Shown here: positions 1 through 64,000 of the stretch, piece by piece
Numbering within the stretch: position 1 is the stretch's first letter
How the letters are laid out: each line of letters starts with the position of its first letter
Origin: Amoebophrya sp. A120
Lineage: Eukaryota > Protista > Dinoflagellata
Direction: 5' to 3'
NCBI GenBank assembly: GCA_905178155.1
Contig: CAJINV010000025.1
Location: forward strand, 1 to 64,000
Length of the DNA: 64,000 nucleotides
The notes under the pieces: generated by a model
Told to the model about the DNA's origin: nothing
Seen by the model: only the letters and a program-made list of their open reading frames with translations
The model's database searches: none
Position numbers and translations under genes: made by a program

Positions 1-2738
1 TGTGTATTTACTTCTCAGTGGCAGTGTGTTTGAAACGCTATTTCTCATAGATCAAAATATAGAAAATGAACAGGAGGATAAGGAAAAAGCCAAGAAACCG
101 ATCGAGCAAGGAAAAGGACCAAAATACAACGAAAAGCAAGCAAATTCTTGCTACGATCGAAAGACAAAGGAAAGAGGAAAGAGAAGAAGAGAAAAGGAAA
201 GAAATTAGGTCTGATTTACGCTGAATCCGCATTACAAACTTGGTTTCTTACAACTTCAAGGGAGCGGAGCCACGGCTGCGGGCGTTTTAGGAATACGAAT
301 TTAGCATAAGACAATGGAAAAACTAGACTTGGGATAGAGAATCTGTAATGCGAATTTGGGGAATTTGATGTGGTTTTAGATGGTGTTCGATTGTGACTTC
401 GGTACTGTTACGTCTGGAAAAATTAACCTCTCCATTTCGAAACTAGATCCTTCAATTGGTGGAGAGCCTGGGCATAGTTCGACTCAGAAGCAAAAGCATT
501 CCTTACCGTTTTAGTTAGATTCCCACCACTATGGTCGTGAAGAGCAGGAAGGAGAAAGAAGAACACGCAAAGGAAGACGGCAAGAAGGATGACAGCTGCA
601 ACAAACCAAGACCCCTGCGCATGCACGCATGTGGAAAACGCATTCGGAATTTGAAGGAAAGAAGAATGAAGGAACGGAACAACGCCTGCTATTTCGGATC
701 AGACGACGCTGCTGCACAAGGATAAAACGGGAATCGACAAGACCAGTCCCAGAGCCGGGGACCGCATTCGTTATTTTTAGCATTACGCGGGAAAGATTTT
801 CTATATGGGATTTGTTTAACGAGACCTCAGTCGCGCTATAAAGTTCGCGGGAACTAATTCGGAAAAACGTCGCGGCTGGGGTACGTTCCAAGATTTGTTT
901 ACGGATTCGGGTTTTTATTTTTACTACGGGATGCGATTTACGGTTTTATTTACGGACGCGGTGGAACTTCCGGCTAGGCGATGGATGGCAGTGAAGATGT
1001 TCGATTTGTTTAACGGCAGTAGAATCGGATGCAGATATGTGGGCGCGAAGGCTTCCAGCAATAGCGAAATGACAGAGCACAGCGACAGAAGGTTTTGGTG
1101 AGTTGCTTGCTACTTTGCTTTGCCCACTAACGAAACGGGGGCGATTCAGCCAAACAGATGGAGCCTGCCCGTCAGTTCACTACTTAGAAAGCGGGATGGG
1201 GATACGGCGTTGCTTTTGCGGGCGAAATTTTAGAGGGCATTAGCAGACGATGAAGGTTTTTTGTTCGCGGTTCAAGATGCAGAGATGAAGATGGAGCTGT
1301 AGAAGAAGTTTCAGTCAGGGGGCGCGTAGTCGTATTGCGACTTTGTCTGTGCCTGCAACTTCTTCCGGGTGGTGTTCTCGATCTGATTCAACGTGCTGAG
1401 GCAGTACAGGCTCCGTTTTTGACTTCCAGTAAAAGTGGCTGACCTATCGGGATTCAAGATAGAAGTACGACTAGGCTCGGGGTTCGAAATTAGTGTTCGC
1501 AGTTTCGAGGTTTAGTGCTGTGGGGCTGCGCGGGTGACCAGCTGTTGAGGACTAACCTCCGCTTGTGTTCGGGGTAGAAGTGCCAAGACTTAATGACGAT
1601 GGTGATGATAGCTTGGTTTCGGGTTTCGGGCTTTTAGGCAGTAGTAGACTTTGACGAGTACACTCAGGCAGAGGCGCGAAAACACCAGGACAGCAGAAAG
1701 ACAAACCCAGGACAGTATTACAGCACGAGCGCAGACACATAAACGGCAACAGCAGGAACAGCAGAAACCGGGGCGAAGAAAACAAGACAACAACACGGAC
1801 ACGGCAGACCAGGAAGAGGAACACGGACAAGCAGGTAGACGGAACCGAAGGAAAGAACAGCACAGAACAGTATGGGGGCGCAGAATAATTTCAATCTGAA
1901 GAACAGCAGAAGCGCTTCGACTCGGCAGCGGATTTTCGGGTAGACGACGGAGAACTTCGTATGGCGTTAGGGGGCAGCCTGTCCTTCTAGTGCGAGGAGG
2001 ATTTCCTGATAACCACGACACCGCGCTGAATTTGGATTGGCGACTGCGATGAGAGACCGATGCTGCGACGAGAAGAAACCGATGCTGGAATTGGATAAGA
2101 GGATGTGGCGATGAGGACTGGAAGAGGAAGTTATTGAGGAAGCTGTTTATGGATTTATGCTACACAAATTTGTGCTTGCGATTTAGAACTTCTTGTAGGA
2201 TTTCGGCCATCAGTTTCTGTTTCGAGCTTCTTGAGGATTTACAGCTTCGATTTTGATTATGAGAAAAAGCGTTGGGGGCGGTTTGTGTATTTACTTCTCA
2301 GTGGCAGTGTGTTTGAAACGCTATTTCTCATAGATCAAAATATAGAAAATGAACAGGAGGATAAGGAAAAAGCCAAGAAACCGATCGAGCAAGGAAAAGG
2401 ACCAAAATACAACGAAAAGCAAGCAAATTCTTGCTACGATCGAAAGACAAAGGAAAGAGGAAAGAGAAGAAGAGAAAAGGAAAGAAATTAGGTCTGATTT
2501 ACGCTGAATCCGCATTACAAACTTGGTTTCTTACAACTTCAAGGGAGCGGAGCCACGGCTGCGGGCGTTTTAGGAATACGAATTTAGCATAAGACAATGG
2601 AAGAACTAGACTTGGGATAGAGAATCTGTAATGCGAATTTGGGGAATTTGATGTGGTTTTAGATGGTGTTCGATTGTGACTTCGGTACTGTTACGTCTGG
2701 AAAAATTAACCTCTCCATTTCGAAACTAGATCCTTCAA
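1..2738. repeat. Head-to-tail ~2283-bp tandem unit (1-455 recurs at 2284-2738), apparently inserted in a family-B introner
   Basis: Positions 1-455 are near-identical to 2284-2738. The repeat ends abruptly at the right half of a family-B element (2739-2838, ...gtggggacgtttttactcaggata). No recognisable protein domain. Confidence 0.8.
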
Positions 2739-4144
2739 TACAGCCTGCAATTTGTCATGCGTGGCTCCCAAAACTTCAAGGTTTGTGTTGCAAAATCCCC
2801 ATCTTGACTCAGGTGTGGGGACGTTTTTACTCAGGATAACGCTCGGTCATTAAAGTTTTCAGTGCCACCAGCACTGCTCGTCGGTCCTTCCTCGTCGTGC
2901 AAGAAATCGTTTTTGTTTTTCTGCATCGTGACTTTCGTTTCGGTCTTGCTACAACTTCACGTACAACTTCACTCGTGCAAGAGATCGCGGCTCGGGCCGT
3001 TGGTCGGTTTCACGTGCAAGATTTTTGTCGCGTTCGGAGACCGTTGGTTATAGCACTAAGTAAGTAAACTGTCAACACGTAATATCACTACTGTCATGTT
3101 CTTGTTGGAACACGCATTGATAAGTAAGAGTAAAAGGACTTACGCTAAAGAAAATAATTCATTTTATCTTCCACCCCTTCACCCCACAGTGAAGAAGCGA
3201 GCATCGATCTAGAAGAAGCGACACACCATATTGTGAGGAAAGATCGCCCCTCCCCATAGTACACACAATGGATAATTTGTGATGCTGATTCCTGACCACA
3301 AATCAACCTTTTCTTGCATACGAGGCAAGTGGGGGCCGTTTTGCGCATTCCACAGCCAACCTGTCGCGCGCTTGTGACACCTGCTGCAAAGCTGTCTGAC
3401 GTGCCTGACTGCTAGCCTTTTGTATAAAAGTATCCAGTCCTCAGACTATCCAAGGAAATAACGCCGGCAAGCGCTTGCTGCAGTATTACATTACAGCGCT
3501 GAAAATTTGTGTACAGATACTCATTCCAGCAACACAAATTATTCCGTTTTTTGTACTTGGTAGGGTTTTTTTTTCACTTTGATAGACCCTGTAGCACACC
3601 GACCTTCCCCGGTCACCTTCGGTGTTGAGTACAGTTTGTTTCGTTGATAAAGTAGAGGCGTGCTTTTTCCTTCTGTTCGATTAAATTAGGGTTGCAAATA
3701 AATCGCTTTTTTCAAAATAAACCACTATCCCAACTGTTAAGAAAAAAAAACGTCGCTGTTGAAAAGGTACAACTTGCCTACTACAGCTCAAACTTTACAC
3801 TTATCTCCAAACGTCGAACACTCAAGAAACTTTGCTTTTTCGTTCTTTTTCATCAAAAAAGTTTTCAACTACAACAAGTACCGCGTCGCCGGGTACTAGA
3901 GTTCTTGCTCTATTCGACTAGAACCACGAAGACGCCGATACGAACACTCGCTGCGACTGCACGACCACGACTTCGAGGGGGGATAGATAACAAGCCTATC
4001 TCCTCGGTCGTCACTGCAGGAACCACGGGAACGAGTTCTGGTACTTATCACTCTCCGGGGGATATCAAAGCCGCCCGCACGCCAAAACTCAGCCTTCCCG
4101 TCGAAGAACCGGGCGCGAAGAGGAATTTTTGAAACGCCTTCTAC

Positions 4145-7100
4145 TTGCTTCTCGTTGCGGGTCGGAGAGGTTTTCCAACCGAGAATGCAGGAGCGCAAAG
4201 CCATGCGGCCGCCCGGTGGACCCGGACCCCCCTTACCAAGTGCAAAAATCTCTGGGTCTGGAAGAGTGCAACTTGTGATGCTGCAATTGGATTTCAAAAA
4301 AATCTCTATTGCATATGTAGCAAAGGGAACAATGTAGTTTTTTCTACGCTGAGAAGGCATTTGTCATGCGGAACAGGCATCAAGAAGCCCTTAAAAAATC
4401 AGTATCGCTAGGGTATGCATCACAGTCATCACGGCTCATGCACAGCGTGCATGACAAGTGTCGGAATCTTCCAGACCCAGACATTTTTCCAGTTGATACT
4501 CCTGTTTTTCCTGGCGGGCGGTGTTGCCCGCGGCAGCCGTTTTCGCGCCGACTCTATGCAAAGGAAAAATTCTCCCTCCCCATATCAAATTGCAGATCTG
4601 TGATGCAGGATTTGTGTTCACAAATGAAATCTGCTTTGTCTTGCAGTACCTAGAGGACTGCACGCAGATGCAAAGCCGGAGTTTGATCTTTTTGGCGTAG
4701 GCGCCTAGAGCAAGGGAGACTTATCCTCTGCGTGGTGCCATACAGCATTACAAATTGCGGCCCGCAAAGGCACGCGGCGGGGTCTCTGGTTTTGCCTTCT
4801 TGCAATACAGAGACGACTTGTGTCCGCAAATCAGCATCACAGTATTGTCTCTCTTCAGTATGGGGAGGGGATGGGATTTTTCCTTACGATCGACTCTGCT
4901 CGCCAACGGCGCCAAGAAGCTGAAGTATCAAATGTAAAAATGTCTGGGTCTGGAAGAGTCCATGTTTGTCATGCGTGTCTAGCATGACTCTCAAATCTGT
5001 CATGCACGTCACCCAAGAGCGCCACTTTTCTGTGATGCAGAAACGCAGTTTGTCATGCAGAATAGGCAACACCTAGAAGCTCAGAAACTTCTCATGCTGA
5101 GCCAGCACTTGTGGCTTCCTCATGATATGCCACCCAGCACCACAAGTTTCCAGACTCAGACATTTTTACATTTGATATGAAGCACACGGGGTTCATGGCC
5201 CCCTACGACACGCACACGACGGCAATATCAACTGCAAATATGTCTGGGGCTGGGAGATTCCGAGATTTGTCATGCATATTTTGCATGACCCATGATGTTG
5301 CCTGTGATGCATGACCTAGCATCGCAGATAATTTTTAAAGACACTTCCTGATGCCTATTCCGCGTGACAAATGCCCTCCCCGCGTAGCACAAACTGGACT
5401 CCTCTTTTGCTGGTCACGCAATACAGATTTTTTATAGATGATTCCAAAGTTGGCATCACAAGTTCCAACCTTCCAGACGACCGAGACATGTTTGCAACGC
5501 ATAGGCAACGGCGGTGAGCAACGATGGCACTGGGATGATCCAGGAACATCTCGATCCGGACGAGGCAGTCGACGGACGACGAGTATACAACTATAGCTAG
5601 ATTTATAATGCTATTGCTGAGAGAGAGAGCTAGGCTATAGGTATAGCTTGATCAGCATGGTGAAGGCGGGGAGCGGTGGCGGCTGGAGTGAGCTGTGCCT
5701 CTTGCAGGCTTTGCAGCAGTGTGTTCTTATTTCCTTCCTGCAATGCACCATGATGATCAACATGCTGCGTTCGCAGCTACATCTGCAATAGCTCTCTTTG
5801 ACTCTAGGGCAGACTGGGGCCAGAGCTAGCCCACCTCTTGCCCTTCGCCGTTGATCCCGGCGAGAGTGAAAAGAAGCCACCTTTTTTGAGCAAAAATAGC
5901 CGACAGCTGCTGCAAGTGCTAACCTGGTAAGCAAACTGCAGCACAGATAAGTGCTGCTCAAGAAAGTGCACAGATAGAATGCCCTGCGAAGTTGGCCCGA
6001 GGGGAGAAGAGCGACGCCCATTGTTGTCCTAGGCCCGCTTACATTCTGCCGAAAAGGCCTGGAGAATGAACTCACGCGCCTGCCGAGCAGGCACGTCAAA
6101 GCTCTTGGCCTGGTCCTTTCATCCTTGCGCGCCTTCATCTTGCCGATACTGTATGTGTTTCGCGGCTCTGATTTTTGGCTTCTTCGCCGCGGCTGCTGCA
6201 GTGCTCTTATGCGAGCACAGGGATACGAAAAAACATGGCCAAAGAACGACGCCCAGGCCATGTCTAGCTGCCCGCCGCGTGATCGCCTGCGACTTTTGCG
6301 ATGTGCAGAACCCACTTCCCAGAAGGGCGAGAGGGACAATGTCCCGGCAGTCACCTCCGCTGCTTGTCATGCAAAATTCACGTACAAATTCTTTCACAAA
6401 TCCAGGAGCATCTCGATCCGGAGGCAGTCGACGACGCTGGCAAGGACGAGTATGGAAGCGTCAGGACTGAAATCGTCAAGCTTGAAATAGTTTGTGATGC
6501 ATAAAACGCAACCCACAAATATAATGCCTGTCTTGCAGAGTAGGCAAGGGAGGCAGGTTGTGAGCCTGTTGAGGAGAAGAAATAGAGCTGCTAAAGTAGC
6601 ATCACAAAAGGCGTCTTCCTCACCCAAACAGCATGACAAACTGGATTTTGGTTCTACTCAAATTTGTCATGCGCCGCTTAGAAATTGAGCTTCCAACTGG
6701 CATCCATTTTCTGCATGACAAATCGTTTCAACTTTGTCGATTTCAAACCTGCCGCTTCCATAACGACGAACAGGTGGACCACGAAGCTGCATGGGAACCT
6801 GCTCTGGAGCCGGACACGATGGCCGCGGGCATGCTGGAAGTGCCTATCCAGTGCAAATATGTCTGGATGTCTGGAAGGTGGCAAGAACTTGTCATGGTAA
6901 ATCTGAATCATGCAAAAATCTGTGGCGCATGAGTGCCAAAAGCTGTCCACTTTCGACCGTATTGGGAGGGAGTTTCTCACGCAGGATAGGCATGACAGCG
7001 ACCGCATAGAATCTGTCATGGTGGGTCGAGCATTCCTGACGTGACCTCAGTCATGGGTCATGGAGAACCTGCATGACAAGTGTTGCGTTCTTCCAGAGGT

Positions 7101-10100
7101 GGACCCAGACATATTTGCGGTTGATAGTGCCGGGGGAGCTGCAAGAACTCCCGGTGGATGGCGACCAAGAATTTGCCGAAGGGGGGCCCGTATGGAATGC
7201 AAATATGTCTGGGTCTGGAAGATTCCCAGGTTTGTCATGCATGTTTTGTATGACCCATGGCGCCTGTGATGCATGACCTAGCATCGCAGATTTTTAGGGG
7301 GCTTACTTATGCCTAATCCGCATGAGAAATGCCCTTTCCGTGTAGCAGAAACTGGGCTCCTCTTGCTAGTGAAGCAATACAGATTTTTTTAGGATCCAAG
7401 AACAGCATGACAAGTTGCAATCTTCCAGACCCAGACACTTTTACATTTGATAGCCCGCCCCCGGCGACGATCTGGAGCCGGATTTGAACGCCGCCGCGGC
7501 CATGTATGGATGTGTCAGGATCGAAATCGACAAAATCGAAAAATTTGCGATGCATAAAATGTAGGGCACTGAAGGCCTGTATTGGGGAGCAGGCAAATGA
7601 GACCGATTGCAAGCCTGTGTAGGGGTATGCAATGTGCTGCCAGAGTAGCATAACAGGAGCAGAAGTCTTCTTCGCCCAAACAGCATGACAGACTGGATTT
7701 GAGTGCTCCCGAAATTTGTCATGCGCCACTTACAAACTGAGGCTCCAATTGGTATCGATTTTATGCATCACAAATTTTTCGATTTTGCTAATTTCGATTC
7801 TGACACTCCCATACCATGCTGGAAGTCCTGCCCGCGAGGACGCTGCAGCCTGCGAACGACACAACGGCGCCTGGGCAGCAAATGGAAATGACCATTAGCG
7901 CTGAAAGTGACGACCTGGCGGCTCCGGTGTCGGGATCCTTTGTGGAAACTGGTATGCAACTTGCTGCCGTCGATCTTGGCGCACCACGCGGCCTGGAAGC
8001 GTGGACAAACTTTGATCCGGAGTCGAACAGCACCTCGGCCATTATGGATGTGTCATGATTGAAATCGACAAACTTGAAATAATTTGTACTGCATATAAAT
8101 GGATAAAACTAAAAGTTGGGGCCCAGTCTCCAACTGGCGCATGATAAAGTTGGGTAGAGCCGAAATCCAGTTTGTCACGTTGTTTAGGTAAGGAAGACGC
8201 CTGTTGTCATGCTACTGTAGCAGCTCAGTTTCTACCCCTCAACAGGCTCGCAATCTGCCTCACTTGCCTACTCTGCAGGACAGGCACTCTGTGGGCAGCA
8301 TTTTATGCATGAGAAACTATTTCAACTTTGACGACTTCAATCCTGACGCTTCCACAGCCATGCTGGAGGTGCCGCCTGACGTCGAGCTCAGCGAAAACGC
8401 GACCGGGACCGCCCCGCTGGCTGCGGGACAAATGCAAATGACAATCAGCGGCGAACGCGCCGACCTCACGTCGGCGGTGGCGGGCTCGTTTCTCGAGGCT
8501 GCTACCAGCATCGACATTGCCAACCTCAGGAACTGGGCGGTTGCAGTGTCACGGAACGGTCACGGAGAATGCGCCTGTTCCGCCGACGTAATCGTGGAAT
8601 TTTGGACGCAGCTCTTCGGGAGGCCGTCGTCTGGCGCTCCTGGGCCCGTTTTCCAGCCTCCACGTGTGCCCGGGTTCTGGCCTTCCCCGTCCATCGGAGG
8701 GCTGCTGGACTTGTGTCCCAACCTCCTTCTTCACGTGGGGTGCTGGGTGCCGCGCACGTTGTCGCAGTACACGAAAGTGGGCCTGCTCAGCGGCCAAGTG
8801 CTGCCCCTGCCAGTCCAGTCTTCTACTGACCACATTAGCCCCTTTGGTCTTGCCATCACCCAGAAGAACCATCCTGCAGTAATGCAGATGCTTTACTTCT
8901 CGTGTTCCCAGCTCCCAGGCGGAAAACCCGAACTTGATCCGACCGGCGTGATACTGCCTAGCAACGGCGGAATTCCGGGCTCCGAGTTGCATCTAGCCGG
9001 AACAGCCTACCGCGACTGGGTGTTTATGCAAGCCTGGGAGCGCGAAATCAACTTGAAGGCGGGAGCGAGCCGAAACAAGAGGGAGTACGATCTCAGCGAC
9101 TTTAAGAGCGTGCAGCCCTACAAAAAGATTCACGACGAACAGATAACCAAGACGGTCAGCCAGGTGTACGTTTTCAGCACAACTGCCGCAGGTCCACCTT
9201 CCGTCGATGCCCTGCGCGCCATCGATCACGCCCGCAAAACGCATCTGCAAAACCTTCAAAGACTGTGCGACGCGAACAACGCGGAGCCGGGCAGTGACGC
9301 GGACCTGCGCAATGGTTGCGTTCGCTTCGAAGTCTACTTCCTACCACGTTGGCAACCGAACGATGCCGCCCCATTTTTCACGCTGCTGCATGTGCGTTTC
9401 ACGTCCATCAGGCGGAGCCGCGAGAGACTTGAGCTTGAGCCCGAGTGGCGTCAGCAGATGATGACCCAGCTGGGGCAGATGCGCACCGAATTCGAGGGAG
9501 TGGGAATTTCTTTATTCCAAGCTGAGCTTAGCGACTCGTGGTCGCAGAACGCGCGGCTGCGGAGCATGTATGTTACGGATCAGAAGGGGCAGCAGTTCTC
9601 GACGGCCCCATTCGCTCATCCTTTACGGCAAGAAACGCTGCGAATCCGGGAACGGGGCACAACGATTGGCGCAACAGCCTTCTTTGCATTCAAGCCTCCC
9701 AGTGAGCTCCCTCCAGCCAAGCGGAATGAGTATCCCGACAAGATCAAGCACTTAGTGTGGAACCTTGGAGGCCCGCTTACTTTTCGATGCCAACGTGTGG
9801 AGTTTGGATGCCTCTACTACGATATTTTTGTGACTGATAGTTGCATACGTCACTGGACTTCTTTTGACAAAGGAGGCAGAGGCCCGCAGCACAGCGACAC
9901 TTCCCAATGCGTCGTCGTCTTTCACGAAGCTTTTGCGAATTCGGAAGCCGCACAGGCTGGTGCACCCCAGGACCCACACTATTCTGGCCGGCTGGAAGAG
10001 CTGCGCACTTGGAAGCGCAGCCCCGAGGCACAGCAGTTCCTCCAGGATGCAACGCATCCCTCGCGCGTCAGAGCCTTCGGAGGAATGACGCTGTTGGACT

Positions 10101-10198
10101 TGGTATCACAATTGAAAATTGTTCTAAACGTCATCTCCCCCGACATGTTCAAACAGCGTGACGCTACTAAACGCGCCAAAACTCAAGCGAGGTGCTGA
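4145..10198 (+). CDS. Unknown protein, multi-exon, interrupted by 9 introners; long last exon 8357-10198; 5' part possibly frameshifted
   Basis: Removing element plus one DR joins ...QEHLDPEAVDDAGKDE-EQVDHEAAWEPALEPDTMAAGMLEVP-GELQELP...EGGPA-PGDDLEPDLNAAAAMLEVL...TSAMLEVPP... in frame into the 664-aa ORF, whose computed start lies inside a family-G introner. The start codon is uncertain. Confidence 0.55.
4926..5177. mobile_element. Family A introner (TIR tatcaaatgcaaaaatgtctgggtctggaag...cttccagacccagacatttttgcatttgata), ~250-280 bp; representative copy
   Basis: DR tgaag/tgaag. Other copies: 4234-4498, 5226-5503 (ggcaa), 6845-7126 (gtgcc), 7191-7452 (gcccg), 11147-11418, ~12366-12678, 16720-16997, 17229-17497 (cccag), 18123-18392, 18729-18992 (tccgc), 20819-21077 (cagtt), 29674-29918 (ccctg), 31893-32153 (gcact), 35551-35812 (cagag), 36784-37045 (aacgc), 37723-37895, 38311-38830 (gcaga), 44323-44578 (accac), 45299-45553 (gggga), 45589-45854, 48947-49348 (cttgt), 49945-50206, 51226-51487 (cagtt), 56028-56279 (gcgca), 56521-56705 (ccaag), 56949-57212 (gctgc), 59797-60057, 60112-60375 (ctcac). 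Confidence 0.93.
7505..7813. mobile_element. Family G introner (TIR tatggatgtgtcaggatcgaaatcgacaaa...tttcgattctgacactcccata), ~310 bp
   Basis: DR ccatg/ccatg. Other copies: 6451-6762 (acgag/acgac), 8043-8356 (gccat), 50562-50872 (ccgtt). Confidence 0.9.
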
Positions 10199-10259
10199 CA
10201 GCCAATTCACCTACCTGCGCCGCTTCTCGGGTGAGGCTTATCTACCGCCCAGCGGTACG

Positions 10260-10419
10260 ACTCACCGCGGCTGGGTGAAGATAAAAGCTCACCCGCGGCT
10301 GGGTGAAGAAGCTCACCCGCGGCTGAGTGAAGATAGAAGCTCACTCGCGGCTGGGTGAAGAAGCTCACCCGCGGCTGGGTAAAGATAGAAGCTCACCCGC
10401 GGCTGGTTGAAGAAGCTCA
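10260..10419. repeat. Minisatellite, 6 copies of (gaag)ctcacccgcggctgggtgaag(ata), 24-28 bp units
   Basis: Read directly from the sequence; the unit contains the hairpin tcaccc-gcggct-gggtga. Confidence 0.9.
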
Positions 10420-10833
10420 TAATTTTTGCAGATCTTGTCCCGAGAACGTCCCTCAGAAGGTTGACCTTCCCATCTTCTGGGTGACCTTCGGGACAGTAAT
10501 TTCACTTCGCCACAGTGAAAGAACTTCTTGGCGGATAAAAAAACTACAAACCACCAGGGCGGGCAAACTGCTAAGCACCAGAATATTAGCGCTATGGCTA
10601 AAGGCGTATTTCTTGCACGGAAGGTAGGTTTGAAACGAGTTGCCTTTGATGCATGTTTTTGTTCGCGGCGAACAGCGCGCGCATGGCAGAAGAACGCGTT
10701 TTTATTAATTTGAAACTGCGGGTGCTGTTTGAACATGGTGAGTCGGGGCGAACGATTTTCAGTTTGATAATTTTCAAAAGACGAGGATCCGACGTTGGAA
10801 AAGGCAAAAACACAAGCAGAAGAAGCAAGAGCA

Positions 10834-11120
10834 TATGGCCCGCTCAGGTGTTACAATCTCAATAGTTACATATAGAAACGCAGCTTCTTGATGCAAAAAG
10901 GAGTCCCAGATCGCACTAGAAACTGGCGAAATTTGTGTTGGAGAAAGTGGAATGCTCTGCGAGTCTGTCATGCTGATCATGCAAGACAAAACCCACTCCT
11001 GTGTCGTGTTCGCACGGATGATCTTTACTGTGTAGCCCGCACAGTCTGATGTGATATGCAAGACAAAATCCAGAATTTGTTGTAACAGTTGAGATTGTAA
11101 GAAGACCTGAGCGGGTTATA
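10834..11120. mobile_element. Family E introner (TIR tatgacctgctcaaacgttacaatctcaa...ttgagattgtaacgtttgagcaggtcata), ~250-290 bp
   Basis: DR gagca/aagca. Other copies: 37996-38251 (ctcga), 43986-44250 (cagaa), 44650-44920 (tcgag), 47664-47915 (tcgag/tcgac). Confidence 0.88.
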
Positions 11121-13297
11121 AAGCAAGAGCAGAAGCAGCAAAAGAATATCAAATGCAAAAAATACGTCTGGGTCTGGAATAAGAGTGCAACGGTTTTGTC
11201 ATGCACGTTTTGCATGACGCATGGGGTCTGTGATGCATGCCCTGGCATCACAGGTTCTGCGAGATCTTTGCCATGCCTTTTCCGCATGAGAAACTGCCTC
11301 TCGGGTTGCTCAAAAGTGGATATCTTTATTGGTAATTATGCAACACAGATTTTTGCTTGATCCAGATTTAGCATGACAAGTTGCAGCCTTCCAGACCCAG
11401 AGATATTTGCAATGCATACACAGAATTGGGCACGCGTGGGAGGAAGCCAGGCGCGTGCTTCCAAGCTCGAAAAAGTAGAAAGAACGAAGGAAGCAATTAA
11501 GACGCAAGCTATTCATTTGCGAGACGAGCTACAAAGGACTAAAGAAGAATTGGTATCGCAACAACCATATACTTTCGCTATCCATGTTGATGTGTCCTGC
11601 TAATATAAATACTTATTTGCGATGAGTAGATGAAGATGTCTCTTTGTCTCTTTGCGCGCGAAGGTGGTGTTGTCTCCGCAGTCCTCACGGGTTCTGCGTA
11701 GACCGTGCAGAAACTCGTCGCGCTTGATGGCATTGTCGCTGTAATGGCATTCAAAAAAATGTATGGTAAATAATATGGTAGCGAGAGTGTGTCTTTTGTT
11801 GTGATTCGCGAAGAAGGAGCAACGCCGGGCTGCCGAAGCCGAGGCTGCGGCGGACCGGGATCGGCTAGAGCTGGAGAGGATTGTTGCTGCGGTAGAGGCA
11901 GAACGGGACGCTGTTATGCTGGTGTACTATCGTGGTGATCAGTCAGAGCGGAACAGCTTTGCTCTGCATAAAACCAAGAGGGACAAAGCCTGAAAAAATG
12001 TTGTAGTCCCTGCCGCTCTAGGGGGTCACTTTGGTAGTTGCGGCCCTTACGAGCTTCAGGAGGCCAGTCATGAAAGTACATGTAGTGGCGCTTAACTAAT
12101 TACTTATTGCGTATACTCTGTATTTACTAGAAGCTGGCCCGCCGCCACCGCTGGCGACGCTTCTGAGGCGCTACCTGAGCTTGCCGGCAGTTGTGTCTGC
12201 GCTTTGTTTGCATGACAACAAGGACGGGCACAGAAGTTCCTTTTTGAAAAGATCGCGCGCTATTTGGAGTCCATAATCACACAAAACCAGGTAGCGCGAC
12301 GTATGCTTCGCAAATCCGTCCCCCCTCGCTAGTCAAACAATAGTTGCATTGCGTTGTTCACGCTGTATATGCATTGCAAATGTGTCTGGGTGGTCTGGAA
12401 AAGTGCAAGGTTTGTGGTCTTGTGGTCATGTTGCACATTTTGCATGACCTATGATGTTTGTGATGTATACGCTACCATCAAGACTTTTTGAGGGCTTCTT
12501 GATACCTCTCCTCCATGAGAAATGCCCTCGTCCCCGCGAAGCAACGACTGGAGTCTTCTCGCTCACTAAGCCTGATTCGCTAGCGCAGTCTGTTCGGCAA
12601 TGCAATTTTTTGTAGATGAATCCAGAGGCAGCATTAGACGTTGCACGCTTTCAGACCGTCACATATTTGCAGTTGATATCATGCAGGCACGATAAGGATA
12701 GCGGTTTTGAAAGTTCACCAGCAAGATCTTAAGAACAAGGAGTAAGTAGTTCGCTTTCTGTGACTGTGGAAGGAGGTCGTTGCGAGGGATAGTTAGCGGT
12801 GATGATTTGCATGCGCCTTTCTGTGCCGACGTGGTACTTATTTAGAACCCTACTTCGGCAGGCGACGAGCAGTATTGCAGAAGCGGCGCGCTTTGCACTC
12901 GTCGTCGGGAAAGACAGATCATTCCCGACATGCAGACACGAACTGCAGGCTGTGCTTGGGCCTTCAGTGCTTATTTGTTATCGAGAAGGGTACGCTGTGG
13001 GACCTAAAAAACAACGGTTTCCGCTCCTGTAGCCTCAAAAACCAGCGCGGCCGCCGGAGAGTACTCCCATGGTGATTGGCCTTGTAAATGTCACGCGATT
13101 TGCCTCTTGTGGCGACGCAGTCCGCTCGTGATTGTGTTTGCTTTGGCTAAGCGTTTCAAAACAACACAAAAACGAGCGAAGTGGCAGAGTCCCGTGCTGT
13201 TTGCCGCCGGATTGGGAGGCGCGGCAAACCGGCGCACATTTCGCGCGGACTTTGCCTCGCGGATTTTCTGGCCCGATTTGGTCCGCCTCGGAGGGCC

Positions 13298-13765
13298 TTC
13301 CCCCGACGGCACTACCTCGATTTCGGGAGAGGATTCCACAGAGGATTCCGGAGAGGATTCCAAAATCCTCTCCGGAATCCTCTGGCCCAATTTGAGCCGT
13401 CTTTCGCGCCCTTTCCCCGATGCTACGGCCCCGATTTCGGGAGAGGATTCCACAGAGGATTCCGGAGAGGATTCCAAAATCCTCTCCGGAATCCTCTGGC
13501 CCAAGTTGAGCCGTATTTCGCGCCCTTTCCCCGACGGCACGGCCTCGATTTCGGGGGAGGATTCCACAGAGGATTCCGGAGAGGATTCCAAAATCCTCCC
13601 CGGAATCCTCTGGCCCAATTTGGGCCGTCTTCCGCGCCCTTCCCCCGATGGCACGACCTCGGTTTCGGGGGAGGATTCCACAGAGGGTTCCTCAGAGGAT
13701 TCCAAAAGCCCCTCCGGAATCCTCTGGCCCAAGTTGAGCCGTCTTTCGCGCCCGCTCCCCGACGG
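13298..13765. repeat. 4 x 114-bp tandem repeat, each unit with a ~21-bp hairpin
   Basis: The motif tttcggg(a/g)gaggattcc recurs at ~13321, 13435, 13549 and 13663. Stem-loop cagaggattccggagaggatt-ccaa-aatcctctccggaatcctctg is perfect in the first two units. Confidence 0.92.
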
Positions 13766-13849
13766 ACAAAGCCGATGGTCTGTTAGTTTTCCCAACGTGC
13801 AGACACGAATTGGCTGCTAGGACATGCTTGGGCTTTAAGTGTGTATTGG

Positions 13850-16800
13850 CATTGCAGGGGGGATTCGGTTGCGACGGATAGCAATCAACGGACAGCTTCA
13901 AGAAGCAGAAAGACGACTGGGCCTCGCCGGGCAGCAGCAAGCAGAGCTGGAAGGTTCCCTGGCTCGTGCAGGTGCTGGCAGTGCCGCCGCAGCTGCCGAG
14001 CTTGACGCGACCCTGCGCAAGAACCAAGAAGATCTGGCGGCCGCCAACCAACGCGCACAGGCGGCAATCGGCGTGCAGAAAGCGGCTGAGGAGAGGAGTG
14101 CGCAACTGGGGCAAAAGATGGAGGCCCTCGAGAAGGAGTTAGTAGCGGCGAAAGGAGCGATGAGCGGGTGGTTGGGTAATCCACCTTCGTTATCTTCGTT
14201 GGATCACATTTCTCTGGCGGACTTCCTATCCGCGTTCCGCCAAGAGCTGGCTTCGGAGTTCTCTGCAAAGGACCAGAAGATCAGAAGCTTGGAATCGCAA
14301 CTGCAGCAGGCGAAGGCGGAGGCGGCGAGGCTGCGGGTTCCACCAATCAGGAATTTCGATCTTGCTGCTCGGTCCGAAGACGGAGATGACGACCTAGAAA
14401 CTCCTCGTTCTATTTCTCCGGAACTCTCATCCCGAACCCGATTCCTACCCAGAACACCAATCGTGTCCACCTCCCCGTATTTGGTGTCGTGTATTCGTTC
14501 ATGCATGATCATTATAAATATGTGGCAGAACAATAGTTTCGACGTGACTGCAAGTGCAGTCGGGAAAATAAGTACGTAAAATGATGCAGCCGGCGTCCAC
14601 GCTATACTCGTGTCGAAAACTAGTTTTCTTTTTCATCGTGGCTCGTTATCTTGACATAGATACTTAGCTGGGGCCATCGTTGTATTTTCTTTTTCCCGCA
14701 ATATTCCACTGTCGTTTTTCATGTTTTCCCGCGACTGTTTTGGTGCAGACTCCTTCCCGCTTCGCTGGAGCTCGCCATGTAGTTGCCACCGACCCCGCCC
14801 TGCTGGGTCCCGCGAGGCGGGAAGACAGCGCTCATTCTCGACGGTTTTCCCCCGCCGACAAGGGCGTGGTGGGAAGTTAAAGAGCCTCCGGCTGCTATGA
14901 CGCAATGCGGTGATTTTTTTGTCTTTCCTGCAAGAGTGCCAGCCGCGGTGACCGCTGGGTAGCTGGTAACGGCCTCTAGTTGCATGTCACTCGAGCAGCA
15001 AGGCAAGCAAAGTCCAGGTAGGTAACCTCGCAGCACAGCAGACTTGGTAAACTGGAAGGGCAGGAGCAAAGCAATAAATGTAGCGCGCTAGTACATACAA
15101 GTGCGACCTCAAGGGGGGGGTGGCGTTCCTCGTTGGACTGCTTTCGCTCATTAAAGTAGAGTCAGCAAGAACACTCCTGATAGCATCCCGCCTCGGAATC
15201 GTAACCTCTAGGCACAACGATTGGCGGGAAAGCTTTCGGCGGTTTTGCTGTTTGCGGCATGCGGTTTCCGAAGTTGCTGTGCAATACTCAGTGTACTGAC
15301 AATAGATACGCGCAGCAGTGAGTCGTGCTGCATCAAATACATCATGGTGGACACGGGTTCTTTCTTGTCGATGGCCACAACTCATATTTGAAGTGCTCGG
15401 GGACGCCAAGCGCGCCGCAGAGGAGAACGCGCAGAGAGCTGCAGCAGATGTTGCCCGCCTAAGAGCCGTGATCGCCGGTGGAAGCCAGGACGCTTCACAA
15501 GAGCAGCTGGAGGCAGCGAAAACAGCGGCATCAGAGGCCTTGGTGCGGTTCGAGAAGGCGGGGAACGCTGAAGAGGTTGCTCGCAAGCTCTTCGAAATGA
15601 GTGAACAACTAGCGCGCGATCTCGAAAAGGCACAAGAAAGTCACGAAAATTTGGAGGCCGAGCTCGCCGAGGCCAGATCCGCAACGGAAAGTGCTAAGCT
15701 CGCCGAGGCGCAGCTCACCGAGCAGGCCAAAGAACTCCAGCGCAACGTCGCGGAACGTGAGGCAGAGTGCGAGAAGTTGCTGGGCGGGCTCGCTGAACAG
15801 GATGAACGATTGGCGCAGGAAAAAACTGCCGGACAGCAAGCTGCGGCACAGCTGCAACAGCTGTCGAACGGAATCACGGAAAAAGATGCGAAAATTGCAG
15901 AGCTTCGCGCGCAGCTCGACGCACTCAAAGGAGAGAAAGAGGCAGCGAACACCGCTCACCGCAACGCACTGGAAGGCATGGCGCGGAGTACAACCGAACA
16001 GGAGAGACTCGCCGCCGCATTACAGGCGCACGAACAACAAGTGGAGCAACTTAACGCGTTCATTCAGGCCGCAGTCGCGAAAGAAACGGAGGCGGCAGAG
16101 CGGCTGCGGTCTTCCCAGGAAGTCGCGAGCGCCCGCCAGCAGCAGCTACAAACGGCGATGAGCATGGTGGCGAGGGGGTTGCACGAGTCGGGGATTCAGA
16201 CTCCGCCTTCATGGATGTCGAGCGCCGATCTGGCCACGTTGCAGGAGGTGTACCAGCGGGGAATGGCGTCGAAGCTCACCGCCGAGAAAGAGCAGTCGGA
16301 CATATCCTATGTAAAAACGCCCCCAAGACGACCCCATAGTCAAGATGGAAAATTTGCTAGGCAAATCAGCCAGCTTCGGTTGCTACGAGTGACCACAGTT
16401 TTAGCCTCGTAGTGTAATTTATTATCCTGTCGAGCTAGTAGATCCAGCTCCAGCAGCATCTTCGCAGTCCCAGCAAATCGCCCTGCGTCGAGCATCGCAA
16501 ACTCCAAAACACGACTTCTAGAGAATGTGTCTCGTCGGGTTCCGCATAAGAAACATCTTGACCATGCAGATTTGCATGACAAGAACTCTGGGGTACCAAA
16601 GTGTAGTTTCGCATTTTGTTTAGCATGACAACTCTGGGGTCGTGGGGACGTTTTTCCATAGGATGCGAGAGCTTGCTGTCGAAGCTGAACGGGGCGCAGC
16701 AGTGGGCTGCACAGAATGCTATCAAATGCAAAAGTGTCTGGGTCTGGAAGAGTCATTCTGTTTTTGCATGACAGAGGACGGCGCAGAAGGTCTGGCGTGG

Positions 16801-17772
16801 AAGCTCTAGCGTTACAGGTTTCCGCGAGAAGCGTTCTCAATGCCGAATACGCATGACAAGTCCCTGACTTTGGTGACAGAAAGTGGGCAACTTTTGCTGG
16901 CTACTTATGCATGACAGATGTTTCTGTGTTCCTGTTCTCAAATGCGCACTCATACAAGTTTGTACTCTTCCAGACCCAGACACTTTGGCACTTGATAGAT
17001 TCGGAGCAGATGGAGCAGAATTTCCACCAGCAGTACGAGGCTCTGCGAACCACAAACGCGCAACTTCGCGCAAAAATCCAAATTGAGGCGGGCAAGACTC
17101 GGGATGCGGAGAACAGAGCCGCACAAGCGGCCGCGGGAATGCAAGCGGCGGAAAACGCGGAAGCCGCCGCCAACCAGCAGGTGCAGGCGGTGAGCAACCA
17201 GGTCGCGGCCGTGCAAGCGCAGGCCCAGTATGAAATGCAAAAATCCCTGGGTCCTCTGGAAGAATGCAACTTGTAATGCTGTATTTGGATGTCTGAAAAA
17301 TTTGTGTTGCATGAGCAGCAAAAGGATTCTGATTTTTGCTACGCGAGGAGGGCATTTGTCATGCGGAATAGGCAAAAGAATCCCTCAGCAAATAACCTGT
17401 GGCGCTAGGGCATGCGTCACAGATCGATCAAGGCTCACGCAAACCGTGCATGACAAGTCTCAGAATCTTCCAGACCCAGACACTTTTACATTTGATACCC
17501 AGCAGGCGGAAGCGAAACTGCAGAACCAGAAAAACGCGAAGCCGGCCGTCGCCCGGGCTGCAGCCTTATCCTGTGCAAGAGTATCGTACTCGTATTGCAA
17601 TCATGCATTACAAATCTTTTTCTTAAGGTAAATTCGCATTACAAATTTTATTTCTCATGCTGAGGAAATTTGTAATGCATTTATACGAATGCGATACTTT
17701 TGCAGTTCATAAGCCTCGGCAACAAGCAACGTCGCGGTTTCTGGCAACGGGGAGTGTTGCTGACGCGTGAAC
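13850..17772 (+). CDS. Long coiled-coil protein, multi-exon; start not determined
   Basis: Ala/Gln/Glu-rich heptad ORFs at 13839-14579, 15318-16412 and 16998-17228, separated by one long intron and by introners B 16303-16665, A 16720-16997, A 17229-17497 and C 17567-17711. Confidence 0.6.
17567..17711. mobile_element. Family C introner (TIR tatcctgtgcaaaagtatcgtactcgta...tacgagtacgatacttttgcannncata), ~145-185 bp
   Basis: DR agcct/agcct. Other copies: 34954-35106, 46622-46807 (ggtct), 47425-47573 (gcggt), 48221-48371 (cccgt), 50316-50470 (ctagt), 51541-51692 (gctcg), 57334-57483; degenerate copy near 29438-29600. Confidence 0.9.
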
Positions 17773-20230
17773 AACAATTGGACGCGTGTTGTCAGAAAAG
17801 CAAAAGAGTAGCAGTTCTACTTATTTTTACGGGTTCTTGTTACTAAAAAAACATTTTCTTTTTCATTTTGCTGTGTGAAGACGAACTGAACGGACGAAAT
17901 AAACAGCGCGAATGCAACAAGAAGAAATCTTTCCAGCTTACTTATTTATTCGGTTTCTTATTCTTTCACAACGACAACACTAGTAAAAAAACTCTTTCTT
18001 TTCCACTCAGCATTTCTACGCGATACGACTATCAAAAACTTGTCTTGTTTAAGTAATTATTTTCCAGGATCTTTCAGCGCTGTCACTACTTGCAAAAATT
18101 GTTTATCTTTCCAAAATAAAAATATCCAATGCAAATATCCCTGGATGTCTGGAAGAGTGCAACTTGTGATGCAGCTGCATTTGGGTTCTAGAAGATGAAG
18201 AATCTGTATTGATGCATGAGCAGCAATCTGAATGGATTTTTTGCTACGCGCTAGTAGGAATATTATTTGTCGCACGGAATAGGCATTAAGAAGTCCTCAA
18301 AAAATCTGTGATACTAGGGCATGCATCACAAAAACCCGTGCGTGGCAAGTCTCAGATGAATCTTCCAGGCCCAGACATATTTGCATTTTATACAAAGCAA
18401 CGCAACTTTTTCATTCTGTCCGCAGACACGACTAGCTTTTGTTCATTATCTATCATTTTCCACCAGGAGCACCACCATCGCATTAAAAATAAAAAACCAA
18501 AATTTTTGTACTAGAAGAACTTTTCATCGACGTATCTATGTATGATCTCGGAGAACTTTCGACAACGAGAAGGACTCTCTACACGACGACCAGCCAGGGC
18601 CGTCTCTACGAATAAACTCTTCTTCCGAATAAAGAAACAGCACGGGTATGATCTTTCAGAGGCCGCCACCTTCTGCTCGCCCATGTCGCGACGTACTCTC
18701 GCAGAACAGACGAATGCAGCAGGTCCGCTATGGATTGCAAAAATGTCTGGGTCTGGAAGATTGCCAGGTTTGTCATGCAGGTCTTCCATGACCCATGAGG
18801 TCTGGCATGCAGGACATAGCATGACAGATTCTGTGAGACCTTTCCAATGCCTATGCTGCATGAGAAACTGCCTCTCGACTAGGTTAAAAGTGCACAACCT
18901 GTTTTGGCAATCATACAACACAGCTTTTTGCCTGATTCAGATTTAGCATGCCAAGTTGCAATCATCCAGACCCAGACACTTTGCACTTGATATCCGCAGA
19001 GCAGGTGCCATGTTGCAAGGACTGGCTTCTTGCGTGGTCGCACACGGTCATGGGCAAGAAGAAAAAGGACGAACAACGCCGTGGATAAGACAAGTCTAAC
19101 GACTTTTTGAAGAACAAGAATTCAAAACGTTTTTCATCAGCACTTCAGTTCAAAATTTTTCACTACAATTTCATCGCTTTATCATTTCCAAGCTGAAGCC
19201 GAATAGCTTTAGTAAAAAACACGACTGCAAAAATAAACAGAAGGAGGTAGAATATTTTTGCAAGACGATAAGCCAGGGAGTGTAGGAATCAATTTTGCAA
19301 ATTTTGTTTTTTTTTTTCAACGTCGAAACTTTCCCGCCCCGGTATTGTTTTGATGTTTGAAGTCACGCATGACAAGAAGTTTTTCCCAGGTATTGTACTG
19401 CAGGTTAGCAAGGAGAAGGGCGAGAGGCATCACAAATCCATCTGCTCATTATGCTTACAGCATCACAAATTCTGACTAAAAATGCTTCTCCTTTCCTCCA
19501 AGCACGACTGAAGTACTTTTCCTTTCCTCCATGTAAATTAAAACAAAAAGACAAAGCGTTCTTCGCTTTATTCCCCCGGTCTTTTCCAACTTGACAAACC
19601 ACGATCTCGAAGACAAAAAGACAAAGCGTTCGGCGCTTTATTCCCCCGGTTTTTTTTTTGCAACTTTCTTTTCTCTTCTTTCACATGATGTTTTACGATT
19701 TTCATTTGTGCCACTGTAGTTGTAGAATTAACATTAAATAAAACTAACATTAAGCCCGTTCTTTTCGAAAATCAAAATTTCAAGCATTTAACGACTTTAT
19801 TTCCTATTCCCTTTCATCGACTCTTCTACTGTATCATACACACACTATACAGGTATAATTTTAAGGAGGTATGCCAACGCCAGAAGTTCAAGTTGTTGTA
19901 GTAGTGGCCCTGCTGACCACTGCCAGAAGAAGGATGAAGCTCCGTAATTTTCTATTGCTTCCCCGGCAGTAGCTATACGGACGAATAACTGCGCCACGAC
20001 GACGCACGGCGCTGCAGCAAGCTCGGTTACAGACTGGGCCACGCTTGTTGTTGCGTCGCAGGTCGTTGTACACGCAATTACTTATCCGGTTAGGGCTTAC
20101 TTTTTCGAGCTACACAGGATCCGGTTGGGGCTTACTTTTTCGAGCTACACAGCAGCTGCAGGTCTTGCCGTGATTTTTGCTTTGCACCAAAATAAAATGT
20201 CATTGGCCGATGGTAGTTGTACAACAAACC

Positions 20231-21203
20231 TCAGCTGCTAGTGCTACCCCATGCCTGTCTTTCTCTGTTGACTTGACCCTGACGCCTGTGTTTCGATTCA
20301 AGTTTGTATGAAAGACACAGGTTTTCTTGTTTCAGGTCCAAGGAAGGCAATTTTGGTGGCAGAGCCGCTGTTTCAACATCCGTGGTTTCAGTACAACAGT
20401 GGCGCAGGGGGCACGGGAACGTCAGCTGCTCGTACCCCATGCCTGTCTTTCTCTTATCAAAAGGAAAAATTTCCCCCTCCGCATACTGCAAAGGTATACT
20501 TTGGGAAATGTGTCATGCTGATTCGTGGTCAAAAATCGTGTCTGTCTTGCAGGAAGGCAACTCCGCAGACAACCGCCACACTGTGCAGGCGGTTTGTCAT
20601 GCTGCTGGGCCTACAGTGCGGACGTTTTTCATGCTAAAGCGCCTAGGCCAAAGCCTCTCTACTCACCCTTAGTATGGGCCTGCAGTGCTCTCCCGCACGA
20701 AAGCGCTGACTTGTTTACACAAATCCAGCATCAGAAGTTTCGTTTTGGTATGGGGAGGGGGGAGTTTTCCCTTCGATATCTCTGTTGTTTCGATTCAAGT
20801 TTGCTGGAAGACGCAGTTTATGGATTGCAAAAATGCCTGGGTCTGGAAACTTGTGATGCTAAAATGTGGACGATGGAAACCGTTCCGAATGCAACACAGC
20901 ATCACAACTTTTCAGAGCGCTCTCTTATAGGAAATCCGCATGAGAAAGTGCGTTTTTGCGTGTACAAAAGAGGCTGTTACTTTTGTTGGTTTTATGCAGT
21001 ACAGATTTCCTGGGTATAATGGAGAGCTAGCATTACAAGTTGCAACCTTCCAGACCCAGACACTTTTGCTTTGGATACAGTTTTTCTTGTTTCAGGTCCA
21101 AGAGAGGCGATTTTGGTGGCAGAGCCGTTGTTTCAACATCCGTGGTTTCAGTACAACAGTGGCGCAGGGGGCGCGGAGGTGCCAGCAGGCGTGTCTAGTG
21201 TAG
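20231..21203 (+). repeat. Tandem ~190-bp unit: copy 1 empty (20231-20421), copy 2 carrying two introners; diverged third copy at ~27165-27345
   Basis: Copy 1 reads gtctt-tctct-gttg...agaca-caggt-tttcttg. Copy 2 reads gtctt-tctct[D]tctct-gttg...agacg-cagtt[A]cagtt-tttcttg. Confidence 0.85.
20455..20778. mobile_element. Family D introner (TIR tatcaaaaggaaaaatcccccctccccatat...atatggggagggggatttttccttttgata), ~320 bp
   Basis: DR tctct/tctct. Other copies: 4555-4891 (gactc), 29969-30298, 39005-39318 (ggagg), 42265-42586 (ctcct), 42820-43544 (gctgc; contains a nested insert). Confidence 0.92.
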
Positions 21204-22025
21204 TCGTGTGTATCAGTTCTTATTATACGGTGTAGAGATGTCGTTTACATTTATTCAAATTACTTTTATGTAAGAAGAACTCAAAGCCCCACTGAACTTT
21301 ACGACTTTATTTCCCGCATGATGTTCCGTTTTATTCTGTAGTGCCTGTCATACATTAAAATTCCTGCTTTATCCGGTTTTTTTTACTGTATCGCATTATA
21401 CTAGTACACGAAAGAAGACCACAGCCAGGGCAGATGCTGTGGTTCCAGAAGCTCCTGCTGCTGCGGCTTGCCGAAGGAGAAAAACAAGCGCCGCAAGAAT
21501 TTCGAACTGCACAGCTGCACTCGTTGCCGTTGTTTCTTGCTACGAAATTATTTGTGAAGGAAGGCTGCGTTGTACAAAAACCTCTCTTGCTACAGGTTAC
21601 AGCACATGTATCCTCATATTTCTTCACTCACGCGTTGCGGAAGTCGCTCGCTGAACTTCCCGCTGAACAATCTGAAACGAAGATGTTTTTGCTGTCGCAG
21701 GTCCTCGCGCAAACGCGATGCTCCGGTTGTTTTCATCTTTCCATATTTTCCCTACAACAACATCAAACAAACACCATCATAGTGAGAAACTGAGAGCTTT
21801 CGACAACGGTTCAGTAGTGGGCTGTTGCTCCACTTCGCTCTACCGTGAGCTTCTTTTAGCGGCGATTCTCACGCTACTGTCGTAGCTAGTTCCCTATTGT
21901 TGTGTTGATGTGGTGAATTTGTTATGCGAGACCAAGCAAATGCTACCACTTGCATGTCGTTGGTCGCGTAAATACAAGGTGAAAAACATGTGTAAAGTGA
22001 AAGGAAATTCGTCGTCTCTCTTGCT

Positions 22026-22485
22026 TCTCGTGAAAAAGGTCAAGATGTGCGCCGGTTTGACGGTGTGCCACAAACCGGAGTAAAGGTTGAAAATTTGCAT
22101 TACAAATTTGCCAAACGCGTCGCATTGTGCAATAGCACTTAGCACGGTGTGATCCAGTTTGTTCTACAAATCGAAACGGCGAAAAAGGTAAAGCAGGGTG
22201 CTAGTGCTAGTGTGTCGCTTTGGTTTTTGTTGCAGTTGCGTTACTGCCCACACGCGCCAATACGCATGACAGATTCCATTTTAGTGAGAAAAGCGATCGG
22301 CGTGTGCAAGACAAACTGCACTATCTACGTATCGAAAGGTTGAAGATTTGCATTACAAATCTGCCAAACGCGTCGCGATGTGCAATTGCACTTAGCACGG
22401 TATGATCCATCTGTTCTACAAATCGAAAAGGCGAAAAGAGTGAAAGTAGGGTGCTAGTACTACGCGACGGCACCTCTTCACGAGA
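22026..22485. mobile_element. Degenerate MITE-like element with an internal ~125-bp direct repeat
   Basis: Inverted ends tctcgtgaaaaaggt / acctcttcacgaga. 22082-22208 resembles 22335-22460. Carries gcattaca and gcatgaca motifs. Confidence 0.5.
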
Positions 22486-22499
22486 CCGACTCTATTGCA

Positions 22500-25400
22500 A
22501 GATAAATTACTACAAATAACAGGACAACAGATGTGCTTCCTACGCGGTCAGACCGATGTGGAAACGGACACCTGGCGCGTATGAGTAGTACAACAATACT
22601 GTGATCATTTTAACCTCAACCGATCGCGCTGAAGCAGAACTACAAGATCATAACAACGGCACACACGAGAGCAAGGGCCAGGAACATGCAGGCTGTCTGT
22701 CTACCTAGTGTTCGTGCATGCAGCACCAGCAAGCTAATCTTGCGCGCGACTCACTCCAGGTGGCATCCTCATCAAACCCATCGGGAAACGGGAACATGTA
22801 GAGGGGAAAGCACAAGTCGTCCCGGTGCCGCACTACTGTGTTTCTCGGCTGTTCTACTGCTCCACACTACTGGAATGCACTGCTGCTGATCTTCTGCTGT
22901 TCTCTTCTGTTGTTCTACTGCACTGGGTGTTGGTCGTGCTGCCGGTTGAAGCACTGCTGGATGCCATCGACCAGGGCCGCCTTCTGGACCTGGTTCGGAC
23001 CATTGCCGGGGAACGCCGCAGCCCGTCGGTCCGCATGGATCCGCTGGTAGATGATCCGTAACTCGTCGCGGTTGAACTCTTCCAGCTTCGTCTCGATCGG
23101 CGTATCGCAGTTCTCGAAGGCTGTGTTGTTGGCGGTCAGGGCTTGCCGCTCGGCCGCACTCAGCAGCTCATACAGCCGGACCTTGTTCGTGTTGTTGTTG
23201 ACGTCTTCGACCGTGTACTGAATCAAGGTTCCATCGTTCGCTTGGCCGACCATCGCCAGCACGGGAACTCCACCGACTCCTGCACCACCGGCAGCTGGGG
23301 CTGGGGCGGGGCCACCACCTGCTCCTCCGGCACCACCTGCACCTCCGATCGGGCCGGGCGCGGGAGCGCCACCTCCGGCTGGGATGCCACCTGCTCCTCC
23401 GGCACCTCCGGCAGGGGCGGGACCACCACCTCCAGCTGGGACACCACCTGCACCCCCGGCGGGGGCGGGGCCACCCGCAGCAACTCCTCCTGCAGCACCA
23501 CCAGCTGGCGGTCCCGGGACTGGGATACCAATCGGCGGTCCCGGGGCCGGGGCTGGGCCACCATAGTACCCTCCTCCATACGGCGGCACGCCCGCCATGC
23601 CAGCACCAGCAGCGCGCTGCTGCTGCATGCGGTTCAACGTGTCGGTGATGGCGGTAAACCCCGTCTGCATCTGCCCGACAATCCCGGTCACGGCAGCGTT
23701 GACGGCCGTATGGATTTCGCCGCGGAATTCGGTGCGTAGCTGCTTCTTCTCCTGCTGGGAGCGAGCGGTGAGCGCTTCGCCGAACTGGTTGAACTGCTGC
23801 TGTAGTTGTTCTTTGGTGATGAAGTCGCCGCTCTTGCTGCCACCAGAAGCGTTCTTCTCGATTCCTTCGGAAATTGCGCCGGCCAAGGAAGTGTACTTCT
23901 CGATACGTTCCTTCTGCTGCTTCTCCTCTTGGATCTTCTTCTCGTTTGTCCGAATGTAATCGGACATCTTCTGAACCTGGTAGTAGTCCGCGAACCTTTG
24001 TTCTTCTTCCGTTTTCGGGGCGCGTTCGTACCACTGGTTGCTGCTGCTCCAGTAGCCGTCGCTGTCTTTACCGTGTTTCGACGGCATGATGGTGAGGATG
24101 TACGGTTTTAGTTCTGGTTCTGGTTTTTCGTTACAAACGGAAAGAAGTGAAGTTGCTAGTCTGATGACTTTCAGGCTACTAGGGTAACCTACTAGAGAAG
24201 ACCGGGCGACGCTGTGCAGAATAGTTCGTAAGATTTTGAAGTTGAATTTGTTCTCGATCCATTGAAGCAGTTCATCAAGAAGACGGACGATCTTGCTGTT
24301 TTGCGTTATTGTTGCGTCGCGTAATGTTGACAGCATGCGGCTTCGAAAGATCCCTGTGTAGTACTGTATATCTGAACTGGTGCGAAACTTCGTTTGTAGC
24401 GGCTTCGATTTTAGAACTGTCTCGATTTGTATCCGTTTGTCTGTTGGTCGGATTTTTGCATTCAGATCGTAGTGGAGCCATCGCATGTACTGCGTGTCCG
24501 TGTTGTCTTCGCGTGGCAGCAATTTCCTGTCAAGTTCTACTTCGACGCCTGAATACATTTCAGTCATCAGCGCGTCGGTGCAGGGAGTACAGAAAACACT
24601 ACTAAGGCCACCCGAATCGTCTACAAATCTCTCCATTGCTACGGTGTCGTCTTTCAACTCGCAGGCGGGATCTGCGTACGCTTTGTGTTCGGCCACGCCC
24701 ATAGAAATAGAGCACGCGGTCTTGCTGCAAATGCCGCCGATCGGCGTGCCCTTTTCTGGATCTTGTTTCAACACTGTGCAACTGGCCCCACTCCCCAGGG
24801 TTGAGTAGCGTAAGGCCGTCACATTGAACAGAAGAAACGCGATCTCCTGGCGCTGTTCTTCGGTGCACTCTGGCTGCGCGCGGATGTAGTCCGCCCGGTC
24901 GCGGAGCTGCTGGATCTGGATCCGTTCGAAGAAGACGACGGCATCAATGATGACGCCACCGGGCATTTCGGTCGAACCACACCGGAGGCAGGTGCCTTCG
25001 CATGGCCTCAGTTTGTGCACTTTGGCACGAAACGAGGCAGCCGCCGTGTGTAGTGATTCGCTTTCTTTGCCTTCTCTCAGAACTCCCCTGATCGCTTCCT
25101 CGACCTTGCGGACGCACCTCCTCTGGGCCGTCCTGTTCCTGCCTGTTATCGCCCGCACCTGGCTGACGATTTTGCGGAAAAGCTTCGCGGTGGGAACGCC
25201 TGGCTTGAAGATGATCCCACCGGATTCGCTCAGGACGAGGTTTTTCCCTTTCGGGAGTACGTAGATGTACGCCAAGTCCTTCACGTTGTCCAACTGGTAT
25301 CGCTTCTTCGGTCCGTTGTTTGCATTCCACTCCGCTATTGCTGCGTTTGTTCGGTCTATTGCTTCCGCTTTTGATATCCGCTGCACCTGCAAGTTGCTTT

Positions 25401-27087
25401 CCTGTACTACTACCTTCACGCACCAGTTCTGGTACGTGGCCGCGCTCACGATCATCCCCAGCTCCTTCATCTTGTCAATCTGGACAAGAACCTTCCCGCC
25501 TGCGATCTGTCTCTCGATCTCCGTTGCTTCTGCGGTCAGGGGATGCTTGTCCCGCTCAGTTTCGAGTCCTGCGCGCTGTAGCCTGAAACCGCGCACCCGC
25601 TTGTTCGCCATTCGCTGAAGCCGCCGCACCTGCGCGTGCATGTGGCGGACGGATTCATCTCCTGGTGGTAGGGGGTCGGTCAGCTGGCATGACCACAGCT
25701 GCATTTTCTCGGACTGGTGGGGCAGCTCTGCTAGTGTCTTGATCTTCTTTGCGGCTGTCACGGCGGATCTTGTGTAGTAGCGCATTCGCGGCGCTGCTAC
25801 GCGCTGCATCTGGATGGCGTCCGAGACGAAGCGGCGTACTTCTGGGTGGCTGGCTTTTACTATTTCCCCCCGCAGGCGCAGCAGCTCCTTGCGTTCCCAC
25901 TCGTATCGCCACGTTACCAACATCCGGGAGCTGCTTGGCAACTTCCGCATGTGGAGCAGGTAGTCGACCTTCCGCCTCGCTCTTTGTCGAGCAGGCCCGA
26001 CGACTACGTTGCCCCCATCGACAATGCTACGCAGCTTGTATTCTGCAAACTCGAAGGGGTGGCCTCTCCGCGCGAGCAACATCTGCAGCGGGCACGCTTT
26101 GGTGCGTTTCTGGCCTAGGTACTTCGCCAGAATGTGCAAGTTGCGGCGGTCGTATATGTTTACCGGCCCCGTGGTCTTTGCCTGGGCTTGGGCTAGCATA
26201 TCGCTGTAGGTTTTCCCCCGGTCGCCGATTTGTTCGTTTTTCCGTGGTCGGACTGCTAGTAGTGTGGACGTTGGAATACTGATGTGGGAGAGCTCGCGTT
26301 GCCACTGCGGTGGCCGGCCCCGTCGCTTCTGCCGTTTCTTTCTCGTTTCGCCGTGCTCAAGCTCGCCGTAAAGGTGCTGGTCGTCGTCCTCCAGCGAGCC
26401 AAACAATGCGCCCGCACTGTTTAGCTCCGGTCGCAACATCCGGATCAAAACCAGCTCGGCGCGCCGAGCTTCGCCGACCAATCCGCAAACCCGGATCGCC
26501 ATAAATCGGACTATACCGTCCGAGTACTTCTTCTTTGGGCTGTTTTGCAGAAGGGCAAGGCGGTGCTGGTTGTAGCGCTCGAAAATGTTGAGCGTCGACC
26601 CGATATACAACTCCCCCTTCCTGTTCCAATATGCGTAAACCAGGCCGGGGCGCTGGTCTTCGCTACACCGGGCCGAGTGCTTGCCGCGCCTTTTTCATGC
26701 TGCGTTCTGCTTCGAGATTGCTATTGCTCGGCGCTGCAACGTGTCAACTTCCGGTATGTCTGCGGGGTCAAGGAGCTTCGTGTACTTGCGAAGCTGCTTG
26801 TCTAGTCGTCGTAGTCGTCGCCTCAACCTCTCGTCGCTTGCGTCTTGATATTCCCGGACTGCTTCAATGTAGTTCTGTTGTAGTTCTTCGTAGTTGCGTC
26901 GTGTTGTTTCTATTGCGGCTTCGAGTAGATCCCCTACTCGTGGCTGTTTCTTCTTCTTGCTGTTGCTGTGCTCCATTTTGCACTTGTTGCTCGTCGTCGT
27001 TGTTTGCTGTTCCTCTCGTTTTTCTCGTTTCTATACCGACCCGCCGTCCGTTCGTCTCGAAACAAACGCGGAAAAGAGCCGGGCTAT
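22500..27087 (-). mobile_element. Penelope-like retroelement with permuted (N-terminal) GIY-YIG endonuclease, Naiad/Chlamys-type architecture; 3' boundary uncertain
   Basis: Single long intron-free ORF with endonuclease and reverse transcriptase motifs and an A-rich 5' UTR. A 50-bp exact direct repeat (21578-21627 = 27088-27137) brackets the region. Confidence 0.8.
22915..26976 (-). CDS. Penelope-like polyprotein: N-terminal coiled coil, in-frame TGA (26695-26697), GIY-YIG endonuclease, reverse transcriptase, long C-terminal extension
   Basis: GIY-YIG: GLVYAYWNRKGELYIGSTLNIFERYNQH...E...PELN. Penelope-type RT motifs: VQIDK, YIYVLPKGK...FRKIVS, IIDAVVFFERI, GTPIGGICS, RFVDD. The 93-aa ORF 26695-26976 is in the same frame as the 1231-aa ORF. 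Confidence 0.85.
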
Positions 27088-28902
27088 AAACCTCTCTTGC
27101 TACAGGTTACAGCACATGTATCCTCATATTTCTTCACAAAAACAAATAACATGATCATCTCCCTGCCTGACTTTCTGTTGACTTGACTGGTGTGCAATTC
27201 AAGTTTGAAAAGCATAGTTTCAGGTCAAAGGAACAAGGCACTTGTGGCGGAAAATGACCCGTTATTTTTGCAATACTTAATACAGCCGTGGCACGACAGG
27301 CGCGGTGCAGCCGGCAGGCGTGTCTAGTGTAGTATCAGTCGTACGGTAATAAAGCGGTATCATTTTTTATTTTTACATTAATTTTCAAGTTCAAGACCCC
27401 CAAATTACAAATCAAATTAAGCACTTAAGAAGAAGAACGTACAAAAAGCCCACTATAATATTTTTTGCAGATTTAACATAGACGCACATAATTTCTAAAA
27501 AAAGAAAAAAAATCTCTCCCCCACCGGGTTCGACGTTGCAGACGAGAACATTATAGTCGAAACTCCTTTTTTTAAAGGTCTTATGTGCATGTGTATTTCT
27601 TCGATCCCAAGAAGTAGTACATTATGCTTACCGTTTCTACGGTTCAGGAAAATTCCCCTGATGTTATCCTCGGATTCGCACGCGTTTTGGTTGTGGTTTA
27701 TTTTCTCGTTGTTTCATCTCGAGCAACGTGCGATGGTAGGGAGACGAGTAACCTTATTTACTAGCTTCGCGCACAAGGAAGAACCGCAAGAAAACAAAAT
27801 CCGTGAAGATATTATAGGGAATGCGATCTAGTAGAAGCGTGCTGTGCGACTTTTTTTGTGCTTTTACATGGCATTCATATTTTTGTGCTCAGATGAGGAT
27901 AAAAACAATAAACGTTTAAAGCACGACTCACTCGCCGAAAATAGTAAGTGGAAAGACTAAGACACCAAGGTAAGTAATATTTGAGGAAGTGGCGAACTAC
28001 ATTCTTACCAGGAGCCGCACCACGACCGAAGTACTTATACAATATTATTACCGCGTACTAATTATGGAATGTGGAGGTGGTGTAGTCACTGCACTAAATT
28101 CTGCTTCACTGAGTATGAAATTTTTTATCTGAGCATGACTATATTTAACAAGCCCGCGGCAAGTCGAGCGACGTCGAATCTACTTATTATGAAAATGAAA
28201 AAAATTATCAATGCATTCCCCCCGAATCGAAGAAAAGGAAAAAATAAAAACGCGAGATGGACGCACGACGTCGTGTGTCGGAGCTGCGTTTTTGATAAAT
28301 GCAGTCCTATGTAGTTGTTCCGTGTTCTTCACCCCTTCGACTACTGTAACTGTTCACGTTCTCCTGCCAGAAGGTCAGAATAGCAATGCTTTTAAATGAA
28401 GTACCCTCAGGAGTAGAGCGAGAGGGCAGGCTGAGAAATATTAAGGTAAACTACAGTGTGAACAACTTGAGAAGTGTGAACTGTGAAGGGGGCCCGTGAG
28501 GAGCGGGCATTTATTTTCCACCACATATGATGAAGTAAGATAAAGATAAAGATTAAGTGACAAACTGTGCTTGATAGATCGTTCCTTTTCAGCTGGTGCA
28601 GTGGAGAGAGCTTTGGAAAGAAGTAGAACCGCGAGACCACGAGTGCTGGTCTGGGGCAACGACAAGCCCTCATCCGGAATAAATGGTCCTCAAGGCGACT
28701 CTTCTTTCATCTACTGCACAGAGGTGCGAGCTGAGAGCGTTGTAGAAATACCTATAGAAGTAAAGCTAATTTACTCCGGTAAATATACTTGATTTTACGT
28801 CTTGCCTGTTAGCTGTACAACACGTTCAACGCGCCGAAATAGAGGCACAAAAACGCTATTGCATTGCCGTTGCTGCAAGAAACAACAAGAATAAAACAAC
28901 AC

Positions 28903-30330
28903 CATGGGTCAGGCTGACACTGCGGCACCGCCGGACGCGGTCTATGCGACTGCACTCCTCCTCGTCCCCCTCTACCTCATCTGTCATGTGTAAAAGCAGA
29001 AGCACTGTTCGCATGACAAATTTTGGAGTACCTATTTTCTACAGTCCGGGTACAGCACGACGAGAAGATCTGTCATGCAGAGGGCACACGTGTCTGCCGT
29101 TGCTCGCGTTGCTGTTCATGCCTTAGTAGTATATCAAAAATGAGAGGAAGAAGTTGTACAACTAAGTTCTTGTCAACTCGTCTCATGCGGGGCGATGGTG
29201 CTTGTGTTGCGGTTGTTCATGCGAGGACGAGAGACGACGAGGGGGAGTGAGTGTTGCGCTGTGATACGGTCAAGATGCTCCACACGACAACCGGGGGCGG
29301 CGGCGGGAGCAGCAGCAGCAGCACTTCTGCCGCGGCGTTGGATACCGTGGAGGCGCACAACAAGACCTATCGACCCTGTCTCGACGGCCCGAACACCGTG
29401 GGAATGAATGCCAGGTTCGACACGCTCCCGCTCAACTATCCTGTGCAAAAGGAGGACCGTACTCGTCGTACTGGTGGCAGTTTGTGCATGGCAAATATTC
29501 TTTCTTCTTAGGCTAAATCAGCGTGACAAATTCCACCACGTGTAACAATGCTGAGCAGGTTTGTTTGCAATTTCTATTTCTACTAGAAAGAAGTACAAGT
29601 ACGTCCACGATGCTTTTGCTAAAATTCATATCACTCCGATGTCATCAAAACGGATTTTAAACCACCTGCCCTGTATCAAAATCAAATATGTCTGGGTCTG
29701 GAAACCTATGTGGATGACGGAACTACTTCCGAATGCAGCCCAGCATGACAACTTTCCAGAACCACGCTTTCTCATACGCAATCCGCATGTAGAAGGGCCT
29801 TTTTTCATGACAAAAGTGGCTGCGACTTTTGTTGGCTCTGCAATGCAGATTTTCCAGGGATGGAAAGCTAGCATTACAAGTTTCACTTTTCCAGATCCAA
29901 ACGTATTTGCATTTGATACCCTGCGCGATCCCACAATACGTGTCCGACGGAGACTATCTGCAGCAGGATACCAAGAAGAAAAATCCCCCCTCCCCATATC
30001 AAAACGGGAACCTGTGATGCAGATTTGTGGTCACAAATCTTCAGCTTTGTCATGCTAGAAGGGAAAAGATGCGGACTGAACGTAGTGCTGGGGGGTGTGG
30101 AAAAGCCTTGCATCTTCAGCATGACAGGAGGCAGCTGGAAGTGGGAAACAGAATGACAATATATGCCAGCAAACGAGGCCGCAGCTGCGCCTGCGGCTCT
30201 TGGCCTTCTAGCAACACAAGTCGACTCGTGTAAGTACTCAAATACGGACTCACAAACTTCGTTTTCGGTTTGGGGAGGGGGGATTTTTCCTTTTGATACG
30301 AGAGCTCGCGTCGTCTGCTAGTTCCGTGGC
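28903..30330 (+). CDS. Probable exons of an unknown, possibly degraded gene interrupted by introners
   Basis: ATG at 28903; exon-like stretch 29260-29437; introners J ~28943-29160, C ~29438-29600, A 29674-29918 and D 29969-30298. Not all frames were verified. Confidence 0.35.
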
Positions 30331-31860
30331 TTTGCCCGTGCGGGGAAGAAATTATCTGCCGGGGTATAAAACTGTTTGTGATGTACTACGCGAAAATTAA
30401 ATTGCAAAAGAGAACTCGTGCGCCACTAAGTACCTGTTATTTACTTACTTAGATTCAAAACAAAAACGAGTGTAGTAATGAAGACGGGGTGTGGTGTTAC
30501 TGTTAGTCGTGTCAAGATTATTGTTGTCATGATGTGACGTTACGAGAACAAGAATACTTATTAGGACGTAGTCGTAGACCTGTAGTTCTTGCAGATGAAC
30601 AACCGATTATGACCTGAAAAATACAACAGGCCCGACCTGCGCGAAACCCGATTTCACATGGGCTTCCAGCGCCGCGCACAGTCGGAAATCCGGCAAGGTA
30701 GCCAACCGAAAAAAAAATCTCAATCTGAAACGATAGTGCAGTAGACTCAGCAAAGCAATTTCATCATTTCTCCACCGCATGTTGTTGACACCTAAACAAG
30801 TCCGAGATCTTCATGCGCCGTCCTCAGAAAGAGAAAACACAAAGAAAAACCCAAATTCTTGCATGTCGAGCAGCATGAGGACAAAAAGAGGTCCAAAAGA
30901 AGAACTTTCTTCGCATGACAAGCTCTGAGAGTCAGTGAGACAGCTTTTTCTTCCCATACGAGATGCGCCCCGATTGCAGCGCGAGTTGCAGATCCAAACG
31001 AACCGAGATAAGTATAGTTTTCTTTTCGGTGCGGTAAGTACCTGTCATGCGTAATAAACCTGACGAAAATCAAAATCCTCATTCGAACTTGTATCTCTAG
31101 ATGGGTGAAGATTCTGGGTCTTCGATAAAGACATCGAGACCGTCATGCGGTTTTGTTTAGCAGCGTCGGGCCTGTCGCTCGCAATTACCTCCAGTGCACA
31201 AAAAAAATCAACAACAGCTACTTTCAGTCCGTGCAAGATTTATGGGATGTGGAAACCATTGCAGAAGTGCGGTGGTCGTTTTAAAAATTCTCTTTGCATG
31301 GTAGTTAAAAATTCAATCTGACACTCTGTTTCTTTTCGGAAAAGGAAGAAAGGCAAATTATGCATCGAAGAAGGTGCACTGTTGTGCATCCTAAGCATTA
31401 CAATTTTTCTTTTTTGTGTTCGGACGAACAAGTAGACACAGCACGAGCACCAGCTTGGGTGAAGGTTTCCTCCCACTTCATACCGTGGCTGGAAAAACTA
31501 CAAGGAAGACTATACGTTCAACGTTTTAAACGGTGAAGGGTACGGGCGCGAAGGCGAATTTCTACAGGTCGGAAGAAGACTGCTGAAGGGCCCGAACAGC
31601 GTCCTGTTTTCGGAACACGAGAAGGAAAAGCAGATGCGAGAGGTAAGTAAGTACCACAGTTGTACTTCTTGTCTTCACATGTTTTGATGAGAACCTGCCA
31701 CGAGAATTGATTCAAGTGCGCAGTAGACAGATGATCTTTTTATTTGTAGGTAGTCTAGTGTGCTGTCGTGGCTTATAAGCAAAGTAAAGTAGACTTAGAC
31801 AAATAAATTAAACACGACCCTCAGCGCGGCGGTCCGTTCCGCTACCACGCGTACCCGCCC

Positions 31861-32647
31861 ATGCTGCCGTCGAAAAACCAAGAAAAGGCACTTATCAAAT
31901 GTAAAAATGTCTGGGTCTGGAAGAATGCAAGTTTGTCATGCTTGTCTCACGTGACTGTTGAATTTGTCATGCACATTACACAAGAGCCCCATTTTTCTGT
32001 CATGCAAAAACGCAGTTTGTCATGCAGAATAGGCAACACCTAGAAGCTGAAGCTCAGAAACTTGTCATGCTGAGCCAGCACTTCTGGCCTCCTCATGATA
32101 CGCCACCCAGCATCTTCACAAGTTTCCAGACCCAGACATTTTTGCATTTGATAGCACTGGCAAGTGACGGATTTCTGCAGACCAAGCGGGAGTCGGTGAT
32201 CATCGGGTACCCTGAGTAAAAACGTCCTCTCCCCACAGTTGTGATGCAGATTTGCAATTGCAGAAAAATTTGTAATGCGCGCATCCCAATGACAAGGGCG
32301 ATAGATTTTTAATCGTGTTTTGGAATATGTAATGCTGTAAACAGGATAAGCAGATAGATTTCGATTTGTCATGTGGCTCTCCTTGCTAACCTGCACTACA
32401 CTACGGACTGCAGCTTGTCATGCGTGATTCCCAAAATTTCCAGGTTTGTGTTGCAAAGTCCCCATCTTGCCCATGGTGTGGGGAGGTTTTCTCTCAGGAT
32501 GTCGGGTATCCAAGAATCGATGCGGCGAAGCGCATCAAGCTGCCGAGCCAGGGGACCCGGGAAATCTATGCGCACCTCCAAGACGGCGCAACGCAGGCCT
32601 ACTATCCCCCCACCACCAAGACAAGGTCGCAGATCGTGTTTGGATAG
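31861..32647 (+). CDS. Short or terminal exons of an unknown protein (two introners)
   Basis: Removing A 31893-32153 and B 32208-32501 gives MLPSKNQEKALASDGFLQTKRESVIIGYPRIDAAKRIKLPSQGTREIYAHLQDGATQAYYPPTTKTRSQIVFG*. It may be the 3' end of a longer gene. Confidence 0.55.
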
Positions 32648-34288
32648 AGGATGAAGCAGAAACACATGATAAAAACTGAAGCTGTTCGGGATACGCGTCG
32701 GGAAAAGAAGATGTTCTGGAACAAGAAGTAGGGCGGGAGCCGTGTGAGTTTTCTATCCTAGAAGCACAGAAATTGATGAACTGTGAACTGCCTCAAACAG
32801 TCACTGCTTTAGATCTTTAGTATACAACTTATTGCACCCAAAATTGATGAATGTCGATAGCAAGATTTTCTGTTGAAGAACCTTAGATTTTTAATCGAGC
32901 GAAGCAACATGTTGCCGCGATTTGATTCGATATATAGAGACGAGCGCTAAAAAGGAGAAGTAGTTGATGAAAAAAGTACTTGATGAATTTCGTGAACATG
33001 ATATTTTAGCACACGGTCGTGTGATTGCAGCCTGGCACTGGCAGCCACTCCGTGTACGAGATAAAAGAGAGATTCCTAGAATCAGACACACAAGAAGCAT
33101 AAGAATGCCCGTTGTATTAAAATATGGACACTGGTGACTGATACAGATATTGAAACGTCGATGAATAAGATAAAATGCACCTGTGACAACGAAACCTCAT
33201 GATCAGCACGACCCCTTGTAACAACTATTTTGTACTATGACCTTACGTGACGAGAAACTACAGCTCAAAGAAGAACAGCTAAGATATGGAAGTAGAGTTG
33301 TCGACAACGACAACAACCCGAGAGGAGGACGAGCAGAACACTGTGAAGAAGAGGACCCTTTGTACCAACCAATGCCATAGCAAAAGAAGTTCTAGACAGA
33401 CGAGCAGTTACTATTTTGAGTGCGCAAAGAAAGTCACGTTCTTGGCTGGCCCTACCGCATCAAAATCGCGTTTAAAAATTCGTTCGATGTTCGACTTCGA
33501 TTCGCAAGCGAAACAGCTCGATGGTTTCTTCTGACGTTCTCCAGCGGCCGTCGGGTCTGCACGTCGGTAAGTACTTCGAGTTGCTCGAGAAGACAAAACC
33601 GGTTTAGAAGTTCTTTCAGAAGTAGTTTATTCAGTGTATGTAAAACTAAAACTCAGTAAACTTTGATGTTATCTCCCTTCGAGGTGGTCAGTCTTCCTTC
33701 TTTCGTGGTTGCCGGTAACACCGAGGAGCGAGAGATGATTGAAAAAATTCGTGTGTTACTTCTTTGCATTTTTCCAAAAGACTGTGCAAGAAAACTACCC
33801 ACTGCTTGACGTGGTCAACAAGCACCCGCTCCTTACGGAAGAAGATGCTGCACACATTGAAGCAAGTGGGAAATAAATGTTGATACAAGGTGTACTGAAG
33901 ACATTGACGAGTGGTGCAGAAGTGCGACTAAGTACATGGACCGCGCTGACACAGCACGCAGATGTACAGTCATGACTCTTTTATCTAAAGCACATGGATT
34001 CACTGAAATTTTTTAGGATTTTTTTCGTCGGGGTTGGAGAGAGGTGGTATAGAAAAAAACAAAGATACAAGAACTTCTCCACTACAACCTCCGACGAGAG
34101 GACCTCGGACGAGCGGAGCAACATTATGCGACCCGACACTTCTCGCGACCCGTCGTGCTGAAAACAACATGCGACAGCACAGCAACTCACGGAAAGAAGA
34201 TGAACACGCGGAAGAAGTTCTACTTTTGACCACTTTCTTTCTTCACTGTCCTCGTTAATTATAGCCTTGGCGCTATGGTAGCAGGCGA

Positions 34289-37200
34289 ATGTCCGGCACG
34301 ACAGGGGAAGCAGTAGAAGCAGCGTGCAACGACGACCTGACAGAGGACATCAACGGAGTAGACGTCCCCACTGGTCGGATCACTCGTCGCATTTCTACGC
34401 AAACCGACTTCGGCGAAGACTACAGCGGCGCAAGCTTCTCCCCACAGCAGCAGCAGGACCAGCACGACCACTTTTCTTCCTCTCTCCACGACCCGGTCGC
34501 ACTCGCTGCCGTTGCAGCCGCGAGGGACAGGCATCAAGTAGAGCACAGCGTTTCTGTGGAAGAGCCGGTAAACTGCTGCGTCTCCGTGACCGCCAAGCGG
34601 CTGTGGTATTCTGAGTAAAAACGTCCCCATACGACCAGAGTCAAGATGGAAAATCAGCTAGACAAATCGGCCAACTTTGGTTGTTTCGCATGACAAGTTT
34701 CGATCCTTGTAGTGTAATCCTGTTTAGCTAGTTCAGCAGCATGACAGGTCTAGCATATCATGCCACTTCTAGCATCACAAATCCCAAAGCACGACTAGAA
34801 AAAGCCTCGCATGGGGCTTCGCATGAGAACCTTTTTCGGCATGCAGATTTGCATGACAGCTCTGGGGCGGGGATGTTTTTACTCGGAATATGTGGACCAG
34901 CATGTTTCAGCGCGCTGCAGCTCCGGCGTTGCCGCCCTCCAACCTGCGGGCTGTATCCTGTGCAAAAGTACTATCGTACTCGTAGTAATCGCAGTCATGC
35001 ATTACAAATCTCCGTCCCAAGGTTAAACAGCATGACAAATTCCATGCGTCATGCTGAGCTAATTTGTATTGCAATTAGTACTAGCACGATACTTTTGCAA
35101 TTCATAGGCGGGGACAAGCGGCCACTCAGTAGCAGGCTCAACCAGCATCAGCCCGAATGAACAGGATTACTACACCGTGCGCTCCTACCAGACCGGTATT
35201 CTGAGTAAAAACGTCCCCACCCCAGAGTTGTCATGCAAATCTGCATGCCAAAAAAGTTTCTCATGCGGAGCCCCATGAGAAGCATTTTCTAGTCGTGTTT
35301 TGGATTTTGTGATGCTGGAATCGGCAGCACCGTAGGCTAGATCTGTGATGCTGCTGACCTACCTCAAACAGGATTGCACTACGAGGGCAAACTTGTCATG
35401 CGAAGCAACTACAGCTGGTTGATTTGTCTAGCAGATGTCCCATCTTGACTCTGGTGTGGGGACGTTTTTGCTCAGGATAACCGGGCTTCTACCTGGTTCG
35501 AAGACCTCCAGTCGCGGGTCCACCCCGACCTTTCAGTCCGCCTTGCAGAGTATGCATTGCAAATATGTCTGGATGTCTGGAAGGGTGTGAACTTGTGATG
35601 CGCATTTCACAAAATATACAAATCTCTCATGCGTAGGCAGCAAAAGATTTACTGCCACCAAAGTGGGGGATTTGTCATGTGGATTAGGCATTTATAATTG
35701 CGGAATCTTCATCTCCAAACCTGTGATGCTAGGGCTTTCATGCCAGAGCCTCTGTGTCATGCAAAAACTACAGCACGACTTCTTCCAGACCCACACATAT
35801 TTGCATTTGATACAGAGTCCGTTCGGGCAGAGCACGTCCGGAAAGATGTTGGCCACCACGACCCCGCATGACCACGTCCAGAGCGGGACACCATCATCAA
35901 CTACATCATTACTCACCGCTATGCAGCAGCGACACACCGTGGGAGGATCTTCTGTCGGAACAACATCTTCAAGTTCTGCTTCCTCTTCGCACCTGCTTTC
36001 CCATAGCAGCAGTGGCTCCAGGTTGCATCATCTTCACCAGCAGCAGCTGCGCACTGCGTCGCAATCGACGACGTCCTCCTCGTCCATGATGCATAGAGGG
36101 GCAGGAGGAGCTGCACCCGCGAATAACTACGCACCCGGGACGAGGACGAGCGCGACCGCAAGTAGTTCTTCCACCAGACCCGTTAGTGGTGCGGCTGCTA
36201 TGCATCATGCTGGTGCACAAGAACATCATCATCAATTGGCGCCAGCACAAAGTAGTAGCCACTTGCACGGGAGCAAGTCGTCCGGTGCGCTGCACCAGTC
36301 GAACCTGTTACAGCAGCAGCACGGAACATCAACAACCTCAAGCCACCCTGCGCGGAGCAGCTCACGGCCCCAGCTGCTCAACCGGCCACCGCTGCTGCAA
36401 AAACGGCCCTCGCGGGCGGACCTGCTGCAAAGTCGGCCGCGAGGGACCACGACGACGACGAACACCGGTGGTGCGGGGGGTGGTGCAGGCGCAGGTGTTG
36501 CTCCTGCTGTAGTGCAAGGACACCATCAGCAGCAGGGTACTAGTAGTACTTCTTCTACTACAGTGCGCCGAAGCGGTCAACACGGACTGGTGCAGCAGCA
36601 GCAAATAAACCCTGCAAGAACTTCTACTTCTAGTAGTTCATCTCCCTTGCAGAAGATTCCGAGTCCGACCTCGCTGGAGGAATTTATTCCTCATCCGGAT
36701 CAACATCTTGATGTCGCAGGTCCGTACCAGATCCGAGAACTGTCGTCGAGCCCACTGGAACACGACTCTGTGAAAATGAACGCTATGCCTTGCAAAAATG
36801 TCTGGGTCTGCAAGGTCGCAACCTGTCATGCTGTTTTTGGATTCTAGGAAAATTTGTGTTGCATGACCAGCAAGAGGGGTCCAGTTTGTGCTACACGGAC
36901 AGGGCATTTCTCATGCGGAAGGCGCATCAGGAAGCCCTCAGAATGTCTGTGATGCTAGGTCGTGCATTACAGGCATCATTGGCCATGAGAAATATGCATG
37001 ACAAATCTAGCATTCTTCCAGACCCAGACACTTTTGCAATTCATAAACGCTGGCGGGCCGCATTTGAAGCAATTTAGTAGATCTTCGGGTCCTGCTGCCG
37101 GTGGTGCCACCAGTTGTAGTACCACGGAAGCTGCCCCTGCTCTTGCAAGAACCGGAGCTAGTACTTTTTCCGGGATAAAAAAGACAACCGCTTCACCCAC

Positions 37201-40200
37201 CTCGTCCCCCGTCTCCACCCAGGGCCAAGGAGTCCCGCAAGTGCCGCAGCTTCATCGAAGCGGAAGCAGCAGCAGCTCCTTGTCGCGGAGCAGCTCGAAA
37301 ATCTCCTCTGTTGCGAGCAAAGAGCAGAGAAGTGGAGGTGGTTCTCGTAGTACTATGTTGAACAGCAGCATTCCTGTCGCCGAGCAACAGAGGATCGTCA
37401 CAGCGCCGCGCATCAGCAGTCGCGAGGTCGTGACCGGCGGTGGCACAACGGCCGTTGCAACGACGTCAAGCTCTCCATCTACTTCCGCTGTGGAGCCTAG
37501 TCTACTCGCGAGCAGCTCGACCAAACCCCGCCCCGCGCGCAAGGTGCAAGGAGTGGGAGCTGGTGCGCCGAGTCCGAGCGGAACTGCAGCTCCTGCATCG
37601 AGTAGCAGTGTCGTGTCTTCTTCCACCTCCTCTGTGCTACGCGAGTCTACCACTGCGACTGGCTCAGGACAACTACAACTACGCGAAGACCGGCTCATCT
37701 CGCACCAGGAACAGCGGGCAAGTATGCACTGCAAATTTTTTGTCCTCTGGGTCTGCAAGGATACAACTCTGTCATGCGTGTGTACTCAAATGACTGTTAA
37801 GTCTGTGTATTGCATTGTGCTTAGTCCAACTTCTATTCACAGATCATGAGTTGTGTCACAACTCTCCAGGCCCAGATCGATATTTGCAGTTGATAGCGAG
37901 CAGGAACATGCAATCTAGCCCGGTCGATCCGCTGTCGCGCCCCATTCAGATCAACGACGAGTTCTACAGAGAAGTAAAAAACTCGACGTCCTCGATATAA
38001 TCCGCTCAGGTGTTACAATCTCAAATCGGTTGCAATGGAATATGGAAATCTGTGATGCAAGAGTGCATGATCTAGCCAACTCTCATAGGGTTGCGCATGA
38101 CAAGTTCCGGAGCCCCGAACCCCACTACGAACTGGAGATATTTGCATTGCAGAAAGTGGAATGGTCTGCGAGTCTGTCATGCTCATGATGCAACACAAAT
38201 TCCAACCTCTATGGTAACCGGTTTGAGACTGTGACGTTTGAGCACGTCATACTCGAAAAGCACCGACCGCGAGGCGGAGGGGAACAGCTGTTCCGTCGAG
38301 GTCGTGCAGATATCAATTGCAAAACTGTCTGGGTCTGGAAGATTCTGAGACTTGTCATGCACCTTTTGCATGAGCCATGATGTCTGTGATGCATGCCGTA
38401 GCGTCACAGATCTTTTGCGGAGTTCTTGATGCCTATTCCGCATGACAAATGGTCTCTCCGCGTATTTCCACCTTGCTCGCGGGCTTGGATGGTAAGGGGG
38501 TTCTGCCACACATAGCGCCCACTGGCCGTACATGCGCGTAAGAAATCGATAGCGGTTCTGCGGTTGCGGTCGGGTGATAGTTAGGAAGTGGATCGGGTAT
38601 CCACCTAGGGGTATTGGCAGAGGCTAAATCTGTTCTAACGCCCAGGTATTGGCAGAGGCTAAATCTGTTCTAACGCCAACCCGCCAGGAGTCAAATGGTC
38701 ACTACTACTACTGCTACGCGTAGCAAAAATCACACCTCCTTTGCTGCTCATGCAATGCAAATTTTTTTGGAATCCGAATGCAGCATCACAAGTTCCATCC
38801 TCCCAGACCCAGACACTTTTGCATTTGATAGCAGATGGTGAGCAGCAACAGCACATCGCCCGTTGGGGACAATGACGGGGGGTGCTTTGCTGCGCTTCCG
38901 TTCCCGAACGGCAGTAAATCGCTCACCGCAGTGACGGCGGACAACTTTGTCAACGATTTGCTGATGGACGGCGTCCAGCAGGCGGGGAAGCAAGTCCGGG
39001 GAGGTATCAAAGTGAAAGATCCCCCCTCCCCATATTGAAACGAAAACTTCTGTTGCTGGATTTGTGTACACAATGTCTTGCAATGAAGCACCACAGGCAA
39101 AGCCTCAGCCTGCGTAGGGGTGTTTTGTTGTAGGCGCTTAGTATAACAGAGGCCTGCCATGTAGGTAAAACAGCATTACAAATCGCCACCACAAGGCGGC
39201 GGATTCTTTGGATTTGCCTTCTGGCAAGACAGACGTGATTTGTGGTCTGAAATCAGCAACACAAATTTGCGGAAACATACCTTTTCGATATGGGGAGGGG
39301 GGATTTTTCCTTTCAATCGGAGGAGCAGCGTCCTTAACGGCGACAAACTCGTCACACGAAGAAAATCTTGCCAAGCTGTCCTACAGGAGCAGTGCTGTCG
39401 TGTCCGTCGTGGAAGTTCTCGGAGTGGAAGGAAGTCCGTCTTCCGTACCTCGGGACATCAGTAGGGCATCGGTTGACCACGACCACGCTTACAACCCGGA
39501 AGAAGATGGTGGCAACAACTTCCGCACCAGCACGATGTCTTTCCGACCCAGCACGAGGCAGCCGAGGTCAACTATCCCACGAAAAAAGTGTTACAGTTAC
39601 ACATTTGTAGTCGACTCCGCAACACAAATTTCTCTGCGTGAGTGAGAAAACTTGTAATTACACAAATAGAACACACTTCAATTCCAAAATAAATCTCCTT
39701 TCTTCCTTTTTTCCTTGTTTCCTTTTTCTTTCCATTCGCACGCAATAATTATCGCTACGGGCCTTGAGCGCTAGCCTAAACCGGCCGCAATTCACTTTTT
39801 GTAATGCAGAAATCCTACGGGAAAACACCGATGAAACGAGGCTTGTATGCATATCCGGCATGACAGAGCTTGTCTGTCTTGCTTGGCCTACAACACAATG
39901 TGTAACTGTAACACTTTTTTCTTGCGATATCAACGGAAGAGCTGCTCGGGAAGCCGGACTACGTCGTGGAAGATGATGCGGGTCATCTGCCGGGTACTGG
40001 TTATAATCCACTGGACCCACGAGCGACGACGATGATCGTACGTGATAGTACAACAGCAGCAGGAGACCACAACCACGGTGGTGATGAGGAGGGCACCAGC
40101 CGAGGAGAAGGAGAACTACTACCTGTGTCGCAGGAAATAAAACTACTCGGCGGGGCAGCACGAGGCGAGAAAGCCGCGTCTTCTAGCCCGATCTTCGACA

Positions 40201-43200
40201 GCGCTGTGGAGGTTTTGCCGCAGGATGGAGAAGAGGGTGTTTCGGTTTCCACCGGGCGAGAACAGCGAGGGGAAAAAAGCAACAGCGACGAAGCATTAGA
40301 CCAAACAGGCCGCGCGAACGCGAAGTCTTCAAAAGCCACTAACTCGCCCAGTGCAGATGTTGAAGGAGTAGAGCAAGTGGCGTCCTCTAGCAAGCAGACA
40401 CTAAGCAAAGAAAGTGCTAACAGTCAAGACAGCGCGACCGCAACGACGCCAGTGGACCCGCGCGAGCTGAAGCTGGAAATCAACCGGTTGAAATTCAAAC
40501 TGAAAGACTCGGTTCGGGTTCGCGACCAATGGAAGAAACAACACACTACCACGCAGCTGAAAATGCGGCAAATGGAGTCCGAGTTGACGGAGCTAAAGCG
40601 CGCGACGTTGACCTCCACCGCGGACCTCCTCCGCGGGACGAGTAATATGGCGGTGGACGATGGCGCACTACCAGGAAACGGTTCTGCGTCCAGTTCCTCC
40701 CAACCTAGCCGGCAGCGCGCGCAAACCGCAGGCGTGGAAAGCACTTCGGGGCTGTTGATGTCTTCTGGGGGTGGAGGTGGCATGGACAACACGAACGACA
40801 GCCAGAACAATTCGGTCTTGTCGGAACAGATCGAGCAGTGGAAAAAGGAAAAGGAGGAACTCGAGAAGGAAAATCTGAAAAAGGAGCAGGCCTTAAAGCA
40901 AGCCATGGAAAAGCTGCAATTGGTTCAGCAGGAAAAGGAAAATCTCGAAAAAACGATGAACGACGTAACGAACGGTGGGAACAACACAACAACTGTGCCA
41001 ACTATGCAAGGAAAAAACTACGTGAGTGTAAGTCTGTGATGCAGAAAATGCAAAACTGTATACACTTGTCATGCCAGACAACCATGAAGTTCCCTTTTCG
41101 TTATGTGTGTTTTGTTCCCTTACAAGCCACGCATGGCAGGTTTTCTCAGTGATGTAGAGCAAATTTGTAATGCTGGCAGCGAAAAGAAAGCTGCTGCTAC
41201 ACTAACACAGGTTTTTTCTTGGATACCAACATCGTCAACGTCCTTGACTTCTCCCACGGACCTGCGTAACCAGCTGATCGCGCAGACCTTCTCGCAGTCA
41301 CAGGCAAGTCAGGGAACAATAAATCTAAGCGGTGCCGCAGCACCTGCTGGCCAAGAACAGGAGGGAACGACAGACGCGCAAACTGCTGCTGGCCTCGGGA
41401 AAGGTGGAATATCAGCCGCCGGTGCAGGAGCACCGCCGCAAACTAAAGGCGCACCAGCTCCTGCACCACCGTCTACTACGAAGGGACCGTCGCTCGGGAA
41501 AGGCGGGCCGCAGAGCGTGCCCGCGCCGCCGCCGGCGATGAAAGGAACCGGCGCGCCGCTCCCCGTGGTGCCGAAGGCGATGCCGATTAAGGGCAAGGGC
41601 AAGGGGAAAGCACAGGAAACGAAAACGAATGGATTGGTGAACATCCACTGGAGACCCGCGAAGGAGCTACCGACCAGCGGTGCTGCTGATCCAAACAAGT
41701 TTTTGGAGTCGTTTCTCAAGTACAATCAAACGCTCGACGTGGAGTGCGACGGCGTTCCCGTGAAACTCGAATTCCTCGACTGCGATGTCGGTACTAATGC
41801 CGGTGCTGGCATCGGCGTCAACGGCGAGGTGCACCCGCGAAGAAGGACCATCTACAGTCTGGAAGTGCCCGGAGCTAGTAGTGCTGCGGCGGCCCGTATC
41901 ACAGGAAAAAAACTGTGTAAGTGTAACTGTGTACGAAGAGCAGCATCACAGATTCGTTTTGCATTACAGGGAAAACCTGTCTTGCGTAGCTAGTAGGTGA
42001 AAACACGTGTGAAAGTGGCCTATGACGCACATCCAGCATGACAATCGTATATAGTTTTCCATTTGCTGCATCACAGATTTACACTCGCATAACTTTTTTC
42101 TTGGATAGTCCCGACTTCGTCCTCCGCTGCCAATGACGAGGACGAGGAGGACGACGATGATGATGAGGACACGAGTTGTAACCCGCCGAGTTCTTGTGTG
42201 TCGAAAATGAAACCGCGGTCTGAATCTGCGGACCCGAGAGGCGGAGGGAACAATTCTTCCTCCTTATCAGAAGGAAAAATCCCCCCTCCCCATATCGAGA
42301 CGAAGTTTCTGATGCTGGATTTGTTTACACAAATCATATTTGTCTTGCTGGCAAGGACTGCAGGCCCATATCAAGCCTGAGTAGACTGGTTTTGGCCTAG
42401 GCGCTTTGCATGATAGACGTCTACTCTGTAAGTCAAACAGCACGACAGACCGCCTGTAGAATGCGGCGGAGCATGTGGAGTTGCCTTCATGCAACACAAA
42501 GACGATTTGTGGTCACAAATCAGCGAGCACAAATTTTCGAAAACGTGCCTTGTCAATATGGGAAGGGGGGATTTTTCCTTTTGATACTCCTCCTCCTCCT
42601 CTGCAAAAGCGTTGCCGGATGACATCCTCACCGAGTATTTTCAGAAGAAGCGCGCGACAGTGGATCTTACCACGATGACGAAGATTCACGCGACTAATTT
42701 CGCGAGCCCCAAGAAAATTCCGGGCACTGGACATATCAAGGGTGGACACCACGCGAACGGCAGTAACAACGGAGGTGGTGTCCACGGCTTCAACGGGGGC
42801 CAGAAGCAAACCGTGCTGCTATTGAAAGGAAAAATCCCCCCTCCCCATATCAAAAGGAAGTTTCTGATGCTGGATTTGCGTATACAAATCAGTTTTGTCT
42901 ATCTTGCAGTAGAGGACTGCAGGCTCCTGCCAAGCCTGAGTAGAGAGCTTTTGGCCTAGGCGCTTAGCATGAGAAACGACTATGCTGTAGGTCCAACACC
43001 ATCACAAACCGCCTGCATAATGCGGCAGAGCCTGTGGAGTTGTCTTCTTGCAAGACAGACGTGATTTGTGGTCTCAAATCAGCAAGGTCGACATGGCGAT
43101 TGTTTGGGGAGGTTCCTAACGGTCCCCTCAGGGCATTGCCTCGTCGCTGACCTGTGGAGAAAGGCGGTTCAGGTCAGCTTCGGGAAGGGTATCCGGAGTT

Positions 43201-45588
43201 GAGTTAGCTTCGGCTTTCTCTTGTGTATTCGAGGGCAGTGGTTGGCGGAGGTTGTTGGGATGTTCCTAAACGGTCATCCCAGAACATTTGTGTTCCTTTC
43301 TGACTTCCTCATTTCCTGTGCAGTATTTTACTGCATATACAGGCGCCACCCTCGTTTATCACCTCCAGGGCTACGTGCGACCCCTCCGACGCTGCGTGTG
43401 GAAGGAGGAAGTTCGGCGTGTTGGGGGTGAGGGACCCCCAACGAGGCCTACGGATATCAAGGGGAACTAAGGCTCAAATCAGCAAGGCAAATTTTCGGAA
43501 ACATGCCTTTTCGATATGGGGAGGGAGAATTTTTCCTCTCAATAGCTGCTCGATGAGAAGCGGATCCGCATGCTGGAAATTCTTCTGCAAAGACAGAAGA
43601 TGACGACCGGTTTGTCGGGGAAAGACAGCATCCGCGCGATCAAAAACGCCTTCCTCTCCTGCGACTACGATTTGGTCCCTCTGGACTCGCTGGTCATAGT
43701 CCGCAACGTGCACATTGTATCACAAGAAAAAAGCGTTACAGTTACACATTTGTTGGAGTTTCTGCATCACAAATTTTTTCCGTGTGGCAGACAAAACTTG
43801 TAATGCAAAGATTATAAGGGAAAAAGAAAATACGTAGGAAACGAGGCTCGCAAGCTTTTCCTGCATGACAAAGGTTGTCTGTCTTGCGGCTCCTGCAACA
43901 CAATGTGGAACTGTAACACTTTTTTCTTGCGATACATCGTCCACGTGGAGCTGGGCGAGCCGGTGCGAAAATTCGTGGAGCAGAATATGGCCTGCTCAAA
44001 CGTTACAATGATCTCAAACGTGACAATAGAATCTGGAATTTGTATTGCATGAAAAGCATGAGGAACGCAGAGAGAATTGAGCTTTTCGCAATACAAATTT
44101 TGCCAGATTTCAGGTGGGTTTGGGACTCCGAAACTTGTCAAATGATGCGCAATCCTATGTATTAGAGTAGGCTAGATCATGCAGTTCTTGCATTACAGAT
44201 TTAAAGACTCTGTTGTAACAGTTGAGATTGTAACGTCTGAGCGGGTCATACAGAACAGTTTGGGGTGTTCCGCCAGCTCCGAGCAGGAATGCATCGACCA
44301 GGAGTTGCTGCAGCTAGACCACTATGGAATGCAAATATGTCTGGGTCTGGAAAGTCGGAACTTGTAATGCTACCTTTCCATTGCTAGGAAATCTGTATTG
44401 CATATACCAACAAAAGTCGCAGCCTCTTTTGTCATGCAAAAACGCAGTTTCTCATACGGAGTTCCTATCAGAAACAGCTCTGGAAAGTTGTCATGCTCGG
44501 CTGCATTCGGAACCGTTTCCATCATCCATATCTTCGCATCACAAGTCTCCAGACATCCAGGGATATTTGCGTTTGATAACCACCCGTTCTGCCACCTGCT
44601 CGTGTGGGAGGTGTGTTGTAAGGTGCCCGCGCTGGAACAGCGGCTCGAGTAAGACCTGCTCAAACGTTACAATCTCAAACGTTACTTACAATAGAATATG
44701 GAAATCTGTGATGCAAGAGGTGCATGATCTACCCTACTCCCACAGGGGTAAACGCATGACAAGTTCTGGAGTCCCAAACCGCACTACAATCTGGTGAAAT
44801 GTGTATTGCAGAAAGTGGAATGCTGTGCGAGTCTGTCATGCTCATCATGCAACACAAAACCCAAATAGTACAGACTCTATTGTACTGACGTTTGAGATTG
44901 TAAGGTTTGAGCAGGTCATATCGAGTGCATGATGTTTGCGTCGAATTTCGAGCAATTTTACGACAACGCCATGCAGTATGATAATGCACAACTGCCCCTC
45001 CCCCTCATTTGTCATGCAAAACACCAAATCCACCCTTTTCTCTTTTGCACTTCTTGCAAGACAGGTTTCAAAAGCCGAAACAGCACTAGAAATAATATCG
45101 GTCGCGAATTTGTCATGCAAAAGCTGCATTCATGCCAGCACTTGTGTTGCTGCATTCATATGCCCTTCAAATGAGGGGGAGGGGGAGATGTGCACTCTCA
45201 TATGCGACGGCTAAACATCGCCTACAACGGGCTCCTGACCATCTACCGAAAGCGCATGTTCTGCGCGCTGTTTTTCCAGACCGCGAAACGGCTGGGGATA
45301 TCAAATGCAAAAATGTCTGGGTCTGGAAGAATGCAAGTTTGTCATGCTTGTCTGGCATGACTCCAGAAGCTGTGTTGCATAGGCAGGAAAAAGCCCTCTT
45401 ACCTGTCATGCAAAAACGCAGTTTACCATGCGGAATACGTAAGACCACATGGCAGCCAAAAAATTTGTCATGCATAGCTGCTTATTGCAGTGCGTTTATC
45501 ATTCACTTTATAGCATTACAAGTTTCCAGTCCCAGACATATTTGCAATCCATAGGGGAACCAGCTGAACAAAGGGTCCAACGTTTCGA
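34289..45588 (+). CDS. Formin (FH1-FH2), segment 1: long S/T/Q-rich N-terminus, coiled coil, proline-rich FH1, first half of FH2
   Basis: 20 introners were removed with one DR each and the frame is continuous. FH1-like APAPAPPS...PAPPPAMKG. FH2 motifs GLVNIHWRP, LTEYF, LLDEKRIRMLEILL, KVPALEQRLECMMF, LGNQLNKGS. Confidence 0.88.
34607..34890. mobile_element. Family B introner (TIR tatcctgagtaaaaacgtcccca...tggggacgtttttactcaggata), ~280-360 bp
   Basis: DR tgtgg/tgtgg. Other copies: 16303-16665, 32208-32501 (tcggg), 35197-35479 (accgg), ~49515-49798, 58975-59356, 60428-60706 (aagga); half copy at 2739-2838. Confidence 0.9.
38465..38716. mobile_element. Insertion nested in a family-A introner
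   Basis: Unrelated ~250 bp flanked by cgcgta/cgcgta, with an internal 33-bp duplication (ggtattggcagaggctaaatctgttctaacgcc) and an (act)n tail. Confidence 0.65.
39573..39929. mobile_element. Family F introner (TIR tatcncaagaaaaaagtgttacagttacaca...tgtaactgtaacactttttttcttgcgata)
   Basis: DR tcaac/tcaac. Copy at 43718-43934. Related variants at 41003-41225 (ccaac), 41897-42107 and 51811-52024 (gcatc). Confidence 0.87.
43088..43472. mobile_element. 385-bp insertion with 15-bp target-site duplication nested in a family-D introner
   Basis: ctcaaatcagcaagg occurs at 43073-43087 and again at 43473-43487. A TSD of this length is typical of target-primed retrotransposition. Confidence 0.75.
44977..45202. 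mobile_element. Family J introner (TIR tatganaatgcaca..cccctccccctcatttg...caaatgagggggagggggagatgtgcactctcata)
   Basis: DR tgcag/tgcga. Removal joins FYDNAMQ-RLNIAYNG in frame. Degenerate relative near 28943. Confidence 0.8.
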
Positions 45589-45854
45589 TATCAAATGTAA
45601 AAATGTCTGGGTCTGGAAGGTTGCAACTTGTGATGCTGTCTTTGGAAGGTAAAAAAAATCTGTATTGCATGACCAGCAAGAGGAGTTCAGTTTGTGCTAC
45701 GCGGAGTGGGCGTTATTTCTTATGCGGAATACGCATCAGAAGGCCCTTGAAAAATCTGTGATGCTACGTCATGCATCACAGACATCATGGGTCATGGAAA
45801 ATATGCATGACAAGCCTGGCAATCTTCCAGACCCCGACATTTTTGCACTTGATA

Positions 45855-48800
45855 TAGTTCCGCTTTGCTCAAATCTCGGTGAGACCGACCGCGCCGGCGG
45901 GGGGCCGAGTGGGCCTCGACTGGAACTGGATTTTTTCATCATCGCATGATCAGATTGCGAATTATGCTGCTGCTGGTTAGTCATTTCCCCGGAACCACGA
46001 GCAGGTGGTTGCAGGTGCTGCTGCTGCTGCTGTCCACCCTCTTCCACAAAAGTTCTCGGTGTCACCGCCCTCTGCGGCGGCCCCGAGAAAACGCCCGAGG
46101 GCATGGCCTTCGTTCTCGCGCTGGAGGATAGGAGTTGCCCCTTCAGCGACTCCTCTTCCTTCGACAGGCGCATCGGCGCTAAATTGCCCTTCGAATTTTT
46201 CCTGCGGTTGGTTGCGACAGAGACGATCTCTTCGACGGGAGAATTCCGCGCGGTATTCGGGCGGCTGGAGGAGGAGGAAGTGGATGGTACTAAGGCAGCA
46301 CCGGCATAAGCCGCATTGTTGCTCGTCCCTGATGAAGCAGCTTTGGTGCTCGCGCCGGATGAAGTGGCAGCACCTCCTTCTGTTGTGCTTCCAGAGGCGG
46401 CGCCGCCTCTACTAGAAATACTTCCGCTCGTCATAATTCCGCCCCCGCGCGTCATTGTGACAAAATTGTTCGTCCGCGGGGTCGTGGTCCGGCTGCTGCT
46501 ACTCGTCTTGCCAGGACGCTGTGAAAACCTTTCGACCACCTCCTCATTCTCCGTATTGCAGCTTTCCCGCTCGCTATCCCGCTCGCTGTGCGAGTTGTTG
46601 TAGTTGTTTTCGTCCTGGTCTTATGCACTGCAAAAGTAATATCGTACTCTGGTTGTACTAATTGCAGGTATGCTTGATAAATGTGCTTCCACCAAAGGTA
46701 AACTAGCAATAGAATGAGAAAGAGAATCTCCATTTCTCATGCTGAGAATTATAAAACTTGTATTCTGCAATTTGTACGTACCCAGTACGGTCCTTTTGCG
46801 ATGCATAGGTCTTCATTGACACTGCTTCGCTTTTTCCACGGCGGCTCGTGCGCGTCGGCCGAGGAGGTGCGGAGGCGGGAGGTAGGCTTGATTGTCTTAC
46901 CACCGTTATTTGTAGTCGACTTCGCTGTCGACGATGTACAACCTGAATTGGCAGCTCCTCCTGCTGCTGCTGCCCCCGACCGATTAGAGCCGCGGTCTTT
47001 CTGAGGATCCGGCTCCTCGCCATTCGACGAAAGCGTCGGAGAAACCTTGTAGCGGTAATCCTGCGACGACCGACTCGGTGGGTGGTAGGACGAGCTGCTG
47101 GGGTACTGCGAGCCCTGCTGCTGTTCGGTCGTGTTGAAGATGTTGAGTAAGTACTTAAGCTGCTCAAGCATGACACAGGGTTTTTCATATGTGCGATGCT
47201 GCATGACAACCTTATAGTTTTTATCAAAAATTCTAGTAAAAAAATACCACATTCCGTCGGCCCGTTCCCCCGCCACCTCCCACATTCGTGTCGCTCGCTC
47301 TGGCAGTGGTCTGCTCTTCCGCACTTTCACTGCTGCTTCTCCGGCGCACCTGCCTCGCGCGTTGCCGCGATTCCTGGCGGGACCGAACGGAGACCGAGCG
47401 GAGGGACGACTTGTGTAGGGCGGTTATGCATTGCAAAAGCATTGTACTAGTATAAATTGCATCACAAATTTTGGCAAGAAGAAAAGTGGCATTTGTAATG
47501 CTGTTTTACATTAGGATTAGACTTGTCATGCATATTTGCAATTAGTACGAGTACGATACTTTTGCACAGGATAGCGGTCGCATAGACTTTATTTCCTTTC
47601 TCCCCGTTTATTTCCACCTCTTCCTCCGTGCTGCTGCGGCCCGGGGGGATGGAATTGGTCGAGTATGACCTGCTCAAACGTTACAATCTCAAACGTTACA
47701 ATAGAGTCTGGGTTTTGTATTGCATGACGAGCATGACAGACTCGGACAGCATTCCACTTTCTGCAATACAAATTTCGCCAGACTGCAGTGCGGATTGGGA
47801 CTCCAGAACTTGTCATGCGCAATCCTATGAGAGTTGGCTAGATAATGCACTTCTTGCAACACAAGTTCCAGATTCTATTGTAACGTCTGAGATTGTAACG
47901 GCTGAGCAGGTTATATCGACGACTTGCTTTTTGGGGGAACCATGGTGGACGCCGCCGCAGCTACGCCAGTGGCACTAGTTCCGGTTGGCGGGGACGAAGC
48001 CGATTTCTCGAGGAACAGCTTCCCAGCACCGGAAGTTGAAGAAGATGCCCCCGGTTGCTGAGCAGACGCACCGTTATTGGAAATGACGGAGCTTCGCTGG
48101 CTGTCCCTCCGGTTGCTCGAGTCATACACGACGATTTGTCCATTGTTACCCGCCGTTGATGTTCCTGCAGTCCCAGCAGCAGCTCCACCACCATTCATCT
48201 CCGAGTTCACGCTCGCCCGTTATGCATTGCAAAAGCACCGTACTAGTATGAATTGCATTACAAATTTCCTCAGCATGAGAAATGCAATTTGTAATGCTGA
48301 TTGACCTTAGGAAAAAGATTTGTATATGCATAACTGCAATTACTACGAGTACGATACTTTTGCACAGGATACCCGTCGATCCAACACGAAATCTGGCCCG
48401 TCGGACAAAAACGAATCCTCAAGCGGGTTGTTGCTGTCCAGATCGTCGTTGTTGTTTCCTATGCTGTTCCGCCTCCTGGTGGCCAAGGCGTTTGCGCTCA
48501 GCTCCAGCCGACTCACGATTTTTTCCCGGAGCGGGCGAAGCCCCGGGCCCTCCAAATCCCGGAACGCCTTGCTGCAGTGGTTGGAAAAGTCGAACATGAT
48601 CTGAAACAGATCCTTGCTCCCGCTCGCCTCACTCGGGGGCGGCCACAAACTTCCCACATCGTCGAAGAAGATACCCAGCTCCTTGTAGGTCTGGAACACA
48701 TTGCAGGCGTACACCGCAATTTGGCTGGCCCGGTCGCGCGCGTTCTCGACGAAAGTGCCCATAACCTAATTTTTCTTTTTGTGGGGAAGATCTTTTTTAT

Positions 48801-49944
48801 CAGTAGACTATGCTTCCACGACGCATGAGAAATGTTGACTCAGTAGAAAGCCGCGCATGACAAATAAAGAGCAGCAACATTTTGTACGTCTTGGAACTGG
48901 TCGTTTTGGTCGTATTCCGTGGGCATCATGGTCAGCCGCCGCTTGTTATCAAATGTAAAAAATGTCTGGGTCTGGGAGGATGGAACTTGTGATGCTGCCT
49001 TTGGATTCTACATAAAATCTGTATTGCATGAGTAGCAAAAGGAGAAGTATAGTTTTTGCTTCGTTTTCATTTCATTGAGACGGGCCCCCAGTGGTCGTCC
49101 TCACGGTGTCATCCTGGCCCTAGGCTGTTTTGGACAGATGTTGGTTGTGCCCAGCAAGATGACGGCTCCGCCCGGGCAAATGTTGGTAATGTGATACAAG
49201 GATAGGGCATTTGTCATCCGGAATAAGCATCAAGGTGCCCTCAAAAGATCTGTGATGCTAGGGCGTGCATCACAGACATCATGGCTCATGCAAGACATGC
49301 GTCACAAGTCTCAGAATCTTCCCGACCCACACACTTTTGCATTTGATACTTGTCCACCTGCACAGAAATCCCAGTTTCCCGGTTTTTGTACTCGCCCGTT
49401 TCCACGACTTTCTCAATTTCCGCGAGCGACTCCACCAACGTCGAGCACTGGTCGTACACCCCAAACGCGCGGACGGTTTTCGCCAAGTCTAACCTTCGCA
49501 TGTCGGCCTGTGAGAATCCTCAGTAAAAACGTTTCCACCCCATAGTTGTCATGTAGATTTGCATCTACAGAAACATTTGTGATGCGGGTCCCCATGAGAG
49601 GCATTTTTTCTAGTCGTGTTTTGGAATTTGCAATGCTGAAAACAGAGTCAGCAGATGGATATGTGAGCCACGGCTGTCCTTACGGCCCTGCACTACACTA
49701 CGGACTGCAACTTGTCATGCGTGGCTCCCAAAGCTTCTAGATTTGTGTTGCTAAGTTCCCACCCTGACTATGGGGTGGGGACGTTTTTACACAGGATAGG
49801 GAAAACATTTGGTTCTCCTCCGTGATGTTCATCAGGCAGAGGATAAAATGGTACAACGTCGCCCGCGGCTCCGCCGACGATTTCGTTTGCGCGAGCTTCT
49901 CCAAGGCCGACAACTCGAACCCGGTTTGGTCCTCGATGGTCGAA
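45855..49944 (-). CDS. Formin segment 2 (inverted): second half of FH2 and low-complexity tail
   Basis: Minus-strand exons read TIEDQTGFELSALEKLAQTKSSAEPRATLYHFILCL, DMRRLDLAKTVR, DQFQD|VMGTFVENA and YKELGIFFDD...DLFQIMFDFSNHCSKAFRDLE. Contains six introners and one GT-AG intron (48766-48887). Confidence 0.9.
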
Positions 49945-50206
49945 TATCAAATGTAAAAGTGTCTGGGTCTGGAAGAATGCAAGATTTGTGATGCAGGTTT
50001 TCCATGACCCAGGAGGTCTGGAATGCGAGACCCAGCATGACAGATTTTTTGAGGTCTCTATGATGCCTTTCCTGCATGAGAAACTCCCTCTCAACTTGGT
50101 CAAAAGCGGACAGCTTTTGGTACTCACGCAACACAGATTTGTGCATCATTCGGATTTAGCATGACAAGTTCTAATCTTCCAGACCCAGACATTTTTGCAT
50201 TTGATA

Positions 50207-52936
50207 AACTACAGCGGGAGGTTCTTCGGGGAATTACAACCCGAGCGAAAATCTCCGGGCACCGCCGTCGTCGACTCCGAGCCAGCAGCCGCAGGACCTG
50301 CCGCCTAGAGCTAGTTATGCATTGCAAAAGTATCGTACTAGGCTGAATTGCATCACAAATAATTCTGCCAAGAGCAAAAAATGGAGTTTGTCATGCTGGA
50401 AAAGGTAAGGACCGATATCTGTCATGCATGAATGCAAATTAATACGAGTTCGATGCTTTTGCACTGCATACTAGTGCGCGGATGTCCGGTCGGACGGCAA
50501 CGGCGAGCAGTGTGGTTTCCACGACGAACTCGGCGCGGGGCAGTACCAAACCCAACCCGTTTATGGAGGCGTCAGGATCGAAATCAACAAAATCAAAATA
50601 AGTAATTTGTGATGCATAAACTCGATACCGCTTGGTGCTTCAGTTTCTAAGTGGCGCATGACAAGTTTCGGGAGCACCAAAATCTAGTCTGTCATGCCTT
50701 TTGGGCAAAGAAGACTGTTCCTGTCATGCTACACGGGCAGCACATCGCCTTCCCCTAAACAGGCTTGCGATTGGTCTCATTTGCCTGCTCCCTAATACAG
50801 ACTATGCGCGTTCTCCATTTCATGCATTACAAATTTTGCGACTTTGTCGATTTCGATCCTGACACCCCTATACCGTTTACCGGAGCCGCCGGGCGCGCCA
50901 GCTACGATCGGCAGAACAGTGGGGCGAGCAGTAGCAGTTCCGGGGGCAGAAGACCGCAGATGCAACAGATTACAAAGTACTCGATTATTTTTCGAAATTG
51001 CTGTGGTTCAGTAGTTTTTCTTTATACTTTTTGGGTCATCTTCTCGCTGTTTCTTTGTCTTCTACCTTCGTGCCTGTTTTATTTCATGGCTAGGTGCGAG
51101 TGCGACGAAGAGGTTTATTTACACAAATGTTTTCAACTACAGCATGCGCAGCATCAACCAGCCTTCCGGTGGCCGACGCGGGCAGCAGACTAGCTTCAAC
51201 CATTTTATGGGTCCCACGCACAGTTTATCAACTGTAGAAATGTCTGGGTCTGGAAGAATGCAAGATTTGTCATGCATATTTCTCATGACCCATGATGCCT
51301 GTAATGCATAACCTAGCATAGCAGATTTTTAGAGGGCTTCCTGATGCACTTTCTGCATGAGAAATGCCCTGTCCGTGTAGCACAATTTGTACCCCTCTTG
51401 CTGGTAATGCAATACAAATTTTTTTAGAGTCCAAAAACAGCATGACAAGATGCAATCTTCCAGACCCAGACACTTTTGCAGTTGATACAGTTCTACGAGC
51501 CGGGTGTCCTCGAAAAAGAGCCAAACCCGACAGTCGCTCGTATCCTGTGCAAAAGTATCGTACTCGTATTGCAATCATGCATTACAAATCCTTTTGTTAA
51601 AGGTAAATCCGCATTACAAATTTCATTTCTCATGCTGAGGAAATTTGTAATGCATTTTCATTTATACGAGTGCGATACTTTTGCATTGCATAGCTCGCCG
51701 GCTTCTGCGACGTTCAGGAGCAGGCCGTGCTGCAAGATCTCTTCGAGGCAGAAAACTTTCAGCTGAGCAGTGACGACGAGGAGGACGACGCGCGGCAAAA
51801 TTCGTGCATCTATCGCAAGCAAAAACTGTTTCTCTGTAAACTTGTCATGCAGAAAATGTATCTTGCATAGTGTCTGTCTTGCTACACATGCAAGAAAGTG
51901 GATTTTTTAGGTGTGTTTTGCCTTAGGAACATTGCATGGAAAATTTTCTCTGACGTGTAGAACAAGCTTGTGATGCTGCAAACCTTGCAAAACCCTTACA
52001 ATGAAACAGTTTTTTCTTGCGATAGCATCTCTGAGGTGAGTACTGCGACTTTGAAAGACGAGCTACTACGCGAGAAGAGAAGGCGGCTGAGCTCCGGCGG
52101 GAAAAGTTTGCAGCGCTTCTTGGGGGGCGCTGAAGAACAGCGAAATCACACTCACACGACGACGAATTCCTCGTCTAGGGGATACAACACACACGATCAG
52201 CTTCTATCCGGAGGTCGTGGAGCTGGTGCACCAGCTGTCACGGCCAGTACTGCCGCCATGAGCCGGAGTAAAGTCGGGGTGCCGAGCTACCACCACACGG
52301 GTACAAATGGTGCGAGCACGAGGACCCCCACTACAGCCGGAGTTCATCTGGAGCATCAAACTAGTACTGGCAATAGTACAATTACGTCTAATAAACCCGC
52401 GAACCTGCGACCGCTGACTAGTCGGCCCGCCGGCGGTGCTGGACATCCGGGCGGGTTGCCGCCAAGAGGGGGTGGAGCGATGGGAACGGGTGCGGCAAAT
52501 GGAATGATGCTAACCCACCACCAGCGCGGCGGGGGAACGCGGCCGCCCGCGAACCATCCGCACACGGTATTACAATGAAAAATCCCCCCACGCCAGAACC
52601 TCTTGGCAGCATTTGTATTGCAAACCCTTCCAAATGAAACATTCGCCCTCGTCTTGCATCTATCAGCATCACAGGTTTTCAGTCGCGAATAGCAAAAATT
52701 TGTATTGCAAAAGATCCCAGCAAGAGCGGCGCTTGTCATGCAAGCACTGCTATATACGCCTGGACTCTGCATCAGAAAGATTCATCATACTCCTTTCATG
52801 CATGACAAAAAGTTTTCATTTGCAAACTTTGCATCACAAATTATTGCAACTTTGGGGGTGGGGGCATTTTTCCTCGCGATACACGGTCGGCACGAGGCCG
52901 GGACGGGCACCACAAATGGCACCGGTCTACGAATGA
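50207..52936 (+). CDS. Formin segment 3: C-terminal low-complexity exons
   Basis: Continues ...FEQSGT|TAGGSSGNY... through six introners and a GT-AG intron (50977-51142) to ...APQMAPVYE*. Confidence 0.78.
52568..52881. mobile_element. Family I introner (tattacaatgaaaaatcccccca...gggggtgggggcatttttcctcgcgata)
   Basis: DR cacgg/cacgg; frame restored on removal. Confidence 0.8.
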
Positions 52937-53256
52937 AAATGATGAAGATCAGGATATTTTATTTTTATGCGACGTTGGAGTAGTTTTCGTTACAAGAAGG
53001 TTATTAAATAACAAAGGTGGAGTCTTGACCACCTCTACGCTCTCTTACAAGTGGCTTAGTTGTTTGTTCCGCGCCGAAGCGCGCAAGCAAGCAAGAGAAC
53101 TTGACCAGATTTTATACGTTTTCTTACTGTTGCATGATATTATTTAACAACTTCAACTCGGAAAACAAAGTACCCAGTCACGGGTTTCTTTCCATCTTGA
53201 TATACGAGAACTCCCTAGAAGTTTTTAATTTTACCGTTTTCATTTATTGATACACC

Positions 53257-53420
53257 AATGGCAACATAACAAAAAGCCTGGCGTAACTTACTAAAAGATC
53301 ATGTTGATGCAATGGCAATAGAGCCTGGCGCAACTTACTACTAAATAAAAGATCATGTCCTCGATGCAATGGGAATAGAGCCTGGCGCAACTTACTAAAA
53401 GATCATGGCAATAGAGCCAG
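53257..53420. repeat. Short imperfect tandem repeat (atggcaatagagcctggcgcaacttactaaaagatc, ~3.5 copies)
   Basis: Read directly from the sequence, downstream of the formin stop codon. Confidence 0.75.
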
Positions 53421-54820
53421 TAAAGAGAGGATCAAAAGAGCAGCAGCACAAGAAGTTGACTTGCTCGAGTTGTTTTCTTTCAAGGACTGGCTTGGTCTAT
53501 GTCTATCCAAAGTCCTTCTAGTTGGCCTAGTTTAATACAGTTGAGTCGGCAGCACAAATCCTGTGCGCCAGCAAGCACGCACTCTCTTTTTACCAGTACT
53601 GATATTATGCAAAATAAAGTGCGGAGAGAGGATGGAGGTCTTTCCGCACAGCCACATTTACAAATTGTTTTTTCGAGCTAACCTTTTGAAAATGCCAATA
53701 ATTTTCACGAGATCAGAATTTATTCGACAGTTACAGCAAAAGACTTCCAAAGAGTAGTAGTTTGATTCGAGCATATGGTTAGAGGCAAAAGCCCTGCACA
53801 AAAAAGTAGCAGGCACGATAATTTCCAATTTCAACAAGTAAAATACTGAATAAGCGCAAAGTTGCTATAAGCAGAAGAAGGTACTTTTTATTCATCTCGA
53901 CGGAAGTTTATAAGAACACCACAGTGCAGTCCTTGTCGCTGCTGCGATCGCAGAGCCAATGAGCTGCGCGAGACGGGAGACTGTAGTCAAAGCAGATTAG
54001 TAGTTTTCACGGCGGACTGGCAATAAACGATAAGTACGGAGAGCCAGTAGCCGAGATAGAAGAGAGCTTTCTATGTATAGGTAAATACGAACGGTTATCC
54101 AAGACCACGAGCTCGAATTGCAAAAGAAAAGCAGTCGCGTTTCCAGAGGCGCTGTCATACTATCTCGCCAAATAAGTAAACGACAAGTCAAGAAAAGTCC
54201 ATCGGGGAAAATGTTTTCGAATTTACAGTTCAAAAACCGCAAGAAGAGCTAGGGTTTCTTTTCAGATTCACAGATTTAAAAGACCGACGGGGTCACGCAG
54301 AACAGTGCGAATTTGTTTTCGAGCTAGATTTACTACAAAAATGAAATATTTTTCCACGACGAACAGCGAAAGCAAGGGCAAACGACGTGAAAAGCGGTGT
54401 GAGGGCAAGTTGTGATCTTTAGTACAAATGTAACATCATAAGTTTTGTGATTCACGGTCTGCGTGCAAGAAAAAGAATGTGTTCAACCTTATAGGACGAG
54501 TACGACAACATTAGAAGTACGATTATCCCGAGAACGAAGGTTGCCGTTGGTGCTGACGTGTGCAAAACGGCCGTGAAGAGAGCCTATGGAGCGTAAGTAT
54601 TCAAACTCGAAAAAGCGACTGTTACGGCATACTGCTTTTTTCGAGCGTGTCAAAATTTTCTGTCTTTTTTCCGATTTTACCCGCTCCGATAAAGCGCCCC
54701 AATCGCCGCTGTGCTATCGCACATTTTAGCCTGATCAGACGTCGTAGCTTGTGGTGGAAGTGGTTGCAGCAACTCCCGGCACTTCCCGTCGCAGCATGCA
54801 CAACGTCCTCGAGGACCATC

Positions 54821-57800
54821 ATGCTGGCCTACACGAGTGTGGAGAAGATCCTGACTCGGCTCGGGTACTCGCACACCCGTACCCGGGGGAGTCACCACCA
54901 ATTTACGCACCCGCACCGCGCGACGCAGCCCGTGCCGGTGCACAACCACAAGGTGCGGCCGGATGTGTTTCGCTTGATCCTGCGCAACATCGAGCGGGTG
55001 CGGGAGAGGGAAGAGCAGGAGACCGGCTTTGTTCATGATCCTGTACAACTAGTGGAGGAGGTTGATATTAAAAACGACGATGCTGAGGAGCTCCAGGTTG
55101 ACTTGTGCGAAGAAGTGGAGGTGGATGAATCAACTAGTACAAGAACTTCTGCTGCATCTAATATTGCGCCACACGAGGTGGACACCTCCTCTTCCTCCAG
55201 CGGTTCTGCTAGTGCGCATGCTGACCTTGTTCCAGTCACTACAACTTCCAGAAGTTCTTTTCCTGGCGATAAAGCGAAAGCTGGCGGGTCCACCGGAATT
55301 ACATCTTCCGACGAGGTAGCTTTGCAGAAGGGAACAAGAGTTGCTGCTTCGTCTACAAGAAGGAGCCTTCTGTTCAAGCCGAAGCCCCGACAACGGAGCA
55401 TCAAGCTCAACGTGCACACGATTGCCAGCATCGTCCTCGCGACCGAGGAAAAGGAGGAGTACGAACGCCTTTTGCAGGTGTGGGAAGCGAGGGCGAAAGC
55501 GAAGCAGGAAGGAGTTCGGCAGGAACTGCTGGACATTGAGGCGGAGTTTCACGAACTAATTTCGGATGGCAAGGCCAAAGAGGCTGCGGACATGCTGGAA
55601 AATGTGGTACGCGATAAGCGATTCGCAAAATATCGCGGACAGCAGCTGCAGGAGCAGAAGTCTTCGGGTAGTAGTTCTTGTCAACAACAGTCTACTTCAT
55701 CGGGTGGAGATGGTGTTGACCGCATGAAGATCCTCCAGCCGGAGGCCACTGTGACGATCTTTGACCTAGAACTGTACTACACAACCGCTTTGGAGCAGCA
55801 CGCCAGCTCCTTCCCCTTCGGCAGTGAGAAGGCGTTGGCGGTGTACCAGAAGTTGCTGAATTACCTGGAAAAAATGAAGACTGTCTGGTGGCGCCACAAG
55901 GAGACCAGTGTGGTGGAACTTCGACACAGCGAGTGCCTGAAGAGCGTGCTGTGCGGGTTATCGGCCGCCCTGTGCAAGCTGAGGGAGAAAAAACTTGCGG
56001 GCCTCGAGATGGTCCTGGCGCAGCGCATATCAAATGCAAAAATGTCTGGGTCTGGAAGAGTCATGCTGCTTTTGCATGACAAAGAAGGTCTGGCATGGAA
56101 ACTCTAGCATCACAGGCTTCGAGAAGCTTCCGCAATGCCGAATCTGCATCACAAATGCCCGACTTTGGTGACAGAAAGTAGACAGCTTTTGCTGCCTATG
56201 CATGAGAGATTCTTATGTGTTGTGAAATGCGCATCACAAGCTTGCATTCTTCCAGACCCAGATATATTTGCAATGCATAGCGCAATGTCACCAACTTTTT
56301 CATCTGGCTGGTCGGGTACTTTGACGAGCAAAAGCTCCGCGCCGAGCCGCGGCGCCGCCGGTTTGCGGAGCTGACCGAGATCTTCGGCCCCGAGCTGCTG
56401 GGGCTCGCCCGGCAACTCCTCTCGCCCGCGAGCCATTTCTTCCTCGAAGTCGCGGCTCCCTCGGGGATTCTACAGCGTTGCGAGAAGAAGTGGCTGCGAG
56501 AACTGCAAAAGGCGCCCAAGTATCAAATGCAAATATATGTTTTCTGGGTCTGGCAAGTTGTGATGCAAATCTGTCAATGGTGAGCGCAAGTGCGTTTTCA
56601 GGCAAGAGGCCCTTTTCTTGCTCATGCAACAGAGATTTAAGGGTCATGCCAGACAAGCATGACAAACTTGCAATCTTCAAGACGAAGACATGTTTGCAAT
56701 GCATACCAAGTCCGTCACGCTGCTGCTCGAAGTGTTCGAGCTGATCGTACCGAAAAACGCGAAAGAATGTCCAAAGGCCCGCAAAGCCTTCTGGAAGAGG
56801 ATCACCGACGAGATCAACAGTCGCGGCATGGGTCTGGGGCTCATGTGCGGCTGCGGGTGCAACTCCGGCGTGCGCGTGTCCCAGGAGCGAGAGCTCTTGA
56901 AGCCCAACCGCGCGGAAGCGGCTTACAACACCGAGCTCAAGATGCTGCTATCAACTGCAAATATGTCTGGGTCTGGAAGAGTCGGGGTTTGTCATGCACA
57001 TTTTGCATGACCCGTGAGGTCTGTGATGCAGATCCTAGCACCAGCAGAGATTTTTTGAGGGCTTCTTGATGCTTATCACGCATGAGAAATGGTCTCTCCG
57101 CGTGCCAAGAACTGAACTCCTCTTGCTGCTCATGCAACACAGATATTTTTAGATTCCGCAGACAGCATTACAAGTTTCACCCTTCCAGACCCAGACATAT
57201 TTGCACTGCATAGCTGCGCTGGCTGCGCGAATTCGTCGGCAGCTTTCACGACGTCCAAGCGAACGAAAAGATTGACGACATGACCCTCCTTCACGGCTGG
57301 GGCTCCACGTGCGGCCTTGGCGCCGAGGTGGTCTATGAAATGCAAAAGCATCGTACTAGTATAAATTGTATTACAAATTCGCTCAGCATTACAAATAAGA
57401 TTTGTAATGCTGTTTTACCGTAGGAAAGAGATTTGTCATGCATAACAGCAATTACTACGAGTACGATACTTTTGCAGAGCATATGCTCTTGTCGCTCGTG
57501 ATGTTGAACCGCCTGCGCCCGAGTGTGCCGGCGCGCCTCCTCGCGAATCACCTGGCGCTGCTGCGGAAGTTCAACCTGGCTAGATTACACCCCGCCTGGG
57601 TACTGGGGTGTGACTTTTGGGCGTGTTCGAACCATTTCGAGTGGTCTGCCTATTACCAGCTCGCCGCCGGCCTCATGACTTTTCTTTACGAGCTGATCGG
57701 AACGAAATGTGGGCGACAACTGCTGCTGCAGAACAAAGCCCCGGAGATTTTTCGTTTTTTGGCAAGCACCAACAGAAGTTTTGGTGCGGGGAGCAAGAAT

Positions 57801-60800
57801 TTTTTGTGGGCGGGTAGTAGTACAAGAACCTCTAGTGCAACAGCACGCCACTCCTCGACGGCCGCTGCGGCTGCCGGGAACAAGAACGACATTGCCAAGA
57901 ACGACATCAAGAAAATTACTACCCATAGTACGCGCTCCTGGCCGCTGGAAAAAATCCCAGTCGATGAGGTACGAAAAGTGTTTACGGAGACCTTTTTCTA
58001 CATGGCACAGGGCTACCAGTACGAGTTTGGGCGACAAAGCGGAAAACACGTCCTGTTCGAGAGGTCGATGCAGATCCCGGAGGCAGCGCCGCACTACGTG
58101 CTGCACACCTTTTTCCTACCGGTACAGGTATTGTACCTGATCGAGCAGCTCGAAGGAACCCTGTCATCTTCGATGACGAGGACCGCGGCCTCCGGCCGAC
58201 CGGAAAAGTACCATCATGCTGGCGAGGACGTCGAAACAGGAAATAAAGGCCGCGACGTGCCGGTTGATGTGGACGAGCACGACGGCGCAACCGACGACCA
58301 CGACAGAACAAGCGCTGTTGATCCGGCCTCGGCAGCCGCAACTTCTGCGTCGAAGATGTTGCTACCAGCAGCAGGTCGTGCTGTTGATGTACTAGCTGGG
58401 GGGACCACGACCTCGACCACCTCGCCAACAACTTCATCTCAGACCACTACAGAGACCACGGGTCGTGGAGAAGTGCAGTCTTTAAAAACAGCCGGGACGA
58501 CGAGCATGAAAACCAGCAGAGAACAAGATCATGCAGAAGCTGTAAAAAGAACGACGAACACCGTCGTCCTCTCCACAGAAGATGAACAATCTCCCAATCG
58601 TCCGCTCGCCCGCCGGCTCGTGCGCTTTTTGCTTGGGTGGATGCAAGCCGGACTGGAAAACTCGACCGTGGACGGAATTACGTGGCACGCCTTTGTGCGC
58701 CAGAAGCTGGACCAGGTTTCGTGCGCAAAAGACCCGATGACGAAAAAATTAATGTACGGGCCCGGCCCGGTTGCGTTCAACTGCTACCCGGCCCTGAACT
58801 TCCAGCCAAGAAAAACCGACGCTCCGCTGCTCGCGCGCGACGTCCGCGGTGGGCTGGCGCCGCTCGTCTGCGCGCTGGGGCAAAGTGGCCTGGAGATGTG
58901 GGACGTCGTGACGAGAGAGGAGGCCAACCGTCGCAGATTGTCGGGCGAAACATGGAGCGTCAGCGGGGCGGAGTTATCCTCAGTCCAAACGCTCCTTCGA
59001 TCCCAGAATTTTTGTCATGCAAATCTGCATGCCAATGGGAATGGACAGGCCAAGGGGAGCCTGAAGATCTCTCATATACAAGGAGGCACCGTGTGGGATG
59101 CAGTTTCTATAACCCTAACTATGTTTGGACATCCGTGACGAGTATACGAAACTAAATTTCAGGAGACGCGTCTGGATTGATCAGCTAGGCGCGATTTTTA
59201 CCTACTTACTGTACTGTCGTGTATCCACGAATCTTCTACTTCTCACGTGCGTGGCTCGCAATAATTAAAAGTAGTTCCGAATCACTTGTCTTCTACTTAG
59301 TGCTCGCCCCATCTTGATTTTGGGGTCGTGGGTACATAGAATTTTTCCGCAGGACAGAAGTTCGTCGAGAAGTTTCTGCTACAAGGCCTCCGGGATTACG
59401 ACCTGAACTACAGAGATGTCGTCCAGGACCAGACTTTGTTTTCTCCGAAGCACGAAACCCTCACGCTGCTCCTCCGGATCGCTTCGCAGTGCATTCTGCG
59501 GACGCACGAGGGTGGTGGTCCCGGACGAGGTCCCCCCGAGACAAGTCGTCCTTCTTCGAAGCCGCAAGAAGATGAAGTGGAACAATTACGCGGCCAGGAA
59601 GACGAGGCTGTACTAGAGCCGAAGGGAACATCAACGTCGAAGGATTCCTTCAATATTAAACAAACTACTGCGTCAAACTCGGGGGGAGGAGGGGTTGTGC
59701 GACCGCGTGCAAGAAAAGCAATTTCCTTTCCGAGTGCTGACACCGCGGTCACGTCGAAGGCGGAGCAGGAGGGCTTTTTTGCTTTTTTGGCATCCATATC
59801 GAATGCAAATATGTCTGGGTCTGGAAACTACTAACTTGTGATGCTGAATGGTCATGATTGACTGTGCCTGTAAGTGCAGTATAGCATGACGAATGCTTCA
59901 TACGCTTTTTCATGCGCAGAACGCATTACTAACTGCGCTTTTGCATGACGAAACTGTGGCGCTTTATTTGCTGTTTACGCAATACAGATTTTCTGCGAAT
60001 GCGAAACATGCAATACAGGTTCAACCTTTCCAGACCCAGACCTATTTGCAATGCATATTCCGACTACGTGAAAACCGTTTTTACCGTGGACTACTTCACT
60101 GCGTTTCTCACTATCAAATGCAAAAATGTCTGGGTCTGGGAGGATGGAACTTGTGATGCGTCCTGTGGGTCACCCAAAGATCTGTGTTGCGTGATCACCA
60201 AAAGTTGCTCTTTTTTGACCAACATGAGCAGGAGTTTCTCATGCAGGATAGGCATGGTGGAGACTTCGCAGGATCTGTCGTGCTAGGTCCTGCATTCCAG
60301 GCCTCATGGGGCATGGAAAATATGCATGACAAATCTGCATTCCTCTTCCAGACCCAGACACTTTTGCATTTGATACTCACGGAGCAGGTTCTATTCGGAC
60401 CGGAAGCCATGAACCAGCTAGAAAGGATATCCTGAGTAAAAACGTACCCACACCAGAGTCAGTATGGGGATTTTGCAATACAAACCAAGGAGTTTTGTGA
60501 GTCACGCATGACAAGTTGCCCTCCGCAGTGTAGTGCAGGTTAGCAAGTGCAGCCGCGTCACAGATTCATCTGCTCATCCTGTTCACAGCATCACAAATTC
60601 CAAAACACGATTGGAAATGGCTCTCATGGGGATGTGCATTACAAGTCTTCCTGTCTTTGCAAATCTGCATTACAACTCTGGCGTGGGTACGTTTTTACTC
60701 AGGATAAAGGATGCACGGGGTGCCGGATCCCTACGCGGCGGAGTCTTACTCCAGTGCGGATGAGGAAGAAGAGGAGTCAACTTCTTGTGTGGATGATCAT

Positions 60801-61622
60801 GGAGATGACGGCGAGGGAGGTGACGATGATGTTCGTACAAAGAAAATAAACAGCAGCGACTGTAGCGACGCTAGCAGGGTGGATAAGAAACAAGTGGAAG
60901 AAGTCACTAACGACCAACAGGACGACAGCACTACTAGCACCACCACCCACAAGGAGCAGAGCGCTGGTGAACAAGACACGGTTGTATCATCGTCAGCTAA
61001 TGAACGGACGAAGAAGAAGCTCCGAAGAAAGCCCGACTTTTATCCGAGCCGCGGGCCCCGGGACGAAAAAGTGGACGCCTGGGACTACGGCGAGCCGCCA
61101 ACGATTTGGAGGTTTCTGACGATGGCGCTGGGGGTACAGGTGCTGTACGAGCGCGTATGGGAGGCCTGGGAGGCGGCATTTCCATTTATTCGGGACGACG
61201 ACGCCGGCGTTCTTGTTTTCGGGAAGATTTCGTCCGCGGGAAAGAAAACGCAGCAAAATAAGACGAAGCGCAGCAGGCGTAAAAAGAACGCCTGCACTTC
61301 TAAAGTGGAAACTGCGCCGGTTGCTGGGGCCCCCGCGCCAGATTCTTCTGAACGTCGTCGAGATGCAGGCCAAACAGCCCTGCCGGAGGCCAACAACTAC
61401 AGTAATTCTGCAGCGACGGACAGCCAAAGCAGCTCCAGCCCGGCCGAGGACATCAGCTGCACCATGGAGCAAAGGAATGACAATGATCGAAGCGGAACGG
61501 GTGAAAACGAACTGGATCCGTTTTTGGAAAACACCAACGCTGTTTTGTACAGGATTGCGACGGACCTGGACATAGATTTGAGCTTCGAACTAAACCTTGA
61601 TAGGTACTACTGCAACTGCTAA
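54821..61622 (+). CDS. Large protein with N-terminal HicA-like (dsRBD-fold mRNA interferase) domain; 8 introners
   Basis: N-terminus YTSVEKILTRLGYSHTRTRGSHHQFTHPHRATQPVPVHNHKVRPDVFRLILRNI matches the HicA pattern (LGf...R.GSH..f.HP....VP.H). The frame is continuous after removing 56028-56279, 56521-56705, 56949-57212, 57334-57483, 58975-59356, 59797-60057, 60112-60375 and 60428-60706. Confidence 0.82.
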
Positions 61623-62669
61623 AAATCTTATATCCGGTGGCGCCGGCGTCGCAATTCCACTTCTAACATATTACAGATTTATTCGTGAAATATATGACGA
61701 GCGCCGGGACTGATTTTTTTTCCTGAGTGAATACTTCCGTTCGACAAGGACAATCGATCAATACAACATTCATGATTTATATCGAAGGAATTATATTCTT
61801 TTCCAGTTCCACCGTCACGAAATGCATACTCGATGTGAATTGCAAAGAAAAGTTATGTGCCACCTGTAGAAGTGCCTCTAATAGTCATTGTCAAGTAGGA
61901 CGACTACAGGCACTGCTACGGACGACGCTCCTGGTGGCCGGCGGACAAAGTTGCCTTTTTGGATTAGAAACTTGATTGTTCTCATCTCGCGACAATTTCA
62001 TCTCGGGAAGTGCTTGCGTTTGTGCTTTCGCCCAGTGGTCGCAGTCGACAAAAATTTTGAGAAATAATTCAAATTGCACCGCCAACATCTTGAAAGCACC
62101 TCGGCCACGAATGCTCTGACCAAAGCATGTTGAGAGGACCAGACGAAAACCGTCTATGAATCCAAAGCGCTTGTGCTGTGTCGTCCGCCTGCATCATTCA
62201 AGAAGATGTGACAACAGTGTGTGGCCTTGAACTGCAGCGCCGTCCTTCTCGTAGAGTGAGGTGGTTTTTCGGTCGTCGAGGAAGTAATTACTCAAGAATG
62301 GCCCGATACTGACTTGGAAGAACCCGGTTTTTAAGCGCGGCTGCGGTTTTGTTTGCTTGCTCGAAAACGAAGAGGGGGAGCGCCGCATGATGGAAGCCGA
62401 GACCCCTGCGCTCCTCGTCAGTTTCCTTTTAATGCGATCGTTCGCTTTATTACGCCGACGCCGAGAGTGAACCAGGGGTTGCAAGAACACGCTAAGATAA
62501 AGATTTATTCCAGAGGGCACGAGGATTTCCTGCCGCGGTCCATTCCTGCTCGTGGGGGTGCTTACAACATCTAGTCGAGTGTAGTGGCAGTTCCAGTTGA
62601 CCCCACCAAGTACTATGGGCCAGCGGCTTTCCCAAGACTGCGGCGCGTGCTGGGACCCGGAGGGGGCTG

Positions 62670-63191
62670 CGGACGCGATCAGAAGGAAAAAGCAGCAACG
62701 GAAAATGATCGAGCAGTATTGCAATCATGCATTACAAATTTTTTTCTTAAGGTAAATCTGCATTACAAATTTTATTTCATCTCATGCTGAACCTCCGGGA
62801 GGGGGCGGCGGACGCTATCAGAAGGAAAAAGCAGCAACGGAAAATGATCGAGCAGTATTGCAATCATGCATTACAATTTTTTTTCTTAAGGTAAATCTGC
62901 ATTACAAATTTTATTTCATCTCATGCTGAACCTCCGGGAGGGGGCGGCGGACGCTATCAGAAGGAAAAAGCAGCAACGGAAAATGATCGAGCAGTATTGC
63001 AATCATGCATTACAAATTTTTTTCTTAAGGTAAATCTGCATTACAAATTTTATTTCATCTCATGCTGAACCTCCGGGAGGGGGCGGCGGACGCTATCAGA
63101 AGGAAAAAGCAGCAACGGAAAATGATCGAGCAGTATTGCAATCATGCATTACAAATTTTTTTCTTAAGGTAAATCTGCATTACAAATTTTA
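62670..63191. repeat. ~139-bp tandem repeat (3 full + 1 partial), each a chimera of family-C introner interior and foreign sequence
   Basis: atcagaaggaaaaagcagcaacgg recurs at ~62678, 62817, 62956 and 63096. Each is followed by gtattgcaatcatgcattacaaat...aaggtaaatctgcattacaaatttt, as in 17592-17662 and 51567-51638. Confidence 0.9.
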
Positions 63192-63930
63192 CCAGCCACC
63201 CCCCGGCGGAGGCCGCCGGGGAGGGAGGCTGTTCGGGGGAGGTGTTCCAACGGGGAAGGCGATGCCAAGGGTGGCGCGCCGCTGCACAACCAAAAAAAGC
63301 AGGCGGGGCCGCGGGCACACAAAGCGCAGGCGGGGTCTGACGGGGTTGGCCCAGAAAGCGCAGCGCACACACGCAGGCAGCGATACCTCCGCGGCCTGCG
63401 TTCTTTGTTGGCGAAAAAAGCAGCGCCCGGGGCCGGGGGTTGTTGGCCTTTCTTGGAAGGGGAGTTGGTTGCAGGGGTGCACCCTGAACAGGGGGAGTGC
63501 CGCTTCTACAAAGTGGCGAGCTGGAATCCTGTTAGGCAGCGAGCACGCGGCGGGGCCTGCATGTGCTTGCGAAGGCTAATGCGCTATGCTTGCGCCGAGA
63601 GACAACGGGCAGAGAAAAGCTGTCGCTACTTTAGTCGCAACCACTTTCGCGCCGCTACAAAGACGCAACACCTGCTGCCCGCGCGCGGGCACTGTGTGAA
63701 GTTGCGGCCACCCTAGGTGGCCGCCTACGTTAAGGCGTGGCGCCGCGCCCCCCCCGGGGGACGCAGAGCGGCGCATGCACTTTGAACAGCCGCCCTGGTC
63801 TGCCCTGGAGTCAAAAAAGAAAAACTTGCAGGGGAGGCCTGAACTTTTAGGCCCTAGCTTTGTTTATTCTTACTCTAGGACACAGGCACTGCGCGCAGAC
63901 GGGCGAGCTTCACTGTGCGGGCGGTTCTGG

Positions 63931-64000
63931 TAGAGGGTCCGGGAGAGGGTCCCGGAGAGGGTCCGGGAGAGGTTCGGAGAGGGTCCGGGAAAAGTTCGGA
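63931..64000. repeat. 12-bp tandem repeat (gagggtccggga)n running off the window
   Basis: About 5-6 imperfect copies; resembles the gaggattccgga core of the 114-bp repeat at 13.3 kb. Confidence 0.75.

Follow-up and report, generated by a model that had tools for sequence, protein, structure and literature searches.

An exon block inverted between two introners of an Amoebophrya formin gene: a likely assembly error

Within a 64,000-nt window of the Amoebophrya sp. A120 assembly (the whole stretch of DNA analysed, which is without any N), a formin gene is split over both strands, part of its exons lying in a 4090-bp block that is inverted between two introners of family A. We consider an assembly error the likely explanation, and think it less likely that the inversion is real or that it acts as a reversible switch; to the reading that the block was misjoined at the ~31-nt terminal repeats shared by the two introners we assign a probability of about 0.5. 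The living formin gene is likely in normal order, and a normal-order mRNA very probably exists, as judged from the block part of one RNA-type contig and from sequencing depth.

Results

The inverted block (45855–49944, minus strand) is bounded by the introners E1 (45589–45854, minus strand, 266 nt, alpha-type body) and E2 (49945–50206, plus strand, 262 nt, beta-type body), whose bodies lie in opposite orientations. The two flanks of each element agree at 1/5 positions, whereas the left flanks of E1 and E2 are exact reverse complements of each other, as are the right flanks. The first direct repeat has its outer copy, TTCGA, at 45584–45588 on the plus strand and its inner copy, TTCGA on the minus strand (TCGAA on plus), at 49940–49944. 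The second has its inner copy, AACTA on the minus strand (TAGTT on plus), at 45855–45859 and its outer copy, AACTA, at 50207–50211 on the plus strand. These positions confirm the four 5-mers reported in the initial annotation as well as its description of a ~4.1-kb inverted block between introners with swapped 5-nt flanks, which match only crosswise. The chance expectation for such a 10/10 crosswise match is about 0.0013 among the 1378 pairs of the 53 elements called in the window.

Nine exons, amounting to 2387 nt when spliced, make up the block and encode the second half of the FH2 domain and a low-complexity tail. On the minus strand they lie at 49799–49944, 49349–49509, 48886–48941, 48372–48763, 47916–48215, 47574–47658, 47248–47419, 46808–47120 and 45855–46616, seven being taken from the alignment of the RNA-type contig and two deduced from its coordinates and depth. 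The block further contains two canonical GT-AG introns (47121–47247 and 48766–48887, minus strand) and six ordinary introners (46622–46807, 47425–47573, 47664–47915, 48221–48371, 48947–49348 and about 49515–49798). Both canonical introns are missing from the RNA-type contig, and each of the six introners is absent from it together with one repeat copy.

Upstream of the block, 11 exons were modelled on the plus strand (39930–45588), comprising a proline-rich FH1-like stretch (41226–41891, plus strand) and, by profile, the first half of FH2 (43545–45588, plus strand). Eight exons were modelled downstream (50212–52936, plus strand), with the stop codon at 52934. Turning the block back in silico yielded 28 exons with 2046 stop-free codons from 39930, in a model with three exon borders set by hand and its start codon not located; the gene likely begins upstream of 39930. 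The lack of any stop or frameshift over this length indicates a formin gene without decay, and bears out the earlier claim that the segments stay open. In the assembled orientation, the formin frame stops 9 to 59 codons past the first junction, mid-FH2.

Against a profile built from 57 related FH2 domains, seven plus-strand exons aligned at positions 1–161 (three scoring below 3 bits) and four minus-strand exons at positions 163–363 (one below 1 bit), the profile order 1–363 being preserved across both strands. Pfam PF02181 matched a single formin exon with an E-value of 2e-4, under its gathering score, while the relatives P0001–P0003 score above that threshold. The independent protein P0001 contains both FH2 halves in one run, with 57% identity over 104 aa spanning the junction, and P0002 aligns across the junction to the turned-back formin with 46% identity over about 375 aa. 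The single open frame, the profile order and P0001 together uphold the proposal that one formin protein is split over both strands. The organism's own full-length formin was absent among the 8 candidates and the 81 matches of our protein searches.

The order of the transcript was assessed from record 9 of run X3 (6292 nt, depth 27.1), which carries the block exons at record positions 1287–3673, a span equal to the 2387 nt of the nine exons. As this record is devoid of the two minus-strand GT-AG introns, it represents cDNA with the block in the coding sense; this loss shows X3, the one of the four RNA-type runs X3–X6 that was aligned, to be cDNA, the RNA type of these runs being otherwise a tentative assignment. 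The block part ends exactly at both 5-nt repeats and includes both inner 5-mers, which normal order explains; were the assembled orientation read through, on whichever strand, no single cut register would give this result. An origin of record 9 from plus-strand read-through was rejected on the failing register and the missing minus-strand introns, and one from minus-strand read-through with one repeat removed on the register. Minus-strand read-through with E1 and E2 cut flush and both flanks kept could in principle give rise to record 9; such flush cutting would differ from the removal of the six inner introners. E1 and E2 sequence is not present in the block part of record 9, and both elements would be removed from normal-order RNA.

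Record 9 probably runs on into the plus-strand exons in normal order, its strand-change joints lying among 388 that the alignment listing leaves out. Its flanks measure 1286 and 2619 nt, which would suit the opposite assignment too, the upstream exons as far as 39930 amounting to 2633 nt. Two bins over the downstream exon 50471–50556 have implied depths of 27.12 and 27.10, matching record 9, and in all four RNA-type runs (two samples, one study) a fraction of 0.38–0.39 of the words is present, where the full set of exons would give 0.369 and the block by itself 0.239. In the raw RNA runs X9 and X10, 196 and 2 reads were placed, all on element ends and none on exons. The likely normal-order mRNA argues against a fixed null allele.

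Analysis of the boundary elements confirmed the earlier view that they represent two coherent subfamilies, E1 being alpha-type and E2 beta-type, with intact bodies. E2 is 93–95% identical over its full length to the intact copies L042, L040, L018 and L059, and its seven closest intact relatives agree with it at 59/62 columns between positions 33 and 231, a comparison blind to a switch inside the first 32 or last 31 nt. A crossover within the element bodies is ruled out by these 59 columns siding with E2; the non-chimeric bodies of E1 and E2 thus place the exchange inside the ~31-nt terminal inverted repeats, as had been proposed. As to whether the exchange fell in the inner or in the outer repeat, there is one informative column, at the outer end, on which the relatives split 4 versus 3. 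An artefact at inner positions 1–19 is excluded, as a DNA contig of run X1 agrees with the window to position 31.

The terminal repeats of E1 and E2 are alike at 30/31 nt for the outer pair and 28/32 for the inner pair, and their longest common exact stretches are 21, 14 and 12 nt. When pairing is considered over the first 31 nt, the crosswise ends show 3 mismatches in total and the assembled ends 5. This better pairing would suit a scenario of a fixed DNA inversion, with a minus-strand block transcript joined to its neighbours by two trans-splicing steps via terminal-repeat pairing. Exons of separate transcripts are joined at Drosophila mod(mdg4). Introner removal in these organisms has been proposed to rest on hairpin pairing, with U1 snRNA not detected (PMC7789003). 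However, the gene would have to contain an antisense promoter and both joins would have to be efficient, contigs carry no strand, and any of the readings predicts that the crosswise ends pair better, so that we regard this scenario as very unlikely.

On the DNA level, contigs of run X1 end at terminal-repeat positions 31, 26 and 24 (45824, 49970 and 50183), which probably marks these as ambiguous points of a short-word graph. During assembly, the block is likely to have been turned around and connected to the adjoining sequence via the near-identical terminal repeats, and such a misjoin would leave the same trace as a true crossover, with intact bodies and exchanged target-site repeats. Against a misjoin, no DNA contig in run X1 spans E1 or E2, so that normal order is not shown in DNA. 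The RNA-type and the DNA-type runs differ in both sample and study of origin, and inverted DNA and normal-order RNA could therefore both be right. In a pipeline published for genomes with introners of this type, long reads served to check the scaffolds, which were cut wherever the two disagreed (PMC7789003); if the window stems from such a pipeline, an artefact should have been cut. The exact shared stretches of 21, 14 and 12 nt are short to mislead current assemblers, and the window holds no N, which speaks against a misjoin.

The difference between DNA and RNA samples would also accommodate a real, recent one-off inversion by terminal-repeat crossover, yielding a formin null allele that is not visible in the RNA samples. 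The opposite orientation of the two copies and their exchanged target-site duplications, both found at the locus, are the signature of ectopic recombination, and whenever two such elements cross over, crosswise repeats are the textbook outcome (PMC3355041, PMC2775673). A Drosophila MITE has produced an inversion of this kind, one copy being cut down to 27 bp. Nevertheless, the event would break a conserved, expressed FH2 domain, would need to be present in the majority of sequenced cells, and would have relied on exact homology of only 12–21 nt, making it an unlikely reading overall. The earlier proposal of a recent inversion mediated by the terminal repeats is contradicted, as a fixed null allele, by the spliced contig, which is likely in normal order, and may still hold as a culture-specific inversion.

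To place E1 and E2 among other introners, we compared direct repeats across the window. Among the 16 complete family-A elements called, they agree at 5/5 positions in 11, at 4/5 in 1 and at 3/5 in 2, and the only two 1/5 cases are E1 and E2. Direct repeats at 4/5 or 5/5 were found in 43/53 called elements, and besides E1/E2 no other clear swapped pair occurs among these 53. The scan itself paired E1 with a neighbour's left end and so missed the E1/E2 pair. Its six calls at ≤2/5 comprise E1, E2, two non-elements, a decayed intergenic copy (12368–12678) and an element near 39006 for which inner ends were picked and whose direct repeat is perfect, and its two 8/10 crosswise matches stem from non-elements or from elements with their own 4/5 repeats. 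In another assembly, 65 loci supplied 52 complete copies, none with a clear swapped flank; L054, with flanks at 0/5, looks like a 2-nt offset. The swapped-flank scan that had been suggested genome-wide thus covers the window and 52 copies elsewhere, where E1/E2 are the only clear pair. None of the best 30 matches of the 65 element loci to the window covers the unique flanks of E1 or E2, and a search of metagenome contigs with P0001 did not recover the formin locus (463 pattern matches, 0 confirmed).

These counts weigh on programmed, pointer-guided DNA unscrambling as in Oxytricha. Formally the locus is alike, with a short repeat occurring twice and one copy retained per joint (PMC9797194), yet every introner examined here shares this property. 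What look like 'pointers' are ordinary introner flanks, and scrambling does not recur in the small part of the genome sampled, with one swapped pair among 53 window elements and no clear case in the 52 copies from elsewhere. Record 9, moreover, is cDNA rather than rearranged DNA. We know of no germline/soma split in this group. The suggested Oxytricha-like pointer system is therefore poorly supported, given 5-nt direct repeats at most window elements, and we consider it extremely improbable.

The same survey bears on repeated, reversible flipping at the terminal repeats, with both orientations coexisting in a culture or alternating between life stages and full-length formin made from the normal one only. 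Such flipping would explain, with no need for an error, why the assembly is inverted and the mRNA in normal order, and a reciprocal, base-exact exchange without loss is reversible. In a tree of 64 element bodies, the repeat tips at one end were without signal (0/5 columns with p≤0.01, compared with 3/5 at the other end), a decoupling that fits flipping and also hints at tip exchange or conversion, as in a one-off inversion; for both, the test is weak, since the tree derives from bodies, covers 10 columns and draws most copies from one other assembly, which possibly shuffles tips itself. Against flipping, the terminal-repeat core is common to every family-A copy and end examined, so that nothing marks out E1/E2, the 52 complete copies from the other assembly show no clear swapped flank, and a Pfam scan of 17 window ORF or exon queries revealed no recombinase or transposase family. 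Run X3 further lacks depth in the two canonical block introns that plus-strand read-through of an inverted allele would keep, which is weak evidence, as contigs drop rare forms. We thus hold flipping to be quite unlikely. That the inversion is real and full-length formin is nonetheless made, by block flipping or by hairpin-guided opposite-strand splicing, is a tentative and unlikely possibility.

Discussion

If the block is a misjoin, it exemplifies an error class to be expected in introner-rich genomes, for which crosswise direct repeats are a simple detector. A real inversion that arose once would represent a further form of a known mechanism and illustrate a cost of tens of thousands of ends with a common core. 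Should the DNA be inverted and the mRNA in order, the locus would be the first introner-bounded invertible or trans-spliced exon block found in the literature searched, and a natural test of hairpin pairing versus U1 splicing, a question left open in PMC7789003. The word 'inversion' is absent from the main text of that paper and from PMC12130899. If flipping or opposite-strand splicing were true, intron-forming transposons would act as intragenic recombination or trans-splicing sites.

As in FH2 formins (Pfam PF02181), a proline-rich stretch is followed by a full FH2 domain, which here is distributed over eleven short exons, on two strands as assembled. Assembly inversion misjoins at inverted repeats are reciprocal, loss-free flips bounded by short-word contig breaks, with a transcript in normal order. 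Unlike in the usual cases, the exact shared stretch at the formin locus is shorter, at only 12–21 nt. Invertible switches of the Hin/fim type have dedicated locus-specific sites, both orientations in one population and a cognate recombinase, whereas the core shared by E1 and E2 is found at all family-A ends and is not locus-specific.

Introners of Amoebophrya have been described as elements of about 150–350 nt with terminal inverted repeats of 8–20 nt or more (TAT, seven variable bases and an A run) and 3–5-nt direct repeats at the exon borders, which leave the RNA together with one direct-repeat copy (PMC7789003). E1 and E2 carry these terminal repeats (TAT, 7 nt, A-run); unlike the introners described there, their flanks, at 1/5 as assembled, match crosswise around an inverted exon block. 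The locus resembles the inversions Galileo 2z3 (PMC2775673) and BuT5 2s (PMC3355041), where same-family copies are opposed and target-site repeats exchanged and reverse-complemented. In those cases, both arrangements are physically documented and lie between genes, whereas at E1/E2 a single gene holds both breakpoints, each in an intron, and the DNA arrangement is that of the assembly; moreover, the Galileo copies are chimeric in their bodies (PMC2775673), while the E1 and E2 bodies are intact, with the exchange within ~31 nt. With the MDS/IES genes of Oxytricha (PMC9797194), the locus shares an inverted segment and short repeats that would be kept once per joint. Scrambled genes of ciliates have distinct scrambled and unscrambled DNA versions, template RNAs that direct the joining, and many such loci per genome. 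Unlike in ciliate scrambled genes, introners leave at the RNA level, alongside canonical introns.

Exchanged flanks at the formin exon block

In the assembly, the inverted block of formin exons (45855–49944, minus strand) is bounded by two introners, E1 (45589–45854) and E2 (49945–50206), belonging to the same ~260-nt element family (family A), which is frequent in the window, and possessing ~31-nt terminal inverted repeats. The anatomy of the window elements, with a TAT, seven variable bases and an A-run, short direct repeats and removal from RNA, agrees with that of the Amoebophrya introner elements (PMC7789003). Checking the window sequence confirmed the positions at which the initial annotation had placed the four 5-mers. 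For the 16 complete family-A copies called in the window with a strict anchor, the 5-nt direct repeat was perfect in 11, matched at 4/5 in one and at 3/5 in two, and E1 and E2 were the only copies with a 1/5 match. Each flank of E1 is the reverse complement of a flank of E2, a crosswise match for which ~0.0013 occurrences are expected by chance (1378 pairs of 53 called elements). This swapped-flank arrangement is a real pattern within the assembly; the 5-nt repeats themselves, initially described as 'pointers', are ordinary repeats.

A motif scan yielded 65 element loci, with contig names all of one other sequence set, including 52 complete family-A copies, for which the direct repeats matched at 5/5 in 41, 4/5 in 9, 3/5 in one and 0/5 in one. 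The 0/5 copy (L054, 283–543) reaches a 4/5 match when the usual register is offset by 2 nt, and so probably reflects such an offset. Three introners of the window (38311–38830, 42820–43544 and 48947–49348) contain unrelated inserts of ~140–400 nt with perfect direct repeats, the one at 48947 being absent from the RNA contig.

The bodies of E1 and E2 are of different subfamilies and lie in opposite orientation, sharing exact stretches in the inverted register of 21 nt in the outer repeats and of 14 nt and 12 nt in the inner repeats, on the block side. Four intact copies match E2 over its whole length at 93–95% identity. The seven closest relatives of E2, picked by E2 likeness, agree with E2 over E1 at 59 of 62 informative columns (positions 33–231). 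The best relatives of E1 show 80–84% identity only, yet cover its full length. Together, this agreement and this coverage place the exchange inside the first 32 or last 31 nt, corroborating with these non-mixed bodies the earlier proposal of two distinct subfamilies exchanged within their terminal inverted repeats.

The formin reading frame

Turning back the 4090-bp block by script resulted in a gene model of 11 upstream, nine block and eight downstream exons, reading through 2046 stop-free codons from 39930 to the stop at 52934, in line with the open segments noted initially. In the assembled orientation, the frame ends 9 to 59 codons past the junction. An FH2 (formin domain) profile built from 57 of 81 related proteins covered positions 1–161 with the plus-strand exons, in rising order, and 163–363 with the minus-strand exons, four short exons scoring <3 bits. 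Both halves are contiguous in P0001, a related formin from an unrelated metagenome contig (57% over 104 aa); a second relative, P0002, aligned with 46% over ~375 aa. The profile order and P0001 thus bear out that both strands encode one protein. One alignment spanned the junction in 75 of the 81 relatives, a count that is not unbiased, as these were retrieved by a junction-spanning query. The normal order is the ancestral arrangement, and the formin coding sequence is without decay.

Formin transcripts

Four runs, from eleven listed, were compared with window positions 44900–50900. Record 9, a contig of the RNA-type run X3 (6292 nt, depth 27.1), contained the block exons at record positions 1287–3673 with no extra letters, exactly the 2387 nt to which the nine block exons add up, seven of them matching directly and two placed in gaps. 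Two GT-AG introns, canonical on the minus strand only, are missing from it, which shows record 9 to be cDNA that reads the block in its coding sense. Its block part spans both inner 5-mers and ends there, whereas reading through the locus as assembled, along either strand, would need cut register 4–5 at one junction and 0–1 at the other. Since these cut registers differ, read-through under one rule fails to explain record 9, whereas the normal order does. For the downstream exon 50471–50556, two bins imply depths of 27.12 and 27.10, and one record extends past the end of the compared region in the following exon. Of the sampled words, the RNA-type runs X3–X6 contained 0.38–0.39; the expected fraction is 0.369 if all exons are present and 0.239 if only the block is. 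We infer from record span, registers, depth and word fractions that formin mRNA very probably exists in normal order, a certainty limited by the upstream bins, which are swamped by other copies. Record 9 would then start near 41505, within a proline-rich stretch, with its end at about 54433. Its 2619-nt flank nearly equals the 2633 nt to which the upstream exons add up back to 39930, which would also suit an antisense read-through from which E1 and E2 were excised flush. The raw RNA runs X9 and X10 gave zero exon reads on 44900–50900. An X3 contig match stops at 49895, inside the first block exon, and is followed by at least 255 unrelated letters, representing a chance match or a paralog.

Trans-splicing of the block, a process reported for mod(mdg4), appears quite improbable. 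It would be conceivable given the possible hairpin-based splicing and the undetected U1 (PMC7789003).

Other features of the window

An open frame at 54557–56107 (plus strand) belongs to a gene that an introner interrupts at 56028. It matches Pfam HicA_toxin, a bacterial toxin-antitoxin RNase family, above the gathering score (E 3.6e-10), making transfer from bacteria possible. The introner-free frame of 1259 codons at 22915–26694 (minus strand), opposite to most long frames, weakly resembles GIY-YIG at its N terminus (E 1.4e-4, slightly below gathering score) and is possibly a mobile element. Tandem repetition at 13352–13701 and 10260–10420 takes the form of short arrays that have internal inverted symmetry and of a ~23-nt tandem unit.

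Among family-A copies of the window and of loci L002–L065 from another assembly, one end has a terminal repeat whose first 10 nt vary without regard to the body. Identical multi-site variants also occur on distant bodies, on either end. Tip exchange, conversion or assembly shuffling are possible sources of this variation.

Origin of the inverted arrangement

Contigs of the DNA-type run X1, which stems from a separate sample and study from the RNA-type runs, were identical to the window over the eight longest pieces. At three of the four element ends they broke off within the terminal repeats (positions 31, 26 and 24). They support those exon-to-repeat borders, which are common to both arrangements. 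An artefact within inner positions 1–19 was ruled out by the same contigs. The contig end at 45824 falls on repeat position 31, where the core common to the four ends finishes, although this element end carries two rare variants that should have kept the path unique.

A reciprocal, loss-free exchange inside the terminal repeats, in the cell or the assembler alike, would yield intact bodies and swapped target-site repeats. According to PMC3355041 and PMC2775673, such swapped duplications are the mark of ectopic recombination between copies of a transposon. We favor an assembly misjoin, at a probability of roughly 0.5, because the gene lacks decay and is expressed, likely in the normal order, and because the flip begins and ends where short-word contigs break, although the exact overlaps are short and a published pipeline for genomes with this introner type (PMC7789003) included a long-read check. 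Truly inverted DNA from which full-length formin is still made would be striking and is doubtful. A one-off real inversion, by which a null allele must dominate the sequenced cells, is rather unlikely. A literature search, with most subscription papers outside its reach, returned nothing on inter-introner inversions or on this formin, and the word 'inversion' appears neither in PMC7789003 (main text) nor in the passages of PMC12130899 that were covered.

Recurrent flipping of the block is hinted at by repeat tips that, at one end, are uncorrelated with a tree of 64 bodies (0/5 columns at p ≤ 0.01; other end 3/5; body columns 98/105, a circular comparison) and that diverge beyond the bodies in eight close copies (0.13 versus 0.073). 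It is nevertheless unlikely, as the repeat core is present in all copies and the canonical block introns, which an inverted-allele transcript would retain, have no depth in X3.

Ciliate-type unscrambling (PMC9797194) is the least probable reading. It would call for a second version of the DNA, and the lack of recurrence speaks against it: E1 and E2 are the one swapped pair among the 53 called elements of the window, and the 52 complete copies of the other sequence set include no clear case.
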